This document shows, one piece after another, positions 1 through 64,000 of a stretch of 64,000 nt of DNA; within the stretch, counting starts at the first letter, position 1, and each line of letters begins with the position of its first letter. The stretch comes from an uncultured Dehalococcoidia bacterium (GTDB taxonomy: Bacteria > Chloroflexota > Dehalococcoidia > UBA2247 > RBG-13-53-26). The translations under genes were made by a program, and so were the position numbers. Under the pieces are notes generated by a model that did not search any database, had not been told where the DNA came from, and saw nothing but the letters and a program-made list of their open reading frames with translations. Location: the NCBI GenBank assembly GCA_964492335.1, contig CAZBJX010000006.1, forward strand, positions 1,963 through 65,962. Direction: 5' to 3'.

Positions 1-2436
1 AAGGCGGTCCGCGATGCCCGCGGCATTGAGGACAGGGTCAAGGAGATACTGGAGAAGGACTTCGTTGAGAGCCGCTATGCCCAGTTCGGGGCCTCGCTTA
101 ACATAATGCCGGATGCAGCTGACCTCGAGGACTGGGACCGCGTTCTGCTGGAGAGGTACGAGCCTCTGTACGGGGCCGTACAGGACTCATGCACTGACTG
201 CGAGCTGGGCCCCTGCCGGCTGAAGGAAGGAGACGGCCGGTGCGGCCTCACCCTGGCGGCCTATCAGGGGAAGCTGAGCCTGCGGAAGGCCTGCCGGGGC
301 TGCGTCTCGCAGATGATGGTTACCCGGCAGCAGCTGAACCACGCTCTGAAGCTGTGGAACGAGGACACACCGGTCAGCATGGGTGACCTGCTCGGCATGT
401 CCGACGCCTGCCCGCCGGTGGGGCTGGTGAGCGGCATCTACGTGAAGACCCTGAAGGACCTGAACGTGGCGGTCTCCTATGGCGAGGACCAGCTGGCCAG
501 GCTCACCGAGGCAGCCTGGTCGGGCACCGGCGACAACCTCAACTTCGAGAGCATGGCCATGCATGCCGGGTCCATCCTGCTTCTGGCCATGGGGGCCTCC
601 GAGATGCTCAAGGTCTCCTGCTTCGGCTGCATGTCGGCTGCCAAGCAGAGGATCGATGAGCTGGAGAACTTCCCCCCGGCGAAGGTGTCCGGGGGATGGG
701 CCTCGGTAGAGCCGGGCAAGCCCGTAATCGCCTTTGCCGGCGATGACTTCCTTCCGGCCTGGTGCGCCGTTGAATACCTCAAGCGGACCGAATCCCTGGA
801 CAAGGTGGAGATATGCGGCATCGGCCCGGCGGGCGACGACACCGCCCGCTTCTATGACAAGGTCCACATCATGGCCCCGATGGTGCGGGCCGGCAAGGCC
901 GTCCGCAACGGGGTGTTCGATGTGCTGGTGGCCGGGACGGCCTGCCTGCCGCTGGACCTGGCCGCCGAGGCGGCCAGGGTGGACACGCGGTTCATATGGG
1001 TGGCGCCGCGGGGCGTGGCGGGCCTGGTGGACCGGACCGAAGACCCTGTGGACGAGATAGTGGCGGGGATGGTGGGCAACGTGAAGTCGGCCTGGGTCCG
1101 GGATGTGGAGAAGGCGGCCGAGGTGGCGGTGAAGGTGGCGCAGGCGGTGAAGCGCAACAAGGTGGGCCTGCTGGACGATCAGGCGGCCGCGGCCGAGGCA
1201 GGGAAGTGCCTTCCTGACTGCGACCGCTGCTCCATGGCCTGTCCCAACAGCCTGCCCGTCTCCAGGGCCGTCAGGTCGCTGGTTGCCGGCCAGTGGGAAG
1301 GCTTCTTCGAAGTGGAGAAGGGGTGCTACTTCTGCGGGAAGTGCGAGGCGGCCTGCCCGGCCGGGGTTAAGCTGCGAGATATCATCGTGGCGGCGGAGCG
1401 CAAGCAGGCTGAGAAGGACAAGTTCGTGATGAGGCCCGGCCGGGGACCGCTGCCGCTGACCGAGATCCTGCAGTCGGCGTTCTCCATGGTCTGGGGCAAC
1501 GCCCCCGGCATCGTGATCATAGCGGGCTGCGGCGACGCCCCCAGGGAGGAGATCGGCTGGCTGGCCTATGAGCTGACCAGGAGGAACTGCATCGTCTTCA
1601 CCGCCGGGTGCGGCGCCGGGGAGCTGGCCCGGCACTACATCGACAGCAAGGGCAAGTACCTGTTCGAGCCATACCTGGCCTCGATTGAGCCCCGCTCCCT
1701 GATCAACTGCGGCGGGTGCACCGCCATCAGCCTGGCCAACAACATGTACATGTACTCGCGGGCGGCCGGCGGCATCCCCCTGTATGGCGGCATACCGGAG
1801 GTGGGTGAAGGCTCTCTCTACACCACCTTCTCCCTGCTGCTCTGGGGGGCCGTGCCCGACCGGATGTACGCGGCGGCGGCGGCCTACGCCCGCCTGGGGA
1901 TCAGGGTGGTGGTGGGCCCGGCCTCCGGATGGGGCTGGGGCCGCTACCTGCCGGGGGACCGCTACGACCGGAGCAAGTGGTGGGTCTACCACGGTGACGA
2001 CGGGCGGAAGAGGGAGGTGGAGCCGGTGCCGGAGCACCTGCTCATACCGGTGGAAACCAAGGAAGAGGCCCTCACCATGATACCGCGGATGTTCTTCAGC
2101 ACCTCCGAGATGCGGGAAGGGCGGGCCGCGCGCATGGACTTCTTCATGGAGCTGTACCGCATCTTCTACAACGAGATGCCCCAGGACTGGCATCTACTGG
2201 TGCGCTCTCACCTGGACATCCCCATGAGGCACCGCATCAAGCTGATCAAGGTGCTTCGAGAGGAGTTCGGCTGGGAAGGGGACGGGCTGACGGTCTCCAG
2301 GGCCCGGAACCGGGACGGCAAGCTGCTGACGCTTTCGGAGTTCAATACCAGCTACGGAATGGAGCTGGGCCGGTACCATGCCCGCCTGAAGAGGCTGCTG
2401 CCCAACAGCGTGAAGCAGAAGCTCGCGGAAACCTAG
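1..2436 (+). CDS. cdhA: Ni-dependent CO dehydrogenase catalytic subunit, archaeal CdhA-type with internal 2x[4Fe-4S] ferredoxin insert (5' partial; frame is open from nt 1, first ATG at 106)
   Basis: The N-terminal motif CTDCELGPCRL...RCG matches the CooS/CdhA B/D-cluster Cys motif (CxxCxxGPCR). Conserved blocks include VEICGIGP, IIAGCGDA, FTAGCGAGEL and INCGGCTAISLANN. The central CLPDCDRCSMACP and CYFCGKCEAACP are two ferredoxin CxxCxxCxxxCP motifs typical of CdhA. There is no SD before ATG 106 and frame 1 is open to the window edge. Confidence 0.7.
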   Translation, partial: KAVRDARGIEDRVKEILEKDFVESRYAQFGASLNIMPDAADLEDWDRVLLERYEPLYGAVQDSCTDCELGPCRLKEGDGRCGLTLAAYQGKLSLRKACRGCVSQMMVTRQQLNHALKLWNEDTPVSMGDLLGMSDACPPVGLVSGIYVKTLKDLNVAVSYGEDQLARLTEAAWSGTGDNLNFESMAMHAGSILLLAMGASEMLKVSCFGCMSAAKQRIDELENFPPAKVSGGWASVEPGKPVIAFAGDDFLPAWCAVEYLKRTESLDKVEICGIGPAGDDTARFYDKVHIMAPMVRAGKAVRNGVFDVLVAGTACLPLDLAAEAARVDTRFIWVAPRGVAGLVDRTEDPVDEIVAGMVGNVKSAWVRDVEKAAEVAVKVAQAVKRNKVGLLDDQAAAAEAGKCLPDCDRCSMACPNSLPVSRAVRSLVAGQWEGFFEVEKGCYFCGKCEAACPAGVKLRDIIVAAERKQAEKDKFVMRPGRGPLPLTEILQSAFSMVWGNAPGIVIIAGCGDAPREEIGWLAYELTRRNCIVFTAGCGAGELARHYIDSKGKYLFEPYLASIEPRSLINCGGCTAISLANNMYMYSRAAGGIPLYGGIPEVGEGSLYTTFSLLLWGAVPDRMYAAAAAYARLGIRVVVGPASGWGWGRYLPGDRYDRSKWWVYHGDDGRKREVEPVPEHLLIPVETKEEALTMIPRMFFSTSEMREGRAARMDFFMELYRIFYNEMPQDWHLLVRSHLDIPMRHRIKLIKVLREEFGWEGDGLTVSRARNRDGKLLTLSEFNTSYGMELGRYHARLKRLLPNSVKQKLAET

Positions 2437-2459
2437 ACGCGGCGTGGAGGACCTGTTGC

Positions 2460-2492
2460 GCGCCGGGCCCGCCGGGCCCGGCGCTTCTTCGT
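2460..2492 (+). terminator. Intrinsic terminator after cdhA-like gene: 10-bp GC stem (gcgccgggcc / ggcccggcgc), 5-nt loop, then TTCTTCGTGT
   Basis: Perfect inverted repeat at 2460-2469 / 2475-2484 followed by a T-rich tract, 24 nt after the stop at 2434-2436. Confidence 0.5.
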
Positions 2493-2516
2493 GTCCGGCG
2501 CCCCGGGGGATGCTCT

Positions 2517-2545
2517 TTGAGTATCAAACCGGAGTTGGGTAAACT
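2517..2545 (+). promoter_or_regulatory. Sigma70-like promoter for propeller surface protein: -35 TTGAGT (2517-2522), 17-nt spacer, -10 TAAACT (2540-2545); SD GGGAGG 8 nt before ATG 2564
   Basis: Hexamer spacing and position relative to the start codon; lower-GC island in an otherwise GC-rich region. Confidence 0.35.
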
Positions 2546-2563
2546 AGTCAGGGAGGAAATGCC

Positions 2564-5020
2564 ATGCTACGCATAAGGCCACAAGCGCCCTGGCTGGTCC
2601 TGGTAACGGTGTTTGTCCTGTCCCTGGCGGCCTTCCTGCCCCCGGCAGCGCCGGCGGGCGCGACGACCATCGTCAGCCCTGACGGATGGGGGTGGCAGAA
2701 CCCCCTGCCCCAGGGGAATGCCCTGCGCGGAGTCTGGGGCAGCGCTTCCGACAACATCTACGCCGTGGGAGCCGGCGGCACCATCATTCACTATGATGGC
2801 AGCGCTTGGGCGCCCATGGCCAGCGTCACCGGCCACCTGCTCTTCGGTCTGTGGGGCAGCTCGGCCACCGACATCTTCGCGGTGGGCAACGCCGGGACCA
2901 TCCTCCACTACGACGGCTCCGGCTGGAGCGCCATGACCAGCAGCACGGGCAGGGACCTGTACGGGGTCTGGGGCAGTGCTTCCGACAACGTCTACGCCGT
3001 GGGCGGCGGCGGCACCATACTCAACTACGATGGGGCGAAGTGGCTTACAGTGGCCAGCGGCACCTCCAGCTCCCTCAATGCCGTGTGGGGCAGCTCCTCC
3101 ACGGATGTCTTTGCCGTGGGCGCCGCCGGGACCATCCTCCACTACGACGGCTCCGGCTGGAGCGCCATGGCCGGCGACAGGCCGCCCTGCCTGCACGGGG
3201 TGTGGGGCCGGTCCCCCACGGATGTCTTCGCCGTGGGCTACCTCGGTGTCATCCTCCACTACGACGGCGTGGGCTGGAGCGCCATGGCCGGCGGCACGAC
3301 CGCCTATCTCCATGGCGTCTGGGGCGGCTCCTCCCCCGACGTCTACGCCGTGGGCAGCAATGGCACCATACTGCGCTACGACGGTGCCGGCTGGAGCGCC
3401 ATGACCAGCGTCGCCGCCGAAAGCATCTACGGGGTATGGGGCAGCTCGGCCGCGGATGTCTACGCGGTGGGGTACGAGGGGGCCGTGCTGCACTACGACG
3501 GCAGCGCCTGGGCCTCTGCGGGCGGGGTCACCCGGAACAACCTCTCCGGCGTCTGGTGGGCGGCATCGGACAATGTCTTCGCCGTCGGGGACGGCGGCAC
3601 CATCCTGCGCTACGACGGCATCTCCTGGAGCGGCATGAGCAGCGGCACGTCCAGCGGGCTGCACGGCATCTGGGGCGCTTCCACGGACAACGTCTTCGCC
3701 GTCGGGGACAACGGCACCATCCTGCGCTACGACGGCATCTCCTGGAGCGCCATGGCCAGCGGCACGTCCAGCGGGCTGCGGGGCATGTGGGGCGCTTCTC
3801 CGGACAACGTCTTCGCCGTCGGGGACAACGGCACAGCTCTCCGCTTCGACGGGAGCACCTGGAGCGCCACGGGGGACAATGCCACCGTGGCGGGCCTGCA
3901 CGGGGTCTGGGGCGCTTCCCCGGATAGCGTCTGGGCCGTCGGCGCGAGCGGCGTCATACTCCGCTACGACGGCACCTCCTGGAGCGCCATGACCAGCGGC
4001 ACGGGCGAGGACCTGCACGGGGTCTGGGGCGCTTCCTCGGACAACATCTATGCCGTGGGCGGCCGGGGCACCATTCTGAACTACGATGGCACCGCCTGGA
4101 CCCGGATGACCGGCGATTCCGAGGGCGACCTGTACGGGGTCTGGGGCAGCGCCCCCGACAACGTCTGGGCCGTCGGCGGGAGCGGCGCCATACTCCGCTA
4201 CGACGGCAGCGCCTGGAGGGCCGTGACCAGCGGCGCGGCCAGTGACCTGCGCTCCGTTCAGGGCGGCGCCTCGCCGGATGTCTTCGTGGTGGGTGAAGGC
4301 GGCACCATCCTGCACTACCCGGAGGCCTCGGCCGTGCCGCCGGCAATCGCCTCCGTCAGCCCTGCCGAGGCCACCCTGGACTCGGAGAACATCACCGTGA
4401 CCATCTCGGGGGCCTATCTGCTGGGGGCCACGGCGGTGGACCTGGGTGCGGGAGTGACCGTGGAGAACTTCACTGTGGAGGACAGCAGCTGGATAGCGGC
4501 CGTAATAGATATTGACAGCTCGGCGGCGGTCGGCAGCCGGGACGTGGTGGTCACCACGGCCGCCGGCACCGGTAGGCTGCCGGGGGGGTTCAACGTGAAG
4601 CTGCCCTCGCCGGCGCTATCGATCGTTGATCCGCAGGAAGGCCACCCGGGGCAGTCGCTGACGGTGGAGATCACCGGCATGCGCCTGTCAGGCGCCACGG
4701 CGGTCAGCCTCGGCACCGGCATCACCGTGGACAACTTCACGGTGGCCGGCGACACCCTGGTACAGGCCAGCATCACCATCGACGGCTCGGCCGGTTACGG
4801 GGTGAGGAACGTCTCGGTGACGACGCCGGCCGGCAATGGCACCCTGGCCAGCGGCTTCAGCGTTGTCCGCGAGGCGGGGGGTGGTGCGGGCAGCCGCACC
4901 CGGGTCTGGATCGTGGTCGGCGTGGCTGCGGCCGCGCTGCTGGCAGGCGGTGCGGGGGCCTTCGTCGTCAAGAAGAAGCGGTCTCAGCAGAAGGCGGCCC
5001 GGCGTCTGAAGAGAAGGTAG
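2564..5020 (+). CDS. Secreted, C-terminally membrane-anchored surface protein. It has a signal peptide, 14 tandem ~39-40 aa Asp-box/BNR-like beta-propeller blades (probably two 7-bladed propellers), two ~90 aa Ig-like (IPT/TIG-like) domains, a TM helix and a basic KKKRSQQKAARRLKRR tail
   Basis: N-terminal hydrophobic signal MLRIRPQAPWLVLVTVFVLSLAAF. Repeat consensus L-x-G-V-W-G-s-s-x-D-V-F-A-V-G-x-x-G-T-I-L-H-Y-D-G-S-G-W-S-A-M occurs 14 times; YDGSxW resembles the S-x-D-x-G-x-T-W Asp-box. Two repeated segments (ATAVDLGAGVTVENFTV... / ATAVSLGTGITVDNFTV...) precede VWIVVGVAAAALLAGGAGAFVV plus a poly-basic tail. GGGAGG SD lies 8 nt upstream. Confidence 0.85.
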   Translation: MLRIRPQAPWLVLVTVFVLSLAAFLPPAAPAGATTIVSPDGWGWQNPLPQGNALRGVWGSASDNIYAVGAGGTIIHYDGSAWAPMASVTGHLLFGLWGSSATDIFAVGNAGTILHYDGSGWSAMTSSTGRDLYGVWGSASDNVYAVGGGGTILNYDGAKWLTVASGTSSSLNAVWGSSSTDVFAVGAAGTILHYDGSGWSAMAGDRPPCLHGVWGRSPTDVFAVGYLGVILHYDGVGWSAMAGGTTAYLHGVWGGSSPDVYAVGSNGTILRYDGAGWSAMTSVAAESIYGVWGSSAADVYAVGYEGAVLHYDGSAWASAGGVTRNNLSGVWWAASDNVFAVGDGGTILRYDGISWSGMSSGTSSGLHGIWGASTDNVFAVGDNGTILRYDGISWSAMASGTSSGLRGMWGASPDNVFAVGDNGTALRFDGSTWSATGDNATVAGLHGVWGASPDSVWAVGASGVILRYDGTSWSAMTSGTGEDLHGVWGASSDNIYAVGGRGTILNYDGTAWTRMTGDSEGDLYGVWGSAPDNVWAVGGSGAILRYDGSAWRAVTSGAASDLRSVQGGASPDVFVVGEGGTILHYPEASAVPPAIASVSPAEATLDSENITVTISGAYLLGATAVDLGAGVTVENFTVEDSSWIAAVIDIDSSAAVGSRDVVVTTAAGTGRLPGGFNVKLPSPALSIVDPQEGHPGQSLTVEITGMRLSGATAVSLGTGITVDNFTVAGDTLVQASITIDGSAGYGVRNVSVTTPAGNGTLASGFSVVREAGGGAGSRTRVWIVVGVAAAALLAGGAGAFVVKKKRSQQKAARRLKRR
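2720..4320 (+). repeat. In-frame tandem array of 14 x ~117-120 bp units encoding the propeller blades
   Basis: Periodic recurrence of ggggtctggggc...gacggc...tggagcgccatg motifs at 117-120 bp spacing throughout the segment. Confidence 0.8.
3596..3829 (+). repeat. Near-identical direct duplication of one 117-bp blade unit (copies 3596-3712 and 3713-3829, ~92% identical; other blades are far more diverged)
   Basis: Both copies read ggcaccatcctgcgctacgacggcatctcctggagc...aacgtcttcgccgtcggggacaac. They encode GTILRYDGISWSGMSSGTSSGLHGIWGASTDNVFAVGDN and GTILRYDGISWSAMASGTSSGLRGMWGASPDNVFAVGDN. Confidence 0.8.
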
Positions 5021-5101
5021 CGCAGGCGCCTTCGGCCGCCGCGGCAGGATTGCCCGTCAGGCCGCACCCATTGATGTGTCACAGGTTGCCGGCGGGACGC
5101 C

Positions 5102-5779
5102 TCAGGATGCGCGGAAGGCGCCCACTTCGTCCCGGAGCCAACCGGTCCAGGCGTCCAGGCCCTCGCCCGTCTTGCAGGATACGGCCAGGATGCGGATGCC
5201 GGAGTTCAGGGCCCGCACCCTCTCCTCGACGGCGTTGAAGTCGAAATCGAACAGGCCCAGCGCGTCTATCTTGTTGAGCACCAGGACATCGCACACGCTG
5301 AACATCAGGGGGTACTTCAGGGGCTTGTCATCCCCCTCCGGTATGCTGAGGATCATGGCGCTCCTGGCGGCCCCGGTATCGAACTCCGCCGGGCAGACCA
5401 GGTTCCCCACGTTCTCTATGATGACCAGGTCCAGGTCCTGCGGCCCCATAGCATCCAGGCCCTCCGCCACCATGGCGGCGTCGAGGTGGCAGAAACCCCC
5501 AGTCCGGAGCTGCACCACCTTCACGCCGCGGGCGGCCACCTTCTCGGAGTCCACGGTGGAGGCGATGTCGGCCTCGATGATGCCGATGCGGAGCTCATCG
5601 CGGAGCGCGTCGATGGTCCGCAGCACCAGGCTGGTCTTGCCGGATCCCGGAGAAGACATCAGGTTGAGCATGAAGGTCCCCGTCCCACGGAGCCTCTCCC
5701 TCAGCCTGGCGGCTAATGCCTGGCTCTCGGAGAGTATGCCCTCCTTGACCTCGATCATCCGTATTTCCCTGGCGTCCAT
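5102..5779 (-). CDS. hypB: Hydrogenase/nickel-enzyme maturation GTPase HypB (start trimmed to ATG at 5777-5779, overlapping the hypA stop in TGATG)
   Basis: GSPGSGKT P-loop and ENVGNLVCP motif typical of HypB/UreG-family G3E GTPases. The track ORF 5102..5857 has a spurious N-extension; the internal Met sits at the translationally coupled TGATG junction with hypA. Confidence 0.9.
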   Translation of the reverse strand: MDAREIRMIEVKEGILSESQALAARLRERLRGTGTFMLNLMSSPGSGKTSLVLRTIDALRDELRIGIIEADIASTVDSEKVAARGVKVVQLRTGGFCHLDAAMVAEGLDAMGPQDLDLVIIENVGNLVCPAEFDTGAARSAMILSIPEGDDKPLKYPLMFSVCDVLVLNKIDALGLFDFDFNAVEERVRALNSGIRILAVSCKTGEGLDAWTGWLRDEVGAFRAS

Positions 5780-6129
5780 CAGACCACCTCCATGCTGTCC
5801 ACAGTGTACTCGCGCCCGGAGACATAGGCGAACTCGGTGGCCCGGCACCCGGGGCATTCCACCTTCCCCCCCCGGCGGAGGTCAACCGGGAACACCTCCG
5901 AGCATTTCTGGCAGCGGACCATCAGCGGCACCCTCTCTATCCTGAGGCGGGCGCCTTCCGCGACGGTCCCCCTGGCCACGAAGTCGAAGTAGCGCTGTAT
6001 CCACTCGTCCTGCAGGTCGGAGGCCTCGCCCACCTTGAGATTGACGGCGATGATCTTCTTAGCGCCGTTGGCGGTGGCGTGCCTCATGCAGATATCGAAC
6101 ATGCTCTGGACTATGGGCAGCTCATGCAT
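5779..6129 (-). CDS. hypA: Hydrogenase nickel incorporation protein HypA (zinc finger CxxC...CxxC)
   Basis: MHELPIVQSMFDI N-terminus; CQKCSEVF...CPGC zinc motif; length 116 aa; stop overlaps the hypB start. Confidence 0.9.
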   Translation of the reverse strand: MHELPIVQSMFDICMRHATANGAKKIIAVNLKVGEASDLQDEWIQRYFDFVARGTVAEGARLRIERVPLMVRCQKCSEVFPVDLRRGGKVECPGCRATEFAYVSGREYTVDSMEVV

Positions 6130-6152
6130 GGGTGGACCTCATGGGTGGACCT
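6127..6152. repeat. Tandem duplication of a 13-mer (CATGGGTGGACCT x2) that, on the minus strand, duplicates the hypA SD-spacer-ATG module (GAGGTCCACCC-ATG twice)
   Basis: The sequence catgggtggacct recurs immediately at 6127-6139 and 6140-6152, between the AOR stop (6152-6154) and the hypA start (6127-6129). Confidence 0.6.
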
Positions 6153-8071
6153 CATGGCCGGGCCAGGCCGCGGGAGGCCAGGTCTGCGGCCACATCCGCC
6201 AGCCCCAGCGCCCTGAGCCCGGCCACGGTCGGCAGGCCGCTGGGCACGTCCCAGCCACGCAGGGCGTAGAACTGGCTCTTCATGTCCTCGAACTTCTGCC
6301 GGTCGAGCACCTGCCCCTTCCGCGAAAGCACCTCCCCGTTCTTCCCGGGGACAAGGCATTCCTTGACGGTCCAATCGTTCTTGAGGGGCGTCGTGAAGTA
6401 GAACTGGGCCAGGTTGTCGGTCTGGCGGCCGCGCCCTCCCTCGCGCAGCAGCACCGCCCGCTGCAGATTGGCAATTCTCTCGCCGACGCGGTCCAGGTCC
6501 TGCTCACTGAAGGGCTTTCCCACTATGGCCGAGAGCAGCCGGCTCTCGATGGCCGGGTCGCCAACGTGGTCTTCGGTGTATTCGCTGTCGGAAATGGGGA
6601 ACATCCACAGGCAGAGGACCAGGCAGTCGCTGCTGTAGGCGCGGTCCTGCACTATCCTGGCCGCCAGCGCCTTGCCATCGTACGTGGAGAAGTCCACCGC
6701 CTGCTCACCGCCCCAGAACCGGCGGCCGATGGCACGCATCACCTCCCCGTTCAGGTAGGCTCCCGGCTTGCCGGTGGCGAAGTCCGACCAGAGGCACCCG
6801 CCATGCCCCAGTACCTGCGATGTCTGCGACGGGCAGTACCTGGGCTCCATGATGTATGTGAGGCCGGTGTAGAGCAGCAGCCTGGGATCGAGGCTCATGA
6901 CGTGCCCCAGGCTGTCGCAGACCGAGGCCTCCAGGACCCGGCTGGCCCCCAGCCTCTCGGCGGCCCTGACCGGGCCCAGGGCCAGGGCCTGGCCGATCCC
7001 CTCCTTCATCACCACCTTCCGCAGCAGGGTCTGCATGAACTCCAGGCTCCCGATCCTGGATATGGGGACCCCCGCCTCCTTCTCCGAGATGAGCCCGGCG
7101 GCTGCGCCGCGCCCCAGCAGCGTGATGGTGGTGGTCACGCTGTGCACGTCGACACCATAGTCATCGCAGAGCCTGTTGACCAGAAAGGGCACATCGGTGG
7201 GCCGGCCGTAGTACTTCCTGGCCACCGCCTGGTAGAAGGCCCCTCCCGCGCAGGCGAACTTGCCGCTGGTCCCATCCTTGATCTGGTGGGTCAGCCTCAT
7301 GTCGCAGCCTATGCAGGCGTAGCAGGGATCGCGCATGGCCTCCGGGGGCGCTTCCAGCATGGGGTCGACCCGGGGGGTGGTCCCCAGCAGGTGCTTCATC
7401 CGGGCGGTTATTCCCCTCAGCGCCTGGCGGTCCGCAGGCCCGGGGTGCCGGCTGCCGGACACCGCTATGGCCTTGAGCTTCTTGGACCCCATGACGGCGC
7501 CGAAGCCGGCGCCGCCGAATGCATCGCCGTCGGCCAGGATTCCGGCAAAGAGCACCTGGCTCTCGCCGGCCTGGCCTATGGCCGCCACCCTGGCAGCCTG
7601 CCCCAGCTCCCCTTTCAGCAGGCTGCGGGTTTCTACAGCCCCCCTCCCCCACAGCGATGAGGCATCCCTGATCCGGGCGGCGCCGTCCTGCACGAAGAGG
7701 TAGACCGGCCTTTCCGACTGACCATAGACTATGACGCCGTCGAAGCCGGCGGCTTTCAGGAATGCCCCCCAGCTCCCGGCCATGGTGGCGTAGGAGAACC
7801 CCTGGGGGCTTCCCGCCGGCGACCGGCCGTTGACCCACCAGCGCGCCCCGGCCGGGGCGATCCCTGTGGCCGGCCCGGTCATGAAGACGAGGCGGTTGCC
7901 GGGGTCGAAGGGGCCGACATCGGGCCCCACCTCGTCCCAGTAGACCTTGGTGCCGATGCCCCTGCCGCCCACGAACTTCTCCGCGTAGTCGCTGGTGGGT
8001 ACGACCGTGGTGACGCCCGACGACAGGTCCACCCGGAGAAGCCTTCCCGCGTACCCGTTGTCCACTTCCAT
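6152..8071 (-). CDS. aor: Tungsten-containing aldehyde:ferredoxin oxidoreductase (AOR family); start trimmed to MEVDNGYAGRLLRVDLSSG (ATG 8069-8071)
   Basis: N-terminus M-x-x-x-x-GY-x-G-R-L-L-R-V-D-L-S typical of AOR. Full-length (~639 aa) similarity pattern to the AOR/FOR family, including the CYACIGCDM-type 4Fe-4S Cys block. Track ORF 6152..8254 is over-extended by 61 codons. Confidence 0.85.
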   Translation of the reverse strand: MEVDNGYAGRLLRVDLSSGVTTVVPTSDYAEKFVGGRGIGTKVYWDEVGPDVGPFDPGNRLVFMTGPATGIAPAGARWWVNGRSPAGSPQGFSYATMAGSWGAFLKAAGFDGVIVYGQSERPVYLFVQDGAARIRDASSLWGRGAVETRSLLKGELGQAARVAAIGQAGESQVLFAGILADGDAFGGAGFGAVMGSKKLKAIAVSGSRHPGPADRQALRGITARMKHLLGTTPRVDPMLEAPPEAMRDPCYACIGCDMRLTHQIKDGTSGKFACAGGAFYQAVARKYYGRPTDVPFLVNRLCDDYGVDVHSVTTTITLLGRGAAAGLISEKEAGVPISRIGSLEFMQTLLRKVVMKEGIGQALALGPVRAAERLGASRVLEASVCDSLGHVMSLDPRLLLYTGLTYIMEPRYCPSQTSQVLGHGGCLWSDFATGKPGAYLNGEVMRAIGRRFWGGEQAVDFSTYDGKALAARIVQDRAYSSDCLVLCLWMFPISDSEYTEDHVGDPAIESRLLSAIVGKPFSEQDLDRVGERIANLQRAVLLREGGRGRQTDNLAQFYFTTPLKNDWTVKECLVPGKNGEVLSRKGQVLDRQKFEDMKSQFYALRGWDVPSGLPTVAGLRALGLADVAADLASRGLARP

Positions 8072-8343
8072 AGCACCTGGCCCGCCGGCGGCCCGGCCTG
8101 CTGAAGGCCCGAGCCGCCCGGTCCTCCATTGTACCCGAATACAGGCGGGGGTGATCAAGCCCTGAGGGCAGCGGCCCATCATCCTACGCGATCGATTCCG
8201 GCCTTGATTGACGCTGGTTTGGCGGCGATGGTAGTCTGGGAAACGCCCCGCCACCGCGAGTTGAGCTTGCCGTACAGCGATGGAAGGGCCCCGGCCTGAG
8301 CACGTATGTTGTACCGCCGGTTCCGGCGGAGAGGAGGCAGACC

Positions 8344-8838
8344 ATGTCCGAGTCTACAGAGGTCCAGGCGGTTGTCAGGCGGCTGGAGGACCTGGAAGCC
8401 ATCAAGCGCCTGAAGCACCGCTACATGCGCTGCGTGGACACCAAGCAGTGGGACGAGCTGGCCGGATGCTTCTGTCCGGACGCCACCACCGATTATGGCG
8501 GGAGGCACAAGCTCACCGGCGTGGAAGCGATCATCGGGTTCCTCAAGACCATGGAGTCGCCCGATATCATAACCATGCACCAGGTGCACCACCCGGAGAT
8601 CGAGCTGACCGGGCCCGGGAAGGCCAGCGCCACGTGGACGCTGGAGGACTACGTTATCAACCTGTCCAGGGGATGGTCGCTTCACGGGACCGCCCTGTAC
8701 CACGACATGTATGCCAAGGTGAACGGTGAGTGGAAGATCGAGCACACCGGGTACAAGCGCATCTTCTCGGAGACCTGGACGCGCTCGGACATCAAGAGTC
8801 TGAAGCTGACTGAGAGCATGTTCGGGCCGGTGAAGTAG
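8344..8838 (+). CDS. NTF2-like / SnoaL-like fold protein (BaiE 7-alpha-dehydratase-like / ketosteroid-isomerase-like superfamily)
   Basis: Size (164 aa) and pattern (RLEDLEAIKRLKHRYMRCVDTKQWDELAGCFCPDAT...) match SnoaL_2/NTF2-like domains. SD GAGAGGAGG precedes the ATG. Confidence 0.55.
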   Translation: MSESTEVQAVVRRLEDLEAIKRLKHRYMRCVDTKQWDELAGCFCPDATTDYGGRHKLTGVEAIIGFLKTMESPDIITMHQVHHPEIELTGPGKASATWTLEDYVINLSRGWSLHGTALYHDMYAKVNGEWKIEHTGYKRIFSETWTRSDIKSLKLTESMFGPVK

Positions 8839-9016
8839 CCGCCTCGGGAGAGACTGCCCCCGGGCCGAAACGCGGGCCGGGGCAAGCTGCCAGATCAGAC
8901 CAGACCATGCCCTTGCCCGGGCAGGGGATCCATCGGCCCGCGCGTGCGCCGGGGGGTGTGTCGGTCGTGCGGAGCGGCGCCTCCGATGCCGGCGCCGAGA
9001 GAGAGAGGGGGACAAT

Positions 9017-9775
9017 ATGGGACGACTCGATGGGAAGGTAGCCATCGTGACCGGGTCCGGCCAGGGTGTCGGCCGGGGCATTGCCCTGGCCCTGGCCGGG
9101 GAGGGCGCCAGGGTGGTGGTCGTGGGGAGGACGCTCTCCAAGTGTGAGCGGACAGCGGCCGAGATCGGGGCGGCGGGCGGGACCGCCATGCCCCTGGCCT
9201 GCAATGTGACGCACAGGAATGAGGTGGACGCCGTGGTGGCCGAGACGGTGAAGGCCTTCGGCACGGTGGACATCCTGGTGAACAACGTCGCCCAGTCGCG
9301 CGTCGGCATCTCCGTGGAGAACACCAGCGACGACGACATCTCCCTGGCCTTCTCCTCAGCGGTGCTGGCCACGCTCTATTTCATGCAGGCCTGCCTTCCG
9401 CACCTGAAGAAGCGCGGCGGGAAGGTGGTCAACCTGGGGTCCACCGCCGGGATCGTCGGCCAGGCCGGCCAGATGGGCTACGCCATTGCCAAGGAAGGGG
9501 TCAGGGCCCTGAGCCGGGTGGCCGCCCGGGAGTGGGGGCGGTACGGGATCACCGTCAATGTCCTTTGCCCCTTCGCCGATTCCCCCGGCAACAAGGAGTG
9601 GGCCGAGACCTATCCGCAGAAGGTCGACAAGACCCTGGCCACCATGCCCATCAAGCGCATCGGCAGCTGTGAAGAGGACATCGGGCGGGTGGCGGTGTTC
9701 CTGGCCTGCCGGGATTCCGACTATGTGACCGGCCAGACCATCATGGCGGACGGCGGGGCGCACATCATGGCGTGA
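9017..9775 (+). CDS. SDR family NAD(P)-dependent oxidoreductase
   Basis: TGSGQGVGRG Rossmann motif, NNVAQ, and the catalytic S...YxxxK (GYAIAKEG) signature. Confidence 0.85.
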   Translation: MGRLDGKVAIVTGSGQGVGRGIALALAGEGARVVVVGRTLSKCERTAAEIGAAGGTAMPLACNVTHRNEVDAVVAETVKAFGTVDILVNNVAQSRVGISVENTSDDDISLAFSSAVLATLYFMQACLPHLKKRGGKVVNLGSTAGIVGQAGQMGYAIAKEGVRALSRVAAREWGRYGITVNVLCPFADSPGNKEWAETYPQKVDKTLATMPIKRIGSCEEDIGRVAVFLACRDSDYVTGQTIMADGGAHIMA

Positions 9776-9979
9776 TTACGGGGCGCCGCGGTTGCCTGGC
9801 GGGCGGCTCCGCCCCCGCGGGCCCGGGCTACGCGGCGGCCGCGGCCAGGCCGCTTTCCACCGCGACATCTACAGCGGCCACGCCCACGCCCCGTGGGTGG
9901 AAGAAGGCGGCGAACTCGCTGTCCTCGAGGGTTTTGTTTGTGTAGCTAAACATTGCTGGGGGCCCCTTGCGAGGTGCGC

Positions 9980-10207
9980 TCATAGTAGGCGGCGACCCGG
10001 GAGACAGCCCTGGCGGCCTGGCCGAAGGTGAAGTAGACCGGTGTCGCCTGCCGGAAGCAGTGCATCTGCAGCCCCCAGGACCAGGTCTCCGTCAAGGAGT
10101 TGCTGCAGGAAGGTTACGTTGGTGACCGACCGGGGGTTGGAGGTAGCCCCTATGACTGCAATGGACTTCGGCTCGAAGATGATGCTCAGGTCGCGCAGTC
10201 TCCCCAT
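9980..10207 (-). pseudogene. Decayed fragment of a CoA-binding-domain protein (ADP-forming acyl-CoA synthetase / CoA-binding family N-terminus)
   Basis: The 75-aa ORF begins MGRLRDLSIIFEPKSIAVIGATSNPRSVTNVTFLQQLLDG, matching the LFxPKSVAVIGAS...V...L CoA-binding N-terminal consensus. It then loses similarity and stops. It sits alone in a ~500-bp gene-free gap (9776-10279). Confidence 0.35.
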
Positions 10208-10279
10208 TCCTTTCTCAGTGTGCGCCCGTCGGGCGCGTCTTTCCAGTCCCGCCGCAATGAGCGGCGGGGCCGCGGCGCC

Positions 10280-10861
10280 TTAGGCCGATGCCGCAGCATC
10301 GCAGTCTGATGCCGCGGCCTCCCGCAGCTTCCGGATGTACTGAACGAAGTAGTCTCGCACCATCGCCTGGTCGATCCACTCGCCGGTCCACAGGGCCTGC
10401 TTGTCGCTCAGTGGACCCCTGGCCCTGGCCGGCACGCCGGCCAGGAACGACCGGGGCGGGACATGCTCTCCCTCGGGGACAACCGCCCCGGCGGCGATGA
10501 CGCAGTAGTCCCCTATGTCGGCATCCTGCAGCACGGTGGCATTCATGCCCACCATGACCCGGTTTCCGATCCGAGTACCGTGAACCACGGCCCCGTGCCC
10601 CAGGATCACGTCATCACCTATGGTCAGGGGCGTCCTCACCCCCCGCTGCCAGTCTTGGTACCCCCCGGCGTGGACCACGCAGTTGTCCTCCACCATGACC
10701 CGCTTGCCGATCCTGATCTGGGACAGGTCGGCATTGATCACGGCGCCTGCATGGACCACCGAGAGCTCGCCGATCTGCACGTCCCCGCGGACCACGGCCA
10801 GCGGGTGCACGAACGCGGAAGGGTCGATCAGGGGCGTCATGCCATCGAAGGTCTCTATCAT
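10280..10861 (-). CDS. Gamma-carbonic-anhydrase-like / left-handed beta-helix (hexapeptide repeat) protein
   Basis: Hexapeptide repeat pattern (VHPLAVVRGDVQIGELSVVHAGAVI...IGKRVMVEDNCVVHAG...IGDDVILGHGAVVHG) typical of the gamma-CA/PaaY family. Confidence 0.8.
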   Translation of the reverse strand: MIETFDGMTPLIDPSAFVHPLAVVRGDVQIGELSVVHAGAVINADLSQIRIGKRVMVEDNCVVHAGGYQDWQRGVRTPLTIGDDVILGHGAVVHGTRIGNRVMVGMNATVLQDADIGDYCVIAAGAVVPEGEHVPPRSFLAGVPARARGPLSDKQALWTGEWIDQAMVRDYFVQYIRKLREAAASDCDAAASA

Positions 10862-10943
10862 CCCTTCCTCTTCGCTGCCGATGCCGGGTGGCCGGGGCGC
10901 CGCCCGCCGGAGCGGCCGGCCGGGGGGCTTGACATAATTCTGT

Positions 10944-11726
10944 TCACGCCGGCTTCTTCGGCTTCAGCTTCGGTATGCCGGCCGTGTAGCCGCCATCCAC
11001 CACCGTGTTGGTGCCGGTCACGAACGAGGAGTCATTCGACGCCAGGAAGAGCGCCACGGCGGCTACCTCGTCGGGCTGGGCGAACCTCCTCATGGCCTGC
11101 GATTGATGGAAGGGGGGAACGTTCTCCGGGTCAATGGTGCCCGGGCTCATGGCCGTCATGATGGTCCCGGGGGAGATGCAGTTGACCCTGATGTTGCGGT
11201 CGGCATACTCCAGGGCCATGGTCCTGGTCAGGTGAATGATCCCCGCCTTGGAGGCGCCGTAGGCCCCCGTCCCCGGCAGTCCGATCACCCCGGCCGCCGA
11301 GGCGGTGCTGATGATGACGCCGCCGCCCTGCTCGAGCATCTGCGGGATGGCGTGCTTCGATCCCAGGAAGACACTCTTCAGGTTGGTGGCGAAGACCCTG
11401 TCCCAGACCTCCTCGGGCGTGTCGGCCGTCATGGCGAACTTGCCCTGGATGCCGGCGTTGTTGAACAGGATGTCCAGCCTGCCGAAGGCCTCCACCGTCC
11501 GGGTGACCATCATCCGGACATCGGCGGGCTTCGAGACGTCGGCCTCGACGAAGGCCCCTTCCCCTCCGGCCTCCCTGATCATCTTCACCGTTTCGTGCCC
11601 CCCCGCGGGCACGAAATCCGCCACCATGACCCTGGCCCCTTCTCTGGCGAAGAGGAGGGCGGTGGCCCGGCCGATCCCCGCACCGGCCCCGGTGATCAGG
11701 GCTGCCTTTCCTTCAAGCCTGCCCAT
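10944..11726 (-). CDS. SDR family oxidoreductase
   Basis: TGAGAGIGRA motif, NNAG, S...YGASK catalytic motif. Confidence 0.85.
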   Translation of the reverse strand: MGRLEGKAALITGAGAGIGRATALLFAREGARVMVADFVPAGGHETVKMIREAGGEGAFVEADVSKPADVRMMVTRTVEAFGRLDILFNNAGIQGKFAMTADTPEEVWDRVFATNLKSVFLGSKHAIPQMLEQGGGVIISTASAAGVIGLPGTGAYGASKAGIIHLTRTMALEYADRNIRVNCISPGTIMTAMSPGTIDPENVPPFHQSQAMRRFAQPDEVAAVALFLASNDSSFVTGTNTVVDGGYTAGIPKLKPKKPA

Positions 11727-11943
11727 GTTCTCCTTCCTGGTTGCGAAACCAGCAGTGCATTCCTGCCGCTCAGTCTACCCGGTTGCCGCCGGCCAGTCCA
11801 GTTGGACGCGGCCACGCGTGTTCTGCGATTGCGGCACGGGGCGAGCGTGGGCGGAAAGGGCCACCGTGAAGCAGCCGGTGGCCGGCATGCCGCACGCTGC
11901 CGCAGCAGGGCGGGGTCCAGGCCCGGACCCCGGATGCCGGCAG

Positions 11944-12150
11944 TCACATGGCCAGGGCCTTCTCCCGGAACTCGGCCACCAGCGGGCACTCCGGCCACCG
12001 GCAGCCCTCGAGCTTCTTCTTGCCCTCTCTGGTCTTGCTATGCCGGTTCACGTAGGCGCACTTCGCCGACCCGTCCGGGTAAACCATGACCGTCGCCAAG
12101 TCCCCCGTGTGGTGGCACTTGATCGTGGTGACTGTTACCTGCCATTCCAT
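11944..12150 (-). CDS. Small (68 aa) Cys-rich hypothetical protein at the end of the liv/ligase operon (start trimmed to MEWQVTV)
   Basis: The internal ATG at 12148-12150 has a GAGG motif 9 nt upstream. Four Cys (C-x18-C-x18-C-x3-C) suggest a metal-binding mini-protein. The upstream part of the track ORF overlaps the livF 3' end. Confidence 0.4.
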   Translation of the reverse strand: MEWQVTVTTIKCHHTGDLATVMVYPDGSAKCAYVNRHSKTREGKKKLEGCRWPECPLVAEFREKALAM

Positions 12151-12193
12151 GCATCTTGCCTCGCAGTCATATTCCCTCAAACAGCGACCGGAA

Positions 12194-12994
12194 TCAGCCC
12201 AGCCAGCGTTTCCGCCTCTTGTAGTGCTTGATGTTCCGGTAGCTCTTGGTCTCTCCCCGTGCGCTGAGACCCATGTAGAACTCGCGGATGTCGGCATTGC
12301 CTCTCAGCTTCTCGGCAGTGTCATCGAGGACGATCCGGCCGCTCTCCATGACGTAGCCGTGATGCGCCAGGGACAGCGCCGCCCTGGCATTCTGCTCCAC
12401 CAGGAGTATGGAGACGCCCTCCTCCTCATTGATCCTCCTGAGTATGCGGAAGATCTCATCCACCAGCAGGGGCGCCAGACCCAGGGAGGCCTCGTCCACC
12501 AGCATCAGCTTGGGGCTGGCCATCAGGGCCCGGCCGACGACCAGCATCTGCTGCTCGCCGCCGGACAGGTACCCGCTGGTCTGCCGCTGCATCTGCTTGA
12601 GGACGGGGAAGTACTGGTAGACCATGTCCAGGTTCCTGTTCAGCCGGCCCCCGCCTCCCGAGATATAGGCGCCCGCCCTGAGGTTCTCGTCCACCGTGAG
12701 GTGCTCCAGGACCAGCCTCCCCTCCATGATCTGGATGATCCCCATGCGGGCGATCTTCTGCGCGTCCCCGTTCTCGATGCGGCGGCCCTCGAACTCGATG
12801 CTGCCGTCGGTGACCCTTCCCTCCTCGGCCCGCAGGAGACCGGAGACGGCCTTCAAGGTGGTGCTCTTGCCCGCGCCGTTGTTGCCTAGAAGCGCGACGA
12901 CGCTGCCCTTCTCCACCTCGAGCGAGACGCCCCTGAGGACAAGGATGACGCCCAGGTACTTCACTTCAACGTTGGTTAGCTGCAGCAGTGGCAT
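12194..12994 (-). CDS. livF: Branched-chain amino acid / Liv-type ABC transporter ATP-binding protein (LivF-like)
   Basis: Walker A GNNGAGKST, signature LSGGEQQML, Walker B LMLVDEASLGL. Confidence 0.85.
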   Translation of the reverse strand: MPLLQLTNVEVKYLGVILVLRGVSLEVEKGSVVALLGNNGAGKSTTLKAVSGLLRAEEGRVTDGSIEFEGRRIENGDAQKIARMGIIQIMEGRLVLEHLTVDENLRAGAYISGGGGRLNRNLDMVYQYFPVLKQMQRQTSGYLSGGEQQMLVVGRALMASPKLMLVDEASLGLAPLLVDEIFRILRRINEEEGVSILLVEQNARAALSLAHHGYVMESGRIVLDDTAEKLRGNADIREFYMGLSARGETKSYRNIKHYKRRKRWLG

Positions 12995-13007
12995 ATGTCG
13001 TATCTCC

Positions 13008-13805
13008 TTAGGCCGGTACGGCCGCCTCGTCGCCCAGGTAGGCTTTGATGACCACCGGGTCGCTCTTGACCTGGGCAGGGGTGCCCTCGGCGATCTTTCG
13101 TCCGAAGTCCAGGACCATGATCCTGTCGGTGATGTCCATCACCACCCCCATATCGTGCTCGATGATGATGACGGTCATCCCCTTCTCCTCCTGGACATCG
13201 AGTATGTAGCGGGCCATGTCCTCCTTCTCCTCCGCGTTCATGCCGGCCATGGGCTCATCCAGGAGCAGCAGCGTCGGCTCCTGGGCCAGGGCACGGCCCA
13301 GGTCGATGCGCTTGCGGATGCCGTACGGCAGGGTGCCCACCACGGCCTTCCTGTGGCGCTCCAGCTCCAGGAAGTCGATGATGTCCTCCACCACCGCCCG
13401 CTCCCTGACATCCTGGCGGTGCGGCCGGCCGTAGTAGAAGGCCTGCTCTACCCAGGTGGAAGTGAAGCGGAAATGCCGTGCCGCCATGAGGTTGTCCACC
13501 ACGGTCAGCCCGGTGTAAAGCTGAATGTTCTGGAAGGTCCGGCTGATGCCCATCCTGGCTATCCTGTCGGGGCGCAGCCTGGTTATCCGGCTCCCCTTGA
13601 AGTAGATCTCCCCACTCTGCGGACGGTAGAAGCCGTTGATGCAATTGAGGGTGCTGGTTTTGCCGGCGCCGTTGGGCCCGATGATGCCGAAGACCTCGCC
13701 CTTGAGGACCTCACACGAAATGCCCTGGAGGGCCTTCACCCCTCCGAAGCTCAGGTGCACATCCTCGAACCGTATTTCGGCTTCTCTGCTTGGCGAACTC
13801 GACAT
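13008..13805 (-). CDS. livG: Liv-type ABC transporter ATP-binding protein (LivG-like); start at MSSSPSREAEIRF (ATG 13803-13805)
   Basis: Walker A GPNGAGKTS, Walker B LLLLDEPMAGM, C-terminal LivG extension. SD AAGGAG lies 7 nt before the internal ATG. Confidence 0.85.
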   Translation of the reverse strand: MSSSPSREAEIRFEDVHLSFGGVKALQGISCEVLKGEVFGIIGPNGAGKTSTLNCINGFYRPQSGEIYFKGSRITRLRPDRIARMGISRTFQNIQLYTGLTVVDNLMAARHFRFTSTWVEQAFYYGRPHRQDVRERAVVEDIIDFLELERHRKAVVGTLPYGIRKRIDLGRALAQEPTLLLLDEPMAGMNAEEKEDMARYILDVQEEKGMTVIIIEHDMGVVMDITDRIMVLDFGRKIAEGTPAQVKSDPVVIKAYLGDEAAVPA

Positions 13806-13823
13806 GGCTGATCTCCTTGTTTG

Positions 13824-13850
13824 CCCCGGCACCGCCCGGCGTGCCGGGGG
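13824..13850 (-). promoter_or_regulatory. Intra-operon GC hairpin (9-bp stem ccccggcac / gtgccgggg, 8-nt loop) between the paaK-like stop and the livG SD; no U-tract
   Basis: Perfect inverted repeat seen in the sequence. Position suggests mRNA processing/stability or partial attenuation. Confidence 0.25.
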
Positions 13851-13859
13851 CACCGTTTC

Positions 13860-15098
13860 TCAAGTCTGTCCCCACCTTCGGTCCGCGATCCTTTCGGCGC
13901 TGCCGCAGAGCGCTCCTGCGGGCAGGAGCTCGATGCTGTCAAAGCTCAGCTTGAGCATGTCCTGGCAGCGCCTGTCTACAGCCAACGTCAGGGCCTGGCG
14001 GTCAATGCCTTCCGGCACTTCGATCCTGAGTACTGCCCGGTCCCTGTAGCCATCGAGAGTGAGCAGCATCTGGTGCTTCAGGACCTGGGGGAAGGGGGCC
14101 ATGGCCTCAGCCAGGTCACCCTGGTGGACGAACACCCCCTTGACCCGGACATGCTGGGCGGCCATGCCCTTGATGCCTGTGATCCTGGGGGCGCTGCGGC
14201 CGCATGGGCAGGGCTCGTCGGTGTATGAGGCCAGGTCGCCGGTTCCGAAACGTACCAGTGGATAGACCCCGCTGAAGAGGGTGACCACTATCTGGCCCAC
14301 CTCGTGGGGACCGAGCTGCTGCCCGCTATCCGGGTCCACGATTTCCACGACGCATGCTTCGTCGTCATAGTGATAGCCATCGGCCCTTCCGCAGGAGTAG
14401 GCCACCTGTCCCAGGTCCGCCGTCCCGTAGGCGTCCCACACTACCAGGCCGTACTTCTCTTCGAAGACCCTCTTCAGGGTCCGAATCTGCCTCTCTCCAC
14501 CGCCGGAGACGAGCTTGAGGTTGAGGTCCCGGCGCACGTCATAGCCCAGTTCCTCGGCCTTCTGCAAGATGGTGATGGAGAAGGAAGGAGGGGCCAGCAG
14601 GGCGGTAGCCTGAAGGTCGTGCAGCAGCTTCACCTGGAGCTCAGTCTGCCCGGTGCCGGCGGGGACCACCGTGCAGCCCATCATATCCAGGGCGTCCGTC
14701 ATCCCCAGCCCGGCAGGGCCCATGTGGTAAGAGGCGGAAACCAGGGCCACATCGCCGAACCTGGGATAGCCCAGCCGGAGAAAGGACCGCACTGCGGCCC
14801 GGATTCGCTCCGGTCCCCACACTACGTATGCCGGCCCGGGAGAGACGTAGACCCGGTCCAGTCTCCCCAGGGGGATCGCCAGGAAGCCCCCGAAGGGAGG
14901 TCGGGAGCGCTGCATCTCCATCACGTCTTCCCTGGTGGTTACCGGCAGCTTCTCGAGGTCTCCCACCGTCCTTATGCTGGAGGGCGTGATCCCGGCGGTG
15001 ATGAGTATCTCCCTGATGGCCGCCGAGCTCTTGTAGGCGAAGCGGACCTGCTTCTCCAGTCTGCGGTTGAGGGTGTGCTGTCTCTCATGCACAGGCAT
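13860..15098 (-). CDS. paaK: Phenylacetate-CoA ligase family (PaaK-like / coenzyme F390 synthetase-like aryl/acyl-CoA ligase) embedded in the liv operon
   Basis: Start MPVHERQHTLNRRLEKQVRFAYKSSAAIREIL..., then the GTTGxPK-like motif, YGTAD..., and C-terminal ...VRFGTGDLA typical of PaaK-type adenylate-forming ligases. Track ORF 13860..15917 is a 273-codon over-extension into livH and was trimmed. Confidence 0.8.
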   Translation of the reverse strand: MPVHERQHTLNRRLEKQVRFAYKSSAAIREILITAGITPSSIRTVGDLEKLPVTTREDVMEMQRSRPPFGGFLAIPLGRLDRVYVSPGPAYVVWGPERIRAAVRSFLRLGYPRFGDVALVSASYHMGPAGLGMTDALDMMGCTVVPAGTGQTELQVKLLHDLQATALLAPPSFSITILQKAEELGYDVRRDLNLKLVSGGGERQIRTLKRVFEEKYGLVVWDAYGTADLGQVAYSCGRADGYHYDDEACVVEIVDPDSGQQLGPHEVGQIVVTLFSGVYPLVRFGTGDLASYTDEPCPCGRSAPRITGIKGMAAQHVRVKGVFVHQGDLAEAMAPFPQVLKHQMLLTLDGYRDRAVLRIEVPEGIDRQALTLAVDRRCQDMLKLSFDSIELLPAGALCGSAERIADRRWGQT

Positions 15099-15184
15099 CT
15101 TCTCCCTCTGCTCATCATGGGGGGCCGGCAGCACCTTGCGGCTCGGGGCTCTCCGCACGGACACTATCCTCAGTACCGTTCCCC

Positions 15185-16069
15185 TTAGATCCTTCTGATC
15201 TGCTTCAGGCCGAACAGGCCGTTGGGCCTCACCATCAGGATAACCACCATCAGGATGAAGGGCAGGACCTCCCTGAACCCGGTCACGTGCTGGTCGATAT
15301 AGGTCCCGCTCAAGGTCTCGACCAGCCCGATGATGATGGCCCCGATGAACGCCCCCGGGACCGACTCGATACCGCCCAGCAGCAATACCGGCAAGGCTCT
15401 CATGACACCGAAATCTCCCAGCGAACTGTCTAGGATGAACATGGAGGACAGCAGGATGCCGCCGACCGCCGCCGACACGCATCCGACGATCCAGGACACC
15501 ACAAAGACCGTCTTCACGTTTATGCCCAGGCTCTGGCTGACCACCTGGTTCTCCGCCACGCTTCTCATGGCCAGCCCGATCCTGGAGTACTGGAAGAAGA
15601 TGACGAAGGCAATGAACATGACGGTGGCCACCGCGAAGGAGAACAGCAGCGCCCAGGAGAAGGCAACACCCCCGGCACTGAACGAGCCACTGGGGAGGAT
15701 CTGGGGCATGGCCCGGGGGTCCCCACCCCACCAAAGCTGGCTGATACCCTTTATGGCCAGGCCCGCCACCAGAGTGGCCACGAAAGGTATGAGCATGGGG
15801 CGTCCCAGCAAGGGCCTGATGACCAACCGTTCCATGATCAGGGCGACCGCCGTGCTGAAAAGGACCGTCAGGACCAGGGCCAGCCACGTGGGGAGGCCGA
15901 TGTCGGATATCAGCCACCAGGTGAAGAAGGCGGTCATCATCATGATGTTACCGTGTGCGATGTTGAAGACCTTGGTGGCCTTGGCGATCACCAGCACGCC
16001 GAGCGCAATGAGCGCGTACACTCCTCCCAACAGGAGCCCCTGAACTATGGCCGAAAGCAGAGTATCCAT
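15185..16069 (-). CDS. livH: Liv-type ABC transporter permease (LivH-like)
   Basis: Polytopic hydrophobic profile; MDTLLSAIVQGLLLGGVYALIALGVLV N-terminus characteristic of LivH. Confidence 0.85.
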   Translation of the reverse strand: MDTLLSAIVQGLLLGGVYALIALGVLVIAKATKVFNIAHGNIMMMTAFFTWWLISDIGLPTWLALVLTVLFSTAVALIMERLVIRPLLGRPMLIPFVATLVAGLAIKGISQLWWGGDPRAMPQILPSGSFSAGGVAFSWALLFSFAVATVMFIAFVIFFQYSRIGLAMRSVAENQVVSQSLGINVKTVFVVSWIVGCVSAAVGGILLSSMFILDSSLGDFGVMRALPVLLLGGIESVPGAFIGAIIIGLVETLSGTYIDQHVTGFREVLPFILMVVILMVRPNGLFGLKQIRRI

Positions 16070-16212
16070 CTGATCACCAGCCTTTCCGGCGGGACCCTCT
16101 CGTTTCCGCCTGACCGAAGGTCTTGGGTGCCGCCCACAGGCCTCAAATCAGATGCCTGTGGGCGGCAGACTCCTGTGGCCAGGTAGTCCGGCCTGGCGGC
16201 TCTACGGTGCCG

Positions 16213-17466
16213 CTAGGCTGAGGGGACCTCCAGCCAGTCAGTGATGACGATCAGGTTCTGGTCCGCGGCGCTCCATCTCTGCACGTCGATGTAGCGGGCG
16301 CCCTGGCGCTCACCGTCAGGGTAGTTCACCGGGTAGTAGCCCGGCGCCTGAGCGGTCACCTGCTGCAGGGCCTCGTATATCTCCTGGCCGCTGAGGCCGT
16401 CCTCGCGGATATCGTCGAGGCCGACCTTCTTGACCACCTCCATCAGTAGCATGACGGTCATGTGGGCATCCATGCCACCCCCGACCACCCCCGACCCGAT
16501 CTTCATCAGGGCGGCAGCATCGTTCGGATGGTTCCTCTCCAGCAGTTCCTTGATCAGGTCGACCTGTGCGGACTCCAAGGTCCAGTAGCCCCAGTTTCCG
16601 AAGGTAAGCGTGCCGTCGACGGAATCCCATCCAGCCTTGTCCGTGACCGCTCCCACATAGGCATTGAACGCGTCACTGCCGACCAGCTTTGCCCTTCCCC
16701 CGGCTGCTCGATACTGTTCCACGAAGGTGGAGGCCATGGTCGCCCCGTTGGCCGCGATGAACAGGTAGTCGCAGTCCTTGTAGGTCTGTACCTCGGCGGA
16801 CCATGTCATCGTATTCATGGGGACCAGGGTGGTGCCCACCAGGGTGTACTTGTCGGTGTTCTTCGGGCAATAGGCCTGAATGGCAGCCTGCACATCAGGG
16901 CTGGGCGCCAAGGGATAGCCTACCAGTCCCAGCTTCGCCGGGCCCGTCCCCTCCCAGTCGTTTTCGTGCAGCCAGTCCAGGAAGAAGGGGACCCGGTACC
17001 GGTCAAGGTTGGCCAGGGTGAACACATATCCGACGTTGTCCACCATGTTCGCCGTTGAGGAGGCGCAGATCACCGGCATCTGGTCGATGTCCGCCCGGGC
17101 CTTAATGGCGTCAGCTATGGCCGGCGGGGCAGTGAAGATGATGTTCGCCCCCCGGGATTTGAGGTCTTCGTAGCCCGTCATGAACCGGGACGGATCGTAC
17201 TTGGTATCGTAGGCTACTACCCTGAAGGTCACGCCCTTGCAGAGACCCTCCTCGTTAACGTAGTCGCAGTAGTCCTGCAGGGCCCAGCTGATCGGTTTCA
17301 TGGCTGCGACCCCCGGACCAGACAGGTCCGTCAGGTCGCCGATAACGATGGTCACATCCTCGGCAGGCGTCTTGTCGCTGCTGCACCCTATGGACAGCAG
17401 TGACAGCGGAAGGGCTGTGCACAGAATCAGGAACATGCAAACCACGGCCATCCATTTGTACTTCAT
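16213..17466 (-). CDS. ABC transporter substrate-binding lipoprotein (LivK/Leu-Ile-Val-binding family); start trimmed to MKYKWMAVVCMF
   Basis: Signal peptide plus lipobox LSLLSIGCSS. Type I periplasmic-binding fold size (~417 aa). ATG at 17464-17466. Confidence 0.8.
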   Translation of the reverse strand: MKYKWMAVVCMFLILCTALPLSLLSIGCSSDKTPAEDVTIVIGDLTDLSGPGVAAMKPISWALQDYCDYVNEEGLCKGVTFRVVAYDTKYDPSRFMTGYEDLKSRGANIIFTAPPAIADAIKARADIDQMPVICASSTANMVDNVGYVFTLANLDRYRVPFFLDWLHENDWEGTGPAKLGLVGYPLAPSPDVQAAIQAYCPKNTDKYTLVGTTLVPMNTMTWSAEVQTYKDCDYLFIAANGATMASTFVEQYRAAGGRAKLVGSDAFNAYVGAVTDKAGWDSVDGTLTFGNWGYWTLESAQVDLIKELLERNHPNDAAALMKIGSGVVGGGMDAHMTVMLLMEVVKKVGLDDIREDGLSGQEIYEALQQVTAQAPGYYPVNYPDGERQGARYIDVQRWSAADQNLIVITDWLEVPSA

Positions 17467-17637
17467 TGGCTTCCTCCTATTATTGGTCGACTTCTTCGCC
17501 GTCCGGGCAGCAATGCGCCCCCGGATTCCGCCAGGGTCCCAGCCTGCGGTGTGCTGGTCAGCCGGACGGGCGCCATCTCTGATGTCGGGCCATGCTCCCC
17601 CCTTTCTGCTCTTCGCTCTTACTCCGGACCCCATCTG

Positions 17638-18678
17638 CTAACCCCCGCGGTAGGAGTACGGACGCAAGCGGTAGTAGGCTTTGAACTTCAGCCAGCGTGA
17701 GTAGAGGCCTCCGGGCTCGAGTATCAGGAAGGCCAGGATGACCACGGAAAACCCGACCAGGCTCAGGGCCACGTTCAGGTCGACCATGTTCGCCCGTTTG
17801 GTCACTTCGTCGATTATCATCTCCAGGCTCTTGAGGAATCCCACGCCCAGGAAGACCCCGGTGGTGCTGCCCATGCCGCCGATGGCCAGCATGCCGAAGT
17901 ACCATATAGAGTTGTTGATCTGATAGTGGTCCGGCGTGATCCAGAACTGGGAATAGGCCGAAAGCCAACCGGCCACGCCGGCGAACATGCAGCCGATGAA
18001 GAAGGCCAGCATCTTGTAGCGGAATATGTTGATGCCGCCGACCTCGGCAGCCAGCTCGTTGTCCCTGATGGCCACGAAGGCCCGACCAACGGGCATCCTC
18101 TGCAAGTTCTTGGCGAGGAACGTGCCTGCGAGCATCAAGGTGATGGCCACCAGGTAGATGCTTGCCCGGGATTTGAAGGCGTATCCGGCCACGGAAAGCG
18201 GGGCCACTGCCATCCCGTTGCCCCCGCCGGTCCAATCGGCGAAATACCGGATGATCCACAGGATGATGAAGTTGGCCGCCAGCGACGCGATGGCGATGTA
18301 GAACCCTTTCAGCCGGAAACTGGGGAGGCCGAAGATGACCCCCACCACTCCGGCGGCCACCGCCGCGATGGGCAGGCATACCAGGCCGGGAACGTCGTAC
18401 CGGCCGGCCAGGATGGCAGTGGTGTAGGCCCCCACCCCCACGAAAGCGGCCTGTCCGATGGAGAAGACGCCGCACAGCCCGGTCAGTATGTGCAGCCCCA
18501 GCACGGCCAGGACCACTATGGTCAGACCGGTAGCCCAGGTCACCCAGAAGTCTGCCACGAGCAGGGGCACTACGTAGAGGAACACGATAATCGCCGCCAG
18601 TATGACCCACTGGGTCTTTGTGCGCAGGATGGCCATGTCGCTCTCGTACTTGGTTGCGAAGATCCCGCTTGGTAGCAT
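17638..18678 (-). CDS. livM: Liv-type ABC transporter permease (LivM-like)
   Basis: Multiple TM segments; LivM-like conserved ...GYAGQLSLGQAAF... region (GVFSIGQAAFVGVGAY). Confidence 0.85.
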   Translation of the reverse strand: MLPSGIFATKYESDMAILRTKTQWVILAAIIVFLYVVPLLVADFWVTWATGLTIVVLAVLGLHILTGLCGVFSIGQAAFVGVGAYTTAILAGRYDVPGLVCLPIAAVAAGVVGVIFGLPSFRLKGFYIAIASLAANFIILWIIRYFADWTGGGNGMAVAPLSVAGYAFKSRASIYLVAITLMLAGTFLAKNLQRMPVGRAFVAIRDNELAAEVGGINIFRYKMLAFFIGCMFAGVAGWLSAYSQFWITPDHYQINNSIWYFGMLAIGGMGSTTGVFLGVGFLKSLEMIIDEVTKRANMVDLNVALSLVGFSVVILAFLILEPGGLYSRWLKFKAYYRLRPYSYRGG

Positions 18679-18717
18679 AGGTGCCTTCCTCTTGCCAGAT
18701 TCGGATGCGCGGGGGGA

Positions 18718-20589
18718 CTACACTCTGACCACCCTCACCTTCGTGCTGAGGAGCGCCGTGCGGCCATCCCGGTAGGTCACCCTGGTCTCCATTGTGATCT
18801 CCTCCTCCTCCCCGTAGATCGCCGCTATCAGGTCCCGGTACTTGTCCTCCACGAATCCCCGCCGCAGCTTCATGGTCCGAGTAAGCTCAGCGTCATCCGC
18901 ATCGAAGGGCTTGGGCGTGTTCACGAACCTCTTGACCCTCAGGCCCTCGGGGAGCCGCGCATTGACCTTCTCCACTTCCGTGCGCACGAGGGCGGTCACC
19001 TCCGGCTTCTGAGAGAGATCGGCGAAAGTGGTGAACGGTATCTTTCTCTTCTCAGCCCAAGTGCCGACGTTCTCGAAATCGATGTTCACCACCACGCCCA
19101 CGAATGGCCTGGTGTCATCGCCGACCACGAAGACATTAGTGATAAATGGGCTGAACTTGAGGCGGCCTTCCAGGTACTGTGGCGCATATCGATTGCCGTC
19201 GGCCAGTGCCTTCATGTACTCCATGCGATCCAGGTAGTGAAGGTGGCCATCATCGTCCATAAGGCCGGCGTCTCCCGTGTGGTACCAGCCTCCGGCGAAG
19301 GCCTTCCGGGTGGCTTCAGGGTTCTTGTAGTACCCGCTGGTGGTCACGTTGCCCCTGGCCAGGATTTCCCCATTATCCGTTATCCGGACGATGGTGCCGG
19401 GGTTGACGATGCCCACAGAGTCCACCTTGATGTTGCCCGAGCTATGCTGGGAGATGCCCATCTCGCTCATGCCGTACGTCTGCCTCAGGTCCACGCCAAT
19501 AGCCGTGATCAGACGGAAGATGTCCGGTCCCAGGGCGGCGCCGCCCGTGAAGGCGGACCTCACCTTGAGCAGACCATGACGGCCCCTGATAGCGTTGAAC
19601 AGGACCAGTGAGCACAGCCTGTAGGCGGCATTCCAGAAGAGGCCCAGCTCGCGGCCGGAGAAGTCGGCGTCGGCCTTCCTGTAGCCCACTGGCAGGCACA
19701 GCTTGTACGCCAGCCTGTCCAGCAGGGAGCTCTCAGTCATGCTGTTCTGGATGGAAGAGGCCATGTCCTCCCACAGCCTGGAAGGGTACCAGATGATGGG
19801 TGGGCTGATCTCGCGGATGTTCTCCTGCACGGTGGCCTGGGACTCGACGTAGTTGAGCCGGGAGCCGCGGTCCAGGCTGGTGAAGAGGCCCATGGCCTGC
19901 TCCAGCAGGTACCCTGGGAGCACGTACGATACCCAGTCGTCGGTCTCCCGGACCTCGTACATGGACATGGTCACCTGCATGGAAGAGTACAGGCCGGCAT
20001 GGGTTACCATGGCGGCCTTCGGAAGGCCGGTGGTCCCGGATGTGGGGACGAGAATGGCCATGTCCAGGGATTTGCCCTGGGCCACATTGTCTTCGAACAC
20101 GGTGGGTGACTTCAGGGCCGACTCCTGGCCCAGGGCCAGTACCTGGGTGAAACTCAGAAGAACGGGATCGTTGTAGCCCCGCATGCCCTTGGAATCCCAG
20201 TAGATGACCTTCTTGATCAGTGGCAGCTGGTCCAGGATGGACAGGACCTTGTCCACCTGTTCCTGATCCTGAGCGATCAGGAAGGTGGCATCGCAGAGCT
20301 CAACGAGGTGCTTCACCTCGTCCGGAGAGGCGCTGGAGAACACGCCCACGACGGCTGCGCCCCCTGCCTGGGCTGCCAGCTCGGCCCAGAACCAGTGAGG
20401 GTCATTGTCCCCCAGGATGGCAACCTTGTCGCCGCGCTGGAGGCCCAGGCTGAGCAGGCCCAGGCAGAGATGCTTGATCTGGTCGTGACAGAAGCGGTAG
20501 GTGTACTCATTCCAGATCCCCTTGTCCTTCTTCCTCATCCAGACGCGGTCGGGCCACTTCTGAACGTTCTGGAGCAGAAGCTGGGGCAT
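18718..20589 (-). CDS. Long-chain-fatty-acid/aryl acid-CoA ligase (AMP-dependent synthetase, FadD-like); start trimmed to MPQLLLQNVQKW (ATG 20587-20589)
   Basis: AMP-binding motif LVPTSGTTGLPKAAMVTH, YGMSEMG, GWYHTGDAG, and a C-terminal lid. The track ORF N-terminal 143 codons lack similarity. Confidence 0.85.
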   Translation of the reverse strand: MPQLLLQNVQKWPDRVWMRKKDKGIWNEYTYRFCHDQIKHLCLGLLSLGLQRGDKVAILGDNDPHWFWAELAAQAGGAAVVGVFSSASPDEVKHLVELCDATFLIAQDQEQVDKVLSILDQLPLIKKVIYWDSKGMRGYNDPVLLSFTQVLALGQESALKSPTVFEDNVAQGKSLDMAILVPTSGTTGLPKAAMVTHAGLYSSMQVTMSMYEVRETDDWVSYVLPGYLLEQAMGLFTSLDRGSRLNYVESQATVQENIREISPPIIWYPSRLWEDMASSIQNSMTESSLLDRLAYKLCLPVGYRKADADFSGRELGLFWNAAYRLCSLVLFNAIRGRHGLLKVRSAFTGGAALGPDIFRLITAIGVDLRQTYGMSEMGISQHSSGNIKVDSVGIVNPGTIVRITDNGEILARGNVTTSGYYKNPEATRKAFAGGWYHTGDAGLMDDDGHLHYLDRMEYMKALADGNRYAPQYLEGRLKFSPFITNVFVVGDDTRPFVGVVVNIDFENVGTWAEKRKIPFTTFADLSQKPEVTALVRTEVEKVNARLPEGLRVKRFVNTPKPFDADDAELTRTMKLRRGFVEDKYRDLIAAIYGEEEEITMETRVTYRDGRTALLSTKVRVVRV

Positions 20590-20996
20590 GGTCACACCGG
20601 TATCGGAGCTGGCCGCGGTGCCGGCCTTCCGGCAAGTGCCGTTGTACGGCGCTATCCTCGATCTCCGCTTCCCGCCAACGCGGGCCAGGGACCGGGCCAC
20701 TGCTCCAACTGATGCTCCCATAGGTACCCCCGAGATCGAAATCCCCGCCTTCCAGGGCGAGTGTAGGACATCCCCACCCCGTAGTGAATCCGCTGGAATG
20801 GCGAAGCCGGCTTCTACCAAATCGCAGACAAGGCGGCGCTGCCGCGCCGGGGGCCGGCGCCAAGGCGCCGAACCCTGGCGTACTTCATCCGGGCAGACAG
20901 CAGGAAGTTGACATGCGGGCCACCGCTGATTACTATCGGCATTTGGCAGGCCAGGCAATCGGATTATCCCTCTGGCGGACCAAGGAAGGGGATGAT

Positions 20997-21695
20997 GTGG
21001 GCTCGGAGAAGGCAGCACAGCACAGGATATCGGTGCTGATAGCCGACGACCACAAGGCCTTCAGGGAGGGGTTGGCCAGTCTCCTGGCCGAGGAGGCTGA
21101 CATAAGGATTGTGGGTGCGGCCAGCGACGGGGCTGAAGCCGCCCGGCTGGCCGGGGAACTGCGCCCGGATGTGCTGGTCACGGATGTGGCCATGCCCGGC
21201 ATCAACGGTATCGAGGCCATCCGGCAGTCCAGGACCGCCAGCCCGGGGACGGCCTTCGTGGTGCTGAGCGCCTTCTCCTATGATTCGTACGTGGTGGCCG
21301 CCGTTGATGCCGGGGCGTCGGCCTATCTGCTGAAGACCCAGGGCATCGAAGAGATCGCCGAGGCCATACGCTCCGTTCATGCCGGCCAGATGGTGTTCGG
21401 GCCGGAAGCCAATGCCGCCATCCGGAGGCGCCTGGGGGCGGGTTCATCCCGGTCCACCACGTCGCGCGCACAGCCCACTCCGCGGGAGCTGCAGCTCCTG
21501 ATAATGGCCGGCAAGGGGCTCTCCAACAAGGACATGGCGGCCAGGCTGGACATCGGGGAGCGCACGGTGCAGACCCACTTTCAGAATGTGCTGGCCAAGC
21601 TGGGGGCTACATCCAGGACGGAGGCAGTGGTGACCGCCCTGTCCGAGGGCTGGATCACCTTTGACGAAATCCAGGCAGTGACGCGGCCCGGATAG
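20997..21695 (+). CDS. NarL/FixJ-family response regulator (REC + LuxR-type HTH); probable GTG start at 20997 (alternative ATG 20913)
   Basis: REC domain ISVLIADDHKAFREG...DVLVTDVAMPGINGIE. C-terminal LuxR HTH TPRELQLLIMAGKGLSNKDMAARLDIGERTVQTHFQNVLAKLG. GGAAGGGG SD just before the GTG. Confidence 0.8.
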   Translation: MGSEKAAQHRISVLIADDHKAFREGLASLLAEEADIRIVGAASDGAEAARLAGELRPDVLVTDVAMPGINGIEAIRQSRTASPGTAFVVLSAFSYDSYVVAAVDAGASAYLLKTQGIEEIAEAIRSVHAGQMVFGPEANAAIRRRLGAGSSRSTTSRAQPTPRELQLLIMAGKGLSNKDMAARLDIGERTVQTHFQNVLAKLGATSRTEAVVTALSEGWITFDEIQAVTRPG

Positions 21696-21756
21696 GTGGC
21701 CGGGCGCACGCGGCATGACGTGCCGCTCGGACAGGTGACTGGCGGGGACGGACCAT

Positions 21757-23946
21757 ATGCCCTTTGGGGACCACGATTTCCTGGACCTGGTGTGCCGGCC
21801 GGCCATGGTTGTCGCCGGCGGGCGGATCCGTGCTGCCAACACCAGGCTGGCCCGCCTCGCTGGCCATAGCCGGGCAGCCCTGTCCGGCATGAGGGCCAGA
21901 GACCTTCTGGTTGCCGAGGAGCAGTCTGCACGGTCCAGGTCCATGCCAGGGCGTGGTCTCGCACCGGGGACCCACAACGGGGTCCTGTTCACAAAGGCCG
22001 GCGGACGAGTCGGAGCGCGAGTCGTCCGCCGGCCTCTGAAGAGCGGGCTCGGTCCTGGCGGCATGCTGGTGGTCCTGGACGAAGCGGCCGCGGACGACTC
22101 GGATCCGCTGGAAGTGGAGCGGCTGCTAGATGAATGCCTGAGGGTCGCGGAGGCCGGTGTGACGGTCATTGGCCGGAATGGCCTGGTGGCCATGGCCAAC
22201 AGGAGATGCTGTGAGATTCTGGGTTACCGGGAACTTGACGTCATCGGCCGGCACTGGGCCAGCATCTTCGTCATCCGGCGCGACCGTCAGCGGGCCAGCG
22301 AGGGCTTCGAGAAGCTCGTTTCGGGTGGAGGGCCACCGCAGGGCTACTACGAGAGCAGGGTGCCCACCAGGGGAGGGCAGAAGAGAGTAGTCGCCTGGCA
22401 GGGGGTGAAGCTGCTCAGGGACTCCTCCGGCCGCGTCCTGGGCGTCGTTTCCTCCGTCACGGACCTGACAGAGCAGAAGGAAGCTCTGAAAGCCGCGGAA
22501 GACAGGGACAGGCTGTACCGGCTGGTCTCCGAAAATGCCACGGCGGGCGTCTGGACCTATGACCTGGCCACGGGCTGCGTCACCTATATGAGTCCGTCGA
22601 TAGCTCAGATAACCGGCTTCACCGCCAAAGAGGTGACGGATATGGGCCTGGATGAGATCCTCACTGCGGATTCCCACGCCTTCGGCATGTTGGAGCTAGA
22701 GCGGCACCTGGCCCGGGACAGCGACTACGCCGGGCAGCCGCACACGTGGACCGTGGAGCTGGAGGAGTACCGCAAGGATGGGTCCACGGTCTGGGTAGAG
22801 GTGCGGACCTCCGTCATGCGCGACGCGGCGGGGAAGCCCACCGGCATCTTCGGCTTCACGCGCGACATAACCGAGCGCAAGCAGGCGGAGAAGGCGCTAC
22901 GGGAGAGCGAGAAGAGGTATCGCACCTTCTTCGAGGACTCCATGGACGCCATCTTCATCCTCGGCCGCAACGGCAGGGTCCTGGACGTGAACCGGGCGGC
23001 CCTGGCCCTGCTGGGCTACTCGCGGGAGGAGATGGCCACGCTGCCACTGGCCCACCATGTGCCCCGGGAGCTGAGGCTGCGGTTCCAGGCCCAGATCGAG
23101 AGGGACGGCTTTGTGCGCAACTACGAGATGCGGCTGCGCCGCAAGGACGGGGTGGAGCTCGACTGTGTGCTGACCTTCGACCTGCGCCGGGATGACTATG
23201 GAAACATCGTGGGCTATGAGGGCAGTATCCGCGACGTGACCGGCTACAAGCGCATGCAGCGCAACCTGCGGCTCTACGTGAATGAAGTGACCCGGGCCCA
23301 GGAGGACGAGAGGCTGCGCCTGTCCCGCGAGCTTCATGACGGGGCCCTGCAGGACCTGCTGGCCCTGGGGCTGGAGCTGGAGAAGGCCATCAGGGCAGGG
23401 AGGCGGGGGGGGCGCAGCCAGAAGGGGCAGCTGGAGAGCATCCGGGATGAGGTCCAGCGGCTGGCCGGGGAGATGAGGGTCTTGAGCCATGCCCTGCGGC
23501 CCAACGTGCTGGACGAGCTGGGCCTGGTGCCCGCGGTGCAGACCCTGCTTCGCGGCCTCGAGGAGACACAGGGCACGAAGACCGGGCTGCAGGTGGCGGG
23601 GGCGGAGAGCCGCCTGAAGCCCGAGATCGAGCTGGCCCTCTTCCGGATCGTGCAGGAGGCACTCAGCAACGTCAAGCGCCACTCCGAAGCCAGGTCGGTG
23701 CGGGTGCGCATCGAGTTCGGCGAAGGGGCAGTCAAAGCGGTGGTATCCGACGATGGCAAGGGCTTCAAGGCCCCGCGGCGGCTCAGCGACCTGGCCTCAG
23801 AGAAGAGGCTGGGCCTGGCCGGGATGGAGGAGCGGGCGAAGATGCTGGGAGGGCGGGTCAGCCTGGAGTCCGTGCCGGGCGGGGGCACAACGGTGGGTGT
23901 CCGGATCCCGTATTCCGGGCCCGGGCAGCCTGACGAAGGCCTGTAG
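21757..23946 (+). CDS. Multi-PAS sensor histidine kinase (HisKA_3 + HATPase_c, NarX/LiaS-type partner of the preceding regulator)
   Basis: Several PAS blocks (e.g. ...VTDLTEQKEALKAAEDRDRLYRLVSENATAGVWTYDL...). H-box LSRELHDGALQDL. ATP-binding GGTTVGVRIP at the C-terminus. Confidence 0.85.
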   Translation: MPFGDHDFLDLVCRPAMVVAGGRIRAANTRLARLAGHSRAALSGMRARDLLVAEEQSARSRSMPGRGLAPGTHNGVLFTKAGGRVGARVVRRPLKSGLGPGGMLVVLDEAAADDSDPLEVERLLDECLRVAEAGVTVIGRNGLVAMANRRCCEILGYRELDVIGRHWASIFVIRRDRQRASEGFEKLVSGGGPPQGYYESRVPTRGGQKRVVAWQGVKLLRDSSGRVLGVVSSVTDLTEQKEALKAAEDRDRLYRLVSENATAGVWTYDLATGCVTYMSPSIAQITGFTAKEVTDMGLDEILTADSHAFGMLELERHLARDSDYAGQPHTWTVELEEYRKDGSTVWVEVRTSVMRDAAGKPTGIFGFTRDITERKQAEKALRESEKRYRTFFEDSMDAIFILGRNGRVLDVNRAALALLGYSREEMATLPLAHHVPRELRLRFQAQIERDGFVRNYEMRLRRKDGVELDCVLTFDLRRDDYGNIVGYEGSIRDVTGYKRMQRNLRLYVNEVTRAQEDERLRLSRELHDGALQDLLALGLELEKAIRAGRRGGRSQKGQLESIRDEVQRLAGEMRVLSHALRPNVLDELGLVPAVQTLLRGLEETQGTKTGLQVAGAESRLKPEIELALFRIVQEALSNVKRHSEARSVRVRIEFGEGAVKAVVSDDGKGFKAPRRLSDLASEKRLGLAGMEERAKMLGGRVSLESVPGGGTTVGVRIPYSGPGQPDEGL

Positions 23947-24046
23947 CGGCCGTCGCGGGGGGAGCGCCCCGGGGAGCCCGGGGTTTGCCACCGGGGTGAA
24001 AAGACGATAGCATGGCTTCTGCAGCGGCTGTCGAAAGACGGAAGGG

Positions 24047-25060
24047 GTGACCATCATACGGGGATTCGAAGGCCTTGACCAGACCGACATCCGGTTGATC
24101 GCCGAGCTGGAGGCGAACCCCCGGCAACCGCACACGGAGATTGCTTCCAGGCTGGGGCTGAGCCGGGACACCGTCCGGGCCCGGCTCGAGAGGCTGCTGG
24201 AGACCCGGGCGGTGCGCATAGTGGGCGTGGCGGACCCCATATCGGTGGGGTACACCACCTCGGTGATCATGGGCATCAACGTCCGCTCGCACCGGCTGCT
24301 GGCCGTGGCCGACCGGCTGGCTTCCCTGGCCCCGGTGCAGCACCTGATGCTCTGCATGGGGCGGTTCGATATCATGGCCTACGGCCTCTTCCAGAGGCGG
24401 ACGGACTTCCTGGACTTCCTGGTGGGCCACATTGGCCGCGTGGCCGGAGTGCTGCATATCGAGACCATGCTGACCCTGCGCAACACCAAGATCTTCGGAC
24501 CGCTGCTGTCGGATGGGTCCGGCGCATATCCGGGGCAGACCCCCGTCTCGGCCCTGGACCCCCTGGATTTTGCCCTGATGAGGGAGCTGCAGACCGACGC
24601 CAGACAGAACAGCCGCCGGCTGGCGCAGAAGCTGGGCACCAGCCAGTCCACCGTGCTGCGGAAGATACAGGCGCTGCAGAGCGCCGGTGTCATGCGGATA
24701 GCGGCGCTGGCCAACCCTGTAGTCCTGGGCTACGAGGGAGTGGCGTCCATCGGCATGAAGTTCGACCCGGCCAGGCTTGAGGAGGGGGCCAGGGTGATCG
24801 GCTCGTGCCGCAACGTGCAGACGGTGGCCGTCTGCGCCGGGCGCTATGACATCGTGGCCTGGGCCATGTTCCGGGAGCTGGGAGACCTGTCGGATTTCAT
24901 CACGGTCGAGCTGGGTAGTGTGCCGGGGCTGCAGCACCTGGAGGCCATGACCAGCCTGAAGATCATCAAGGCCTCGCACGTCTACCTCGGCGAGGCGCCC
25001 GCCCCGGCGGTCACCGGGGCGGGGGGGGCGCAGGGGCCGGCCATGACCTCTGGCGATTGA
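24047..25060 (+). CDS. Tandem (duplicated) Lrp/AsnC-family transcriptional regulator, paralog 1 (GTG start)
   Basis: Two consecutive HTH_AsnC + RAM-like halves (DIRLIAELEANPRQPHTEIASRLGLSRDTVRARLERLLE... and DFALMRELQTDARQNSRRLAQKLGTSQSTVLRKIQALQ...). Confidence 0.8.
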   Translation: MTIIRGFEGLDQTDIRLIAELEANPRQPHTEIASRLGLSRDTVRARLERLLETRAVRIVGVADPISVGYTTSVIMGINVRSHRLLAVADRLASLAPVQHLMLCMGRFDIMAYGLFQRRTDFLDFLVGHIGRVAGVLHIETMLTLRNTKIFGPLLSDGSGAYPGQTPVSALDPLDFALMRELQTDARQNSRRLAQKLGTSQSTVLRKIQALQSAGVMRIAALANPVVLGYEGVASIGMKFDPARLEEGARVIGSCRNVQTVAVCAGRYDIVAWAMFRELGDLSDFITVELGSVPGLQHLEAMTSLKIIKASHVYLGEAPAPAVTGAGGAQGPAMTSGD

Positions 25061-25205
25061 CGGACACGCGCCTCTCTGCTACCATGGGGGGCGCAGGTGC
25101 GGAGTATCGTCCCGTAGAGTAAGACGCGCATGCACCATATGCACGGGTATAAGTGACGCGAACCGGTGACAGCCCGGCCGAAATAATGCGACGGAGGGAC
25201 GGCAG

Positions 25206-26825
25206 ATGATCAAACACATGGTGCCTGACAGATGGGACCTGGAAGTCGACCTGGTGGCAGTGGGATCCAGCGCCGGCGGCCTGACGGCGGCCATCATGGC
25301 GCGTGACCATGGCCTGAGCGCCGTGGTCCTGGAGAAGGGGGCGGTGCTGGGCGGAGGCACGGCCTATTCCGGCGGGGCCATCTGGATACCGCTCTCCCAC
25401 CACATGGCCGAGGTGGGGTGCAAGGACACGCGGGAGGGGGTGGTGCGCTACGTGCGCCAGTTGAGCATGGGGCACCATGATGAGGACATCCTGGGGGCGT
25501 ACCTGGACGCGGGGGCCCCGATGATGAAGTACCTGGAGGACCACACCCCGCTGCGCATGTGCGTGGAGGATGACAGCAGCGGCACCGAGTACTGCGCCGA
25601 TGTCCCCGGCGGCGTCACTCTGGGCCGCAAGCTGTGGCCGGACGCCAGGGTGATGCCCGGAGTCCTGGAGGAGGCCGAGAAGAAGCACCCCCTGGTCGCG
25701 AAGGTGTCGAAGGACCCGGTCAGGTACCTCATCGGCCCCCGGCCGCCATGGGTGCAGGGCCGGGCCCTCATCGGCGGCCTGGCGCTGGGCTGCGCGGACC
25801 GCGGCGTGGACGTGCTCACTGACACGCCTGGCAGGCAGCTTGTCGTGGACAACGGCCGGGTCATCGGCATCAGGGCCCAGCGGGAGGGCCGGGACTTCTT
25901 CGTCAGGGCAGCGAAGGGCGTTCTCCTGGCCACCGGCGGGTTCGAGTGGAACGAAGAGATGAACAGAAGGTTCATCTACTCGCCGCGCCTGGGCGCCTAC
26001 ACCTGCCCCACCAACGAGGGCGACGGCCACATCATGGGAATGGAAGTGGGGGCGGCACTGGCCCTGATGGGCCACAGCATATTCCAGCCGGGGCTGACCA
26101 TGCCCGGCGACGCCGTGGGGCACAACCAGATGCTCTGCCGCCCGTTCATCTACGGGTACCCGGGGTATATGATGGTCAACCGCGACGGCAGGCGCTGCTG
26201 CAACGAGTGCTTCTACCCGGACATGGGCCGGGCATTCCTGGAGTACGACCGGCAGAAGGGCGGCTTCCGGAACCTGCCCATATTCGCCGTCATGGACCAG
26301 GGGTTCCGGGACATGTTCCCCTTCGCCGGGCTCAAGCGGGGCGGCACCGAGGTGAACGATCTGGTCAAGAGGGGGGATACCCTGAAGGCCCTGGCCGAGA
26401 CCATCGGCATCTCCGGCGACAACCTGAGCCAGACCGTCGACCGGTTCAACCGCTTCGCGCGGGAGGGCAAGGACCCGGACTTCCATCGCGGCGAAAGCGC
26501 CTACGACCTGCGCTGGGCGGAGGCCATCTTCCCCAACCGCGGCCCCATGGCGGTGCTGGGCCCGCTGGAGAAGCCGCCGTTCTATGCCGTGAAGCTGGAG
26601 CTGACCACGGCCGGCAACCTGGGCGGGCTGGTGATCAACACCCATGCCCAGGTGATAGACGTGCGCGGCGAGGTCATCCCGGGGCTCTACGGGACCAGCA
26701 ACACCACCGCCATGCTGCCGCTGGGGTATCACTACGACAGCGGGGCGGCGCAGGGCAAGAGCATGGTGTTCGGCTACGTGGCAGCCAACCACATGGCGGG
26801 CAGCGGGCAGCAGCCCCGGAAGTGA
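25206..26825 (+). CDS. FAD-dependent oxidoreductase of the fumarate reductase / 3-ketosteroid-delta1-dehydrogenase (KstD) flavoprotein family
   Basis: N-terminal FAD-binding motif DLVAVGSSAGGLTAAIMARDHGLSAVVLEK. Size 539 aa. Internal ...GGFEWNEEM... and C-terminal ...GLYGTSN... blocks typical of the FAD_binding_2 family. Confidence 0.75.
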   Translation: MIKHMVPDRWDLEVDLVAVGSSAGGLTAAIMARDHGLSAVVLEKGAVLGGGTAYSGGAIWIPLSHHMAEVGCKDTREGVVRYVRQLSMGHHDEDILGAYLDAGAPMMKYLEDHTPLRMCVEDDSSGTEYCADVPGGVTLGRKLWPDARVMPGVLEEAEKKHPLVAKVSKDPVRYLIGPRPPWVQGRALIGGLALGCADRGVDVLTDTPGRQLVVDNGRVIGIRAQREGRDFFVRAAKGVLLATGGFEWNEEMNRRFIYSPRLGAYTCPTNEGDGHIMGMEVGAALALMGHSIFQPGLTMPGDAVGHNQMLCRPFIYGYPGYMMVNRDGRRCCNECFYPDMGRAFLEYDRQKGGFRNLPIFAVMDQGFRDMFPFAGLKRGGTEVNDLVKRGDTLKALAETIGISGDNLSQTVDRFNRFAREGKDPDFHRGESAYDLRWAEAIFPNRGPMAVLGPLEKPPFYAVKLELTTAGNLGGLVINTHAQVIDVRGEVIPGLYGTSNTTAMLPLGYHYDSGAAQGKSMVFGYVAANHMAGSGQQPRK

Positions 26826-26892
26826 GCGCCGGGGGCAGAGTGAACGATGCAGGCGCGCCAGAGCGCGCCGGTGAAACGGGAGGGCACCAGCT

Positions 26893-27957
26893 ATGGCGGC
26901 ACACGAAGCTTATGTGAAACTGGCGGAGCTGTCGGGACACAAGGACTCAGAGATCCTGCACCGGATCCTGGAGACGGCCATGAAGCCGGAGGAGGCCTAC
27001 TTCCTGCTGGCGCTGCCGGCCTCCAATACCGACCTGGCGGCCAGGTTCAAGATGACCGAGAAGGAGGTCGAGGACGAGCTGCTCCAACTGGCCCGGCGGG
27101 GCCTGGTGGTGACCTCGCGCAAGGGCATCCGCTTCCCCCGGGACCTGGGGACGCTGCACGACAACATCCTGGCCAGCGTGCCGGAGCTCATACCGGAGGG
27201 GATGGGCCAGCTGTGGATGGACCTGTACGATGAGGGCTGGTGGAAGGAGATCGTGGCCGGCCTGACCCAGCTGCCCGTCCCGGCCCTGCGGGTCATCATG
27301 CCCATGAAGGCCATGCCGGCCGGCTTCCAGCCCCTGCCTCACGAGAGCGCCGAGGCGATCATCATGGCGCACAAGGACCTCATCAGCATCCGGCGCTGCT
27401 GCTGCCGGGTGGGGATGCAGTCGTGCCGACAGGGGGAGTGCCATCACCCCACATTCACCTGCACCCAGTTCGGGCGGAGGGCGGAATACGACCTGTACCG
27501 TGGTAGCGGCACGAGAGTCTCGGCGGATGAGGCTATCGCCGTCCACCATCAGGCCACTGAAGCGGGCCTGACTCCCACGGTGACCAACATCTCCGCCATG
27601 CAGAGCCTGGAGTTCATCTGCTACTGCTGCACCGACGCCTGCCTGGTGTTCCACCCCCTCCTGCGGGGAGACAAGGTCATGGCGGCCGTGCGGCCCAGCC
27701 GCTTCCTACCCCGGGTCGATGAGAAGCTCTGCCGCGAGGGGTGCCAGGAGTGCGTGCAGGTCTGCGGCTTCGGCGCCATCGAGATCAAGAGCGGCCCGGG
27801 CGGCAAGGGGCAGGTGGCCGTGATCAACAAGGAGAAATGCGTGGGCTGCGGGCTGTGCGCCATCAAGTGCGGGCCCGGGGCCATCGTCATGGAACTGGTG
27901 CATCCCCCGGAATTCATCCCGGAGACGCTCACCGGCCCGTCATCCATCGTTCATTAG
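26893..27957 (+). CDS. Fe-S protein: N-terminal winged-helix-like region, central Cys-rich block (RRCCCRVG...C...C; CYCCTDAC) and C-terminal 2x[4Fe-4S] ferredoxin domain
   Basis: Two CxxCxxCxxxCP motifs (CREGCQECVQVCGFGA; CVGCGLCAIKCGPGA) plus unusual CCC and CYCC clusters. Directly follows the flavoprotein gene. Confidence 0.6.
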   Translation: MAAHEAYVKLAELSGHKDSEILHRILETAMKPEEAYFLLALPASNTDLAARFKMTEKEVEDELLQLARRGLVVTSRKGIRFPRDLGTLHDNILASVPELIPEGMGQLWMDLYDEGWWKEIVAGLTQLPVPALRVIMPMKAMPAGFQPLPHESAEAIIMAHKDLISIRRCCCRVGMQSCRQGECHHPTFTCTQFGRRAEYDLYRGSGTRVSADEAIAVHHQATEAGLTPTVTNISAMQSLEFICYCCTDACLVFHPLLRGDKVMAAVRPSRFLPRVDEKLCREGCQECVQVCGFGAIEIKSGPGGKGQVAVINKEKCVGCGLCAIKCGPGAIVMELVHPPEFIPETLTGPSSIVH

Positions 27958-27979
27958 CGGGACGTCCGGCGCGCCGGCC

Positions 27980-28501
27980 TCATGGCGCCGCCCGCGCGCG
28001 GTCACGGCAGCGCCGGACGATGCCGCGCAGCGCTGCTGCTGCTGCGGCCGCTCCGGTGGCCCCGGCCTCCAGGGCGGCCACGGTGGCGGCCACCTCCTCT
28101 TCGATGCCGAGCGGCGCCAGCCAGCTCCTGTCCCCGATCTTGAGCGGGGGCTCGATGAAGATGCCCAGGCCCCAACCCCGCCGCAGCGCCTCGGAGATCT
28201 CCACCGCCGGCTTGTTGAGCAGGGCGCGCTCTTCGGCGCTGAGCGCCTCGCTCTCCAGGATGCGTTCGCAGAAGTAGAGGCGGCACTTGGCCGGACGGAA
28301 CTCGAATATGGGGCAAGCGGAGAAGCGCGGGGAGTAGAGCTCGCACCCGATGCGGCGGCAGCACTCGCCGCCGCAGTCCCCGCAGATACCCCCGGCATGC
28401 CGGCCCAGCATGCGAACGGCCCCGGCGGCCTGAGCTCCGAAGCCGGCCTCGAACTCGGCGTCGGTGTAGAAGACCCGTGGATGACTGCTCGGCGCCTGCA
28501 T
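27980..28501 (-). CDS. YkgJ/UPF0153-like cysteine-cluster protein (putative Fe-S/Zn oxidoreductase); start trimmed to MQAPSSHP (ATG 28499-28501)
   Basis: CGDCGGECC...C...C...C resembles the CxxCxxCC YkgJ-family motif. The rest of track ORF 27980..29593 is an over-extension overlapping the next gene. Confidence 0.4.
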   Translation of the reverse strand: MQAPSSHPRVFYTDAEFEAGFGAQAAGAVRMLGRHAGGICGDCGGECCRRIGCELYSPRFSACPIFEFRPAKCRLYFCERILESEALSAEERALLNKPAVEISEALRRGWGLGIFIEPPLKIGDRSWLAPLGIEEEVAATVAALEAGATGAAAAAAALRGIVRRCRDRARAAP

Positions 28502-28578
28502 GGCCCCAATACCTCGTCCAACGATCGGGAGGGCCCGATATCGCGCTCGAGCCCTCCCGATATTGATCTGGGAAGTCG

Positions 28579-30699
28579 CTATATCTTCATGCCGATCCGG
28601 GCGCCGTCCTCGATGGCCCCCAGTATCAGGCGGACATCGGCGCAGTCGCCGGCCTGGTAGAGCTCCGGCAGCTGGCCTTCCAGCGCCTGGTAGAGCCCCG
28701 GGTTGTTCTTGATGCCCTCGGCGATGACCACTGTATCGCACTCGATGGTCCGGGCCTTCTTCTCCTTGTCGGTGAAGACCACGCCCTTCTCGGTGAACTT
28801 CCCGTACACGGCCTTGTTGTGCATGACGACGCCGTGCCGGCGCAGCTGGCCTAGGACCCTCCAGCGTCTGGCGATGGACATCTCCGGCGCCATCGATCTC
28901 TCGGTGGAGACCACGGTCACCTTCCGGCCCCTTTCCACCAGGAACTCGGCCAGCTCCACGGCCACCAAGTCGCCGCCGATGACCACCACGTTCCTGCCCA
29001 CGGGCATCCAGCGGCGGGTGAGCGCGGCTGCCTGCGAGGGTCTCAGGCGCTGCAGCACCGGCTTGGCCAGCGGCAGCCCCAGCTTCATCCACCAGGCCAT
29101 CTTGCCGGAGTGGTCCCGCCCGTTCATCATCTCCCGGAGGTCCTTGCCGGTCATCACATTGCGCCGCTCGTCGCCGGGGATCCGGGGCGCGTCGATGTTG
29201 GGCCCGACGGCCACGATGGTCACGTCGTGCCCGGCCGCCTTGATGGACTCCGGGGTGACCTCCACCCCCATCCTGATGTCGATGGGCAGCTTCTTCATCT
29301 GCGCCACCATCCAGTCCAGCAGGGCCTCGTTGTCCTCGCTGACCACCGAGGCGAAGACCAGCGAGCCGCCCAGACGCTTGTTCTTCTCGTAGAGGGTCAC
29401 CTTGTGACCGCGCAGGGCCGCGATGCGGGCGGCCTCCATCCCGGCCGGGCCGCTGCCGATGACGGCCACGCTGCGGGGCTTCTGGGCCGCCGAGGACCGG
29501 AACTCGGCCTCCCGGCCGCAGGCCACGTTCACGGAGCAGATGGTGGAGCTGTCCTCGACGTGAGCGCTGGCGCACTCGTAGCAGCGGATGCACGGCCGCG
29601 CGTCGTCCCTCCTGCCCGCGGCCAGCTTGTTGGGCAGCTCGGGGTCGGCCAGCAGGGGCCGGCCCATGGCGATGAAGTCGGCCTTGCCCAGGCGCAGCAT
29701 CTCCTCACCCAGCTCCGGGCTGATGCGGCCCACCGCTATCACCGGTATCCTGACGGCCTGCTTGACGTTCCAGGCGTCGGCCACCAGGCGGCCGGGCAGG
29801 TAGGGGATCGGGGCGTCGATGAAGGTGGTGGGGACGGGCCCGTAGCCGCTGACGTGGATGGCGTCGACCCCGGCCTCCTGCAGCATGACGGCCAGCGCCC
29901 GGCTGTCTGCCGGGGCGATGCCCCCCTCGATCTCCCATTCCCGGCCGTCGATGCGGCACCAGACGGGGTAGTCCCGGCCCACCTTCTCCCTGATGGCCTC
30001 TATGATCTCCAGCAGGAAGCGGGCGCGGTTGGCCAGCTCGCCGCCGTACTGGTCGGTCCGCCGGTTGGCGCTGGGGGACAGGAAGGAGTCTATGAGGTAG
30101 CCGTGGGCGGCATGGACCTCCACCCCGTCGAAGCCGCTCGCCCGGGCCCGCTCCGCGGCCCGGGCGAAGAGGGCCACGTAGTGCGGTATCTCCTCGAGGG
30201 CCAGCGCCCTGGTCTTGAAATCCTTGGGCATCTTGCTGAACCGCTGCGCCATCCGCACGATTTCCTCGAGGTTCATGTCCGCGGCCGCATTGGCGTCGGC
30301 GGCCGCCATCTCCGAGGCGGTCACCGGCTGAACGGCCAGGCACACGTCCACCGTGGCTATCTTGCCCGCGTGCTGCAGCTGTGCTGCGATCCTGGCGCCG
30401 TGCCGGTGCACCGCCTCGGTCAACTCCCTGAGGCCCGGAATGTGCCTGTCGTCCGCGATAGACAGCTGCTCCGTCTCGCAGCGGCCCCCGGTGGGATCGA
30501 CCGAGAGCACCCCCGGTATGATGAGGCCGGCCCCACCCCTGGCGCGCTCCTCGTAGTAGTCCTTGAGGCGCTGGGTTACCATGCCTTCGTCGGTGGCATA
30601 GCCGGTCCCCATGGGGGCCATGATGATGCGGTTGCGCAGCTCCATCCGGCCGATGCGGCCGGGCTCCAGAAGCTTGGCATACCCTGGATCAGTAGCCAT
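28579..30699 (-). CDS. Two-domain NADH:flavin oxidoreductase (OYE-like TIM barrel + FAD/NAD(P)-binding domain; 2,4-dienoyl-CoA reductase / enoate reductase / BaiCD-BaiH family), paralog 1
   Basis: Start MATDPGYAKLLEPGRIGRMELRNRIIMAPMG. HAAHGYLIDSFLSP and RCIRCYECA (4Fe-4S Cys cluster). C-terminal GSGPAGMEAA Rossmann motif. Confidence 0.85.
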   Translation of the reverse strand: MATDPGYAKLLEPGRIGRMELRNRIIMAPMGTGYATDEGMVTQRLKDYYEERARGGAGLIIPGVLSVDPTGGRCETEQLSIADDRHIPGLRELTEAVHRHGARIAAQLQHAGKIATVDVCLAVQPVTASEMAAADANAAADMNLEEIVRMAQRFSKMPKDFKTRALALEEIPHYVALFARAAERARASGFDGVEVHAAHGYLIDSFLSPSANRRTDQYGGELANRARFLLEIIEAIREKVGRDYPVWCRIDGREWEIEGGIAPADSRALAVMLQEAGVDAIHVSGYGPVPTTFIDAPIPYLPGRLVADAWNVKQAVRIPVIAVGRISPELGEEMLRLGKADFIAMGRPLLADPELPNKLAAGRRDDARPCIRCYECASAHVEDSSTICSVNVACGREAEFRSSAAQKPRSVAVIGSGPAGMEAARIAALRGHKVTLYEKNKRLGGSLVFASVVSEDNEALLDWMVAQMKKLPIDIRMGVEVTPESIKAAGHDVTIVAVGPNIDAPRIPGDERRNVMTGKDLREMMNGRDHSGKMAWWMKLGLPLAKPVLQRLRPSQAAALTRRWMPVGRNVVVIGGDLVAVELAEFLVERGRKVTVVSTERSMAPEMSIARRWRVLGQLRRHGVVMHNKAVYGKFTEKGVVFTDKEKKARTIECDTVVIAEGIKNNPGLYQALEGQLPELYQAGDCADVRLILGAIEDGARIGMKI

Positions 30700-30802
30700 G
30701 GTCAATCTCCCTTCAGCTTTCTCTGTCGCTTGCCCTTGGTAACCGTCAGCCGCCTTGCGGCGGCGGCCCATCCCGTATCCGGCATCCCCCGTCTCCGCCT
30801 CA

Positions 30803-32824
30803 TCAGATCCTGCATCCCGCGTCGTAGCCGGTGGCGATGGCGGCCATGATGGTCCCCTGCTCCCGATCGTCGACGCCAGCGGCGTCCCCCACTATCCTGA
30901 CCTCTATGTTCTTTGCTTCCGCCACCTCGGCCAGGAAGACGTTGGGCCTCCTCTCGCCGGCCAGCACGATGGTGTCTATCCCGGGCAGCTTCTGCCTTGC
31001 GGCGGCGCCCGCCGGGGGCTGGCCGGCGCCTGCCGGCGTCCGGCCGGAGGCCACCACCCAGACCTCGCCCCCGGGAAGGATCTCCACCTTGGCCACCTTC
31101 TTGTACTGCTTCACGCCTTTGGCCGCCAGCCGCGACATCAGGTAGCGCCGGTCATTGGTGGCCAGCTTCGTGGCGAAATGAGGACCGGCCTCCACCACGT
31201 ACACGGCCTTGCCCTGCTCGGCCAGGTAGTGGGCCGTCTGCATCCCTATCTGGTCGCCGCCCACCACCAGCACCGTGTCTGCGGTGGCCCGGCGGTCCTC
31301 CAGCAGCTCGTCCACGGTCATCAGGTCGATCTGCCCGATGTGTTCCAGGCCTTCCACGAACCCCAGGGAGGCCTCAGGCAGGCTGCCGGTGGCCAGCACC
31401 AGGACATCCGGCCGGAGCCGGTCCAGCAACTCCCCGTCGACCAGCGTGTTCAAGCGGACCTCCACCCCCAGCCGGTGCAGTTGCCGCTCATACCAGGGGA
31501 GGATGTCCGCCATCTCCACCCTTTCGGGTATCATGGCCGCCAGGCGCAGCTGCCCGCCCACGTGTCCCCTGCCTTCGCACAGCGTCACCCGGTGGCCGGC
31601 AAAGGCCGCCCTCCTGGCCGCCTCCAGCCCGGCCACCCCGGCCCCCGCCACCAGCACCCGCCGGGGCGAGCCGCTCTTCTCGCCCGCCACTTCCCGGAGG
31701 GCGTGCTCCCGCCCCACCCGAGGGTTGACGGCGCAGCTGGCCGCGGCGTGGCGGAAGATCCCTTCGATGCAGCCCAGGCACTCGGCCAGGCAGGGCCGGA
31801 TGTCGGCCAGGTTGCCTTTCCTGGCCTTCTCCACCAGCTCCGGGTCGGCCAGCTGGGCCCGGGCCATGCAGACGAAGTCGGCCTGGCCGTCCCTGACGAT
31901 GCGGTCGGCCATGGCGGGGTCCTTGATCCGCCCCACCGTGCCCACGGGGATGGAAACGTGCTTCTTGACCTCCTCGGCGAACCTGATGAAGGCCCCCTGG
32001 GGCTCGTACATGGGGGCAATGTTGACCTGTATGGTGCCGTACGAGAAGCCGCCCTGGGTGATATTGAGGTAGTCTACCCCTTCCTGCTCCAGGATGGGCG
32101 CCAGGCGGCAGAGCTCGGGCAGCTGCCATCCGCCCTCGCCGATGAAGTCGTCGCCACCGAGCCGCACGCCCACCGGGGTCTCCGCCCCCACCCTGCTCCT
32201 CACCTCGCGGACCACCTCCAGCAGGAAGCGGACCCTGTTCTCGAAGGGCCCCCCGTACTCGTCGGTGCGCTGGTTGTAGCGCGGCGTGAGGAACTCGTTG
32301 ATGAGGTAGGCATGCGCGCCGTGGACCTCGATGAAGTCGAAGCCGATGCCGATGCAGCGCTGCGCAGCCAGCCCGAAGGCGTGGACGAACTCCCGGATTT
32401 CCTCGCGGGTGGCGGCCGTGGTGGGGCCTATCTCTGTGCCCGGCGGGCGTTCCGAGGGGACGATCGCCAGGGCGGGGAGGTGCCCCAGGCCGCAATGGGT
32501 AAGCTGCGCGCCGAAGGGGACCTCATGCTGGTGCACCGCCCTGACCAGGCCCTCCAGGCTGGGCAGCATGCTCTCGTCAGAAACCAGCAGCATGTGGACG
32601 GTGGCCGGGTCGGCGATGCCCGTGGGGTGGACGGCCATGGCGGGAGACACGATCATCCCCGGCCGGCTCCGGGCCCTTTCGACCAGAAAGGCGATGAACT
32701 CCTCCGTCACCCGGCCCTCGTCGTCTATGCCGAAGCTGGGGTCCATCCCCGGCACGACGATGCGGTTGGCCAGCTGCATGGAGCCTATCTTCAGCGGCTG
32801 GAAGACGTGCCTCAGTCTCTCCAA
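30803..32824 (-). CDS. Two-domain NADH:flavin oxidoreductase (OYE-like + FAD/NAD-binding), paralog 2; probable TTG start coupled to the upstream FAH stop (TGA-GGAG-caagcc-TTG)
   Basis: LKIGSMQLANRIVVPGM, HGAHAYLINEFLTP, RPCLAECLGCIEG, GAGVAGLEAA. The ATG at 32899 overlaps the FAH gene by 60 nt, so the TTG at 32822-32824 with an adjacent GGAG is preferred. Confidence 0.75.
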   Translation of the reverse strand: MERLRHVFQPLKIGSMQLANRIVVPGMDPSFGIDDEGRVTEEFIAFLVERARSRPGMIVSPAMAVHPTGIADPATVHMLLVSDESMLPSLEGLVRAVHQHEVPFGAQLTHCGLGHLPALAIVPSERPPGTEIGPTTAATREEIREFVHAFGLAAQRCIGIGFDFIEVHGAHAYLINEFLTPRYNQRTDEYGGPFENRVRFLLEVVREVRSRVGAETPVGVRLGGDDFIGEGGWQLPELCRLAPILEQEGVDYLNITQGGFSYGTIQVNIAPMYEPQGAFIRFAEEVKKHVSIPVGTVGRIKDPAMADRIVRDGQADFVCMARAQLADPELVEKARKGNLADIRPCLAECLGCIEGIFRHAAASCAVNPRVGREHALREVAGEKSGSPRRVLVAGAGVAGLEAARRAAFAGHRVTLCEGRGHVGGQLRLAAMIPERVEMADILPWYERQLHRLGVEVRLNTLVDGELLDRLRPDVLVLATGSLPEASLGFVEGLEHIGQIDLMTVDELLEDRRATADTVLVVGGDQIGMQTAHYLAEQGKAVYVVEAGPHFATKLATNDRRYLMSRLAAKGVKQYKKVAKVEILPGGEVWVVASGRTPAGAGQPPAGAAARQKLPGIDTIVLAGERRPNVFLAEVAEAKNIEVRIVGDAAGVDDREQGTIMAAIATGYDAGCRI

Positions 32825-32834
32825 GGCTTGCTCC

Positions 32835-33638
32835 TCAGTCGTGGTCCACCACGTAGTTGCGCAATGTGCCGATCTTCTCGATCTTGATCTCGACGACATC
32901 GCCGGGCCTCATCGGGCCGATGCCGGACGGCGTTCCGGTGGCGATGACGTCCCCCGGCAGCAGGGTCATGATGCAGGATACGAAGCTGACGATCTGGTCC
33001 ACGCCGAAGATGAGGTCGCTGGTGCGCGCCGACTGGCGCAGTTCCCCATTGACGAAGGACTCCACGGCCAGGTCTTCGGGATCGGCCTCGATCTCGATCC
33101 ACGGGCCTATCGGCGCGAAGGTGTCGTGCCCCTTGGCCCTGGTCCACTGCCCATCTGACTTCTGAGAGTACCGCTCCGACACGTCGTTGAAGCAGGTGTA
33201 TCCCAGGACGTATCGCCTGGCCTGTTCCCGCGTGACCCCCCGGGCCTGCCGGCCGATGACCACGGCCAGCTCCGCCTCGTAGTCCACCCGGCGCCGGTCC
33301 TGCCGGGGCAGGACGATCCGGTCCTCCGGCCCGATGACCGCCGTGGGGGGCTTGAGGAAGAGGAGCGGAACAGCAGGAATAGGCAGGCCCGTTTCGATGG
33401 CGTGGCTGCGGTAGTTGACCCCCAGGCAGACGATCTTGGAAGGGGTGCAGGGGGCCAGCAGCTTCACCTCGTCCAGGCGGTGCTCCCGGCCGTCGAGCTG
33501 GTACTGCAACCCGTGCTGGCGGCGGGATGAAAACGGGCTGTTTTGGAAGGCCCAGACATGGTCGCCATCGATCATCCCGTACCGCGGCCGGCCGCCGCTC
33601 CTGAAGCGTACGATGCGCAAGCTCACCTCCCTGGCCAA
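32835..33638 (-). CDS. Fumarylacetoacetate hydrolase (FAH) family protein (2-keto-4-pentenoate hydratase / HpcE-like)
   Basis: CLGVNYRSHAIE, the metal-binding E/D pattern, GDVIATGTPSGIG near the C-terminus. Confidence 0.8.
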   Translation of the reverse strand: MAREVSLRIVRFRSGGRPRYGMIDGDHVWAFQNSPFSSRRQHGLQYQLDGREHRLDEVKLLAPCTPSKIVCLGVNYRSHAIETGLPIPAVPLLFLKPPTAVIGPEDRIVLPRQDRRRVDYEAELAVVIGRQARGVTREQARRYVLGYTCFNDVSERYSQKSDGQWTRAKGHDTFAPIGPWIEIEADPEDLAVESFVNGELRQSARTSDLIFGVDQIVSFVSCIMTLLPGDVIATGTPSGIGPMRPGDVVEIKIEKIGTLRNYVVDHD

Positions 33639-33773
33639 CTAACCGCGACGGCCGTGTCTCCCGGTCCGGCGTGCATGCATGATGTTGACTCGGAAGCAAT
33701 TGTGTGACAGAATACACTTGTCCAGATGTAAAGGATTATAGCATCCAGCGTAGCCAGATGCAAGAGAGCAGGC

Positions 33774-34760
33774 GTGACAAAAGAGCCATCTGTATCCAAG
33801 CGCATTGATCTCAGTGACCTGGACCTGCGGCTCATCAGGCTGCTGGAGTCCGACTCGCGGAGCACCCAGTCGGGGCTGGCGGCCAAGCTGGGCATCAGCC
33901 GCCCCACGGTGGGCGCCGTCATGCAGAAGCTGACGGAGGCCCGGGTGATACGGCCGGTGTGCCTGGCAGACCACGTGGCCCTGGGGTACACGGACAGCGT
34001 GGTCTTCGGCATCAACACCATGCCGGGGAAGATGCTCAAGGTGGCCGGGGCCCTGGCATCCATGGCCCCCGTTCACTGGGTCGCCGTCTGCGCCGGGCCC
34101 TTCGACATCATGGCCTGGGGCCTCTTCAAGGGGAGGGGCGAGGTGCTGGAGTTCCTGACAGGCGAGCTGGGCAGGGTGCGGGGCATGTCGCGGTTCGAGA
34201 CGGTGATGTGCCAGGAGGTCAAGATATCCCCGGCGCTCCTCTCCGCGGACGAGGGCTACCGGCCGGGCGGGAGGCAGGTCCCGCTGGACCGGCTGGACGT
34301 GGCCCTCATCGGCACGCTGCAGCGGGACAGCCAGCAGACCGCCGCCGACCTGGCCCTGAAGCTGCGCACCAGCAAGCCCACCATCCTGCGCCGGATGAAG
34401 CGGCTCCATGACGAGGGCGTCATCAGGCTGGTGACCATGGTCGATCCCCGGGCCCTGGGATACAGCCTGGTGGTCTCCTCGGGCCTCAAGGTGGCCCCCG
34501 ACAGGATCGACGAGGTGGTGGAGGCGGTGGGGAACCACCGCAGCGTGCACAGTGTGGCGCTGTGCACCGGGCGGTACGACGTGCTGGCCTGGATGATCTT
34601 CCGGGACCGGCCGGAGATGATGGACGTGCTGAGCGGCCAGCTGGGCAAGATCCATGGCATCAGGAGCATGGAGACCGTCACCTGTCTGAAGATAGTGAAG
34701 GCTTCGTTCATGTACGTGAACTGGCAAGGGGATCTCTGGGAGAGTCTGAAGGAGGAGTGA
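33774..34760 (+). CDS. Tandem (duplicated) Lrp/AsnC-family transcriptional regulator, paralog 2 (GTG start)
   Basis: Two AsnC-type halves (DLRLIRLLESDSRSTQSGLAAKLGISRPTVGAVMQKL...; DVALIGTLQRDSQQTAADLALKLRTSKPTILRRMKRL...). Confidence 0.8.
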   Translation: MTKEPSVSKRIDLSDLDLRLIRLLESDSRSTQSGLAAKLGISRPTVGAVMQKLTEARVIRPVCLADHVALGYTDSVVFGINTMPGKMLKVAGALASMAPVHWVAVCAGPFDIMAWGLFKGRGEVLEFLTGELGRVRGMSRFETVMCQEVKISPALLSADEGYRPGGRQVPLDRLDVALIGTLQRDSQQTAADLALKLRTSKPTILRRMKRLHDEGVIRLVTMVDPRALGYSLVVSSGLKVAPDRIDEVVEAVGNHRSVHSVALCTGRYDVLAWMIFRDRPEMMDVLSGQLGKIHGIRSMETVTCLKIVKASFMYVNWQGDLWESLKEE

Positions 34761-34768
34761 GCAGGCCA

Positions 34769-36691
34769 ATGAACTATGATCGTCTGTTTGAGCCCGGCAA
34801 GATCGGGAAGATGGACCTGAAGAACCGGATAGTGATGCCCGCCATGGGCGTCTCCCTGTCAGACGCCAGGGGGTCGGCCACTGACAGGGAGATCGCCTAC
34901 TATGCGGCCAGGGCCAGGGGAGGGGCGGCCCTCATCACGCCGCACTACGCCTCGGTCAGCGCCGATTCCTCGCTGCCGTACACCATCGTCATCAGCGACG
35001 ACGGGCAGGTGAAGCACTGGAAGGCCCTGGCCGATGCCGTCCATGCGGCCGGGTCCAAGCTGTCGGTGCAGCTGATGCACATCGGCATGATCTACCTGTA
35101 CTCGGGGTTCGTTCCTGAAGGCATGGCCATCAAGGTGCCCAGCACCACCCTGTGGCTGAAGAGCACCTACAGCTACCACGTGCTCAACGAAAAGGAGATC
35201 GAGGGGTACATCGAGGACTTCGGCCAGGCCGCCCGGCGGGCCAGGGAGGCCGGGGCTGACGCCGTCGAGCTGCATGCCTGCCACGGCTGCCTGGTCAGCA
35301 CCTTCATGTCCCCCCTGACCAACAAGCGGACGGACCAGTGGGGTGGGAGCGTGGAGAACCGGGCCCGGTTCGCCCGCCGGATACTGGAGCGCATGAGGGA
35401 GGTGGTGGGGCCGGAGTTCCCCATCATCGTGCGCATGAATGCCAGTGATGATATCGAAGGCGGCGTCAGCATAGAGGAGGCCATGGAGCAGGCCTCCATC
35501 ATGGAGAAGGCCGGCGCGGATGCCATCAGCGTGTCCTCCGGCATGGAGTTCTGGACGCCCCAGGGGATCCCGGCCTACCCCTTCCCGGAGGGGGCCATGG
35601 TCCCGCTGGCGGAGAAGATCAAGCAGGCGGTCAAGGTCCCGGTCATCGCCGCGGGCAAGATCACCCCCGAGGTGGCCGTCAGGGTCCTGGAGGAAGGCCA
35701 GGCCGATTTCGTAGCCCTGGGGCGGCCCCTGCTGGCGGACTCCGACCTGCCGAACAAGATCCGCGAAGGGCGCCGGGAGGACGTGCGGAACTGTCTCTAC
35801 TGCAACAACTGCCTGCGGATGGAGACGGGCACTCCGTCCTGCACCGTCAACCCCTTCCTCTTCCGGGAGTCCCGGTATCCGCTGAAGCCGGCGGAGAAGG
35901 CGAAGAAGGTCATGGTTGTCGGGGGAGGCCTGGCCGGGATGGAGACGGCCGTGCTCCTGGCCGAGCGGGGCCACAAGGCGACCATCTACGAGATGACCGG
36001 CGAGCTGGGCGGCCAGTGGAACGTGGCCTGCGCCTCGCCGGGGAAGGGCAGCTACCGGCACCTCACCGACTACCTGAACAAGCAGATAGCCCGGCTGAAG
36101 ATACCGGTGGAGCTCCACCAGCAGGTCACCCGCGACACGGTGATCAAGGCGGCGCCGGACACCGTGGTCCTGGCCACCGGCGCGGTGCCCATCGGCCTGA
36201 GAGTGCCGGGGGCTGACAAGAAGCATGTCATCCAGGGGCATGACGTCCTGGCGGGCAAGGTCGGCGTCCAGGGCCGGTCCGTGGTGGTCGGTGGCCGCTT
36301 CATCGGCATGGAGGTGGCCATCAAGCTGGCCGAAGAGGGCCAGCCGGTCTCCATCATCACCCGCGGGGGGCTGGGGGAGAACGGAGTGAAGCTGGAGAAG
36401 TTCACCTTCCAGTCCATCGCCAACAGGCTTATCGAGCTGGGGGTGCCCCTCTATCTGAACGCCACCGTGGTGGAGATCAACGACAAGTCGGTGATCATAA
36501 TGATGAACGGCGAGATATACCCGGTGCCGGCCGACACGGTGATCTTCTCCGTGGGCATGCGGTCGGTGGCCGGCCTGGCCAGGGAGCTGGAGGGGACCGG
36601 CATCGAGTATCACCTGGTGGGGGACTGCGTCAAGCCCAGGGATGCCTGCGAGGTCCACACCCAGGCGGCCAAGATCGCCGCGCTGATCTAG
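34769..36691 (+). CDS. Two-domain NADH:flavin oxidoreductase (OYE-like + FAD/NAD-binding), paralog 3; start ATG 34769 (MNYDRLFEPGKIGKM)
   Basis: HACHGCLVSTFMSP, NCLYCNNCL Cys cluster, VVGGGLAGMETAV Rossmann. GGAGGAG SD is embedded in the last codons of the upstream Lrp gene. The track ORF start at 34562 is an over-extension overlapping the Lrp gene. Confidence 0.85.
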   Translation: MNYDRLFEPGKIGKMDLKNRIVMPAMGVSLSDARGSATDREIAYYAARARGGAALITPHYASVSADSSLPYTIVISDDGQVKHWKALADAVHAAGSKLSVQLMHIGMIYLYSGFVPEGMAIKVPSTTLWLKSTYSYHVLNEKEIEGYIEDFGQAARRAREAGADAVELHACHGCLVSTFMSPLTNKRTDQWGGSVENRARFARRILERMREVVGPEFPIIVRMNASDDIEGGVSIEEAMEQASIMEKAGADAISVSSGMEFWTPQGIPAYPFPEGAMVPLAEKIKQAVKVPVIAAGKITPEVAVRVLEEGQADFVALGRPLLADSDLPNKIREGRREDVRNCLYCNNCLRMETGTPSCTVNPFLFRESRYPLKPAEKAKKVMVVGGGLAGMETAVLLAERGHKATIYEMTGELGGQWNVACASPGKGSYRHLTDYLNKQIARLKIPVELHQQVTRDTVIKAAPDTVVLATGAVPIGLRVPGADKKHVIQGHDVLAGKVGVQGRSVVVGGRFIGMEVAIKLAEEGQPVSIITRGGLGENGVKLEKFTFQSIANRLIELGVPLYLNATVVEINDKSVIIMMNGEIYPVPADTVIFSVGMRSVAGLARELEGTGIEYHLVGDCVKPRDACEVHTQAAKIAALI

Positions 36692-36711
36692 CCAGTACTG
36701 GCGGTAAGCAA

Positions 36712-36737
36712 AGGGGAGGGCCGCGCGGCCCTCCCCT
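36712..36737. terminator. Bidirectional intrinsic terminator between convergent OYE paralog 3 and htrA (12-bp perfect stem aggggagggccg / cggccctcccct)
   Basis: Perfect palindrome 21 nt after the stop at 36691, followed by cttctg on the plus strand. Confidence 0.55.
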
Positions 36738-36788
36738 CTTCTGCGCCCCGGGGTGTTGCGCAGCGAGCGCGTCCGGTGGCCCGCCGCC

Positions 36789-37892
36789 CTAGCCGGCGGG
36801 AGCTTGGCCCAGGGTGACCTCGGCGGTCCTGGTGGTCTGCCCCCGCATGAAGGTGGTCACGACCTTGTCGCCGGGAGAGCGGTCCTGAACAGCCGCCGCC
36901 AAGTCCTGGTTGGTGGCGATGTCCGTGTCGCCCAGCCGGACGATGACATCGAAGCGTATGAGGCCCGCCTCATGCGCCGGGCTGCCCGGGACCACCAGCC
37001 ACACCATCGCCCCCGAGTCCACCGGCAGGCGATACTGGGCTTGAATGGCGGCGGTGACGGTGTAGGTGCTCACCCCCATCCAGGCCGAGGACTCGTGCCC
37101 CCTCGTCACCAGTGAATGGATGGTGTCGATGGCGGTGTTGGTGCTTATGGCGAACCCGATATTCTCGGCGCCCGAGGCGATGGCGGTGTTGATGCCCACC
37201 ACCTGGCCGGCCATGTTCACCAGGGGGCCGCCGCTGTTGCCCGAGTTGATGGCGGCGTCGGTCTGGATGAGGTCGTCAAGCACCGCGCCGTTGGACTGCC
37301 CGATGGAGCGGCCCAGGTAGCTGATCACACCCTCAGTCCACGTGGGGCCGCCGGGCAGGGCCAGGGCATTGCCTACTGCCACCACATTTTCGAGCAGGGT
37401 CAGGTTCCCCAGGGAGTCGCTCAGGAAATGGGCATAGGGCAGGTCGGAGTCAGACCGGATCTGGACCACTGCCAGGTCCGTGGCCTCGTCCCCGGCCCAC
37501 TTGACGGCCTGGAGACTGCGGCCGTCGTTCAAGGTGACGGTGAGGCTGTTGGCATCCGCCACCACGTGGTTGTTGGTGACCACGATGCCCTCAGGATCGA
37601 TGATGATGCCGCTGGCGGCCCCGCTGGATGGGACTGCCCGGTAGAACATGTCGTAGGCCACGCCCTCCGTGGTGATGGAGACCACCGACGGCGCCAGCCG
37701 CGCCACCAGGTCAGTCTTGGAAAGGGCCGTTCCCACCTGGCCATCCACGTAGACGGGGCTCCAGTCGGCATTGATGGGCGTGTTGGCGGCATTGGCCGCG
37801 TTGTCGGGCGAGCCGCCCAGGCCGCAGGCCAGGCCGGCCCCCACCAGGCCCAGCACCAGAAGTGCTATCAGGACGTACTTTGCTCTCCGCAT
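36789..37892 (-). CDS. htrA: HtrA/DegP-family trypsin-like serine protease with PDZ domain (lipoprotein-type signal)
   Basis: Signal + LACGLGG lipobox-like. Catalytic H (VTNNHVV), D, and GNSGGPL Ser motif. C-terminal PDZ. Confidence 0.85.
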   Translation of the reverse strand: MRRAKYVLIALLVLGLVGAGLACGLGGSPDNAANAANTPINADWSPVYVDGQVGTALSKTDLVARLAPSVVSITTEGVAYDMFYRAVPSSGAASGIIIDPEGIVVTNNHVVADANSLTVTLNDGRSLQAVKWAGDEATDLAVVQIRSDSDLPYAHFLSDSLGNLTLLENVVAVGNALALPGGPTWTEGVISYLGRSIGQSNGAVLDDLIQTDAAINSGNSGGPLVNMAGQVVGINTAIASGAENIGFAISTNTAIDTIHSLVTRGHESSAWMGVSTYTVTAAIQAQYRLPVDSGAMVWLVVPGSPAHEAGLIRFDVIVRLGDTDIATNQDLAAAVQDRSPGDKVVTTFMRGQTTRTAEVTLGQAPAG

Positions 37893-38031
37893 GTCTCCTC
37901 CCTCTTCCAGAAAAGGGTCCTATCCAACAGGCTAGGCCAATTCCGCCTCCGTCGCAAGTTGGCCCGGCCGCATTTCTTCACCGCCTGGCGGTGGATCCCG
38001 CATCGCAGCTCATGTCATCGGAGTCGTCTGG

Positions 38032-38289
38032 TCATCGCCGGCGGTCTCGGCCGCTGTCAGGGCGGGGGGCGATGGTCACCTTGCCGTCCTCCATCTCCAG
38101 GACCATGTCCGCCCTGATAGCTATCTCCGGGGCGTGGGTGGCCACGATGACAGTCTTCCCGTCCCTGGTAAGGCTGTACAGGAGGTCCACGATGCGTCGG
38201 CTGGTCTTGGAGTCCAGGTTGCCGGTGGGCTCATCCCCCAGGACAATGGACGGGTCGTTGGCCAGGGCCCGGGCGATGGCCACCCGCTG
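38032..38289 (-). pseudogene. Truncated ABC-transporter ATP-binding protein remnant (MacB/LolD/FtsE type): retains only the end of the signature motif, Walker B and the H-loop; Walker A and Q-loop are missing
   Basis: Immediately after the permease TAG stop, the same frame continues [26 protein letters not shown]...IVATHAPE, i.e. the distal part of [14 protein letters not shown], Walker B and H-loop. No upstream N-terminal portion exists in any frame. Confidence 0.6.
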
Positions 38290-39615
38290 CTATTCATTGC
38301 GCAGTACCTCCGCGGGTCTGACTCGGGCGATGTACCAGGCGGGCAGCACGCTGGCTAGCACCGCCAGGAGGGCGGCCACGGCCAGGGCCCAGAGGAAGAT
38401 GGTCGGCGAGACCGTCACGTTGAGCCCGGCGACCCTCCCGCCCACCTCGGCGAACATGCCGCCCGGCCCGCCGGGGCCTCCTCCCGTGCCCGGTCCGGCG
38501 GCGCCCGTCGAGCTGCCGCCGGTCATCAGGTCAGCCACCTTCTGGGCCAGCGGATAGGTGATCAGGGCGCCGATGACGGCCCCCACCACGCTCACCACCA
38601 GCGTCTCCAGACTGAACTGCAGCCCGATACGCCAGTTTGAGGCCCCGATGGCCTTCATGATGCCGATCTCCTTCACCCTCTGCCGGATCATCAGGACCAC
38701 GGAGAAGAGGACCACCACCCCCGCCACGACGAAGGCCACTATCATGCCTATGTTGCTGGCGCTCTCGGTCGCGTCCACCGATCCGCCGATCTGCCGGTAC
38801 ATATCCTCGGCTGTGGTGACGTCGGCGGTCTCCTCATCGAAGACCTCCCGGATGCCCTGGACCACCGCTTCCACGTTGTCCACGTCGTCGGCCACGACGA
38901 TGACCGAGGTGACGCCGTCCAGATCGAATACCCGCTCCGCCGCCTGGATCGGCATGACAATGGTGTTGTTGGCGAAGACCGTGCCGCTGTCGTAGATGCC
39001 GACCACCACAAGCTCCGTGCCCTCCATATCCACCGTGGAGCCCACCGTCAGGCTGTTGGCCTCAGCCAGCGCCTGGCCGACCACCATTTCGTCCGCGTAG
39101 TCCGAGGTGAGGTAGCTGCCCTCCACCAGTTCGAACGTGCCGCCGCCCATCAGCGTCGGGCTGTCGGCAGCGGCACTGACTCCCATGACCTGGATGCCCA
39201 TGGTGAACCGGCCCGATGGAGGGGCAGGCATGCCGGAGGAGTCGCTTCCCTTGGGCCTCTGGCCGGGGGGCGTCCCTATGGTGCCCGCATCCACCCCTGA
39301 CTCCAGGCTGTCGCCGGTATACTGCGTCTGCACGGTGGCCTGCACCGAGGCCACGTGCTCAATGCCGCTCAACTGGTCCACGCTATCCGCATCCAGGGGT
39401 TCGCCGCCGCCCATGCCTCCGAAGGACCCCGCCGACCGTACGGTGATCTCGGTGCCGATCTGGCCCCCTATCTTCCCCAGTTCGCTCCGGGTGGCGGCGT
39501 GAACGGTGGCCATTGTCAGGGCCAGCCCGATACACGCGGCCAGCAGCACCACCATCAGGATGGTGCGCAACGGGCTGCGAACCAGGTTGCGCAGTGACCT
39601 CAACAGCAGACTCAT
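38290..39615 (-). CDS. FtsX-like ABC transporter permease (MacB-type, large periplasmic domain); start trimmed to MSLLLRSLRNLVRSPLRT
   Basis: N-terminal TM, ~250-aa extracytoplasmic domain, three C-terminal TM helices with the FtsX signature (MIRQRVKEIGIMKAIGASN). Confidence 0.8.
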   Translation of the reverse strand: MSLLLRSLRNLVRSPLRTILMVVLLAACIGLALTMATVHAATRSELGKIGGQIGTEITVRSAGSFGGMGGGEPLDADSVDQLSGIEHVASVQATVQTQYTGDSLESGVDAGTIGTPPGQRPKGSDSSGMPAPPSGRFTMGIQVMGVSAAADSPTLMGGGTFELVEGSYLTSDYADEMVVGQALAEANSLTVGSTVDMEGTELVVVGIYDSGTVFANNTIVMPIQAAERVFDLDGVTSVIVVADDVDNVEAVVQGIREVFDEETADVTTAEDMYRQIGGSVDATESASNIGMIVAFVVAGVVVLFSVVLMIRQRVKEIGIMKAIGASNWRIGLQFSLETLVVSVVGAVIGALITYPLAQKVADLMTGGSSTGAAGPGTGGGPGGPGGMFAEVGGRVAGLNVTVSPTIFLWALAVAALLAVLASVLPAWYIARVRPAEVLRNE

Positions 39616-39870
39616 GCCTTGGACCTTTCTGTCCCGCCTGACATTGCCCTGGGTGTCCCCTCTTGACGTTCTCCCCATGGCTGAAGCCAAGGGGCTTGCG
39701 GCCTTCGTTCTCCTGGTCAATGCGGGACGACGGGCGTGCCTTCTTCTCCCTCGCTCCAGACTATAGCATCCTGCTTCACCTTCTTCCTCCGCAGCATTGT
39801 GCCTGGTCATAATGGAAGGCTAGCACGCCGCAGGTGAAGTGGCGGCAAAGGAGGTCGGCCTGCCGGCACG

Positions 39871-40986
39871 TCAGGGCCGGGGGATGAGCGGCAGGGTCAC
39901 CCGGAAGGTGCTCCCGGCGCCGAGGGTGCTCTCCACGGAGACGGCGCCGCCGTGCTCCTCAACGATCTTCTTGACTATGGCCAGGCCCAGGCCGCTGCCT
40001 CCCTGGGCCCGGGACCGGGACTTGTCGACGCGGTAGAAGCGGTCGAAAACGTGCTGCCTGTCGCTGGCCGAGATGCCCACGCCGGTGTCCCTGATCTCGA
40101 GGACCGCGCTGGATCCCTCGGCCCGGGCCGAGATCTCGATCATCCCTTCGGGGCGGTTGTACTTGATGGCGTTGTCCACCAGGTTGGTGATAACCTGCTT
40201 GATGGCGATGGCGTCGCCTCTGACCTGGAGGCCCTGCGGGACGCCGGCGGCCTCCAGGCTGACCCGGGCGGCAGCGGCCGCGGGCTGGGACTCTGCCACC
40301 ACCTCGTCAACGAGCGATGCCAGGTCCAGCTCCGCCCACCTGATCTGCGGCTGGCTCCCCTGCGACAGCAGCAGCAGCCCCTGGCTGAGGAAATCGAGCC
40401 GTTCCAGGCTGCGCTTGACCACCCCCGTCGTGAGCCGGTAGTCCTCCACCGTGGCGTCCTGGTCCATCTCCAACACCTCGATGTTGGTCTGGGCGGTGGC
40501 AATGGGCGTCTTCAGCTCGTGCGAGGCATCCTGGACGAACTGCTTCTGGGACTCGAAGGCGCTGTCCAGCCGCTCCAGCATGTCGTCGAAGGTGTCCGCC
40601 AGGCGCTTCATCTCATCCTGCGGCCCCTGGCGGTTGATTCTCTCTTTGAGGTTGGTGTGGGAAATGCGTGCCGCCAGGGAGGAAACGCGATCCACAGGCT
40701 CCAGCATTATGCCCGAGATGATGTAGCCGGCCACCGCGCCCAGGACCAGGATGGCGCCAACGGCAATATAGGAGTAGGTGCGCAGGTCGGACAGGCTGCG
40801 TTCTCTCTCTTCCAGGCGGGGATCGCTGCCGGGGAAGTTGCCCGGTCCCGGCGGCTCACGCCCGGCCATGGCCAGGTTGATGGCGAACAGCAGCGCCAGC
40901 AAGAGGACCACCAGCATCCCTGAGTACCACAGAGTGAGCCGGAAGCGGATCGTCTTGAAGAAAGCGGGGATTTGCATGCTCTTCAC
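39871..40986 (-). CDS. Sensor histidine kinase (2 TM + HAMP + HisKA + HATPase_c)
   Basis: H-box [14 protein letters not shown]; N/G1/G2 boxes ([27 protein letters not shown]). Overlaps the upstream regulator gene by 4 nt. Confidence 0.85.
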
Positions 40987-41648
40987 CCGATCATGTAGCC
41001 TTTCCCCTTAATGGTCGCGATCAGGCCCTCCCCGCCGGCGGCGTCCAGCTTCTTGCGCAGGTTGTTGATGTGCACCTTGATCGACTGGGTGAAGAGGTTG
41101 GCATCCTCGCTCCAGACGTGCTCCAGCAGGTCTTCCTGGCTCACCACGCAGCCGGCGTGGCGCATCAGGTACTCCAGTATCCCGAACTCCTTGGCGGTGA
41201 GGGGCACCAGGTTGTCCCCGAGCGACACCCGGTGCGCATTGGGGTCGAGCACCAGGTCGCCGACCCTCAGTATGACCTTGCGCTGTTCCCCTTCGCGGCG
41301 CAGGATGGCCCTCACCCGGGCCAGCAGCTCGGGGAAGTGGAACGGCTTGAGCAGGTAGTCGTCAGCGCCCTGGTCCAGCCCCTCCACGCGGTCGGTCACC
41401 GCCGTGCGGGCCGTGAGCATCAGTATCCCGACGGATGACCCGGTGCCCCGGATCCTGCGGCAGACCTCCACCCCGTCGACCTTCGGCAGGTTCAGGTCAA
41501 GGACCAGGAGATCGTATTCGTTGATCTCGGCCACCCGCAGGGCCTCCTCTCCGTCGTAGACCACGTCGACGGCGTAGCCCTGCCGCCCCAGCCCCCTGGC
41601 CAGGGCGTCGGCCAGGTCCTTCTCGTCCTCCACCACCAGGATGCGCAT
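40983..41648 (-). CDS. OmpR/PhoB-family response regulator
   Basis: MRILVVEDEKDLADAL...DLLVLDLNLP receiver; C-terminal winged-helix LTAKEFGILEYLM. Confidence 0.9.
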   Translation of the reverse strand: MRILVVEDEKDLADALARGLGRQGYAVDVVYDGEEALRVAEINEYDLLVLDLNLPKVDGVEVCRRIRGTGSSVGILMLTARTAVTDRVEGLDQGADDYLLKPFHFPELLARVRAILRREGEQRKVILRVGDLVLDPNAHRVSLGDNLVPLTAKEFGILEYLMRHAGCVVSQEDLLEHVWSEDANLFTQSIKVHINNLRKKLDAAGGEGLIATIKGKGYMIG

Positions 41649-41718
41649 GGCTTCGCCGCCGATTATAGCACCGGGAAGTTAAGCCAAAGTAAAGAGGTCT
41701 TTGGGAGGGCCGGAGAGC

Positions 41719-42597
41719 TCAGGCCAGGCCCTTCTTCTCAAAGTACATGGCATACGCAGCGACGAACATCTCCGACCCCGCCGGGCCGAACTCCAGGCCG
41801 AAGCGGCGCCGGGCATCGGCGGCGAAGCGCTGTGCGATCTCGGAATGGGAGCCGCCCCTCCGGAGGCCATCGAGGACCATCGCGGAGCAGAGACGGGTAT
41901 TCTCCACCGCCCTCGAGAAGGCGGATTCGATTTCGGTGTCCGCGCCTCCATGGGAGCAGAAGAGCACCCGCGGATGGAGCCGGCGCAGCGTCTCGATGGT
42001 CGACAGGTAGTCCTCTTCGTCGAAGCTGTAGGGGGCCACGCTGGGCAGCAGGTGCGGCGGCACGCCCAGGGCTTCACCGCAGAAGAGGCCCTGCTGACTT
42101 CTGTCCAGGATGGCCAGGTGGTGCGAGGCATGCCCCGGCGCGTGGATGAACTGCAGCTCCCGGCCTCCGAGGGTGACGGCCTCACCGTCCGCAACGCCCC
42201 TCAGGCGGGACTCGGGAACGGGGAGCACCGTTCCCGAACGTTTCTCGAAGTCGCTGCCGTAGATCCTCCCGGTGACCTCGATGAGGCGGGCTGGGTGGGC
42301 CAGGTGCCTGACCCCGACCGGATGCACCAGCACCATGGCGGTCGGGTAGAGCGCCGCCAGCGCCCCCGTGCCGCCGGCGTGGTCCACATGGACATGGGTA
42401 AGGATGATATAGCCCAGGCGGCCCAGGCCGAGGTGCTCCAGGGCCTGTCTCACGAATGGGAGGGCGGCGGCCGGGCCCGGCTCGATCAGTGCGCCATCGC
42501 CATCTGCCACGAAGTACGAGACCGCCGGCACCAGCTCATCGGCCAGCGGGGCTTCCAGCCTGTAGGTCCTGTCTCCCACCTCGGTCAAGCCATCCAT
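41719..42597 (-). CDS. MBL-fold metallo-hydrolase
   Basis: THVHVDHAGG (HxHxDH) motif. Start chosen at MDGLTEV so it does not overlap the upstream Lrp gene. Confidence 0.75.
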   Translation of the reverse strand: MDGLTEVGDRTYRLEAPLADELVPAVSYFVADGDGALIEPGPAAALPFVRQALEHLGLGRLGYIILTHVHVDHAGGTGALAALYPTAMVLVHPVGVRHLAHPARLIEVTGRIYGSDFEKRSGTVLPVPESRLRGVADGEAVTLGGRELQFIHAPGHASHHLAILDRSQQGLFCGEALGVPPHLLPSVAPYSFDEEDYLSTIETLRRLHPRVLFCSHGGADTEIESAFSRAVENTRLCSAMVLDGLRRGGSHSEIAQRFAADARRRFGLEFGPAGSEMFVAAYAMYFEKKGLA

Positions 42598-42607
42598 CAA
42601 ATCCCCT

Positions 42608-43576
42608 TCACTTCCTGCCATCCCCGGCGGGCGGCTGCGCCCCGAAGCCCCAGTCGGCCCCGAGGTTGTCCTTGGTCACCTTCATCAGCACCATCACCTC
42701 ATGGCTGACCACCCCGGGCACCGTGCCGAGGTACTCCCTGACGAACCTGGACAGGTCCTCCCGGGTCTTGAGGAAGATGGTGAAGAGCAGATCGAAGGAC
42801 CCGGTGGTAATGACCACGTGGTGCGTCTCCGGCGATGCGGAGAGGGTGGCGGCGGCCTGGTCGATCATGCCCGGCCGCATGCTGAGGCCGATGTTGGCCC
42901 TGATGGTGTAGCCCAGGCGGACCGGGTCGGCCACGGCGATGACCTGCAGGACCTGGTCCTCGATCAGGCGCTCGATCCGCCGCCGGGCCGTGGCCTTGCT
43001 GCACCCGGCGGGGCCGGCCAGGCTGGTGTAGGCGCTGCGGGGGCTGGCGCGGAGCTGCCGCAGCAGGCGGTAGTCCAGCTCGTCGAGCCGCCGCCGGGGA
43101 GGCCTGCCCCCGCCGGCGGATATGCTCCTGTTGGCCAGCATGGAGAGAGAGAACTTGGCCACCTTGAGGCTGACCATGGTCTCGGCCCTGGTGATGTCCT
43201 TGATGGGCGCCAGGCTGGAGCTGACGAAATCCCACAGGTCCACCGTCTCCGGCAGGGACACCGAGGCGAAGATGTCGTAGCGCCCGGTGTGCATGGACAC
43301 GTGGTACACCTCGCGGATGTCCGCCAGCCGGCGGGCCACGGAATCGATCCGGCTGGGCGGCGCATTGATGGCCACCAGCAGCTGCCGGGTGTGGCCGATG
43401 GCCAGCGGGTCGACCAGCGTCAGGAAGCGGATGACCCTGTGCCGCTCCAGCCGCTCGAGCCGGTCGGCGATGGTGGACCAGCTCAGCCGCAGGTTGCCCG
43501 CCAGATCGGTGACGCTCTGCCGCCCGTCCCGCTCCAGCTCGGCGATGAGGCGCAGGTCAAGCTCGTCCAGTAGCAC
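42608..43576 (-). CDS. Tandem (duplicated) Lrp/AsnC-family transcriptional regulator, paralog 3
   Basis: Two AsnC-type halves (LDLRLIAELERDGRQSVTDLAGNLRLSWSTIADRLERL...; DYRLLRQLRASPRSAYTSLAGPAGCSKATARRRIERL...). Confidence 0.8.
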   Translation of the reverse strand: MLLDELDLRLIAELERDGRQSVTDLAGNLRLSWSTIADRLERLERHRVIRFLTLVDPLAIGHTRQLLVAINAPPSRIDSVARRLADIREVYHVSMHTGRYDIFASVSLPETVDLWDFVSSSLAPIKDITRAETMVSLKVAKFSLSMLANRSISAGGGRPPRRRLDELDYRLLRQLRASPRSAYTSLAGPAGCSKATARRRIERLIEDQVLQVIAVADPVRLGYTIRANIGLSMRPGMIDQAAATLSASPETHHVVITTGSFDLLFTIFLKTREDLSRFVREYLGTVPGVVSHEVMVLMKVTKDNLGADWGFGAQPPAGDGRK

Positions 43577-43653
43577 AGGCTGCCACCTTGATGATCTCTT
43601 TCACGCCGATAAGGGATGTCAATGACATAGTTCTGGTTTCTTCTAGCATATTG

Positions 43654-43683
43654 TTGACACGATTGTCAACCGCACGGTAGAAT
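43654..43683 (+). promoter_or_regulatory. Strong sigma70-type promoter for the VOC-GRE operon (-35 TTGACA 43654-43659, 18-nt spacer, -10 TAGAAT 43678-43683). A perfect inverted repeat TTGACA-CGAT-TGTCAA overlaps the -35 (candidate Lrp operator). A second TGTCA-A-TGACA inverted repeat lies ~40 nt upstream
   Basis: Hexamers, spacing and palindromes read directly. ATG 43708 is preceded by GGGGAGG. Confidence 0.5.
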
Positions 43684-43707
43684 GGGCGAAAAAGGCGGGG
43701 AGGTCGC

Positions 43708-44262
43708 ATGCCAACGCAGATTCCGCACCTGGTCAAGGTGAACGAGCTCTTCCAGACGGGCATCGTGGTGCGCGATGTGGAGAAGGGGATCCGGGAGTAC
43801 GGCCGCCTGTTCGGGACAGCCCCTGACGAGTGGTGGGTGGTCACCATAGACGACAGCCTGTGCCGGCTGACCTATCGGGGACGGCCCTCAAGCCACAGCT
43901 TCAAGGCGGCCATGGTCATGGTGGGGGACCTCATGATAGAGCTCCTGCAGCCGCTGGAGGGGATGGGCACCTACCGCGAGTTCCTGGAGCAGCGGGGGGA
44001 GGGGGTCCATCACCTGGGCCACGTGATCGTTCCGGACCTGGAGGCGGTGATGGAGAAGATGGAGAAGGAGGGCTTTCCCGTCGTGGAGACCGGACAGCCC
44101 CGGGGCCCCGCGCAGGGAGGCGGCCACAAGTGGGCCTACATCGACACCTCTGCCGCGCTGGGGTACATCACGGAGTACTCCCAGGGGACCGACCCCAGGG
44201 TTTCCCTGCGGATGTACCACGAGTACCGGAAGAAGAAGGCGGAGGGCAAGTCAGGGCGTTGA
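43708..44262 (+). CDS. VOC (glyoxalase/bleomycin-resistance/extradiol dioxygenase) superfamily protein
   Basis: Two beta-alpha-beta-beta-beta modules with His/Glu positions (VHHLGHVI...) typical of VOC; 184 aa. Confidence 0.65.
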   Translation: MPTQIPHLVKVNELFQTGIVVRDVEKGIREYGRLFGTAPDEWWVVTIDDSLCRLTYRGRPSSHSFKAAMVMVGDLMIELLQPLEGMGTYREFLEQRGEGVHHLGHVIVPDLEAVMEKMEKEGFPVVETGQPRGPAQGGGHKWAYIDTSAALGYITEYSQGTDPRVSLRMYHEYRKKKAEGKSGR

Positions 44263-44295
44263 GGCGCGGCTTCATGCCAGGGAGGATAAACCGGG

Positions 44296-46737
44296 ATGGT
44301 CATGGAAGCCAGTGAAGCGAAGGCGGCCGGGGGCAGGCCCTGCCGGCCCAGCACTCCCCGGACCCGCAGGCTGAAGGAAGTCTACATGGGGCACAGGCCC
44401 GGCATCTGTGTCGAACGCAGCGTGCTGGTCACCGATTCCTACCGGAAGACGGAGGCCCTCCCGCCGGTGCTGCGGCAGGCCATGGCCTTCGACCGGGTGC
44501 TGTCGGAGATGCCCATCTGGGTCCAGGACGGCGAGCTTATCGCGGCCAACATCGCCTCGAGGCCCAGGGGGGCCTTTCTCTTCCCGGAATACGACGACAC
44601 CTGGCTGAAGAGGGAGCTGGACACCATCTCCACCAGGAAGGATGACCCCTGGCTTCTGAGCGATGAGGACAAGGCCCGGGTCAGGGGCTGCATGGACTAC
44701 TGGCGGGGCCGCAGCCTCTCCGCGGTGTGCGACGCGCTGACCGTGGACGAGGTGCGGCAGGCGGAGAGGAACTCCTTCATCGACATCCGCATGGGCAAGC
44801 AGGGCGGCATCGGGCACATCGTGCCCGATATCGAAACGGTCATAGAGCGGGGCCTGAACTCGTTGATAGAAGCGGCCGAGGACCATATCCGGCGCCTGGA
44901 CCTGGCCAACCCCGAGGGATTCGCCAGGCTGCCCTTCCTGCGGGCGGTGGTGATAGCGGACAGGGCGGTGATCAAGTGGGCCGGGCGGTTCGCCGCGCTG
45001 GCCAGGGAGAGGGCGGCGGCGGAGCCGGACCCCGGGAGGAAGCGGGAGCTCGAGCAGATGGCCGAGGCCTGCGAGCGGGTGCCGGCCCATCCGGCCCGCA
45101 GCTTCCACGAGGCCCTGCAGGCGGTGGCCCTCATCATGGCCTCGGTCCAGATAGAGACCAACGGGGTCTCCATCGGGACGGGACGGCTGGACCAGTACTG
45201 CTTCCCACATTATGAGAGGGACATCAGGGCGGGGGCGATCACCCGGGAGCAGGCGCTGGAGCTGCTGGAGTGCCTGTGGCTCAAGCTGGCCGAATCGAAC
45301 CGGGTGGTGAGCGAGGGATTCACCCACACCCAGAGCGGCTATCCCTTCTGGATCCAGGTGCCGATAGGGGGGCAGACCGTGGACGGCTACGATGCCACCA
45401 ACGATCTGTCCTACCTCCTGTTGGAGGTGTCCAGCAACATGCAGCTCCACGAGCCCACGGTGTCGGCCAGGATACACAAGAGGACGCCGGACGTCTTCCT
45501 CATGAAATGCTGCGAGGCCATCAGGGCCCATGGGGGAGGCAACCCCGCCCTGTTCAACGACGAGGTCATCATCCCCAGCCAGCTGGCCTGGGTCCCCGGA
45601 ATCACCAAGGAGGACGCCTATGACTACTCGGTGATCGGCTGCTCCGAGATCGCCTTCGCCGGCAAGGGGACCGAGGGCATCGCCTACCACGCCATGAGCC
45701 TGGGCCGGGTCCTGGAGCTGATGCTCCAGGGGAAGGACCCGGTGACCGGGGCGCCGCTGGCGTCAGGCCCGGGCGGCATGCTGCAGTGGCGGACCTTCGA
45801 CGACATGATGGAGGCCTTCACTGAGAAGGTGCGGGCCCTCTCCCGGGCCATGTTCCTGCAGCAACTGCCGCTGATCGAGGCCCACGTGGCCCACCGGCCC
45901 TGCCCGCTCCTCTCCTCCCTGACCAGGGACTGCATCAGCCGGGGCCGCAGCTACTATGACGGCGGGGCCCTGTACGGGAACCGCGCGGCCAACGCGTGCA
46001 TCGTCGGCCTGGCCACCCTGGCCAACTCGCTGGCGGCGGTCAGGAGGCTGGTCTTCGACGACCGGGCCATCACCATGGACCAGCTGAAGCATGCCCTGGA
46101 GACCAACTTCGAGGATACGGCCACCAGCCCCACGGGCCCGGCCATCCGCCAGATGTGCCTGCGCGCCCCGAAGTACGGCAACGACGACCCATACGTGGAC
46201 CGCCTGGCCAAGGACAGCCTGAACATCGTGGTGAGGGAGATGCGCAGGCACCAGACCCGGCCGGGCCAGGGCTACGGGGCCACCATCTCCCCGGTGACGG
46301 CCCACATGAGCTACGGGGCCATCTGCGGCGCCACGCCCGACGGGCGGAGGGCGGGGGAGCCCCTCAGCGACTCCTGCTCGCCGGCCCAGGGCACCGATGT
46401 CAACGGCCCGACGGCGGCCATCAAGTCGGTGGCCGGACTGGAGCACATGAACCTGGTGCAGGGGACGATCTTCAACATGAAGATGCACCCCGGGCCCCTG
46501 GAGACCCGGGCGGGAATGCGCAAGTGGGCGGACCTGGTCCGCACCTACTTCGACCTGGGGGGGTGGGAGGTCCAGTTCAACGTGGTCAGCTCAGACACCC
46601 TGAGGGAGGCGCAGCGGCGCCCCGAGGAGCACCGGGACCTGGTGGTCCGGGTGGTGGGCTACAGCGCCTTCTTCGTGGAGCTGGAGAAGGTGGTCCAGGA
46701 CGACATCATCGCCAGGACGGAGCACTGCGGGGCGTAG
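44296..46737 (+). CDS. Glycyl radical enzyme, PFL-like fold, eliminase class (Cys-x-Glu active loop), substrate unknown
   Basis: C-terminal glycine-radical motif RVVGYSAFF. Active-site loop VIGCSEIAF (Cys-x-Glu as in glycerol/propanediol dehydratase, CutC and HypD, not the Cys-Cys of PFL). N-terminal ICVERSVLVTDSYRKTE...IWVQDGELIAAN typical of GRE dehydratases/lyases. 813 aa. Confidence 0.9.
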   Translation: MVMEASEAKAAGGRPCRPSTPRTRRLKEVYMGHRPGICVERSVLVTDSYRKTEALPPVLRQAMAFDRVLSEMPIWVQDGELIAANIASRPRGAFLFPEYDDTWLKRELDTISTRKDDPWLLSDEDKARVRGCMDYWRGRSLSAVCDALTVDEVRQAERNSFIDIRMGKQGGIGHIVPDIETVIERGLNSLIEAAEDHIRRLDLANPEGFARLPFLRAVVIADRAVIKWAGRFAALARERAAAEPDPGRKRELEQMAEACERVPAHPARSFHEALQAVALIMASVQIETNGVSIGTGRLDQYCFPHYERDIRAGAITREQALELLECLWLKLAESNRVVSEGFTHTQSGYPFWIQVPIGGQTVDGYDATNDLSYLLLEVSSNMQLHEPTVSARIHKRTPDVFLMKCCEAIRAHGGGNPALFNDEVIIPSQLAWVPGITKEDAYDYSVIGCSEIAFAGKGTEGIAYHAMSLGRVLELMLQGKDPVTGAPLASGPGGMLQWRTFDDMMEAFTEKVRALSRAMFLQQLPLIEAHVAHRPCPLLSSLTRDCISRGRSYYDGGALYGNRAANACIVGLATLANSLAAVRRLVFDDRAITMDQLKHALETNFEDTATSPTGPAIRQMCLRAPKYGNDDPYVDRLAKDSLNIVVREMRRHQTRPGQGYGATISPVTAHMSYGAICGATPDGRRAGEPLSDSCSPAQGTDVNGPTAAIKSVAGLEHMNLVQGTIFNMKMHPGPLETRAGMRKWADLVRTYFDLGGWEVQFNVVSSDTLREAQRRPEEHRDLVVRVVGYSAFFVELEKVVQDDIIARTEHCGA

Positions 46738-46761
46738 CCGGTGGGCCACGGAGCGGGCACC

Positions 46762-47697
46762 ATGAGCGTGGCGATCTCCGGGCAGGTCTTCAACATCCAG
46801 CGCTACTCCATTCACGACGGCGCCGGGATCAGGACCCTGGTCTTCCTCAAGGGCTGCCCGCTGCGGTGCCTGTGGTGCTGCAACCCGGAGTCCCAGAAGG
46901 GCGGCCCGGAGCTGGGCTTCATCGCCTCCCGCTGCGTCGGGGACAGGGGGTGCGGGGCGCCCTGCGTCCCCGCCTGCCCCATCAGCGCCATCCGGCTGGG
47001 CCCGGAGGGCCGGCCGGAGATCGACCGGGCGGCCTGCGACGCCTGCGGCCGGTGCGCCGCGGCCTGCGGCCCAGAGGCGCTCAGGGTGGTCGGCCGGGAG
47101 ATGACCGTCGCCGGGGTGATGGCGGAGGTGGAGAAGGACCGCCCCTTCTACCGGCGGTCCGGCGGGGGTATGACGGTGGGGGGCGGCGAGCCTCTGGCGC
47201 AGCACCGCTTCGCCGCGGCGCTGCTGGAGGCGGCCCGGGACGCCTACCTGCACACGGCGCTGGAGACCTGCGGCCACGGCCCGTGGGCCCATCTTGAAGG
47301 GCTGCTCAGGCATGTCGACCTGCTGCAGTTCGATATCAAGCACATGGACGCCGCCAGGCACCGGGAGCTGACCGGGCAGTCCAACGACCTGGTGCTGGCC
47401 AACCTCAAGAGGGTGCCGGCCGTGAAGCCCCCCGGAGAGGTGATCATCAGGGTCCCGGTGGTCCCGGGGTGCAATGACTCGGCGGACAACGTGCGGGAGA
47501 CGGCGGCGCTGGTGGCCGGGCTGGGCTTCCGGCAGGTGGAGCTGGTGCCCTACCACCGGCTGGGGGCCCCCAAGTACGTCCAGTACGGCATCCCGGACCC
47601 GCTGCCGGACTGCCCTTCAGCCTCTGGGGGCCGCCTGGAGGAGCTCAGGAGGATTGTAGAAGAGGCCGGCCTGACGGAGACAGGCGGGACCATCTGA
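46762..47697 (+). CDS. Glycyl-radical enzyme activating protein (radical SAM, with additional 2x[4Fe-4S] ferredoxin-type inserts)
   Basis: CPLRCLWCCNPE (CxxxCxxC radical SAM). Ferredoxin Cys blocks CVGDRGCGAPCVPACP and CDACGRCAAACGP. Typical of activases for eliminase-class GREs. Confidence 0.9.
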   Translation: MSVAISGQVFNIQRYSIHDGAGIRTLVFLKGCPLRCLWCCNPESQKGGPELGFIASRCVGDRGCGAPCVPACPISAIRLGPEGRPEIDRAACDACGRCAAACGPEALRVVGREMTVAGVMAEVEKDRPFYRRSGGGMTVGGGEPLAQHRFAAALLEAARDAYLHTALETCGHGPWAHLEGLLRHVDLLQFDIKHMDAARHRELTGQSNDLVLANLKRVPAVKPPGEVIIRVPVVPGCNDSADNVRETAALVAGLGFRQVELVPYHRLGAPKYVQYGIPDPLPDCPSASGGRLEELRRIVEEAGLTETGGTI

Positions 47698-47726
47698 CGG
47701 CCGTCAGCGGGCAAAGGAGCGAAGGA

Positions 47727-48665
47727 ATGCGCGGCGTGTTCTTCAGGGACGGTGAAGTGGAGCTGAGGGAGATCGAGGAGCCTTCCGGCGAAGGGGCCCG
47801 GGTCCGGGTGCGGTCCATCGGCATCTGCGGCTCGGACCTGCACATGCTGGAGGCGAGGTCTCCCCTGGAGTTCGTGGCCGGCCATGAGGTGGCCGGGGTG
47901 CTGGACGACGGGACCCCGGTGGCGGTGGAGCCCTCCATGCCCTGCGGGGAATGCCCCCTCTGCCGGTCGGGCGACTACAACCTCTGCCCCTCGGGGGCGG
48001 GGAAGTCGCTGGGCATCGGCCGGAACGGGGGGATGGCCGACGTGGTCCGGGTGCCTCCGGGCTGCCTGGCATATCTCCCATCGAACGTGGACGTGCGCGA
48101 CGCATGCCTCGTCGAGCCGCTGGCGGTGGCGGTGCACGGCCTGCAGCGCGCGGGGCTGGAGGGCGGCCAGCGGGTGGCGGTGATCGGGGGAGGCGCCATC
48201 GGCCTCTGCGCGGTGGCGGCGGCCAGGGCCGCCAGTGCCGCCACCGTGGGGCTCGCGGCCCGCTACGAGCACCAGGTGGCCGCGGGGCGGTCCCTGGGGG
48301 CTGAGGCCATCGACGGGCGGTACGACCTGGTCGTCGAGTGCGCCGGGACCGAGAAGGCGGTGAACACCGCGGTCAGGCTGTGCCGGCCGAAGGGCAGGGT
48401 CCTGGTCCTGGGGACGCACTGGAGCGGGCTGCCCTTGCCCCAGGTGCTGGTGATGATGAAGGAGGTGACGGTCGTCTCCTCTTTCATGTATGCCGTCAGC
48501 GGCGCGGTGCGCGACTTCGACGTGGCGGCGATGCTTCTCTCCAGGCAGCCCGCCATAGCCAGGGCCCTGATCACCCACCGGTTTCCCCTGGCGCAGGCCG
48601 GGCAGGCCTTCGCGGCGGCCCGGGACCGCAAGGCGGGTGCCATCAAGGTGGTGCTGGAGCCGTAG
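47727..48665 (+). CDS. Zn-dependent alcohol dehydrogenase (MDR superfamily)
   Basis: GICGSDLH and GHEVAGVL zinc motifs, structural Zn Cys cluster CGECPLCRSGDYNLC, GGGAIGL Rossmann. Confidence 0.85.
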   Translation: MRGVFFRDGEVELREIEEPSGEGARVRVRSIGICGSDLHMLEARSPLEFVAGHEVAGVLDDGTPVAVEPSMPCGECPLCRSGDYNLCPSGAGKSLGIGRNGGMADVVRVPPGCLAYLPSNVDVRDACLVEPLAVAVHGLQRAGLEGGQRVAVIGGGAIGLCAVAAARAASAATVGLAARYEHQVAAGRSLGAEAIDGRYDLVVECAGTEKAVNTAVRLCRPKGRVLVLGTHWSGLPLPQVLVMMKEVTVVSSFMYAVSGAVRDFDVAAMLLSRQPAIARALITHRFPLAQAGQAFAAARDRKAGAIKVVLEP

Positions 48666-48702
48666 CGGCCCGCGCGGGAGTCCCAGCCCTCGAGCATCAG
48701 TC

Positions 48703-48711
48703 TGATATAAT
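48703..48711 (+). promoter_or_regulatory. Extended -10 promoter TGATATAAT (TGn + perfect TATAAT) 34 nt upstream of the cyt-b5-like membrane protein gene
   Basis: Exact match to the extended -10 consensus; no recognisable -35, as is common for TGn promoters. Confidence 0.4.
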
Positions 48712-48744
48712 CCGGAGTAGGCCCCGCGCCGTGATCCGGGAAAG

Positions 48745-49452
48745 ATGGAGGGAGCGATGGACCGGCAGATCACCGAGGACGAACTGATCAGCAACGACGG
48801 CCAGGACGGGCGCCCGGCATGGGTGGCCTACCGGGGGAAGGTGTACGACGTCTCCGCCAGCCGGCTGTGGCGGGGGGGCGCCCACATGAAGCGCCACCAG
48901 GCGGGGAAGGACCTCACGGCGGAGTTCGGGGCAGCCCCTCACGACGAGGTTGTTCTGCAGGACATGCCCGTGGTGGGCAGGCTGGCGGCCGCGGAGAAGA
49001 AGGGCCTGCCGCCGCTGGTGCAGATCTATCTGGACCAGCACCCGCACCCCGTCTCGGTCCACTTCCCCATCGCCCTGACGCTGGCCTCGGCGGCTTTCCT
49101 GGCCGCCCACCTGGTCACCCGGGCCGGTGGCCTGGCGGATGGCGCGTACTACCTGCTTCTGGGGGTGGCCGTGATAGCCCCGCTGTCCGCGCTGGCCGGG
49201 GTGTCCAGCTGGTGGTTCAACTACGGGCACCGGCGGACGGGGACGTTCGTGGGCAAGGCCGTCCTCTCGGCGGCTCTCTTCGTGACGGGGGTAGTGACGG
49301 CGGTCGTGTGGTCCCTCCAGCGCCAGGCGGTGGTGGACCGGGAGGCGGTGGCCTGGGTCTGCCTGGCGCTGCTGCTGGTGATGTCCGTGCTGGTGCTGTC
49401 ACTGGGGCACCTGGGCGGGTCCCTGGTGTTCCCGCCGCGGAAGAAGCCCTGA
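48745..49452 (+). CDS. Cytochrome b5-like heme/steroid-binding domain fused to a 4-TM membrane domain
   Basis: YRGKVYDVSASRLWRGGAHMKRHQAGKDLTAEFGAAPHDE aligns with the cyt b5 core (YDVTKFLEEHPGGEEVL...AG.DATE.F...H). It is followed by four hydrophobic helices. Confidence 0.55.
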   Translation: MEGAMDRQITEDELISNDGQDGRPAWVAYRGKVYDVSASRLWRGGAHMKRHQAGKDLTAEFGAAPHDEVVLQDMPVVGRLAAAEKKGLPPLVQIYLDQHPHPVSVHFPIALTLASAAFLAAHLVTRAGGLADGAYYLLLGVAVIAPLSALAGVSSWWFNYGHRRTGTFVGKAVLSAALFVTGVVTAVVWSLQRQAVVDREAVAWVCLALLLVMSVLVLSLGHLGGSLVFPPRKKP

Positions 49453-49575
49453 CGGCGGTGCGCCATCACCGGACGATGTCCCTTGAGGCGGACCACGCCC
49501 GGTGCGATGGTCTCGACGGCAACCCGGCATCCGCGGGGTGCCCCGGGCACTTCACGGGGGAAGGAGCGTGAAGCG

Positions 49576-50085
49576 ATGACAGGCAAGGGCAAGGAGGCCC
49601 CGGATTTCTCCGCTGCCGACAGCGAAGGCCGCAATGTGAGGCTCTCCGACTTCAAGGGGCGCAAGAACGTCGTGCTGGTGTTCAACCGGGGCTTCTCCTG
49701 ACCCCACTGCCGGAAGCACATGGCGCAGTTGCGTCATGACTACCAGGGGTTCGTGGACCGGCAGACGGAGGTCATCGCCATCGGCCCGGAGACCCCGGAG
49801 GCCTTCGCCCGCTGGTGGCGCAGAAACCGGATGCCCTTCATCGGCATCGGTGATCCCCGGCATGTCATCGCCGGGCTCTTCGGCCAGCAGGTGAAGCTGC
49901 TGAAGCTGGGGCGCATGCCGGCGCTGTTCGTGATCGATAGAGAGGGGCGGATGCGCAACGTGCATCGCGGGACGTCCATGGGGGACATCATGGCCAACGA
50001 GGAGGTACTGGCCCTGCTGGACGATATCAACCTGGAGCGGCCCACAGGGGGGGCCTCCCCCGGCGCTCCCGGGCAGAGTAGATGA
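49576..50085 (+). CDS. Selenocysteine-containing peroxiredoxin (PrxU-like, AhpC/TSA-redoxin fold); UGA at 49699-49701 decoded as Sec at the peroxidatic position
   Basis: Track ORFs 49483..49701 and 49720..50085 are in the same frame, separated only by TGA. Read-through gives ...RKNVVLVFNRGFS-U-PHCRKHMAQLRHDYQGF...IAIGPETPE...PALFVIDREGRM.... FS-U-P aligns with Prx FVCP/FTPxC. GGGGAAGGAG SD precedes ATG 49576. Confidence 0.65.
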
Positions 50086-50102
50086 GAAAGGAGAGCACCA
50101 CA

Positions 50103-50540
50103 ATGAAGGTCCCGGAGTACGTAACCAAGGCTGAAGTGAAGAAGGTATGCAAGGAGCTGGGCCTCAAGGACTGGTCGGCCCGCAGGGGCACCGACGTCAC
50201 CGAGAAGGAGGCGGCCATCATCCTCAAGGCTGTTGATACCGACGGCATGCCCGTACCGGTGGAGACCATGAGGAAGGGGCTGGAGGTGGAGCTGGAACAT
50301 GGCACCATGTACCCGTTTGCCAACGTGACCAACAACCACCCCATTCTCACCGCCAAGATCGTGCTGGCCCACCTCAAGGAGACCCTGGACTACTACGAGC
50401 GCCTGGAGGTCATGGAGATCGAGGGGGACCTGCTCCACGCGGTCAAGGCCAGGGACCTCAAGAAGATCGAGCAGAAGTACCGCAAGCTGGTGGCGGCCCA
50501 GGAGCTTCTCTGGCGGGAAGCGGGCAAGGAACTCGGGTAG
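50103..50540 (+). CDS. Hypothetical protein (146 aa), co-transcribed downstream of the selenoperoxiredoxin
   Basis: AAAGGAGAG SD 7 nt before ATG 50103. No recognisable catalytic motif. Charged, soluble. Confidence 0.5.
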   Translation: MKVPEYVTKAEVKKVCKELGLKDWSARRGTDVTEKEAAIILKAVDTDGMPVPVETMRKGLEVELEHGTMYPFANVTNNHPILTAKIVLAHLKETLDYYERLEVMEIEGDLLHAVKARDLKKIEQKYRKLVAAQELLWREAGKELG

Positions 50541-50589
50541 CCCTGGCCCCGGGCCGGGACCGGCCCCCTGCCCAGCGTGGTCCAGCCGG

Positions 50590-51816
50590 TCATTTCAAGT
50601 TCAGGCGGAAGAGAGGCTCGAACGAGCTGAACAGGTCCAGGTACTGCTCCAGGTAGCGGGACAGCAGGAAGTTCTGGCGGACCTTCTCCCTGGCGCGGCG
50701 CCCCATGGCGTCGCGCAGCCCCCTGTCCTTGACCAGTTGAACGATCCTCAGGGCCGCCTCTTCCACGGAAGAGACCAGGAAGCCGTTGACCTCGTCGTCG
50801 ATCTGGAAGCGGATGCCCCCCGCATTGCCCCCGATGACCGGGGTGCCCTTCCACATGGCTTCGGACACCGTCAGCCCGAACCCCTCGCGCAGCGATTTCT
50901 GCAGCACCACGGCTGCCTTCCGCTGGAGCGCGTTCACCAGGTAGCTGTCCTGGATGCTGTGTATTATGATCCGCTCCTCCCGGCTCTCCAGTAGGGAGTC
51001 GTAGACCTCTTCACCCTCCGGGTCGTCGGAGGCCACGTTTCCCACCAGGACCAGGGTGCAGTCGACCTCCCTGCGGGCGATCTTGAACGCCTCGATGACC
51101 CCCTTCGGGTCCTTCCAGGTGTCGAAGCGCGAGATCTGCACCACCAGCGGCAGGTCGGTGGGGATGCCGTAGTGGCGGAGCCGCTCGTCTATCTCCGCTT
51201 CGGTGAGGTCCCTGTTGATAATGGAGAAGGGGTCAATCGCCGGTACGAAGACCACCTGCGGAGGCCCGATTTCCTGAACATAGTCCGGGCTGCTCACGAT
51301 GACCGCGTCGTACTGCTCGATGAAGCGGACCAGGTACTCCCAGAGCTCCGGGTTGGGGTGGGTCAGGTCTATGTGGCAGCGCCAGACCCAGGGCACTCGC
51401 TTCCGGTAGTGCTCAATCAAGGGCAGGGGCTGGGGGTCGTGAACGATGATGATGTCATGGTTGTTCAGGTGGTTGCGGATGGAGTTCTCGAAGACCACCT
51501 CCTCGTACAGCTCCATCTTGCGCTGGCTGAGGTTGATCTCTCCGCCCTGGAGGGCATTGTGCATCTTCTTGGTCACCGTGAAGAAGTCCGGGGGGCCGTG
51601 GATGGCCCGCCACCCGACCCTTATCCCCAGGCTGTTCATCAGGAGGGTCATGGAAGACAGCAGCTGGGCCACGCCGCCGCCATAATAGGTGGAGTTGATG
51701 TTGGTGATGTGGAAGTCGTGCAGCGGCCTGGCCTTGCGGATGATGCGCTCCACGCTCTCGGCCCCGATCAGGGGCTCGTAGTCTTCGATGGTAGTGGTCC
51801 GGAAAGCTCTCGTCAT
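50590..51816 (-). CDS. treT: Trehalose synthase TreT (NDP-glucose:glucose glycosyltransferase, GT4); start trimmed to MTRAFRTTTIEDYEPLIG (ATG 51814-51816)
   Basis: Characteristic TreT N-terminus (...EDYEPLIGAESVERIIRKARPL...HITNINSTYYGGGVAQLLSSM...FFTVTKKMHNALQG). GT4 C-terminal EGFGLTVSEAMWKGTPVIGG. GGAAGGAG SD. Confidence 0.8.
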   Translation of the reverse strand: MTRAFRTTTIEDYEPLIGAESVERIIRKARPLHDFHITNINSTYYGGGVAQLLSSMTLLMNSLGIRVGWRAIHGPPDFFTVTKKMHNALQGGEINLSQRKMELYEEVVFENSIRNHLNNHDIIIVHDPQPLPLIEHYRKRVPWVWRCHIDLTHPNPELWEYLVRFIEQYDAVIVSSPDYVQEIGPPQVVFVPAIDPFSIINRDLTEAEIDERLRHYGIPTDLPLVVQISRFDTWKDPKGVIEAFKIARREVDCTLVLVGNVASDDPEGEEVYDSLLESREERIIIHSIQDSYLVNALQRKAAVVLQKSLREGFGLTVSEAMWKGTPVIGGNAGGIRFQIDDEVNGFLVSSVEEAALRIVQLVKDRGLRDAMGRRAREKVRQNFLLSRYLEQYLDLFSSFEPLFRLNLK

Positions 51817-51857
51817 CGTGCTTCGGTCTCCTTCCATTGGCCCATCCCCGCCCCGGC

Positions 51858-52859
51858 TCATCCGGGCAGGCCCCGCATGAAGCGCGCCGTTTCCTCGGGC
51901 AGCGCGCTGTTGATGAACATCCCGGAGCCGATCTCGAACCCGGCGACCTCGGTGGTCCGGGGCACTATCTTCACGTGCCACTGGTAGAAGTCGGCGCGCT
52001 CTTCTCCCACCGGGGCGCTGTCAATGACCAGGTTGAAATCGGGGTCGTCGAGGCCGCGGTACAGCTTCTGCAGGGTGGTCCGCAGCACCCGCGCCAGGTG
52101 CTCGATGTCCTCCGCCGTGGCCTGGCTGAAGCTGGCCTGGCCGGCCTTCGGCACTATCCAGGTCTCGAAGGGCCGGTGGGAGGCGAAGGGGTGGAAGACA
52201 ACGCATCCGGGGGTGTCCATCACCACCCTGGTCCCGGCTGCCAGCTCGCGCGCGGCCAGGTCGGCGCAAAGGCAACGGCCGTGGTCGTCGTAGTAGCTGA
52301 CGGCCACCGCGAGTTTGTTCCTGATATGCCCGGGGACGACGGCCGTGGCCACCAGCTGCGAGTGCGGATGCTCCAGCGAGGTGCCGGCCGCGGGGCCGTG
52401 GTTCTTGAAGATAATGATGGACTTGATGGCGGGGGCCCGGGTCAGGGCCTGATATCTCTGCTGCCATGCCTGCAGAACGGCCCTCACCTCCTCCTCTTCC
52501 ATCCCGGCCAGGTGCCTGTTGTGCACCGGCGTCTCCACGATCACCTCGTGAATCCCCGTGCCCGCCATGCTCAGGAAGAGCCCGCCGTCGATCTTCCGGG
52601 AGGTATCGCCGCCGGGGCTGACCGCAGGGTACTTGTTGGGGATGACCTTGACCTTCCAGGGGCCGCCCGCGGGTCCCGCAATGGTCAGGGATGCCGGGGG
52701 CGTCAGGCCCTCGTTGCCGGGGCAGAACGGGCACGAGCTGACGAAGGCGGGCTTCTCGGACCGCGGCGCCCTGCGGGCATGCTCTGAAGGCCGCTTTCCC
52801 CTTTCTGCGGCCATGATCACCCATTCTTTGGTTGTGGGGTCCTGTCTCATCTCCGACAT
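51858..52859 (-). CDS. galT: Galactose-1-phosphate uridylyltransferase (GalT, HIT superfamily)
   Basis: Zn motif SSCPFCPGNE and HIT-like EHPHSQL (HxHxQ). 333 aa. SD GAAGGA. Confidence 0.8.
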   Translation of the reverse strand: MSEMRQDPTTKEWVIMAAERGKRPSEHARRAPRSEKPAFVSSCPFCPGNEGLTPPASLTIAGPAGGPWKVKVIPNKYPAVSPGGDTSRKIDGGLFLSMAGTGIHEVIVETPVHNRHLAGMEEEEVRAVLQAWQQRYQALTRAPAIKSIIIFKNHGPAAGTSLEHPHSQLVATAVVPGHIRNKLAVAVSYYDDHGRCLCADLAARELAAGTRVVMDTPGCVVFHPFASHRPFETWIVPKAGQASFSQATAEDIEHLARVLRTTLQKLYRGLDDPDFNLVIDSAPVGEERADFYQWHVKIVPRTTEVAGFEIGSGMFINSALPEETARFMRGLPG

Positions 52860-53056
52860 GGTTCCTTCTCGACGAGCGCGGCAGGCTGCGGACTTCCGGG
52901 CTGGCGGTCATCGTTGCCTGCAAGCGGCCCGGAGGCGGGGAAGGGGGCCCAGTCCGGCGGCCCCGTCAGGACTCTGCTCGTATTTGTCACGAGTATTATA
53001 CCGTCGCCGGCGCCAGGTCGGCCAACTCGCTGCCCGTCCGGCGCCGGCAGGCCCGG

Positions 53057-53065
53057 CGTCCCTCT
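53057..53065 (+). promoter_or_regulatory. Candidate extended -10 promoter TGATATACT that would give a ~340-nt GC-rich leader before the thioesterase gene
   Basis: TGnTATACT motif in a 550-bp intergenic region. Downstream lie a possible leaderless 57-codon ORF (53078-53251) and a tandemly duplicated SD 11-mer CAAGGAGGGCA (x2) at 53377-53402. Confidence 0.3.
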
Positions 53066-53410
53066 GTGATATACTCTGAAGCATACGATGGGCGCTGCGC
53101 CCGAGGCTGACGCTGCGCTCCGACCGTGGCCGCTGCGGCGCACGGCCGGCATCTTCAGGAGGCAGGCCCCGGGGATGGAGGGCACACGATCGTACGACGC
53201 GGAGGATGACGGAGCCGCCGTCATGCTGGAACGCTCGGTGGGGGGATCGTGACCGGCGCGGGAGTGCACGGGATGTGCGGCTATCACGCGGCGGTGGCCG
53301 AGTTGCGCCGCCTGTCGGGAGCCCGGCGGAGAGAGCGGGAGGAGCGGGCCATCTGGGAGTCGCCAGGTTGACATAACTCCAAGGAGGGCAAAGACAAGGA
53401 GGGCAGGGAC

Positions 53411-53911
53411 ATGGAAGGGCGGGATGTAGCGCACTCCACGGTGACGCTGGCGCAGATGGTCTGGCCGGCCATGGCCGGCCGGGCTGGCTTTGCCCACGGG
53501 GGCGAGATCATGAAGCTGATGGACGGGGCCGCGGCCGTCGCCGCCGTCAAGCACTGCCACCGGGACTCGGTGACGGCCCGGGTGGATGGGATCAACTTCT
53601 ACCGGCCGGTGAGGCTGTACGACTTCGTCACCGTCACTGCCTGCCTCACCTTCGTGGGCCGATCGTCCATGGAGGTGCTGGTGGAGGTGTGGACGGAGGA
53701 CATCGCCAGGGAGACGAAGGAGCATGCGCTGACGGCCTATTTCATCATGGTGGCGGTGGATGAGACGGGCCGGCCGGCCGAGGTGCCGCCGCTGCTCGTG
53801 ACCACGGACAGCGAGAAGGCGCTGTGGGAGCAGGGGAAGCGCCGGTACCATGCCTGCAAGGCGGACATCCTCTCCGATGATGACAGCTACAGGGTGTGCC
53901 GCGAGGGATAA
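53411..53911 (+). CDS. Acyl-CoA thioesterase (hotdog fold, YciA/Acot-like)
   Basis: TLAQMVWPAMAGRAGFAHGGEIMKLMDGAAAVAA matches the YciA-type N-terminus; 166 aa. Confidence 0.75.
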   Translation: MEGRDVAHSTVTLAQMVWPAMAGRAGFAHGGEIMKLMDGAAAVAAVKHCHRDSVTARVDGINFYRPVRLYDFVTVTACLTFVGRSSMEVLVEVWTEDIARETKEHALTAYFIMVAVDETGRPAEVPPLLVTTDSEKALWEQGKRRYHACKADILSDDDSYRVCREG

Positions 53912-53982
53912 CCGGCAGCTGCGTGCAGCGGCCCTGTCAGCGGGCAGGTGGGGGCGGTCCTCTCAATGGTCAGCCCCTCAGG

Positions 53983-54534
53983 CTACACCACGGCCTCGGT
54001 CTGCATCCTGTGCTCGCCCCGCAGGAACCCCACGGTCAGCCGGTGGCCCGGCGCCAGCCCGGCCAGCACCCGGGCCAGGTCGTCCGCGGTGCTGATGGGG
54101 CGCAGGTTGACCTCGATGATGATATCACCCTGCTGCAGGCCGGCGCTCTCCGCCGGCGAGCCGGGCCTGACGCTGCCCACGAAGGCCCCGAAGAGTGGCA
54201 CGGCCCCCGCCTTCCTGGAGACCCTGCTGGCGTCGGCGATCTTGAGGCCGAAGGACACCCTCGGAGGGGCCTTGGCCCCGCCCGGCCCGGTCCCCGGCCC
54301 GCCCCGGGCGGCCAGCAGCTCTTCCAGCCGCTGCCGGTCGAACCCGATGACGTGCTCGTCGCCCACCGCGATCACGGGGACGCCCATCTGGTTGGTCCTG
54401 CGCACCATTTCCTCGGCGGCCACACGGTCCTTCGAGACGTCCTTCTCGATGTAGGGGATGCCCTTCTGCGAAAGGAACTCCTTCGCGTAGACGCAATACG
54501 GTCAAGTCGGGGTCGTGTAGAGCGTGATTTCCAT
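53983..54534 (-). CDS. Selenocysteine-containing glutaredoxin-like domain fused to a C-terminal PDZ domain; UGA at 54502-54504 decoded as Sec in a U-P-Y-C redox motif
   Basis: The minus strand from ATG 54532-54534 reads MEITLYTTPT-U-PYCVYAKEFLSQKGIPYIEKDVSKDRVAAEEMVRRTNQMGVPVIAVGDEHVIGFDRQRLEELL, a canonical glutaredoxin/NrdH layout with TGA replacing the first Cys of CPYC. It is in frame with track ORF 53983..54423 (PDZ-like GSPAESAGLQQGDIIIEVN). GAAGGGAGAAGG SD precedes the ATG. Confidence 0.6.
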
Positions 54535-54571
54535 TGCCTTCTCCCTTCAGGACTTGTCCCGGCCGGCAACC

Positions 54572-54599
54572 CCGGGCCGGGCCCGCGCGCCCGGCCCGG
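54572..54599 (-). terminator. GC-rich hairpin (11-bp stem ccgggccgggc / gcccggcccgg, 6-nt loop) after clpB, lacking a U-tract (possible I-shaped terminator)
   Basis: Perfect inverted repeat 16 nt downstream of the clpB stop, upstream of the Grx gene SD. Confidence 0.35.
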
Positions 54600-54614
54600 A
54601 CCCGATGAGCGCGG

Positions 54615-57266
54615 CTACGGCCCGCGGCGGCCGGCTGCGGACTTGTTGTCGGCCTTCCCGGCCGGCTTCTCTTCAGCCTCCCGGGCCTTCTCAAACATGA
54701 TGCCGTCATCCCCGGCGTCGATGGTCACCCGGTCGCCGTCCTTGAACGTGCCGTCCAGCACCTTGAAGGCCAGCGGGTCCAGCATGCGCCGCTGGATGGT
54801 CCGCTTCAGGGGCCTGGCCCCGTAGTTCGGGTCGAAGCCTTCGCTCACCAGGAACTCCCGGGCGGCGTCGGTCAGCTCCACCGTCATGTGGCGCTCCTCC
54901 AGCCTCCGCTGCAGGCCCCTCATCTGGATGTCGACGATCTGCATGATCTGGTCGCGGCTAAGGGTGTGGAAGATGATGATCTCGTCCACCCGGTTGAGGA
55001 ACTCCGGCCGGAAGTGCGAGCGCAGCTCCTCGGTGACGCGCTGGCGGACCTCGTCCTCGCGGTCCGGGCCCAGGTCGGTGAACCAGTGACTGCCCAGGTT
55101 GCTGGTCATGATGACCACGGTGTTCTTGAAATCGACGGTGCGGCCGTGGCCGTCGGTCAGCCGGCCGTCCTCCAGTATCTGCAGCAGGGTATTGAAGACA
55201 TCCGCGTGGGCCTTCTCGATCTCGTCGAAGAGCACCACGGAGTACGGGCGCCGCCGCACGGCCTCCGTAAGCTGCCCCCCCTCGTCGTAGCCGATGTACC
55301 CCGGCGGAGCGCCGATGAGCCGGGACACGGTATGCTTCTCCATGTACTCAGACATGTCCAGCCTTATCATGGCCTGCTCGTCGTCGAACAGGAACTCCGC
55401 CAGCGCCCGGGCCAGCTCCGTCTTGCCCACGCCCGTGGGGCCCAGGAAGATGAAGCTCCCCAGGGGGCGGTTGGGGTCCTGGAGCCCCGCCCTGGCGCGC
55501 CGGATGGCATTGCTCACGGCGCTCAGGGCCTCGTCCTGCCCCACCACGCGCTGGTGAAGGCGGTCCTCCATCGTCAGCAGCTTGTGGACCTCGCCCTCCA
55601 CCAGCTTGCTGACGGGGATGCCGGTCCAGTGGCTCAAGACCTCGGCGATGTCCTCTTCGTCCACCTCTTCCTTGAGCATCCTCTCGCCGTGGCCGGTGTC
55701 GGCCAGGCCGTCCTCCATTTCCTTCAGGCTCTTGATCAGATCCACCAGGCTGCCGTACTTGAGGCGGGCCGCCCTCTCCAGGTCTCCGGACTGCTCGGCC
55801 TGCGCCACTTCCACCTTGGCCTGCTCGATCTGCTCCTTGAGCCTCTGCATGCCGCCGATGGACTCCTTCTCCTGCTGCCACTGCGCCCGCAGGCGGTTGC
55901 CCCGCTCCTTCAGGTCGGCCAGCTCCTTGTCGATGTTGGCCAGCCTCTCCTTCGACGTGCTGTCGGTCTCCCTCATGAGCGCCTGTCGCTCGATCTCCAG
56001 CTGCATGGTGCGCCGCTGCACTTCGTCGAGATTGGCGGGCACGCTGTCGATCTCCATGCGCAGCCGGCTGGCCGCCTCGTCCACCAGGTCGATGGCCTTG
56101 TCCGGCAGGAAACGGTCGCTGATGTAGCGGTGGGACAGCACGGCGGCGGCCACCATGGCGGCGTCCTTGATGCGCACGCCGTGGTGCACCTCGTAGCGCT
56201 CCTTCAGGCCGCGCAGGATGCTGATGGTGTCCTCCACCGAGGGCTCCACCACCATCACCGGCTGGAAACGGCGCTCCAGGGCGGCATCCTTCTCGATGTG
56301 CTTGCGGTACTCGTTGAGAGTGGTGGCCCCCACGCAGTGCAGCTCCCCTCGGGCCAGCATGGGCTTAAGCATGTTGGAGGCGTCCATGGCGCCCTCGGCG
56401 GCGCCGGCGCCGATCACCGTGTGCAGCTCGTCGATGAAGAGGATGGTCCGGCCCTCGGACTCGGTGATCTCGCGGAGCACCGCCTTGAGCCTCTCCTCGA
56501 ACTCCCCCCGGTACTTGGTGCCGGCCACCATGGAGCCCAGGTCCATGGCCACCAGGCGCTTGTCCTTCAGCCCTTCGGGCACGTCCCCCTTCACGATGCG
56601 CTGGGCCAGCCCCTCGACGATGGCCGTCTTGCCCACGCCCGGCTCGCCGATGAGGACCGGGTTGTTCTTGGTGCGCCGCGACAGGACCTGGATCACGCGG
56701 CGGATCTCCTTGTCGCGCCCGATCACCGGGTCGAGCTTGCCGCGGCGGGCGATCTCCGTCAGGTCCCGGCCGTATTTCTCCAGGGCCTGGTACTTCCCCT
56801 CGGGGTTGAGGTCCGTCACCCGCTGGCCCCCGCGGATGGTAGTCAGCGCCTGGTAGATGCTGTCCCTGGTGACGCCGTGGCTGTCGAGCAGCCGGGTGGC
56901 CGGGCCCTTTTCGCCGTCGGCGACAATGGCCGTCAGCAGGTGCTCGGTGCTGACATAGTCGTCCCTGAGCCGCTCGGCTTCCTGCCGGGCGTTGTCCAGG
57001 GCCCTCTTCAAACGGGGGGACATGACCAGCTGCACCGGGCCGTATGCCTTCGGCTGCCGGTCCAGCTCGGCCTTCATCTGCTGCCTGACCTGCCGCAGGT
57101 CCACACCCAGCTTCAGCAGCAACTGCGGGACCACGCCGTCGGCCTGCTCCAGCAGGGCCGTCAGCAGGTGCTCCACGTCCAGCTGACTGTGATTGGCGTT
57201 CTCGGCGATCTGCTGGGCCGCCAGGATGGCCTCCTGGGCCTTCTCAGTGAACTTGTTCAGGTCCAT
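54615..57266 (-). CDS. clpB: ATP-dependent chaperone ClpB
   Basis: N-domain [18 protein letters not shown]. Two AAA+ modules ([15 protein letters not shown]; [15 protein letters not shown]). Long middle coiled-coil. 883 aa. Confidence 0.95.
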
Positions 57267-57310
57267 GCCTCCTCACCTCTCATTCCGGGGGTTGTCGGCG
57301 CGCCGCCGCA

Positions 57311-58324
57311 TCATCCGCGCAGCCGGGCCAGCTCCTCGAAGAGCTTGCGCTCCTTGTCCGAGAGCTTGTCCGGAAGCACGACCGATACCTCCGCGAGGAG
57401 GTCGCCGTGCTGTGCCGGCTCGCCCAGCCGCGGCATGCCCTTGCCCTTGAGCCGGAACACCCGCCCGTTCTGCGTCTCGGCCGGGATCTTCAGCGCCACC
57501 TTGCCGTTCAGGTTGGGGACGGTCACCTCACCTCCCAGCACCGCCGTCGTCAGGGGCACTTTGAGCCTGGAGTGGAGGTCGTCCCCCTTGCGCTCGAAGG
57601 TGCTGTGCGGCAGGATGTGCACCACCAGGTAGAGGTCGCCGGCCGGGCCGCCTCCCATCCCCGGCCCTCCCTGCCCCGCCAGCCGCACCTTCGACCCCTC
57701 CTGCACGCCGGCCGGGATCCTGGCCTCTATGCGGCGGGACTTCCCGCTGCCGCCCTCCATCTGGAACATGCGGGTGGTCCCGCTGTATGCCTCCTCCAGG
57801 GTGATCTCTATGGGCTGCTCGAAGTCCTGGCCCCGCCGCGCCCGCCCGGCGGTGCGGTAGCGCCCGCCGGCGCCCGGGCCCGCACCGGGTTGGTCGCCGA
57901 AGAAGGTGTGGAAGAAGCTGGAGAAGGGGCTCTCACCGCCGCCGCCGAAGAGGTCCTGCAGGTCCTCCTCGGTCATGGTCTGGTAGTGGACGCCGCCGCC
58001 GCCGCGGCTGCCTGGCTGGCCGGCGCCGGCGAAACCGTAGCGGCTCCAGTCGAACGGCTGCCCGCCGGCCCCGCCGCCGGCCTTCTGCCACTGCTCGTAC
58101 TCCTTCCAGTGGGCCCCGAGCTCGTCGTACTTCTTGCGCTTCTCCTGGTCTCCGAGGACCTCGTAGGCTTCGTTGATCTCCTTGAACCTGGCCTCGGCTT
58201 CCTTGTTGCCGGGGTTCACGTCCGGATGGTGCTGGCGGGCGAGCTTGCGGTAGGCCGCCTTGATTTCCTTGGCGGTGGCCTTCTTGTCCACGCCCATTAT
58301 CTTGTAGTAGTCCTTGTAGTCCAT
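57311..58324 (-). CDS. J-domain co-chaperone (DnaJ/CbpA-like, no zinc-finger domain; Gly-rich linker)
   Basis: DYYKIMGVDKKATAKEIKAAYRKLARQHHPD with the HPD motif. Gly-rich region. C-terminal substrate-binding domains. No CxxCxGxG repeats. Confidence 0.85.
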   Translation of the reverse strand: MDYKDYYKIMGVDKKATAKEIKAAYRKLARQHHPDVNPGNKEAEARFKEINEAYEVLGDQEKRKKYDELGAHWKEYEQWQKAGGGAGGQPFDWSRYGFAGAGQPGSRGGGGVHYQTMTEEDLQDLFGGGGESPFSSFFHTFFGDQPGAGPGAGGRYRTAGRARRGQDFEQPIEITLEEAYSGTTRMFQMEGGSGKSRRIEARIPAGVQEGSKVRLAGQGGPGMGGGPAGDLYLVVHILPHSTFERKGDDLHSRLKVPLTTAVLGGEVTVPNLNGKVALKIPAETQNGRVFRLKGKGMPRLGEPAQHGDLLAEVSVVLPDKLSDKERKLFEELARLRG

Positions 58325-58491
58325 GCTCTCACCTCAGTCCGGCGTATGGCCTCCGGAGTCATCATGACCGCAACCGGTCCCTCCAGTCAATAGCTTCAGC
58401 CAGATCACTCGGGAAGCCCCGGCGGCCCTCTTCCCGCCGGCGGTCTCCAGCCTTCCCCGGCCGTTGCCCCGATCGGTCCGCCATGCCGGCT

Positions 58492-58740
58492 TCAGTTGTT
58501 GCTCAGAGCCACCTCCCGCCGCTGCCGGTGCTTCTCCGGCGCCCTCACCGTGATACAGCCGATGAGCCGGTCCGCCAGGTCCTGGCAGTCATCGTAGAGC
58601 GGGCAGTCCCGGCATCCGTTGTTCTGCCGGCTGCAGGCCTCGGCCCATCGCTCGATGATGGAATCGTCCTGTTTCTTAGGGTACCACCGGGCTCCCTTGC
58701 GGCGTCTGGGTGTTCCTTCTCTGGGTTGCCTCATTGCCAT
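58492..58740 (-). CDS. Small Cys-rich protein B (~82 aa; C-x6-C-x2-C-P-x4-C)
   Basis: ATG 8 nt after the stop of gene A. AEACSRQNNGCRDCPLYDDC resembles the C-terminal CxxCPxxxxC of WhiB-like Fe-S proteins, but the first Cys spacing is atypical. The upstream part of track ORF 58492..58950 overlaps gene A and is rejected. Confidence 0.4.
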   Translation of the reverse strand: MAMRQPREGTPRRRKGARWYPKKQDDSIIERWAEACSRQNNGCRDCPLYDDCQDLADRLIGCITVRAPEKHRQRREVALSNN

Positions 58741-58748
58741 CAACCTGC

Positions 58749-59018
58749 TCAGTTCTCGTGCGGAGAGCCGGCGCTCTTCCCGGCGCGCCGGCGGCCTTCG
58801 CGGGCCAGCCATTGCTCGAACTTCTCCATGTCGTTGTCTATCAGGCAGTCGGACAGGTAGTTGGGGAACTCGCGGCGCGCCCGGCACAACAGGCACACCC
58901 CGTGACTGGTGCGGGACTGGGCCGGGTCGATCATCCAGTGGTGTCGGCACCCGACCGCCTTGGCCGCGGCCCCCGTCGAGGGGTCTTGCTTCTCCGTCGT
59001 CGCTGCTATGTTGACCAT
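58749..59018 (-). CDS. Small Cys/His-rich protein A (89 aa; C-x19-C-x2-C-x12-C, CRHHW motif)
   Basis: Strong GGAGGG SD and high GC3 codon usage. Own TAGAAT -10 element. Zinc-ribbon-like Cys spacing. Confidence 0.55.
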   Translation of the reverse strand: MVNIAATTEKQDPSTGAAAKAVGCRHHWMIDPAQSRTSHGVCLLCRARREFPNYLSDCLIDNDMEKFEQWLAREGRRRAGKSAGSPHEN

Positions 59019-59076
59019 TGCCTCTTCCCTCCGTTCGGGATCAAGGTATTCTATCGGTGCGGGTGCCGGGGTGTAT

Positions 59077-59090
59077 GCGACTTAAGTCGC
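59077..59090. promoter_or_regulatory. Perfect 14-bp palindrome GCGACTTAAGTCGC in the divergent promoter region between small protein A and pfk (candidate operator; overlaps the -35 region of the gene-A promoter, whose -10 TAGAAT is at 59048-59053 on the minus strand)
   Basis: Exact self-complementarity read from the sequence. Confidence 0.4.
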
Positions 59091-59150
59091 CGCGAGGACC
59101 TTCCCGCCGGCCGGAGCAGGCTTGCCGGAGGTCAGCCCGGCCCGAGGACG

Positions 59151-59179
59151 TTGACACTCGGCCCCGGTATCAATAGAAT
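59151..59179 (+). promoter_or_regulatory. Consensus sigma70 promoter for pfk: -35 TTGACA (59151-59156), 17-nt spacer, -10 TAGAAT (59174-59179). Predicted TSS ~59186, giving a ~6-nt leader (near-leaderless mRNA, no SD)
   Basis: Hexamers and spacing read directly; no purine-rich SD before ATG 59192. Confidence 0.5.
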
Positions 59180-59191
59180 TTACCCACTGCG

Positions 59192-60304
59192 ATGAAAAAG
59201 AGCCGGATCGGAATCCTCACCGGGGGAGGCGACTGCGCCGGCCTCAACCCGGCCATCAAGTGGGTGGTGAAGACGGCCACGGATGACCGCCTTCAGGCGG
59301 AGCGCGGCATCGAGTGCCAGGTGGTCGGCATCCGCGACGGCTGGAAGGGGCTGGTGCGGGCCGGGGCGCCGGGCAATGACGGAGAGGGATGGCTGGTGCC
59401 CCTGGACCAGGGCATCGTGCGCACCTGGGACCGGTTCGGCGGCACCATGCTGGGCACCTCCCGGACCAATCCCTACGCCCCCGGGAACGACCAGTCGAAG
59501 AAGGTCCTGGAGAATATCGAGAGGCTGCGGCTGGACGCGCTGGTGGCCATCGGAGGCGAAGATACCCTGGGAGTGGCTGCCCGGCTGGTCCGGGAAGGCG
59601 TGAATCTGGTGGGCATCCCCAAGACGATCGACAAGGACCTCTGGGGCACCGACTACACGCTGGGCTTCGAGTCGGCGGTGAACGTCATCGTCGAGGAGAT
59701 CGACCGGCTGCGCACCACCGCGGGCTCCCACAAGAGGATATTCGTGGTGGAGACGATGGGGAGGACAGCCGGGTGGCTGGCCCTCGAAGGCGGGGAGTCC
59801 GCCGGCGCCTACATCATCCTCATCCCCGAGCACGACTTCTCCATTGACAGGGTGAACGAGCTGGTGCTTGAGGGCAGGAAGCGGGAATCCAGGTACGAGA
59901 TCATCGTGGTGGCGGAGGGGGCCAAGCCCGCCGGCTGCGGAGAGTTTGTCCGGGATGGCGGCGTGGACGCCTTCGGCCACAAGGTCCTGGGCGGCATCGG
60001 TGAGGCGCTGGCCAAGCAGATCATGGAGGCGACCAGTGTGGAGACCCGCAGCGTGGTGCTCAGCCATCTCCAGCGCGGCGGTGCGCCGTGCGCCTACGAC
60101 CGCAGGATGGGGCGGTACTTCGGCATCGCGGCGGTGGACCTCCTGGTCAAGGGCGATTTCGGCAGGCTGGTCAGCTACCGGAACGGGCGGATCACATCGG
60201 TGCCCATCAGCGAGGTGGCGGGCAGGCTCAGCCTGGTCGACGTCAGGACACAGTACGACACTGAACGGTATAATGGTCGCAGGACCATCCTGCCCGGCGG
60301 CTAG
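59192..60304 (+). CDS. pfkA: 6-phosphofructokinase (GGDC-motif type; ATP- or PPi-dependent)
   Basis: RIGILTGGGDCAGLN, GGEDT, MGR (VVETMGRTAG) and PKTIDKD motifs. Confidence 0.9.
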   Translation: MKKSRIGILTGGGDCAGLNPAIKWVVKTATDDRLQAERGIECQVVGIRDGWKGLVRAGAPGNDGEGWLVPLDQGIVRTWDRFGGTMLGTSRTNPYAPGNDQSKKVLENIERLRLDALVAIGGEDTLGVAARLVREGVNLVGIPKTIDKDLWGTDYTLGFESAVNVIVEEIDRLRTTAGSHKRIFVVETMGRTAGWLALEGGESAGAYIILIPEHDFSIDRVNELVLEGRKRESRYEIIVVAEGAKPAGCGEFVRDGGVDAFGHKVLGGIGEALAKQIMEATSVETRSVVLSHLQRGGAPCAYDRRMGRYFGIAAVDLLVKGDFGRLVSYRNGRITSVPISEVAGRLSLVDVRTQYDTERYNGRRTILPGG

Positions 60305-60426
60305 GGGCACAAAGGTCGCCGTGGCCCGGGCCTCGATGCAGAGGCCCCGGCCGTGGCGCAGAAGCTGACCCCCGCCCCCGGCCGGGGCCGGGGGCAACGC
60401 CGAATACACAACGATGGAGAGAGAGA

Positions 60427-61704
60427 ATGGGTATTACAAGAGACAAGATCGATTCGGCCATAGAGGGGGCCATCTTCGCCCCTGAAGAGGAGGCCAGGCA
60501 GCAGCATCGGCGGGACATCAAGGAACTGGCGGCATCCCTGGGGGCCTGGCCGGCCAGCATCCAGGGCCTCTACGAGGCCGCGGGCAAGGGCCAGTACCAG
60601 AACAAGACGGTGCCGGCCATCAACCTGCGGGGGCTGACGTACCAGGCAGCCCGGGCCGTCTTCCGCGCGGCCCTGGCGAACAAAGTGGGGGCGTTCATCT
60701 TCGAGATCGCCCGCTCCGAGATCGGCTACACCAAACAGAGCCCGGGCGAGTACACCGCCGCCGTCCTGGCGGCGGCCGTCAAGGAAGGCTTCGCGGGGCC
60801 GGTGTTCCTTCAGGGTGACCACTACCAGGTCAATGCCGGCAAGTACGGCGCCGAGCCCGGCAAGGAGCTGGCGGCCATTGAGGCCCTTATCCGCGAGTCG
60901 GTGGAAGCAGGGTTCCTGAACATAGACATCGATGCCTCGACGGTAGTGGACCTGGCGCATGAGTCCCTGGAGAAGCAGCAGGAGAGAAACTACACCATCA
61001 CGGCCGGCATGACGCGGTTCATCCGCGGCATGGAGCCCGGCGGGGTCACCGTATCGGTGGGCGGAGAGATCGGCGAGGTGGGGGGCAGGAACAGCACCGT
61101 GGAGGACCTGCGGGCGTTCATGGGTGGCTACGGGAGACTGCTGGGGACGGAGGTGAAGGGCATCTCCAAGATCAGTGTCCAGACCGGCACGACGCACGGT
61201 GGAGTGGTGCTCCCGGACGGGTCCCTGGCCGAGGTGACGCTCGATTTCGACGTGCTGGAGCAGATCTCCAGGGTGGCCCGGGAGGAGTACGGCATGGCGG
61301 GAGCGGTGCAGCACGGCGCATCGACGCTGCCGGAAGCGGCGTTCTCCCTCTTCCCCAAGGCCGGCACGGCTGAAGTGCACCTGGCAACGGGGTTCCAGAA
61401 CATCATCTACGACAGCGAATACTTCCCCAGGGGGCTCACGGACAAGATCGCCGCCCGCCTGGTCAACAACTACAGCCACGAGGCCAAGAAGGGTGAGACC
61501 CGGGAGCAGTTCCTGTACAAGACCAGGAAGAAGGCCTTCGGCGATTTCAAGAGGGAGATCTGGGACCTGCCCGAGGACAGCGTGCAGGCCATCGGCGAGG
61601 CCCTGGAGGAGCGTTTCTCCCTGCTGTTCCGGGAGCTCAATGTGGTGGACACGATGGACCTGGTCGCCAGGTTCGTGGGCGGCCCCCGGCCGTCCGGTGC
61701 CTGA
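60427..61704 (+). CDS. fba: Class II (metal-dependent) ketose-bisphosphate aldolase family protein (long form; fructose/tagatose-bisphosphate aldolase)
   Basis: VPAINLRG (PAVN-like), LQGDHYQ (HxDH-like metal site), GEIGEVGG, QHGAST (HGGSG-like). Directly downstream of pfk. Confidence 0.6.
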   Translation: MGITRDKIDSAIEGAIFAPEEEARQQHRRDIKELAASLGAWPASIQGLYEAAGKGQYQNKTVPAINLRGLTYQAARAVFRAALANKVGAFIFEIARSEIGYTKQSPGEYTAAVLAAAVKEGFAGPVFLQGDHYQVNAGKYGAEPGKELAAIEALIRESVEAGFLNIDIDASTVVDLAHESLEKQQERNYTITAGMTRFIRGMEPGGVTVSVGGEIGEVGGRNSTVEDLRAFMGGYGRLLGTEVKGISKISVQTGTTHGGVVLPDGSLAEVTLDFDVLEQISRVAREEYGMAGAVQHGASTLPEAAFSLFPKAGTAEVHLATGFQNIIYDSEYFPRGLTDKIAARLVNNYSHEAKKGETREQFLYKTRKKAFGDFKREIWDLPEDSVQAIGEALEERFSLLFRELNVVDTMDLVARFVGGPRPSGA

Positions 61705-61796
61705 GATCCCCTGTTCCCGGCGGACCCGGCCGGGCGGTCTCCCCTGCGAAGCGGTAGACTGTACCTGATGCTGCCCCCGGACAGCCCGTCACGAAG

Positions 61797-63587
61797 ATGA
61801 AGAACGTAAGGAACTTCTGCATCATTGCCCATATCGACCACGGCAAGTCGAGCCTGGCGGACCGCATCCTGGAGATGGCCGGCATCATCCAGACCTCGGC
61901 CATGGAGCAGGTGCTGGACAGCATGGACCTGGAGCGGGAGCGGGGCATCACCATCAAGGCCAAGCCGGTGCGGATCCCCTACCGGGCGAGGGACGGAGGC
62001 CAGTACATCCTGAACCTGATCGATACGCCGGGGCATATCGACTTCAACTACGAAGTCTCCCGCAGCCTCAAGGCCTGCGAGGGGGCGGTGCTCCTGGTGG
62101 ATGCCTCGCAGGGCGTGGAGGCGCAAACCATCGGAAACGCCTACTTCGCGGTTGACGCCGGGCTGGAGATCATACCGGTCATCAACAAGATCGATCTGCC
62201 CAACGCCATGATCGACGAGTGCCGGCTGCAGTTCGATGAGCTCCTGGGGCTGTCGGCCTTCGACGCGCTGCTGGTCTCAGCCAAGGAGGGCACCGGCGTG
62301 CCGGACCTGCTGGAGGCGATCGTGGCCCGGGTGCCGCCCCCCGGGGACGATCCCGATGCGCCTTTAAGCTGCCTCATCTTCGACTCCCACTACGATGCCT
62401 ATCGAGGAGTCATCGCCCACGTTCGCCTGTTCGCCGGCGCCCTGGCGCCGGGCGACAGGGTGATGGTGAAATCGACCGGCAAGGCCTTCGACGTCACCGA
62501 GGTAGGGTACTTCACCCCGCAGGAGTCGCCGGTGGGGAAGCTGGAGGCCGGAGACGTGGGCTACGTCGGGGCCATGATCCGGGAGGTCGCCGATATCAGG
62601 GTGGGGGATACCATCATATCCCCCGAGCACCCCGATACCCCGGCCATTCCGGGCTTCCGGCGGCTGCAGCCCATGGTGTTCTGCGGCCTCTACCCCATCA
62701 ACACCAGCGACTACGGGAAGCTCATGGCGGCGCTGGAGAAGTTCCAGCTCAACGACTCTGCCATCGTGTACGAGAAGGAGAGCTCGGCGGCCCTGGGCCA
62801 CGGGTTCCGCGTGGGGTTCCTGGGCATGCTGCACATGGAGGTGACCATTGAGCGGCTGCGCCGGGAGTATGAGCAGGACCTGATCGCCACCATGCCGTCG
62901 GTAGTGTACCGGGTGGTGACCACCAGGGGCGAGACGCTGATGATCGACAACCCCTCCAGGTTCCCCAAACCCCAGGAGATCGAACGCATCGAGGAGCCCA
63001 TGATCCGGGCGCACATCGTCCTGCCGCTGGAGCACGTGGGGCCGGTCATGGAGCTCTCCAACAACCGGCGGGGGACGCTGGTGGGCATGGAGCATCCCGA
63101 CCCCCGCAGGGTCATCATGACCTACGATTTTCCGCTGGTGGAGACCATAGCGGACTACTTCGACCGGCTCAAGAGCGTCAGCCGCGGCTATGCCAGCATG
63201 GACTACGAGTTCACCGGCTATCGGCCGGGAGACCTGGTCAAGGTGGACATCCTGGTCAACGGGGAACCGGTGGACGCCTTCTCCTACATCGCCACGCGGG
63301 AGAGCGCCGTGTCCAGGGGAAGGGCCATGGTGAGCAAGCTGAGGAGGCTGATCCCCCGGCAGCAGTTCAAGGTCCCTCTGCAGGCGGCCATCGGCGGAAA
63401 CGTGATTGCCCGGGAGGACATAGCCCCCATACGGAAGGACGTCCTGGCCAAGTGCTACGGGGGCGATATCACCCGCAAGAGGAAGCTCCTGGAGAAGCAG
63501 CGGGAGGGAAAGAGGCGGATGAAGATGGTGGGGGCGGTCGAGGTGCCCCAGGAGGCCTTCCTGTCCCTGCTCAAGCTGGAAGAGTAG
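61797..63587 (+). CDS. lepA: Translation elongation factor 4 (LepA)
   Basis: NFCIIAHIDHGKSSLADR G1, DTPGH, NKID, LepA-specific C-terminal domain; 596 aa. Confidence 0.95.
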   Translation: MKNVRNFCIIAHIDHGKSSLADRILEMAGIIQTSAMEQVLDSMDLERERGITIKAKPVRIPYRARDGGQYILNLIDTPGHIDFNYEVSRSLKACEGAVLLVDASQGVEAQTIGNAYFAVDAGLEIIPVINKIDLPNAMIDECRLQFDELLGLSAFDALLVSAKEGTGVPDLLEAIVARVPPPGDDPDAPLSCLIFDSHYDAYRGVIAHVRLFAGALAPGDRVMVKSTGKAFDVTEVGYFTPQESPVGKLEAGDVGYVGAMIREVADIRVGDTIISPEHPDTPAIPGFRRLQPMVFCGLYPINTSDYGKLMAALEKFQLNDSAIVYEKESSAALGHGFRVGFLGMLHMEVTIERLRREYEQDLIATMPSVVYRVVTTRGETLMIDNPSRFPKPQEIERIEEPMIRAHIVLPLEHVGPVMELSNNRRGTLVGMEHPDPRRVIMTYDFPLVETIADYFDRLKSVSRGYASMDYEFTGYRPGDLVKVDILVNGEPVDAFSYIATRESAVSRGRAMVSKLRRLIPRQQFKVPLQAAIGGNVIAREDIAPIRKDVLAKCYGGDITRKRKLLEKQREGKRRMKMVGAVEVPQEAFLSLLKLEE

Positions 63588-63588
63588 G

Positions 63589-64000
63589 GTGAGAGGGCTC
63601 TACGTTCACATCCCCTTCTGCATCTCCAGGTGCGCCTACTGCGACTTCTACTCATTGCCCGGCCGGCTGGACCTTCTGCCCTCCTATGTGGAGGCGGTCC
63701 TGGCCGAGGCCCGGCGGCACGCCGGCCTGTCCTTCCGGACGCTGTACCTCGGAGGGGGAACGCCCAGCCTCCTGGAGGCGGGCGCTCTGCGCCGGCTGGT
63801 GAAAGGACTGGGCCAGGCCTTCGACCTCTCCCGGATGGAGGAGGCCACCATCGAGGTCAACCCCGAGTCGGCCTCCGAGGGCCGGCTCTGCGCGGCGCTG
63901 GAGATGGGGTTCAGCCGGGTATCGGTCGGGGTGCAGTCCCTTTGCGACGCGGAGCTTGCGAGCGTCGGCCGGGCGCACAGCGCGCGCCAGGCCGTGGAGG
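63589..64000 (+). CDS. hemW: Radical SAM heme chaperone HemW / oxygen-independent coproporphyrinogen-III oxidase-like (3' partial; GTG start 2 nt after the lepA stop)
   Basis: LYVHIPFCISRCAYCDF radical-SAM CxxxCxxC in the HemN/HemW context. Classical lepA-hemW synteny. Not in the ORF track because of the non-ATG start and truncation. Confidence 0.75.
   Translation, partial: MRGLYVHIPFCISRCAYCDFYSLPGRLDLLPSYVEAVLAEARRHAGLSFRTLYLGGGTPSLLEAGALRRLVKGLGQAFDLSRMEEATIEVNPESASEGRLCAALEMGFSRVSVGVQSLCDAELASVGRAHSARQAVE

Follow-up and report, generated by a model that had tools for sequence, protein, structure and literature searches.

The window, a 64,000-nucleotide stretch of DNA from an uncultured Dehalococcoidia bacterium, holds at 49576-50085 a reading frame for a redoxin-type protein that is broken once, by an in-frame TGA. 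An earlier note on this DNA had joined two ORFs (49483..49701 and 49720..50085) into one gene; both are present in a common frame, and on translation the TGA at 49699-49701 is their sole interruption. From ATG 49576 the product begins MTGKGKEAPDF, runs through VLVFNRGFS, the single internal stop and PHCRKHMAQL, and ends in GQSR before the terminal stop. With the TGA read as Cys, Pfam finds one AhpC-TSA domain (PF00578; residues 5-128, E=6.7e-26) and a Redoxin match (E=4.2e-19). Since residues 5-128 lie on both sides of the TGA, the AhpC-TSA domain runs across it, and the redoxin-type sequence that the note had recognised downstream belongs to a domain covering both halves. The Shine-Dalgarno sequence that it had placed before the ATG is also there (Table 1), and independent gene callers use the same ATG for the N-terminal fragment. 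In six assemblies, public gene calls split the gene into products of 41 and 121 amino acids.

The N-terminus of the 169-residue protein is without a hydrophobic segment, signal peptide or membrane anchor, and its lack of a hydrophobic segment suggests that the protein is cytoplasmic. A scan of 49300-50700 found neither promoter nor terminator. When all the ORFs of 81 homologous loci were clustered, no partner gene occurred in more than 13 of them, so that functional inference from operon structure is not possible; the DUF5661 gene that lies downstream is common to only six close relatives among these loci.

Table 1. Coordinates of the gene, its recoding signals and a second selenoprotein gene in the window
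Feature	Position	Strand	Remarks
Shine-Dalgarno-like AGGAG	49562..49566	+	read directly; 9 nt 5' of ATG 49576; putative function
Predicted selenoprotein gene	49576..50085	+	169 codons and stop (50083-50085); Sec42 from internal TGA
UGA, predicted Sec42	49699..49701	+	TGA in 79/80, TGC in 1/80 (best 80 of 236 species-level relatives)
Redox motif U42-P43-H44-C45 (UxxC)	49699..49710	+	aligns with ResA C-P-H-C and BCP T-P-G-C
Predicted SECIS hairpin, CAUGGCGC-AGUU-GCGUCAUG	49719..49738	+	8 bp in the window, about -11 kcal/mol; from folds and comparison
Conserved core of hairpin	49721-49736	+	UGGCGC-AGUU-GCGYCR; 22-37 nt downstream of UGA
Apical loop AGUU	49727-49730	+	invariant G 49728; loop begins 25 nt after UGA
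Pro115	49918..49920	+	invariant in both homolog alignments (A1, A2); cis-Pro column, Arg column of peroxiredoxins
Predicted Grx-PDZ selenoprotein gene	ATG 54534, TGA 54504-54502, stop 53985-53983	-	MEITLYTTPT-U-PYCVYAKEF...; 4.4 kb from the Prx-like gene

Conservation of the UGA codon

Relatives were sought by scanning one genome per GTDB species, and the best 80 of the 236 that were found were examined. By their record titles, 63 of these 80 are Chloroflexota (Dehalococcoidia, Anaerolineae, Caldilineales and Thermoflexales), the closest matches to the window protein being Dehalococcoidia/Chloroflexota MAGs at 72-75% identity; the other 17 are Syntrophus (among them S. buswellii DM-2, represented by its complete genome, with the ~60% identical homolog at locus L032), Smithella, other Desulfobacterota-type MAGs and one Calditrichaceae. 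On either side of the UGA these best 80 share the conserved motif NRGF-x-U-P-[YFH]-C-R-x-H-M-A-Q-L-R. Five more distant homologs have Cys (TGT or TGC) at the Sec column, and the Cys homologs P0002, P0003, P0005, P0030, P0047 and P0049 read C-P-[YF]-C there, with TGT/TGC codons confirmed.

Might the TGA be a sequencing error, the mark of a pseudogene, or the end of the first of two small genes, for 41 and 121 amino acids? Public gene callers do divide the gene in just this way, and ~95 of the best 120 database relatives are C-terminal fragments of 102-126 residues that start at a Met seven codons past the TGA. The evidence from populations and from relatives is nevertheless heavily against it. 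The C-terminal fragment (P0001) is present on 17 contigs, from which six loci were fetched (L001-L006; five distinct run accessions are listed for them, and the sixth is shown as ERR13731079). All six are separate Logan assemblies of the same population and all keep the TGA, while over 4 kb they are separated from the window by 0-30 SNPs, four of them by 8-30. The SNPs within the gene, one upstream of the TGA (49638) and two downstream of it (49974 and 50013), are all at synonymous third-codon positions of the single frame. Across the codon alignment of 81 relatives, both halves are conserved as protein and vary freely at synonymous positions, which is the pattern of purifying selection in one frame, and a single domain bridges the junction. 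With the TGA kept in six assemblies that differ at strain level and in 79/80 of the best relatives, it is no sequencing error, the concern that the note itself had raised, and an artefact or a gene in decay is so improbable as to be negligible.

Readthrough of the UGA, or its reassignment to Trp or Gly (genetic codes 4 and 25), would also preserve the frame, and of 24 full-length database homologs nine carry 'W' at the Sec column, the other 15 having Cys. In L088, however, the codon at the 'W' column is TGA, and translation with code 11 does not give its database protein; the database 'W' is accordingly a TGA read with another code. In the window TGA terminates about half of the coding-like ORFs and is therefore an ordinary stop in this organism. 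A six-frame scan of the 64 kb for TGA codons with at least 30 coding-like codons on each side found only TGA 49699-49701, and the interrupted frame is far more than chance would produce. In all, just two in-frame TGAs were seen in the 64 kb (the second, in the gene for a glutaredoxin-like protein, is taken up below); each takes the place of the first Cys in a CxxC motif and has a conserved hairpin after it, so that a meaning other than selenocysteine is exceedingly improbable. The UGA is a real and conserved recoding site in a protein of AhpC-TSA/Redoxin fold, as the note had proposed, and homologs carry Cys there.

A hairpin downstream of the UGA

Comparison among relatives gives a strong signal for a conserved hairpin past the UGA. 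Codons were threaded on to the protein alignment of 81 distinct sequences, and positions in the hairpin are counted from the U of UGA (0). Each of the pairs 22-37 through 27-32 can form in 74-81 of the 81 sequences, and hairpin 22-37 is the sole structure returned in the RNAalifold consensus of all 81. Double-sided compensatory changes are found in L082 (G-C to C-G at 23-36) and in L043 (G-C to U-G at 24-35); the alternation of G-C and G-U at pair 24-35 otherwise matches the choice between CGC and CGU. The loop is AGUU in 77 of the 81 sequences, GGUU in three and AGGU in one, with G29 present in every one of them.

The codons that make up the hairpin are correspondingly fixed. In the block that starts 21 nt past the UGA, Ala is GCG in 79/80, Gln is CAG in 77/77, Leu is UUG in 80/80 and Arg is CGY in 79/80 sequences. 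Synonymous entropy is ~0 for this GCG-CAG-UUG-CGY run, as against about 1-2.3 bits in other conserved four- and six-fold columns, and two-fold columns elsewhere in the 81 sequences show ~1 bit; the Cys45 column, which is TGC in 78/81, is an exception to this near-maximal variation. In all the other Leu columns UUG is in the minority, and a hand estimate from background codon frequencies puts the chance of the four-codon combination at ~1% per sequence. A decisive control comes from five distant Cys homologs (L087 and L089-L092, with TGT/TGC at the Sec column), which instead use GCU/GCC, CAA, CUG/CUA/UUA and CGG and from which the hairpin is absent. L070, the only close relative with TGC, has kept the stem with a GCUU loop and looks like a recent Sec-to-Cys change, judging from its sequence.

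The folding energy of one sequence would not have picked out this structure: the 62 nt after the UGA, folded singly, do no better than shuffles (z = -1.15), and the SECIS assignment therefore rests on comparative data. Scanned against Rfam at gathering thresholds, the window as a whole gave no match, which is uninformative for bacterial SECIS elements. In E. coli fdhF, the G-U that contacts SelB likewise occupies positions 2-3 of a four-base loop, GGUC, the distance from UGA to loop being ~7 nt shorter there than here. Bacterial SECIS elements characteristically show a small, G-containing apical loop immediately after the UGA (PMC1088965), and the hairpin at 49719-49738, conserved and specific to the TGA forms of the gene, is predicted to be such an element. 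Since the hairpin lying within the coding sequence is a predicted bacterial SECIS, the UGA at 49699-49701 would be read as selenocysteine.

The stem that the note had pointed to was a different one, CUGCC...GGCGCAG, starting 6 nt past the UGA. That sequence is present, but it is not the conserved structure: it appears neither in single-sequence minimum-free-energy folds nor in the RNAalifold consensus of the 81 sequences, and the conservation of its bases comes mostly from the Y-C codons and from its 3' arm being shared with the true hairpin. From the alifold consensus a potential mini-hairpin, UGCC-NNN-GGCA at +9 to +19, is likewise missing.

Register of the active site

Which column of the peroxiredoxin active site holds the selenocysteine decides what kind of selenoprotein this is. 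Placement at the peroxidatic Cys would make it a PrxU-type peroxiredoxin (TxxU) working by the standard peroxiredoxin mechanism; this was the identification given in the note, and three observations lean its way, since the protein belongs to the same Pfam family, PF00578, its overall fold matches Prx/BCP structures, and F-S-U-P resembles the F-V-C-P of 2-Cys peroxiredoxins. That last resemblance is superficial. In phmmer alignments with the BCP structures 5enu (YPKDNTPGC) and 3drn (YPKDDTPGS, its Cys mutated), U42 pairs with the Thr of the T-P-G-C motif and Cys45 with the peroxidatic Cys; with ResA 3c71 (WGTWCPHCKKEF), U42 is the first Cys and Cys45 the second Cys of CxxC. These are three independent alignments against the TxxU reading, and they place the UGA on the Thr column and not, as claimed, on the peroxidatic one, where Cys45 stands. 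Inspection of the sequence says the same: counting from the strand VLVF, C45 is nine residues away and U42 six, and nine is the spacing from strand to peroxidatic Cys in peroxiredoxins (VVLFFYPLDFTFVCP).

The surroundings of the motif have changed as well. PxxxTxxC has become RxxxUxxC, with Arg38 at the Pro position and Sec42 at the Thr position, and an invariant Pro stands in the peroxiredoxin Arg column. In ResA the partner of Pro115 is the cis-Pro, in P-T-T-F-L-I-N, and in 5enu it is the catalytic Arg, in R-S-T-F-L-I-D; an ungapped register anchored on F-[VL]-I-D also puts Pro115 in the Arg column. This column is the least certain of the assignments, because the gapped 3drn alignment pairs the catalytic Arg with the nearly invariant Arg113 and not with Pro115. 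With the NCBIfam equivalog model for PrxU (NF040737) the protein reaches 21.4 bits, where the cutoff is 270. All this leaves a PrxU-type enzyme very unlikely.

The scores of other NCBIfam models are also below their cutoffs. The top match is to the SelL-related redox protein (NF040769; 72.7 bits, cutoff 120, E=2.7e-20, residues 6-96), followed by ResA (51.8 bits, cutoff 170) and BCP (44.4 bits, cutoff 140). The 66% identical Cys homolog P0003 was modelled with AlphaFold2 (pLDDT 92.6), and the solved folds nearest to the model are peroxiredoxins, the best being BCP 3drn (TM 0.85, rmsd 1.8 A). In the model the Sec column (Cys44 of P0003) lies directly before helix 45-62, with the second Cys in the first helical turn. 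As aligned and modelled, the protein is a predicted peroxiredoxin-type scaffold bearing a thioredoxin-type U-x-x-C/cis-Pro active site.

Relation to known families

Two selenoprotein families within PF00578 are kept apart in the literature: peroxiredoxin with TxxU and Prx-like with UxxC (PMC1088965; PMC2398784, Table 2; PMC13188914, Table 1). The former has been verified experimentally in Eubacterium acidaminophilum. The latter, the Prx-like thiol:disulfide oxidoreductase, has WP_010940744.1 as its representative and counts as 'predicted with high confidence', as opposed to experimentally verified (PMC13188914); it has been recorded in Syntrophus aciditrophicus, Geobacter species and Desulfotalea (PMC1794560, Table 3) and in 28 organisms as of 2016 (PMC5029168), and the reviews report no biochemically characterised member. 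The window gene is, by prediction, a member of the UxxC family and not PrxU, because U42 falls on the Thr/first-Cys column, Cys45 falls on the peroxidatic column, and the PrxU model gives 21 bits where 270 are asked for. It shares with that family (predicted by Kryukov and Gladyshev in 2004, and called 'Prx-like 1' in the GOS study) PF00578 and the Sec at the first position of the motif, Cys homologs with CxxC, and a downstream hairpin whose apical loop is small and includes G. There is essentially no difference to set against these likenesses; the subgroup to which the window gene belongs is dominated by Chloroflexota (63 of the best 80) and almost entirely Sec-containing (79/80). The representative WP_010940744.1 is from Geobacter sulfurreducens, and the window gene is linked to it indirectly, through the Syntrophus locus L032 and Table 3 of PMC1794560. 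Sequence thus places in the gene every feature by which this family, predicted about twenty years ago, is recognised.

The likenesses to other members of the superfamily are partial. PrxU has in common with the window protein the AhpC-TSA fold, a Sec residue and an anaerobe source, but its Sec is the peroxidatic residue (T-x-x-U), whereas here Sec lies three residues earlier and the peroxidatic column retains Cys. SelL and its NF040769 relatives (UxxU or UxxC) are Prx-like in fold and carry their redox motif at the start of the same helix, but the window protein is below the cutoff of that model and is aligned only in its N-terminal half; SelL itself, the subject of work by Shchedrina et al. 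in 2007, reportedly has two Sec residues. ResA, TlpA and CcmG share the CxxC register, with C-P-H-C in the ResA variant 3c71, and the Pro in the cis-Pro column. They are extracytoplasmic, whereas the window protein has no signal peptide or anchor, a fold nearer to BCP and a ResA score below cutoff. BCP/PrxQ proteins provide, in Sulfolobus Bcp1 (3drn), the closest solved structure and the best PDB sequence match, but they have PxxxTxxC and the catalytic Arg in place of RxxxUxxC and a Pro in the Arg column.

Proposed decoding and chemistry

The reading that we favour, with a probability of roughly 0.87, is that 49576-50085 encodes one cytoplasmic selenoprotein of 169 residues that has a Prx/BCP-type thioredoxin fold and a U-P-H-C centre and belongs to the UxxC Prx-like family. 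In translation, the NGUU hairpin would recruit SelB with Sec-tRNA(Sec), and Sec would be inserted at 49699-49701. Sec42, which caps the active-site helix at its N-terminus, holds the exposed position of a CxxC motif and would probably act as the nucleophile; Cys45, one turn on, occupies what was formerly the position of the peroxidatic Cys. The pair would cycle between selenol/thiol and an intramolecular Sec42-Cys45 selenenylsulfide, which a thioredoxin-type donor might re-reduce. The substrate may be a disulfide, a sulfenate or a peroxide, and the sequence cannot decide between disulfide and peroxide.

Peroxide reduction by the same protein, decoded in the same way, is a variant of the favoured reading in which Sec42 would be the peroxidatic residue, Cys45 would resolve and thioredoxin would recycle the enzyme. 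The scaffold is closest to BCP peroxiredoxins, the gene is stand-alone and its product apparently cytoplasmic, as with many antioxidant genes, and selenols react quickly with peroxides, as in GPx-type enzymes. The Pro, Thr and Arg columns of peroxiredoxin catalysis are all altered, however (the Arg column being the least certain of them), and CxxC with cis-Pro is the signature of disulfide oxidoreductases such as ResA; we consider peroxide reduction unlikely, though it is to be taken seriously. One might go further and regard the Chloroflexota/Syntrophia subgroup, which is nearly Sec-obligate, as a distinct enzyme, and not a generic disulfide reductase, with a hybrid site, U-x-x-C and cis-Pro on a BCP scaffold, in which selenium at the Thr position would be peroxidatic and the ancestral Cys resolving. 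Arg38, His48 and His130, which are invariant in this subgroup, and Arg113, which is nearly so, would belong to this site as well. If the site were of that kind, it would represent a peroxiredoxin mechanism with its catalytic roles moved by three residues, but we hold this proposal to be rather doubtful. On the favoured reading the gene has been wrongly annotated and is an ordinary representative of a known selenoprotein family that has been predicted computationally.

A second predicted selenocysteine site in the window

Searches of the 64-kb window for tRNAs, Rfam families and protein domains found no selA, selB, selD or tRNA-Sec, and LepA is the only translational GTPase in it. The second in-frame TGA of the window, 4.4 kb from the Prx-like gene and on the opposite strand, has more to say. 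It lies in a gene for a protein in which Pfam finds a glutaredoxin-like domain followed by PDZ, and residues 3-74, with U read as C, match TIGR02196 at 94 bits, above its cutoff of 88.55. The best matches are from Dehalococcoidia/Chloroflexota MAGs; full-length homologs have C-G-Y-C at the U-P-Y-C site, and NCBI gives some of the Cys homologs the name 'Uxx-star family glutaredoxin-like (seleno)protein [Dehalococcoidia bacterium]'. In three relatives the TGA is retained, together with a hairpin, GCGAARGAGUUYCUUUCGC, at +18 to +36 that has GUU in its loop. In both genes, then, the UGA is at the first Cys of CxxC and a G-U-U hairpin follows at a similar spacing, and this second gene with its UGA and putative SECIS lends indirect support to selenocysteine decoding in this genome.

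The main value of these findings is to correct an annotation; they leave the understanding of selenoprotein biology unchanged. One relative named by NCBI, a fragment of 107 amino acids, is called 'redoxin domain-containing protein', and others carry Trp at the UGA. Public gene calls nearly always cut members of the subgroup short. As no current NCBIfam model reaches its cutoff, the subgroup has probably been under-counted in surveys of the Chloroflexota selenoproteome. Dehalococcoidia MAGs are already among the bacteria richest in selenoproteins in BSepDB, with 46-49 of them (PMC13326102). Two simple signatures, the nearly invariant 16-nt core of the predicted SECIS, UGGCGCAGUUGCGYCR, and the peptide NRGFxUPxCRxHMAQLR, could recover the family, and the presence of two predicted UxxC selenoprotein genes less than 5 kb apart marks this uncultured anaerobe as a likely selenocysteine user. 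The window also carries genes of anaerobe metabolism: CODH/ACS alpha, an aldehyde:ferredoxin oxidoreductase, and a glycyl-radical enzyme with its activase.

A second selenoprotein gene

The window holds a second selenoprotein gene, Grx-PDZ, on its minus strand. Its product joins a PDZ domain to a glutaredoxin-like domain that bears a U-P-Y-C motif, and homologs have C-G-Y-C in the matching column. The TGA is kept in three relatives (L093-L095), in all of which it is followed by a hairpin, GCGAARGAGUUYCUUUCGC, at +18 to +36. The synteny with the clpB/dnaJ chaperone genes recurs in two of these relatives, L093 and L095.

Sec, Cys and Trp at the redox site of the Prx-like protein

Among the 80 closest genomes (the best 80 of 236 species-level relatives) there is a sole Cys (TGC) form of the Prx-like gene, at locus L070 (1612-1660). 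It retains the GGCGC/GCGCC stem, with a GCUU rather than an AGUU loop; this form seems to have switched from Sec to Cys recently, its SECIS now in decay. Nine "full-length" public Prx-like proteins (P0004, P0006-P0010, P0013, P0019 and P0026) have Trp in the Sec column. The DNA of the single locus checked among the nine, L088, carries TGA at that column; the Trp-bearing entries are therefore gene calls made with a TGA=Trp code. One of them, P0013, reads W-P-Y-T, with Thr in place of the resolving Cys.

The codon for Cys45, the second residue of the redox motif (49708-49710), is TGC in 78 of the 81 aligned relatives (entropy 0.23), unlike the other two-fold codons of the gene, whose usage is near 50:50. 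A mini-hairpin, UGCC-NNN-GGCA, can form at +9 to +19 after the UGA in most of these sequences; it does not appear in the alifold consensus. There may be an additional RNA-level constraint around the Cys45 codon and +9 to +19.

Genomic surroundings

Several genes of the window are markers of anaerobic metabolism (see the table); the cdhA-like gene among them, incomplete at the window edge, scores 453 bits, under the equivalog cutoff of 781. Three paralogous genes of ~700-770 aa, in which an Old-Yellow-Enzyme (Oxidored_FMN) domain is fused to Pyr_redox_2, lie within 28582-36688. G+C drops from ~0.67 to 0.61-0.63 between 12000 and 20000, a stretch with an operon for a branched-chain amino-acid ABC transporter and, next to it, the gene of an AMP-binding enzyme. 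For the 825-codon ORF, Pfam gives nothing at E<=1e-5 and the NCBIfam matches are all sub-threshold.

Features of the window outside the Prx-like gene
Feature	Position	Strand	Remark
cdhA-like, CODH/ACS alpha subunit	1-2436		anaerobic marker; truncated by window edge
825-codon ORF	2543-5020	+	coding-like composition
Aldehyde:ferredoxin oxidoreductase, tungsten-type	6152-8353		anaerobic marker
AsnC/Lrp-type regulators, tandem-domain	24011-25060, 33732-34760, 42611-43600		near Oxidored_FMN fusions
Oxidored_FMN + Pyr_redox_2 fusion 1	28582-30891	-	
Oxidored_FMN + Pyr_redox_2 fusion 2	30806-32908	-	
Oxidored_FMN + Pyr_redox_2 fusion 3	34412-36688	+	
Glycyl-radical enzyme, its radical-SAM activase, then zinc alcohol dehydrogenase	44290-47697		anaerobic markers
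DUF5661 gene	50103-50540	+	starts 18 nt past Prx-like stop
Grx-PDZ selenoprotein gene	53983-54534	-	TGA 54504-54502
clpB	54615-57272		Grx-PDZ gene directly downstream
dnaJ	57311-58333		with clpB, upstream of Grx-PDZ gene

The DUF5661 gene, whose start is preceded by GAAAGGAG, is probably co-transcribed with the Prx-like gene; the two adjoin in just 6 of the 81 loci. Heliorhodopsin genes were seen on two separate metagenomic contigs, adjoining a Cys-form Prx-like gene in one (L087) and a Sec-form Grx-PDZ gene in the other (L094).

Follow-up and report, generated by a model that had tools for sequence, protein, structure and literature searches.

Are two in-frame TGA triplets that lie within 5 kb of each other in the DNA of an uncultured Dehalococcoidia bacterium simple stop codons, or are they read as selenocysteine (Sec)? 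The window, the whole 64,000-nucleotide stretch that was analysed, contains one of them at 49,699-49,701 on the plus strand and the other at 54,504-54,502 on the minus strand, where a sequence-only reading had placed them. The first opens TGA CCC CAC TGC (49,699-49,710, plus strand) and the second TGA CCG TAT TGC (54,504-54,493, minus strand); each stands in frame within sequence that is open and coding-like on either side. A genome-wide scan for in-frame TGA between coding flanks had been proposed; it was run on the 64-kb window and returned just the two known candidates. One scan covered 195 TGAs that have 40 or more open codons on either side and another the TGAs adjoining ORFs of coding-like composition, and in both only these two TGAs have a GC3-rich, GC2-poor composition in the same frame upstream and downstream. 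The window contains 1732 TGA triplets, nine of which are followed, at the proper spacing, by a stem of 6 bp or more with an (A)GUU loop; among these nine, only the two candidates combine an AGUU loop with coding-like composition on both sides. Both TGAs are very probably Sec codons that are decoded by the standard bacterial route.

The plus-strand gene (49,576-50,085; 169 codons including Sec, from translation) encodes a predicted peroxiredoxin (Prx)-like thiol:disulfide oxidoreductase selenoprotein of the AhpC/TSA fold, with the active site GFS-U-PHC. It matches PF00578 with 91.1 bits (E 6.7e-26; cut-off 26), and a Shine-Dalgarno sequence, AAGGAG (49,561-49,566), is found 9 nt 5' of the ATG. 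The TGA is codon 42. When the protein is aligned to known structures, the Sec column falls on the Thr that is conserved in the TxxC of peroxiredoxins (Bcp, 3drn) and on the first Cys of CxxC in ResA, WCPHC (3c71), and the second Cys of UxxC sits at the peroxidatic-Cys position. Gene callers cut the gene into products of 41 and 121 aa in 10 independent assemblies. Two other assignments were rejected. The protein is not a classical peroxiredoxin (PxxxTxxC), as it has N-R-G-F-S-U-P-H-C, with Arg for Pro and Sec for Thr; the model for SelL-related redox proteins (NF040769) gives 72.7 bits against a cut-off of 120 and covers only residues 6-96, the N-terminal half.

How widely is this TGA conserved? 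The Sec column is a stop in all of the 80 best Prx-like genome loci, which come from different species; TGA is present in the window and in 79 of these loci, and L082 has a stop whose codon was not read. The loci belong to Dehalococcoidia, Anaerolineae, Syntrophales and Spirochaetota and include the complete genome of Syntrophus buswellii. The TGA is also found in 10 contigs that were independently assembled from different samples, strain variants included; these variants differ by third-position SNPs only, on both flanks, and retain the TGA. Amino acids are conserved on both sides of the TGA, while synonymous sites vary freely except at codons +8 to +11. Homologues with Cys at the Sec column (CPYC or CPFC) are P0002, P0003, P0005, P0030, P0047 and P0049. 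The nearest database matches are mostly C-terminal fragments that begin right after the TGA, and the full-length ones have CPYC or CPFC. In some database entries, such as P0013, the TGA has been translated as W. One orthologue, L085, carries an extra TAG beside the TGA. A genuine TGG (Trp) stands in place of the Sec codon in a relative, L181, whose hairpin core is intact.

Codons +8 to +11 coincide with a bSECIS-type hairpin, CAUGGCGC-AGUU-GCGUCAUG, at 49,719-49,738 on the plus strand (8-bp stem, -11.0 kcal/mol). It begins 20 nt from the U of the UGA, and its apical loop, AGUU (49,727-49,730), is reached 25 nt from the UGA. These codons are GCG in 77/80 orthologues, CAG in 77/77, TTG in 78/78 and CGY in 76/77, which spells the core GGCGC-AGUU-GCGYC; this core is 97.3% paired among the 80 orthologues. 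Synonymous codon entropy collapses only over the hairpin, where three codons (GCG, CAG, TTG) have values close to zero and CGY a low one. The sequence AUGGCGCAGUUGCGY is nearly invariant across at least three phyla. In the three Cys-form loci that were compared, the Leu of the hairpin TTG is encoded by CTG or TTA. A 4-bp hairpin, read from the sequence, is still possible in L174, the closest Cys-form locus. The 80 orthologues show no compensatory changes, the element being too conserved, and a weak stem that excludes it (columns 10-14 / 23-27) is preferred by RNAalifold.

The minus-strand gene (53,983-54,534; 183 codons including Sec, from translation) encodes a predicted selenoprotein in which a YruB-type glutaredoxin (Grx) is fused to a PDZ domain, with the active site TPT-U-PYC. 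The Grx domain (residues 1-78, 54,301-54,534; PF00462, E 3.1e-19) is followed by a disordered linker (residues 79-91) and an HtrA-type PDZ domain (residues 97-182, 53,989-54,246; PF17820, E 1.1e-13) that resembles those of DegQ, DegP and HtrA. The protein scores 94 bits with TIGR02196 (YruB family), above the cut-off of 88.55. The TGA (54,502-54,504) is codon 11; in an AlphaFold model (pLDDT 83), U11-P-Y-C14 precedes helix 13-24, the alpha-1 of the Grx fold. The family divides into 29 sequences with TGA, the window included, and 33 with TGC or TGT. Syntenic orthologues L011 and L012 retain the TGA, and so do the independent assemblies L013, L094 and L095. The ten codons upstream of the TGA, which differ at the three codon positions in the ratio 18:6:40, are preceded by a conserved Shine-Dalgarno sequence and ATG. 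Gene callers split this gene as well, and the active site is missing from every database entry examined for the Sec clades of both genes. The Grx-PDZ gene is often found directly after dnaJ or clpB.

A second bSECIS-type hairpin, GCGAAGG-AGUUC-CCUUUCGC, lies at 54,468-54,486 on the minus strand (7-bp stem, -7.6 kcal/mol). It begins 18 nt from the U of the UGA, with the apical loop AGUUC (54,479-54,475) at 22 nt. The hairpin is 97.7% paired in 19 Sec forms, a value matched by 0/500 shuffles, and pair 20-36 covaries between C-G (8 sequences) and U-A (10). Pairing is 98.1% in a subclade with the motif UGYC but just 49.6% and 51.0% in 32 Cys forms. The full bSECIS model is passed by 15/29 Sec forms versus 2/33 Cys forms, and none of the 33 Cys forms passes it at the same position. 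The window hairpin barely reaches the threshold of -7.5 kcal/mol, which 14 of the 29 Sec forms miss with a simple contiguous stem.

Do the two hairpins share a consensus? Such a comparison had been suggested from the sequence; both have an AGUU loop and both fit the bSECIS model. This model requires a loop of 3-9 nt with G within its two leading positions, a stem of 4-16 bp, a distance of 16-37 nt from the UGA and an MFE of -7.5 kcal/mol or lower (PMC13188914). The Grx hairpin satisfies it as a borderline case, and 12.6% of TGA triplets pass as background. Single-sequence folding gives z-scores of -1.15 (Prx) and -0.31 (Grx), which are not significant and no better than shuffles, and neither hairpin matches an Rfam family. 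Support for the hairpins is comparative and does not come from single-sequence energy: the collapse of synonymous variation in Prx, and pairing and covariation in the Sec forms of Grx, indicate selection at the RNA level that is tied to the UGA. The bSECIS of the E. coli fdhF type is likewise a stem-loop within the ORF, with a loop of 4-5 nt, an early G followed by U, 22-25 nt between UGA and apical loop and an MFE of -7.5 kcal/mol or lower; the likeness is one of model constraints, and binding by SelB would be expected. SelB carrying Sec-tRNA(Sec) would bind a stem-loop that lies in the coding sequence about 20 nt past the UGA and has a small apical loop containing G-U (AGUU in both genes), and Sec would be inserted in place of termination.

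Could the TGAs instead be nonsense mutations, which leave pseudogenes or only truncated or downstream-initiated fragments? Such an origin would account for the splitting of both genes by gene callers, and the extra TAG in L085 means that decay does occur in the Prx-like family. However, the stop is fixed at the identical Prx column in 80/80 species, TGA recurs in many Grx-PDZ lineages, and both flanks of each TGA are under purifying selection in one and the same frame. The start codon and Shine-Dalgarno sequence conserved ten codons before the Grx TGA also speak against it, and the truncated products would be without a whole active site. Decay is therefore extremely unlikely, and the original preference for Sec codons over nonsense mutations has held. 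Sequencing or assembly error has a negligible probability: nothing specific favours it, although frameshifts abound in the related long-read assembly L011, and it would have to recur in 10 independently assembled contigs and 80 other species for Prx (a stop in L082) and in L011, L012, L013, L094 and L095 for Grx.

Decoding of UGA as an amino acid other than Sec, by a near-cognate or suppressor tRNA (Cys, Trp or Gly) or through lineage-wide reassignment, is very unlikely. TGA is the commonest stop codon in the window and terminates 26 of its 48 genes, and thus it has not been reassigned; the sequence 3' of these stops is not coding-like. The Trp codon of L181 beside an intact hairpin core, the W in entries of the P0013 type and the lack of Sec machinery in the DNA searched are compatible with such decoding, but the residue at the Sec column in homologues is Cys, the classic partner of Sec. 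Moreover, the hairpins fit the SelB-type bSECIS model and vanish in Cys forms, and both families are already known selenoproteins. The Sec reading is borne out by Cys homologues of both genes and by SECIS-type hairpins that track the TGA.

Other parts of the sequence-only reading have to be revised. The series TGA-CCN-NNN-TGC, seen as a shared codon context, is really the U-P-x-C active-site motif and reflects a constraint on the protein, because after the Prx TGA the four Pro codons show even usage (1.95 bits) and the UGYC subclade of Grx-PDZ has TGA GGN. The short hairpin reported 5-6 nt downstream is not conserved; in the MFE fold of the single Prx sequence, an outer helix that starts 5 nt after the U is just 52.9% paired in 80 orthologues, and the conserved hairpins start at 20 nt (Prx) and 18 nt (Grx). 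The two folds were described as unrelated, but they are both members of the thioredoxin-fold superfamily. The proximity of the genes within 5 kb is coincidental, as they never co-occur in 80 and 82 related loci.

What might the two proteins do? In the Prx-like protein, which would be cytoplasmic, Sec sits where a thioredoxin-fold CxxC has its exposed, nucleophilic Cys. Because of this position, the protein is most likely a thiol/selenol-disulfide oxidoreductase whose Sec would join the downstream Cys in a selenylsulfide, and not a classical TxxC peroxidase. The PDZ domain of Grx-PDZ most likely keeps the redox domain on client proteins by binding their exposed C-termini or peptides, and the frequent place of the gene after dnaJ or clpB suggests a role in protein quality control. 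One could go further and regard Grx-PDZ in Dehalococcoidia as a client-tethered selenol disulfide reductase, a redox arm of the cytoplasmic protein-repair system of DnaJ/ClpB: its HtrA-type PDZ would capture the exposed C-termini of damaged proteins and UPYC would reduce their aberrant disulfides. A separate idea is that the Prx SECIS core AUGGCGCAGUUGCGY may be part of the reason why the encoded M-A-Q-L-R peptide is so conserved; it would then be an RNA element that shapes protein sequence. Taken together these two ideas are doubtful.

NCBI gives relatives of Grx-PDZ the name 'Uxx-star family glutaredoxin-like (seleno)protein'. Read from this name, Sec is presumably three residues from the C-terminus; in Grx-PDZ it is N-terminal (residue 11 of 183), and the score with the Uxx-star model (NF041212) is 60.2 bits against a cut-off of 66. 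The Trx7/PDZ model (NF041199) was rejected as well, with 30.4 bits against a cut-off of 300 and a match to the PDZ part only. Members of that family also join a thioredoxin-fold redox domain to a PDZ, and Sec forms are known (PMC13188914), but their motif is CxxU in about 390 aa, whereas Grx-PDZ has UxxC.

Prx-like proteins and glutaredoxins are both listed as bacterial selenoprotein families (PMC1794560; PMC13188914), and it is very likely that the two genes are ordinary members of these families, each with its own conserved recoding hairpin. Prx-like thiol:disulfide oxidoreductase selenoproteins have PF00578 and UxxC or UxxU (Zhang et al. 2006, PMC1794560; table in PMC13188914), and their published reference protein is WP_010940744.1. 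The window protein, which is placed among them by PF00578 and UxxC, shares the AhpC/TSA fold, the UxxC motif, Cys-form homologues and a presence in Syntrophus, from which the family was originally described (PMC1794560). In contrast, its clade is mostly from Dehalococcoidia and Anaerolineae and carries a SECIS core of its own that hardly varies. Selenoprotein glutaredoxins have PF00462 and UxxC, as in Clostridium oremlandii Grx (Kim et al. 2011, cited in PMC13188914). Grx-PDZ shares with them and with TIGR02196 the U-P-Y-C before helix alpha-1 and the interchange of Sec and Cys; it differs by the C-terminal HtrA-type PDZ after a disordered linker, a fusion that is absent from the family table of the review (PMC13188914). 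No new mechanism is revealed by the two genes. They correct the annotation of genes that standard callers split or truncate, and their two bSECIS elements, well supported and accompanied by matched negative controls in Cys form, could help to train predictors of SECIS elements and selenoproteins in Dehalococcoidia.

Can the organism make Sec? Neither selA, selB, selD nor tRNA-Sec is present in the 64-kb window or the 8.4 kb past its right end, and a motif scan for SelB and SelD in 1.28 Mb of related loci found neither. The ability of the organism to make Sec is therefore inferred. Dehalococcoidia MAGs with 46-49 selenoproteins have been recorded (PMC13326102). The expectation of further Sec candidates is supported by a third gene with an in-frame TGA in the same genome, 5.8 kb beyond the window, which encodes an arsenite methyltransferase, a known selenoprotein family (NF008823, 301 bits; cut-off 263). 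Some 70 kb thus contain three or more probable selenoproteins, which marks this uncultured Chloroflexota/Dehalococcoidia-like organism as a probable Sec user; the TGA of the third gene is accompanied by a hairpin of -11.6 kcal/mol.

Each of the two genes contains a single in-frame TGA. The Prx-like gene, which encodes a protein of the AhpC/TSA fold, runs on the + strand from an ATG at 49576 to 50085, with an AAGGAG Shine-Dalgarno sequence 9 nt before the ATG; its TGA lies at 49699-49701 (...VVLVFNRGFS-U-PHCRKHMAQLR..., where U is selenocysteine, Sec). The Grx-PDZ gene runs on the - strand from an ATG at 54534 to 53983, and its translation, MEITLYTTPT-U-PYCVYAKEFL..., places the TGA at 54504-54502. 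The codon strings quoted for both sites in an earlier sequence-only reading match the window exactly. With U replaced by C, the first protein has an AhpC/TSA-Redoxin domain (PF00578, 6.7e-26) and the second a glutaredoxin domain (PF00462, 3.1e-19) followed by a PDZ domain (PF17820, 1.1e-13); the latter protein also scores above the NCBI cut-off for the YruB glutaredoxin-like family (94 vs 88.55 bits). The two folds had been called unrelated; both proteins are thioredoxin-fold, and it is the families that differ.

Could TGA have been reassigned in this organism? The window has a G+C content of 66.6%, so true reading frames have GC3 near 0.9 and GC2 near 0.45. The 64-kb window was scanned both for TGAs flanked on each side by 40 or more open codons (195 in all) and for TGAs next to ORFs of coding-like composition, and these two alone show a coding signature in the same frame on both sides. 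TGA is the commonest stop codon, ending 26 of the 48 genes, and the composition downstream of these ordinary stops is not coding-like. Reassignment is therefore ruled out.

Most matches to the Prx-like sequence in a protein search are 104-126 aa long and start at M-A-Q-L-R, just past the TGA; they are gene calls cut short. The matches also include homologues of full length, with CPYC or CPFC. The C-terminal fragment from the window is present on at least 10 independently assembled contigs, all split into 41-aa and 121-aa pieces, and strain variants differ at third codon positions only, on both sides of a retained TGA. A genome scan with one genome per species yielded 314 relatives, and the best 80 of the 314, among them members of Dehalococcoidia, Anaerolineae, Caldilineales, Syntrophales (including the complete Syntrophus buswellii genome), Smithella, and Spirochaetota, were analysed. 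All 80 have a stop codon in the Sec column, which is TGA in 79 of the 79 codons read.

In these 80 relatives the amino acids flanking the TGA are conserved on both sides and synonymous choice is free, except at codons +8 to +11. There, GCG encodes Ala in 77/80, CAG encodes Gln in 77/77, TTG encodes Leu in 78/78 (against 4-6 codons at other Leu columns), and CGC or CGT encodes Arg in 76/77. Three Cys-form relatives, with a Cys codon in the Sec column, have CTG or TTA for the same Leu. The frozen codons make a hairpin core, GGCGC-AGUU-GCGYC, that is 97.3% paired over the 80 sequences, compared with 18-66% for slid partner columns. The window's own stem reaches 8 bp (49719-49738, -11.0 kcal/mol). 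The element varies so little that the 80 sequences show no compensatory double changes. RNAalifold favours a weak stem, UGCCG/UGGCG (columns 10-14 with 23-27 of the orthologue alignment; 49708-49712 with 49721-49725 in the window), which is 100% paired in all 80 orthologues and cannot form together with the AGUU hairpin. This stem is considered secondary: its positions are almost all fixed by the amino acids, and it leaves the frozen CAG, TTG, and CGY unexplained. A hairpin starting 5-6 nt downstream had been proposed earlier; its nearest equivalent, an outer helix about 5 nt after the UGA, is only 52.9% paired across orthologues and thus not conserved, and the proposal is rejected.

A few Prx-like loci deviate from this pattern. 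The only disrupted copy among the 80, in a Dehalococcoidales MAG (L085:1611-1616), has TAG directly before the Sec TGA (TTT TAG TGA CCC), which a CAG-to-TAG nonsense mutation or an error of assembly probably explains. In a homologue on a Logan contig of 36% G+C (SRR32456844; L181:301-771) the Sec position is occupied by a genuine TGG (Trp), giving GFV-W-PYC, and the SECIS core ATGGCGCAGTTGCGT is intact; the lineage may be losing Sec, with TGA recently rescued to TGG, or the codon may be an error. In another (Logan SRR10489830; L182:301-780) the TGA is followed by P-Y-T, giving a UxxT motif with Thr in place of the resolving Cys; the corresponding database protein, P0013, has W at the TGA, the gene having been called with a code in which TGA is Trp. 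The idea that W at this site in database proteins always stands for TGA under code 4 holds for P0013 and fails for the database protein P0009, which has a real TGG. In the window, a DUF5661 gene (50103-50540, +) lies 17 nt after the Prx-like gene. Only the seven closest relatives share this arrangement (7/80 loci), and any functional link is thus shallow.

The closest database proteins to Grx-PDZ (65-98% identity) all begin downstream of the TGA, and more distant proteins of 173 aa have CGYC or CPYC. Two orthologues keep the gene order lepA, fba, pfk, dnaJ, (clpB), grx-PDZ, and both read MEV(V/T)VYSTPT-TGA-PYCVYAKEFLSQKG. Differences among five close sequences in the ten codons before the TGA are spread 18:6:40 over the three codon positions; upstream of these codons a Shine-Dalgarno sequence and ATG are conserved, and there is no similarity further upstream. 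This bias, with the conserved start signals, indicates that translation begins ten codons before the TGA. Counting the window, the two orthologues, and the scorable metagenome loci, the family has TGA (UPYC, UGYC, UPWC) in 29 sequences and TGC or TGT in 33. Relatives are already labelled '(seleno)protein' by NCBI. Three Cys-form relatives (P0138, P0148, P0237) are named 'Uxx-star family glutaredoxin-like (seleno)protein'; the redox motif in this architecture is N-terminal, with about 170 residues after it, and the name seems to have been carried over from the Grx domain match alone.

A hairpin beginning 18 nt from the U of UGA is common to the Sec forms of Grx-PDZ. In the UPYC type (19 sequences) it reads GNGAAR(G)-AGUUY-CUUUCNC and is 97.7% paired, values that 0 of 500 shuffles reached. 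Its pair 20-36 is C-G in 8, U-A in 10, U-G in 1, and unpaired in none, a covariation in which an Ala/Val change is matched by a synonymous Ser change. The UGYC type (nine sequences) has GCCAAG-AGUUUU-CUUGGC, 98.1% paired. By contrast, pairing at these columns is 49.6% and 51.0% in 32 Cys forms, which does not exceed the slid controls. Thus, the hairpin travels with the TGA and not with the protein sequence.

How well do these elements fit the bacterial SECIS (bSECIS) model? The consensus has an apical loop of 3-9 nt with G within its first two nucleotides, usually then G or U, a stem of 4-16 bp, a UGA-to-loop distance of 16-37 nt, and an MFE of -7.5 kcal/mol or lower (PMC13188914). Both window hairpins comply: the Prx-like one has loop AGUU, an 8-bp stem, a distance of 25 nt, and -11.0 kcal/mol, and the Grx-PDZ one has loop AGUUC, 7 bp, 22 nt, and -7.6 kcal/mol. 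The model alone is weak evidence, since 12.6% of TGA triplets in this G+C-rich window pass it (6.7% with G[G/U] required). Of the 1732 TGA triplets in the window, only 9 are followed at the right distance by an (A)GUU loop on a stem of 6 bp or more, and among those nine only the two candidates combine an AGUU loop with coding-like composition on both sides. Within the Grx-PDZ family the full model is passed by 15/29 Sec forms vs 2/33 Cys forms, none of the latter at the same position. Rfam gave only chance matches, both for the whole window at the gathering threshold and in permissive searches around both TGAs, and single-sequence folding was not significant.

The TGA-CCN-NNN-TGC context shared by the two sites, which had been noted as a codon feature, is the U-P-x-C active-site motif, with Pro fixed as an amino acid and not as a codon: Prx-like orthologues use all four Pro codons after U (1.95 bits), and one whole Grx-PDZ subclade has Gly instead. 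Codon comparison in both families points to no nucleotide-level signal adjacent to the UGA. The observation itself is real, and its interpretation as Sec codons was essentially correct. As bacterial selenoproteins, both are of known kinds; what the finding offers is a better annotation of the two genes and a pair of clean SECIS examples for which Cys forms serve as controls, and not a new mechanism.

The nearest solved relatives of the Prx-like protein are a Bcp-type peroxiredoxin and ResA. Its Sec aligns with the Thr of TxxC in Bcp and with the first, nucleophilic Cys of the ResA CxxC, and its downstream Cys occupies the peroxidatic-Cys position; the Pro and Thr found in a peroxiredoxin site are missing. 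With Sec at the nucleophilic position and these residues absent, the protein is best read as a probable selenol/thiol-disulfide oxidoreductase. It has no signal peptide. This reading agrees with the 'Prx-like thiol:disulfide oxidoreductase' selenoprotein family reported from Syntrophus, Geobacter, and others (PMC1794560).

The AlphaFold model of Grx-PDZ (pLDDT 83) places U11 immediately ahead of helix 13-24 in a Grx fold, which is followed by a disordered linker (79-91) and a PDZ domain (97-182) most like those of DegQ, DegP, HtrA, and DegS, which bind the C-termini of unfolded proteins. Of 82 related loci, 13 have dnaJ and/or clpB directly upstream of Grx-PDZ in the same orientation; they include Sec as well as Cys forms and reach down to about 46% identity. 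The 13 are the window (54615-58324, -), L011, L012, L095, L099, L100, L102, L106, L107, L119, L126, L132, and L166. Where 2.5 kb or more of upstream sequence is available, the proportion is 7/32. A reasonable hypothesis is that Grx-PDZ would act as a client-tethered reductase in protein quality control. The two sites had also been noted as lying within 5 kb of each other; neither gene occurs in the flanks of the other's relatives (0/80 and 0/82), and the 4.8-kb spacing here is incidental.

Does the organism use Sec? Neither a tRNA gene nor a recognisable selA, selB, or selD lies in the window; no tRNA-Sec was found in the window or 60 related loci, and a SelB/SelD motif scan of 1.28 Mb of DNA from related loci gave no match. 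A right-flank contig (L179) shares the final 7322 nt of the window with no mismatch and continues for another 8.4 kb, in which no Sec machinery is present. About 5.8 kb beyond window position 64000, it carries an arsenite methyltransferase gene (L179:13072-13869, +; NF008823, 301 bits vs a cut-off of 263) with an in-frame TGA (13153-13155) in the N-terminal Cys-rich motif, ...GGQDCSCS-U-SGES..., followed 23 nt later by a 9-bp hairpin with loop GGC (-11.6 kcal/mol). This is a third selenoprotein candidate in the same genome, and arsenite methyltransferase is a listed selenoprotein family (PMC13188914). The closest orthologues come from Dehalococcoidia/Chloroflexota MAGs, and genomes with 46-49 selenoproteins have been recorded in Dehalococcoidia (PMC13326102). 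Together these observations support Sec use indirectly but well, with the machinery itself unobserved in the DNA examined.

Other features of the window can be noted. At 38032-38292 (-), directly after the stop of an FtsX-type permease gene (39810-38290) and in the same frame, lie only the C-terminal 83 residues of an ABC ATPase. The piece begins inside the signature/Walker B region (QRVAIARAL...), without the Walker A part, and looks like a deletion remnant that has left the transporter without a complete ATPase nearby. From reading of translations only, there are three paralogous double-domain Lrp/AsnC-like regulators (24047-25060, 33774-34760, and 42608-43576), the first two adjoining large flavin/Fe-S oxidoreductase genes that are old-yellow-enzyme-like (28579-32899 and 34562-36691), and a glycyl-radical enzyme with its activase at 44296-47697.

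Follow-up and report, generated by a model that had tools for sequence, protein, structure and literature searches.

Selenocysteine-containing glutaredoxins are already known from bacteria, and 'Glutaredoxin (PF00462, UxxC)' stands among the experimentally verified prokaryotic selenoproteins in reviews. An example is cGrx1 of Clostridium oremlandii (the Grx1 of Kim et al. 2011, cited in PMC13188914 and PMC7642778), which naturally contains Sec and has the active site U(C)-P-x-C. Its structure (PDB 7c10, 7c12 and 7c13) was studied on a protein in which Sec had been changed to Cys, and it has been proposed to be the reductant of the selenoprotein MsrA (PMC7642778). The only PDZ-bearing selenoprotein listed in two reviews of prokaryotic selenoproteins is the Trx7/PDZ (seleno)protein NF041199. 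Among the Dehalococcoidia, metagenome-assembled genomes with 49 and 46 selenoprotein genes have been reported, which places them among the richest bacterial selenoproteomes (PMC13326102, 2026). We describe here a gene found in a 64-kb window (the whole stretch of DNA that was analysed, from an uncultured Dehalococcoidia bacterium), in which a glutaredoxin with an in-frame UGA is joined to a PDZ domain, and which is very probably a genuine selenocysteine-decoded selenoprotein gene.

Structure of the Grx-PDZ gene and its product

The coding sequence is complete and lies on the minus strand at 53983..54534, running from an ATG start (54534-54532) to a TAG stop (53985-53983) in one open frame of 183 sense positions, the UGA at 54504-54502 counted in; the product ends in ...TEAVV. 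A Shine-Dalgarno-like purine tract, GAAGGGAGAAGG (54537..54548, minus strand), ends 2 nt 5′ of the ATG, and from there the strand reads GAAGGGAGAAGG-CA-ATG, the decapeptide MEITLYTTPT, TGA and then PYCVYAKEFLSQKG.... The ten N-terminal codons (54505..54534, minus strand), which correspond to β-strand 1 of the glutaredoxin, are missed by gene callers. The UGA that follows them (54502..54504, minus strand) is read here as selenocysteine U11 of a U-P-Y-C motif, in the column of Cys11 of the CGYC and CPYC homologs. A preliminary description of this DNA had given the same coordinates, ribosome binding site and frame, leading from MEITLYTTPT through the TGA into a PDZ-containing ORF, and these were found to be correct in both sequence and translation.

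When the TGA was rendered as Cys in the search sequence used for profile searches, residues 3-62 matched PF00462 Glutaredoxin with an E value of 3e-19 (69.4 bits, cut-off 22.9), and the protein scored 94 bits with TIGR02196, the YruB-family glutaredoxin-like model, for which the cut-off is 88.55; a glutaredoxin had been proposed here in the preliminary description. The best PDB match by sequence was 7c10, 'dithiol cGrx1' (phmmer E 1e-17, residues 2-75). Together these delimit a glutaredoxin-like domain of the YruB/cGrx1 type at residues 3-74 (54313..54528, minus strand), in which the cis-Pro loop reads GVPV and a GFD motif is present, in place of the classical TVP and GG-x-DD. It is followed by a Gly/Pro/Ala-rich linker, residues 75-93 (54256..54312, minus strand), the length and sequence of which vary among homologs, and by a PDZ domain of the HtrA type, residues 94-183 (53986..54255, minus strand), with PDZ_6, PDZ_2 and PDZ matches in Pfam over about residues 94-179 (E 1e-13 to 6e-9). 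The F-G-L carboxylate-binding loop of this domain is conserved in the family, G96 being invariant and F95 and L97 present in at least 90%. The PDZ half finds its best matches, in sequence or structure, in the PDZ1 domains of DegQ and DegP and in the PDZ of RseP, and Foldseek superposed the PDZ domain of a homolog model on those of DegP/HtrA with an rmsd of 2.1-2.7 Å.

The model in question is an AlphaFold prediction for P0014, the closest full-length Cys homolog, which is 61% identical to the window protein. With a mean pLDDT of 85, it consists of a canonical glutaredoxin fold (β-α-β-α-β-β-α order, AF2), a PDZ fold and a disordered linker, where pLDDT falls below 50 at residues 78-80. Structure comparison of this model with 7c10 gave 1.1 Å at 50% identity. 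The pTM was 0.53, with no defined contact and no fixed orientation between the glutaredoxin and PDZ parts, and a PDZ-guided delivery to the active site is consequently without structural support in the model. A fold search found no solved structure that combines the two domains. The protein is presumably cytoplasmic, since it has neither signal peptide nor membrane segment and begins directly with β-strand 1.

Several named families aligned with the product in part and were rejected. The Uxx-star family NF041212, a name that NCBI gives to some of the Cys homologs, scored 60.2 bits against a cut-off of 66, the alignment covering model positions 1-66 of 70 while the window protein runs on into the linker and PDZ domain; the name presumably refers to a C-terminal U-x-x-stop motif, which the window protein does not have. 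The Trx7/PDZ model NF041199 scored 30.4 bits against a cut-off of 300, over the PDZ region only. From the HtrA/Do protease model TIGR02037, likewise, the PDZ alone aligned (51 bits against 416), and there was no match to Trypsin_2.

Selenocysteine and cysteine forms among homologs

When 5.8 billion proteins were searched, 382 relatives of the Grx-PDZ protein were found. The closest (64-98% identity) are all short, with 131-163 residues, and start right after the TGA position or at an internal Met. More distant ones, at ~50-60% identity, have both domains in full length (171-185 residues) and a CGYC or CPYC motif. At the DNA level, we sampled the sequences behind the relatives' proteins together with one genome per species in GTDB, which gave 28 related loci, nearly all labelled Chloroflexota and mainly Dehalococcoidia. 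In twenty of the 28, precisely the column of the first Cys is occupied by an in-frame TGA, in the variants T*PYC, T*PWC, T*GYC and T*PFC, and the TGA-bearing loci have diverged to ~41% identity; the other eight have TGT or TGC. The T-U-P-Y-C of the window thus aligns with T-C-G/P-Y-C of the full-length homologs and T-C-P-H-C of cGrx1, the resolving Cys standing at +3 from the UGA column in the window protein and the full-length homologs alike. The earlier proposal that the TGA takes the place of the N-terminal active-site Cys is borne out by these homologs, where that column holds Cys in the eight non-TGA loci.

Since a single-base change from TGC or TGT would suffice to produce the TGA, we considered a sequencing or assembly error, or a pseudogene. 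Four Logan contigs, assembled separately from four sequencing runs and reached through the Prx fragment P0121, come from near-identical strains (99-100% identical to the window, with differences at a few positions), and all four keep the TGA rather than showing a Cys codon. An error would have to be repeated in these four independent assemblies as well as in 20 diverged loci, and a pseudogene is hard to reconcile with a downstream ORF whose domains are intact and conserved; we regard both explanations as exceedingly improbable. The occurrence of TGA in the identical column in 20 of 28 loci, together with the four assemblies, is far beyond chance.

The public gene calls of all close relatives are N-truncated, at 134-169 aa, and in the window a GTG at 54423 opens an ORF of 146 aa, both of which would suit a UGA that is a true stop, the product being a PDZ-only protein, or a glutaredoxin fragment with the PDZ, made from an internal GTG or ATG. 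However, the codons from the UGA to the internal starts are conserved as protein and complete a glutaredoxin that needs β-strand 1 and the active-site residue. The ten upstream codons, preceded by the Shine-Dalgarno sequence, tell the same story: the pattern M-x-[VI]-x-[VIL]-Y-[ST]-[ST]-P-T is kept in relatives while third codon positions differ, and a peptide conserved while synonymous sites vary indicates that these codons are translated. The Cys-form orthologs are moreover full length, and the hairpin described below, specific to Sec forms, would be purposeless downstream of a true stop. Termination at this UGA therefore seems very unlikely to us, and read-through as selenocysteine is the interpretation that we retain.

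A hairpin specific to the selenocysteine forms

Bacterial SECIS elements usually lie within the coding sequence, just 3′ of the UGA. At this place the Grx-PDZ gene has a hairpin, GCGAAGG-AGUUC-CUUUCGC (54468..54486, minus strand), and a hairpin occurs at the same position in all 21 Sec forms (the window gene and the 20 related loci), in contrast to the 8 Cys forms, where it is lacking. In 21/21 Sec forms a 15-nt spacer separates the UGA from the stem, which opens 18 nt from the U and is 6-8 bp long; the apical loops are GUU, AGUU(C), GGUU, GUUU or GCUU, all 21 having a G as first or second loop nucleotide and 20 having GU.

The stem is conserved in pairing but not in sequence. Among the 21 Sec forms the second pair from the base is C-G (12), U-A (7) or U-G (2), and the third is G-C (17), C-G (3) or U-A (1). 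Through these compensatory changes, an Ala/Val codon varies at its wobble base together with the codon of a residue that is itself variable (Ser, Asp or Gly), which reflects selection on RNA pairing and not on the protein. The 27-nt slot that contains the hairpin folds at -8.9 ± 1.1 kcal/mol in Sec forms vs -3.5 ± 1.2 kcal/mol in Cys forms, with no overlap between the two groups (Mann-Whitney U = 0, p = 2e-5, 21 vs 8). When each peptide was recoded synonymously, the natural hairpin did better than at least 97.8% of the recodings in 20/21 Sec forms, the exception being L028 (p = 0.066), while only one of the eight Cys forms fell below p<0.05 (L010, p = 0.039). With a covariance model trained on the Sec forms, these reached 42-70 bits, against 13-26 bits for the Cys forms; the alignment of the model contained Cys forms and chance matches, and it was used for scores only. 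An ungapped covariation count was weakly above controls, with six sequences pairing one nucleotide out of register, and the register-free tabulation of pairs and the synonymous-recoding control were used in its place. In the neighbour-joining tree the hairpin follows the UGA even between close relatives, as in L021 (Cys) and L023 (Sec), which are 87% identical, and in a second pair, L016 (Sec) and L024 (Cys), at 76%.

No Rfam SECIS model matched, either at the gathering threshold over the whole window or at E values up to 10 on both UGA regions; to our knowledge the bacterial SECIS models of Rfam are gene- and lineage-specific. Folded in its entirety, the 81-nt region shows no unusual stability relative to dinucleotide shuffles (z = -0.24), and it is the specific hairpin alone that stands out. 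In position, size and loop composition this hairpin presumably fits the bacterial SECIS as described for fdhF and for bSECIS (a comparison with their descriptions), the bSECIS model for bacterial elements being, reportedly, that of Zhang and Gladyshev from 2005. Like the element of the E. coli fdhF type, the hairpin of the window family lies within the coding sequence with its loop ~22-25 nt from the UGA, and has a G, usually GU, at loop position 1 or 2. Unlike it, the hairpin is short (6-8 bp), with neither a bulged U nor an evident lower helix. The predicted SECIS of the Grx-PDZ gene is the hairpin at 54486-54468.

A different element had been suggested in the preliminary description, namely a 5-bp stem UUGCG/CGCGA starting 5 nt after the UGA. 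This stem exists, and before the Cys forms were brought in as a control 74% of its cells were paired across the family, but it is neither Sec-specific nor a SECIS. Most of the pairing comes from near-invariant Cys (UGY) and Ala/Val (GYN) codons, and its forced energy is as good or better in Cys forms (-2.0 vs +0.8 kcal/mol), a control that rules it out as the recoding element. It also extends into the 5′ arm of the conserved hairpin and competes with it for these bases. The selenoprotein reading itself, which had been put forward together with this stem, is strongly supported by the 20 TGA loci, the Sec-specific hairpin and the four assemblies.

A second predicted selenoprotein gene and evidence on selenocysteine decoding

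A systematic scan of the window for in-frame TGA codons with coding sequence on both sides yielded one other credible case, a Prx/AhpC-like gene on the plus strand (49576..50085) about 4 kb from the Grx-PDZ gene. It reads ...VVLVFNRGFS-TGA-PHCRKH..., with the UGA at 49699-49701, and would give ...NRGFS-U-PHC.... An 8-bp hairpin, CAUGGCGC-AGUU-GCGUCAUG, lies at 49719-49738 and starts 20 nt from the UGA. The two genes share a UxxC motif and have similar AGUU-loop hairpins. As with the Grx-PDZ protein, the nearest database relatives of this product are truncated at the point of the UGA and distant ones are full length. Two loci from other genomes (L089 and L090) read FNRGFT*PYC and FNRGFL*PFC and have a hairpin with the common core GGCGC-AGUU-GCGCC, and the TGA of the window gene is kept in 4/4 independent assemblies.

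These observations bear on whether Trp, Gly or Cys, and not Sec, could be inserted at the UGA, through a reassigned code or near-cognate suppression. UGA reassignment does occur in some bacterial lineages, and no selenocysteine machinery was seen in the window. ARAGORN found no tRNA-Sec in the 64-kb window, which has no tRNA gene at all, or in the 28 related loci, and no SelA, SelB or SelD domain was found in the window (Pfam, about 50 of some 55 ORFs) or in the flanks of the related loci; ORF 17638-18717 (membrane permease-like) and a few ORFs of less than 100 aa lay outside the Pfam scan and were judged by eye. The window and the flanks are a small part of each genome, and the absence of sel genes there says little. 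On the other hand, no stop codon is used more often in the window than TGA, with which 22 of the 46 ORFs of at least 150 aa terminate, and this speaks strongly against a reassigned code. According to the scan, in-frame TGAs are confined to two genes of the thioredoxin fold, each time in the column of the catalytic Cys, and both precede a positioned hairpin with a G-containing loop. The Dehalococcoidia are, furthermore, known for heavy use of selenocysteine (PMC13326102). Decoding as a standard amino acid is in our opinion highly improbable. The second UxxC gene and the Dehalococcoidia literature make an indirect but strong case that this organism decodes selenocysteine.

Gene neighbourhood

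Upstream of the Grx-PDZ gene on the same strand, at a distance of 81 nt, is the gene for ClpB (54615..57266), identified from the ORF list and from synteny with four related loci (L001, L005, L006 and L007). A terminator scan found no terminator-like site between the two on their strand. The DnaJ gene lies upstream of ClpB, again on the minus strand (57311..58324), and was identified from the ORF list, synteny and Pfam matches on relatives; its product appears to be of the J-domain/CbpA type, lacking the Cys-rich zinc-finger region. The linkage to ClpB and DnaJ is confined to the window's own clade, and other clades have other neighbours.

Farther upstream is a gene for a small Cys/His-rich protein with a C-x-H-H-W ... 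C-x-x-C arrangement (58749..59018, minus strand), which is a conserved neighbour of Grx-PDZ genes. In the wider family these proteins have about 85-110 residues around a C-x-H-[HYF]-W...C-x-x-C core, and no Pfam family was found for them. They are linked to Grx-PDZ in 12 of 29 loci, and in six the gene is located directly upstream, ending 14-51 nt before Grx-PDZ. A Crp/Fnr-type regulator is found within 6 kb in 10 loci and is about 0.7 kb upstream in six of those.

Evolution and annotation of the family

When the neighbour-joining tree was rooted at its midpoint, Sec forms made up all of the deep branches, and the Cys forms fell in a nested clade in which Sec and Cys alternate. This suggests that Sec is ancestral and that several switches to Cys took place later, although the rooting is uncertain. 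The result is a clean natural series of Sec/Cys switches, in which a minimal SECIS of 19 nt comes and goes with the UGA, even between sequences that are 87% identical. Such a series would be useful for studying how a SECIS evolves inside a coding sequence and what the SelB of Chloroflexota recognises.

The extent of mis-annotation was seen in a search of 1.84 billion cluster representatives with the 172-residue ORF that follows the UGA in the window. The best 150 matches comprised 19 full-length proteins with CxxC, 66 short ones without the N-terminal motif, most of which start immediately after it, and 65 unrelated long multi-PDZ proteins. The 66 short matches are an upper bound for the Sec forms, as some will be fragments from contig ends. 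Truncated products go by the public names 'PDZ', 'S1-C subfamily serine protease' or 'glutaredoxin 3', or are unnamed. Grx-PDZ genes, which are widespread in Chloroflexota, are thus mis-annotated across public databases as fragments without their catalytic residue, and a simple rule, an in-frame TGA at the CxxC column with a hairpin at +18, could be used to repair them.

We did not find the Grx-PDZ fusion described in two selenoprotein reviews or in literature searches, though it may sit in BSepDB under 'Grx', and 'PDZ domain' is absent from a 2009 survey of glutaredoxin domain combinations. It had been suggested that a selenoglutaredoxin fused to PDZ was not a characterised architecture. This appears to hold for the PDZ fusion alone, given that the Sec-glutaredoxin type was already known and a characterised example, 7c10, is the best PDB match. 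With the fusion, the bacterial selenoproteome gains a redox domain that carries its own substrate-recognition module. Nothing is overturned by this, both Sec-glutaredoxins and selenoprotein-rich Dehalococcoidia being known already, and specialists should find it plausible but not surprising.

Possible function of the Grx-PDZ selenoprotein

We propose that selenocysteine is inserted at codon 11, the UGA, during translation, which would give a cytoplasmic selenoprotein of 183 residues. For this, an elongation factor of the SelB type carrying Sec-tRNA(Sec) would bind the hairpin at 54486-54468. The U-P-Y-C centre would then cycle between the selenol/thiol and selenenylsulfide states, a redox chemistry that follows from homology to cGrx1, and the flexible linker would join this glutaredoxin to a PDZ that retains its carboxylate-binding loop. 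In the HtrA family, PDZ domains recognise hydrophobic peptides at the C-termini of unfolded client proteins. Most likely, the protein is a reductase of protein disulfides or mixed disulfides, tethered through its PDZ domain to exposed C-termini or hydrophobic tails of clients. Selenocysteine insertion itself, a reductant and such clients are what we infer, and the PDZ domain may be the targeting module.

The arrangement of the genes suggests a possible link to stress. Co-transcription with clpB would follow the gene order, and the Grx-PDZ gene is probably co-expressed with ClpB and DnaJ in a stress or proteostasis response. More tentatively, all of this could be combined into one picture, that of a Chloroflexota family, ancestrally Sec and secondarily Cys on several occasions, which would be a client-targeted selenoreductase in a stress module. 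Besides the reductase, the module would include the small C-x-H...C-x-x-C protein, possibly zinc-ribbon-like, the Crp/Fnr regulator and, here, DnaJ and ClpB. Proteins that are unfolded or damaged by oxidation would be recognised by the PDZ at their exposed C-termini and passed on to the U-P-Y-C centre. Taken as a whole, we consider this combined picture rather unlikely; if it were true, it would provide a direct selenium-dependent link from thiol repair to the disaggregase machinery.

Comparison with known systems

The proteins of TIGR02196 are single-domain proteins of ~74 residues with Cys at the active site, whereas the window protein has Sec and an added PDZ. Residues 94-183 match best, in both sequence and structure, the PDZ1 domains of HtrA, DegP, DegQ and DegS. 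Unlike the HtrA proteases, however, the window protein joins its PDZ to a redox domain and has neither protease domain nor signal peptide. With the NF041199 proteins, it shares the combination of a thioredoxin-fold redox domain with a PDZ and the existence of Sec forms, which is an analogy and not a whole-protein homology: NF041199 has a Thioredoxin_7 domain with a CxxU motif in ~390 residues, and this redox domain differs from the glutaredoxin of the window.

The closest resemblance is to cGrx1. Like it, the window protein has a small glutaredoxin fold with Sec as the first residue of U-P-x-C and the resolving Cys at +3, and the window gene belongs to the known glutaredoxin (UxxC) selenoprotein family, each feature of that family that we tested being present. 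In cGrx1, which comes from Firmicutes and is proposed to reduce MsrA with GSH, the glutaredoxin stands alone (~85 residues), whereas the protein described here is from Chloroflexota and extends the glutaredoxin with a linker and a C-terminal PDZ domain.

A second predicted selenoprotein gene

Besides the glutaredoxin-PDZ gene, we identified a peroxiredoxin (Prx/AhpC)-like gene at 49576-50085 (+) that is predicted to encode the second selenoprotein of the window. It carries an in-frame UGA (49699-49701) in the context ...NRGFS-U-PHC..., and a hairpin of 8 bp with an AGUU loop lies 20 nt from this codon, at 49719-49738 (+). The gene callers' output presented the gene as two pieces of 41 and 121 aa. 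The top NCBIfam match of the protein was the SelL-related redox protein, at 72.7 bits and thus under the cut-off of 120. On one side of it lies the gene of a Cyt-b5/DUF2231 membrane protein and on the other that of a DUF5661 protein, an order that is kept in locus L089 of another genome.

Relatives and neighbours of the glutaredoxin-PDZ gene

When we compared positions 54475-54500 with the near-identical strain variant L086, two changes were found, a synonymous TAT to TAC and a TTC to TTT within the loop of the SECIS-type hairpin. The latter creates an extra A-U pair, so that the stem reaches 8 bp, as in most relatives, while the TGA of the gene is kept unaltered. A Chloroflexota-type Sec form, with T*PWC and a hairpin, was also found on a contig labelled as a Sphingomonadaceae MAG (L015, JBLNDL010000002.1), which is probably mis-binned.

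A Crp/Fnr-family regulator (cNMP_binding and HTH_Crp_2) was observed within 6 kb of the glutaredoxin-PDZ gene in ten of the related loci (L008, L009, L010, L014, L016, L018, L020, L021, L023 and L024), in six of them about 0.7 kb upstream; L002 has a copy too, farther upstream. Directly upstream of the gene in L009, L014, L016, L021, L023 and L024 we also found a small Cys/His-rich protein of about 85-110 aa, present in the window at 58749-59018 (-), whose linkage to the glutaredoxin-PDZ gene was seen in 12 of 29 loci. It belongs to no Pfam family, and its conserved core, C-x-H-[HYF]-W-x-I-[ED]...G-x-C-x-x-C-G...F-x-N, resembles a zinc ribbon. This protein may be a partner, substrate or regulator linked to the glutaredoxin-PDZ protein.

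Other genes of the window

The window encodes three paralogues of a fusion reductase of the old-yellow-enzyme/2,4-dienoyl-CoA-reductase type, each about 700-770 residues long and combining Oxidored_FMN with Pyr_redox_2 (28579-30891 (-), 30803-32908 (-) and 34412-36691 (+)). Clustered with them are the genes of a glycyl-radical enzyme with its activase (44290-47697), of an aldehyde:ferredoxin oxidoreductase (6152-8353) and of two regulators of the tandem-AsnC type, as well as those of HypA, HypB and a prismane/CdhA-like protein (1-6138), and together these genes point to an anaerobic lifestyle.

An 825-residue protein (2543-5020 (+)), without a Pfam match at E 1e-5, has a signal-peptide-like N-terminus, two Ig-like segments, a C-terminal membrane anchor and about 14 propeller-like tandem repeats of about 40 residues (...YDGS-W--M-SGT---L-GVWG-S--DVFAVG...). 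The FtsX/MacB permease ORF at 38290-39819 (-) ends at a TAG, after which the frame stays open into 38032-38289 (-), where it encodes an ABC ATPase from which only the C-terminal half is present and Walker A is missing; the gene may be truncated, rearranged or a pseudogene.

Finally, the gene at 36789-37919 (-), 16 kb from the glutaredoxin-PDZ gene, encodes a genuine HtrA-like protease, in which Trypsin_2 and PDZ_2 are joined to a membrane or signal segment at the N-terminus, and the genome thus has both the classical protease-PDZ and the glutaredoxin-PDZ architectures.
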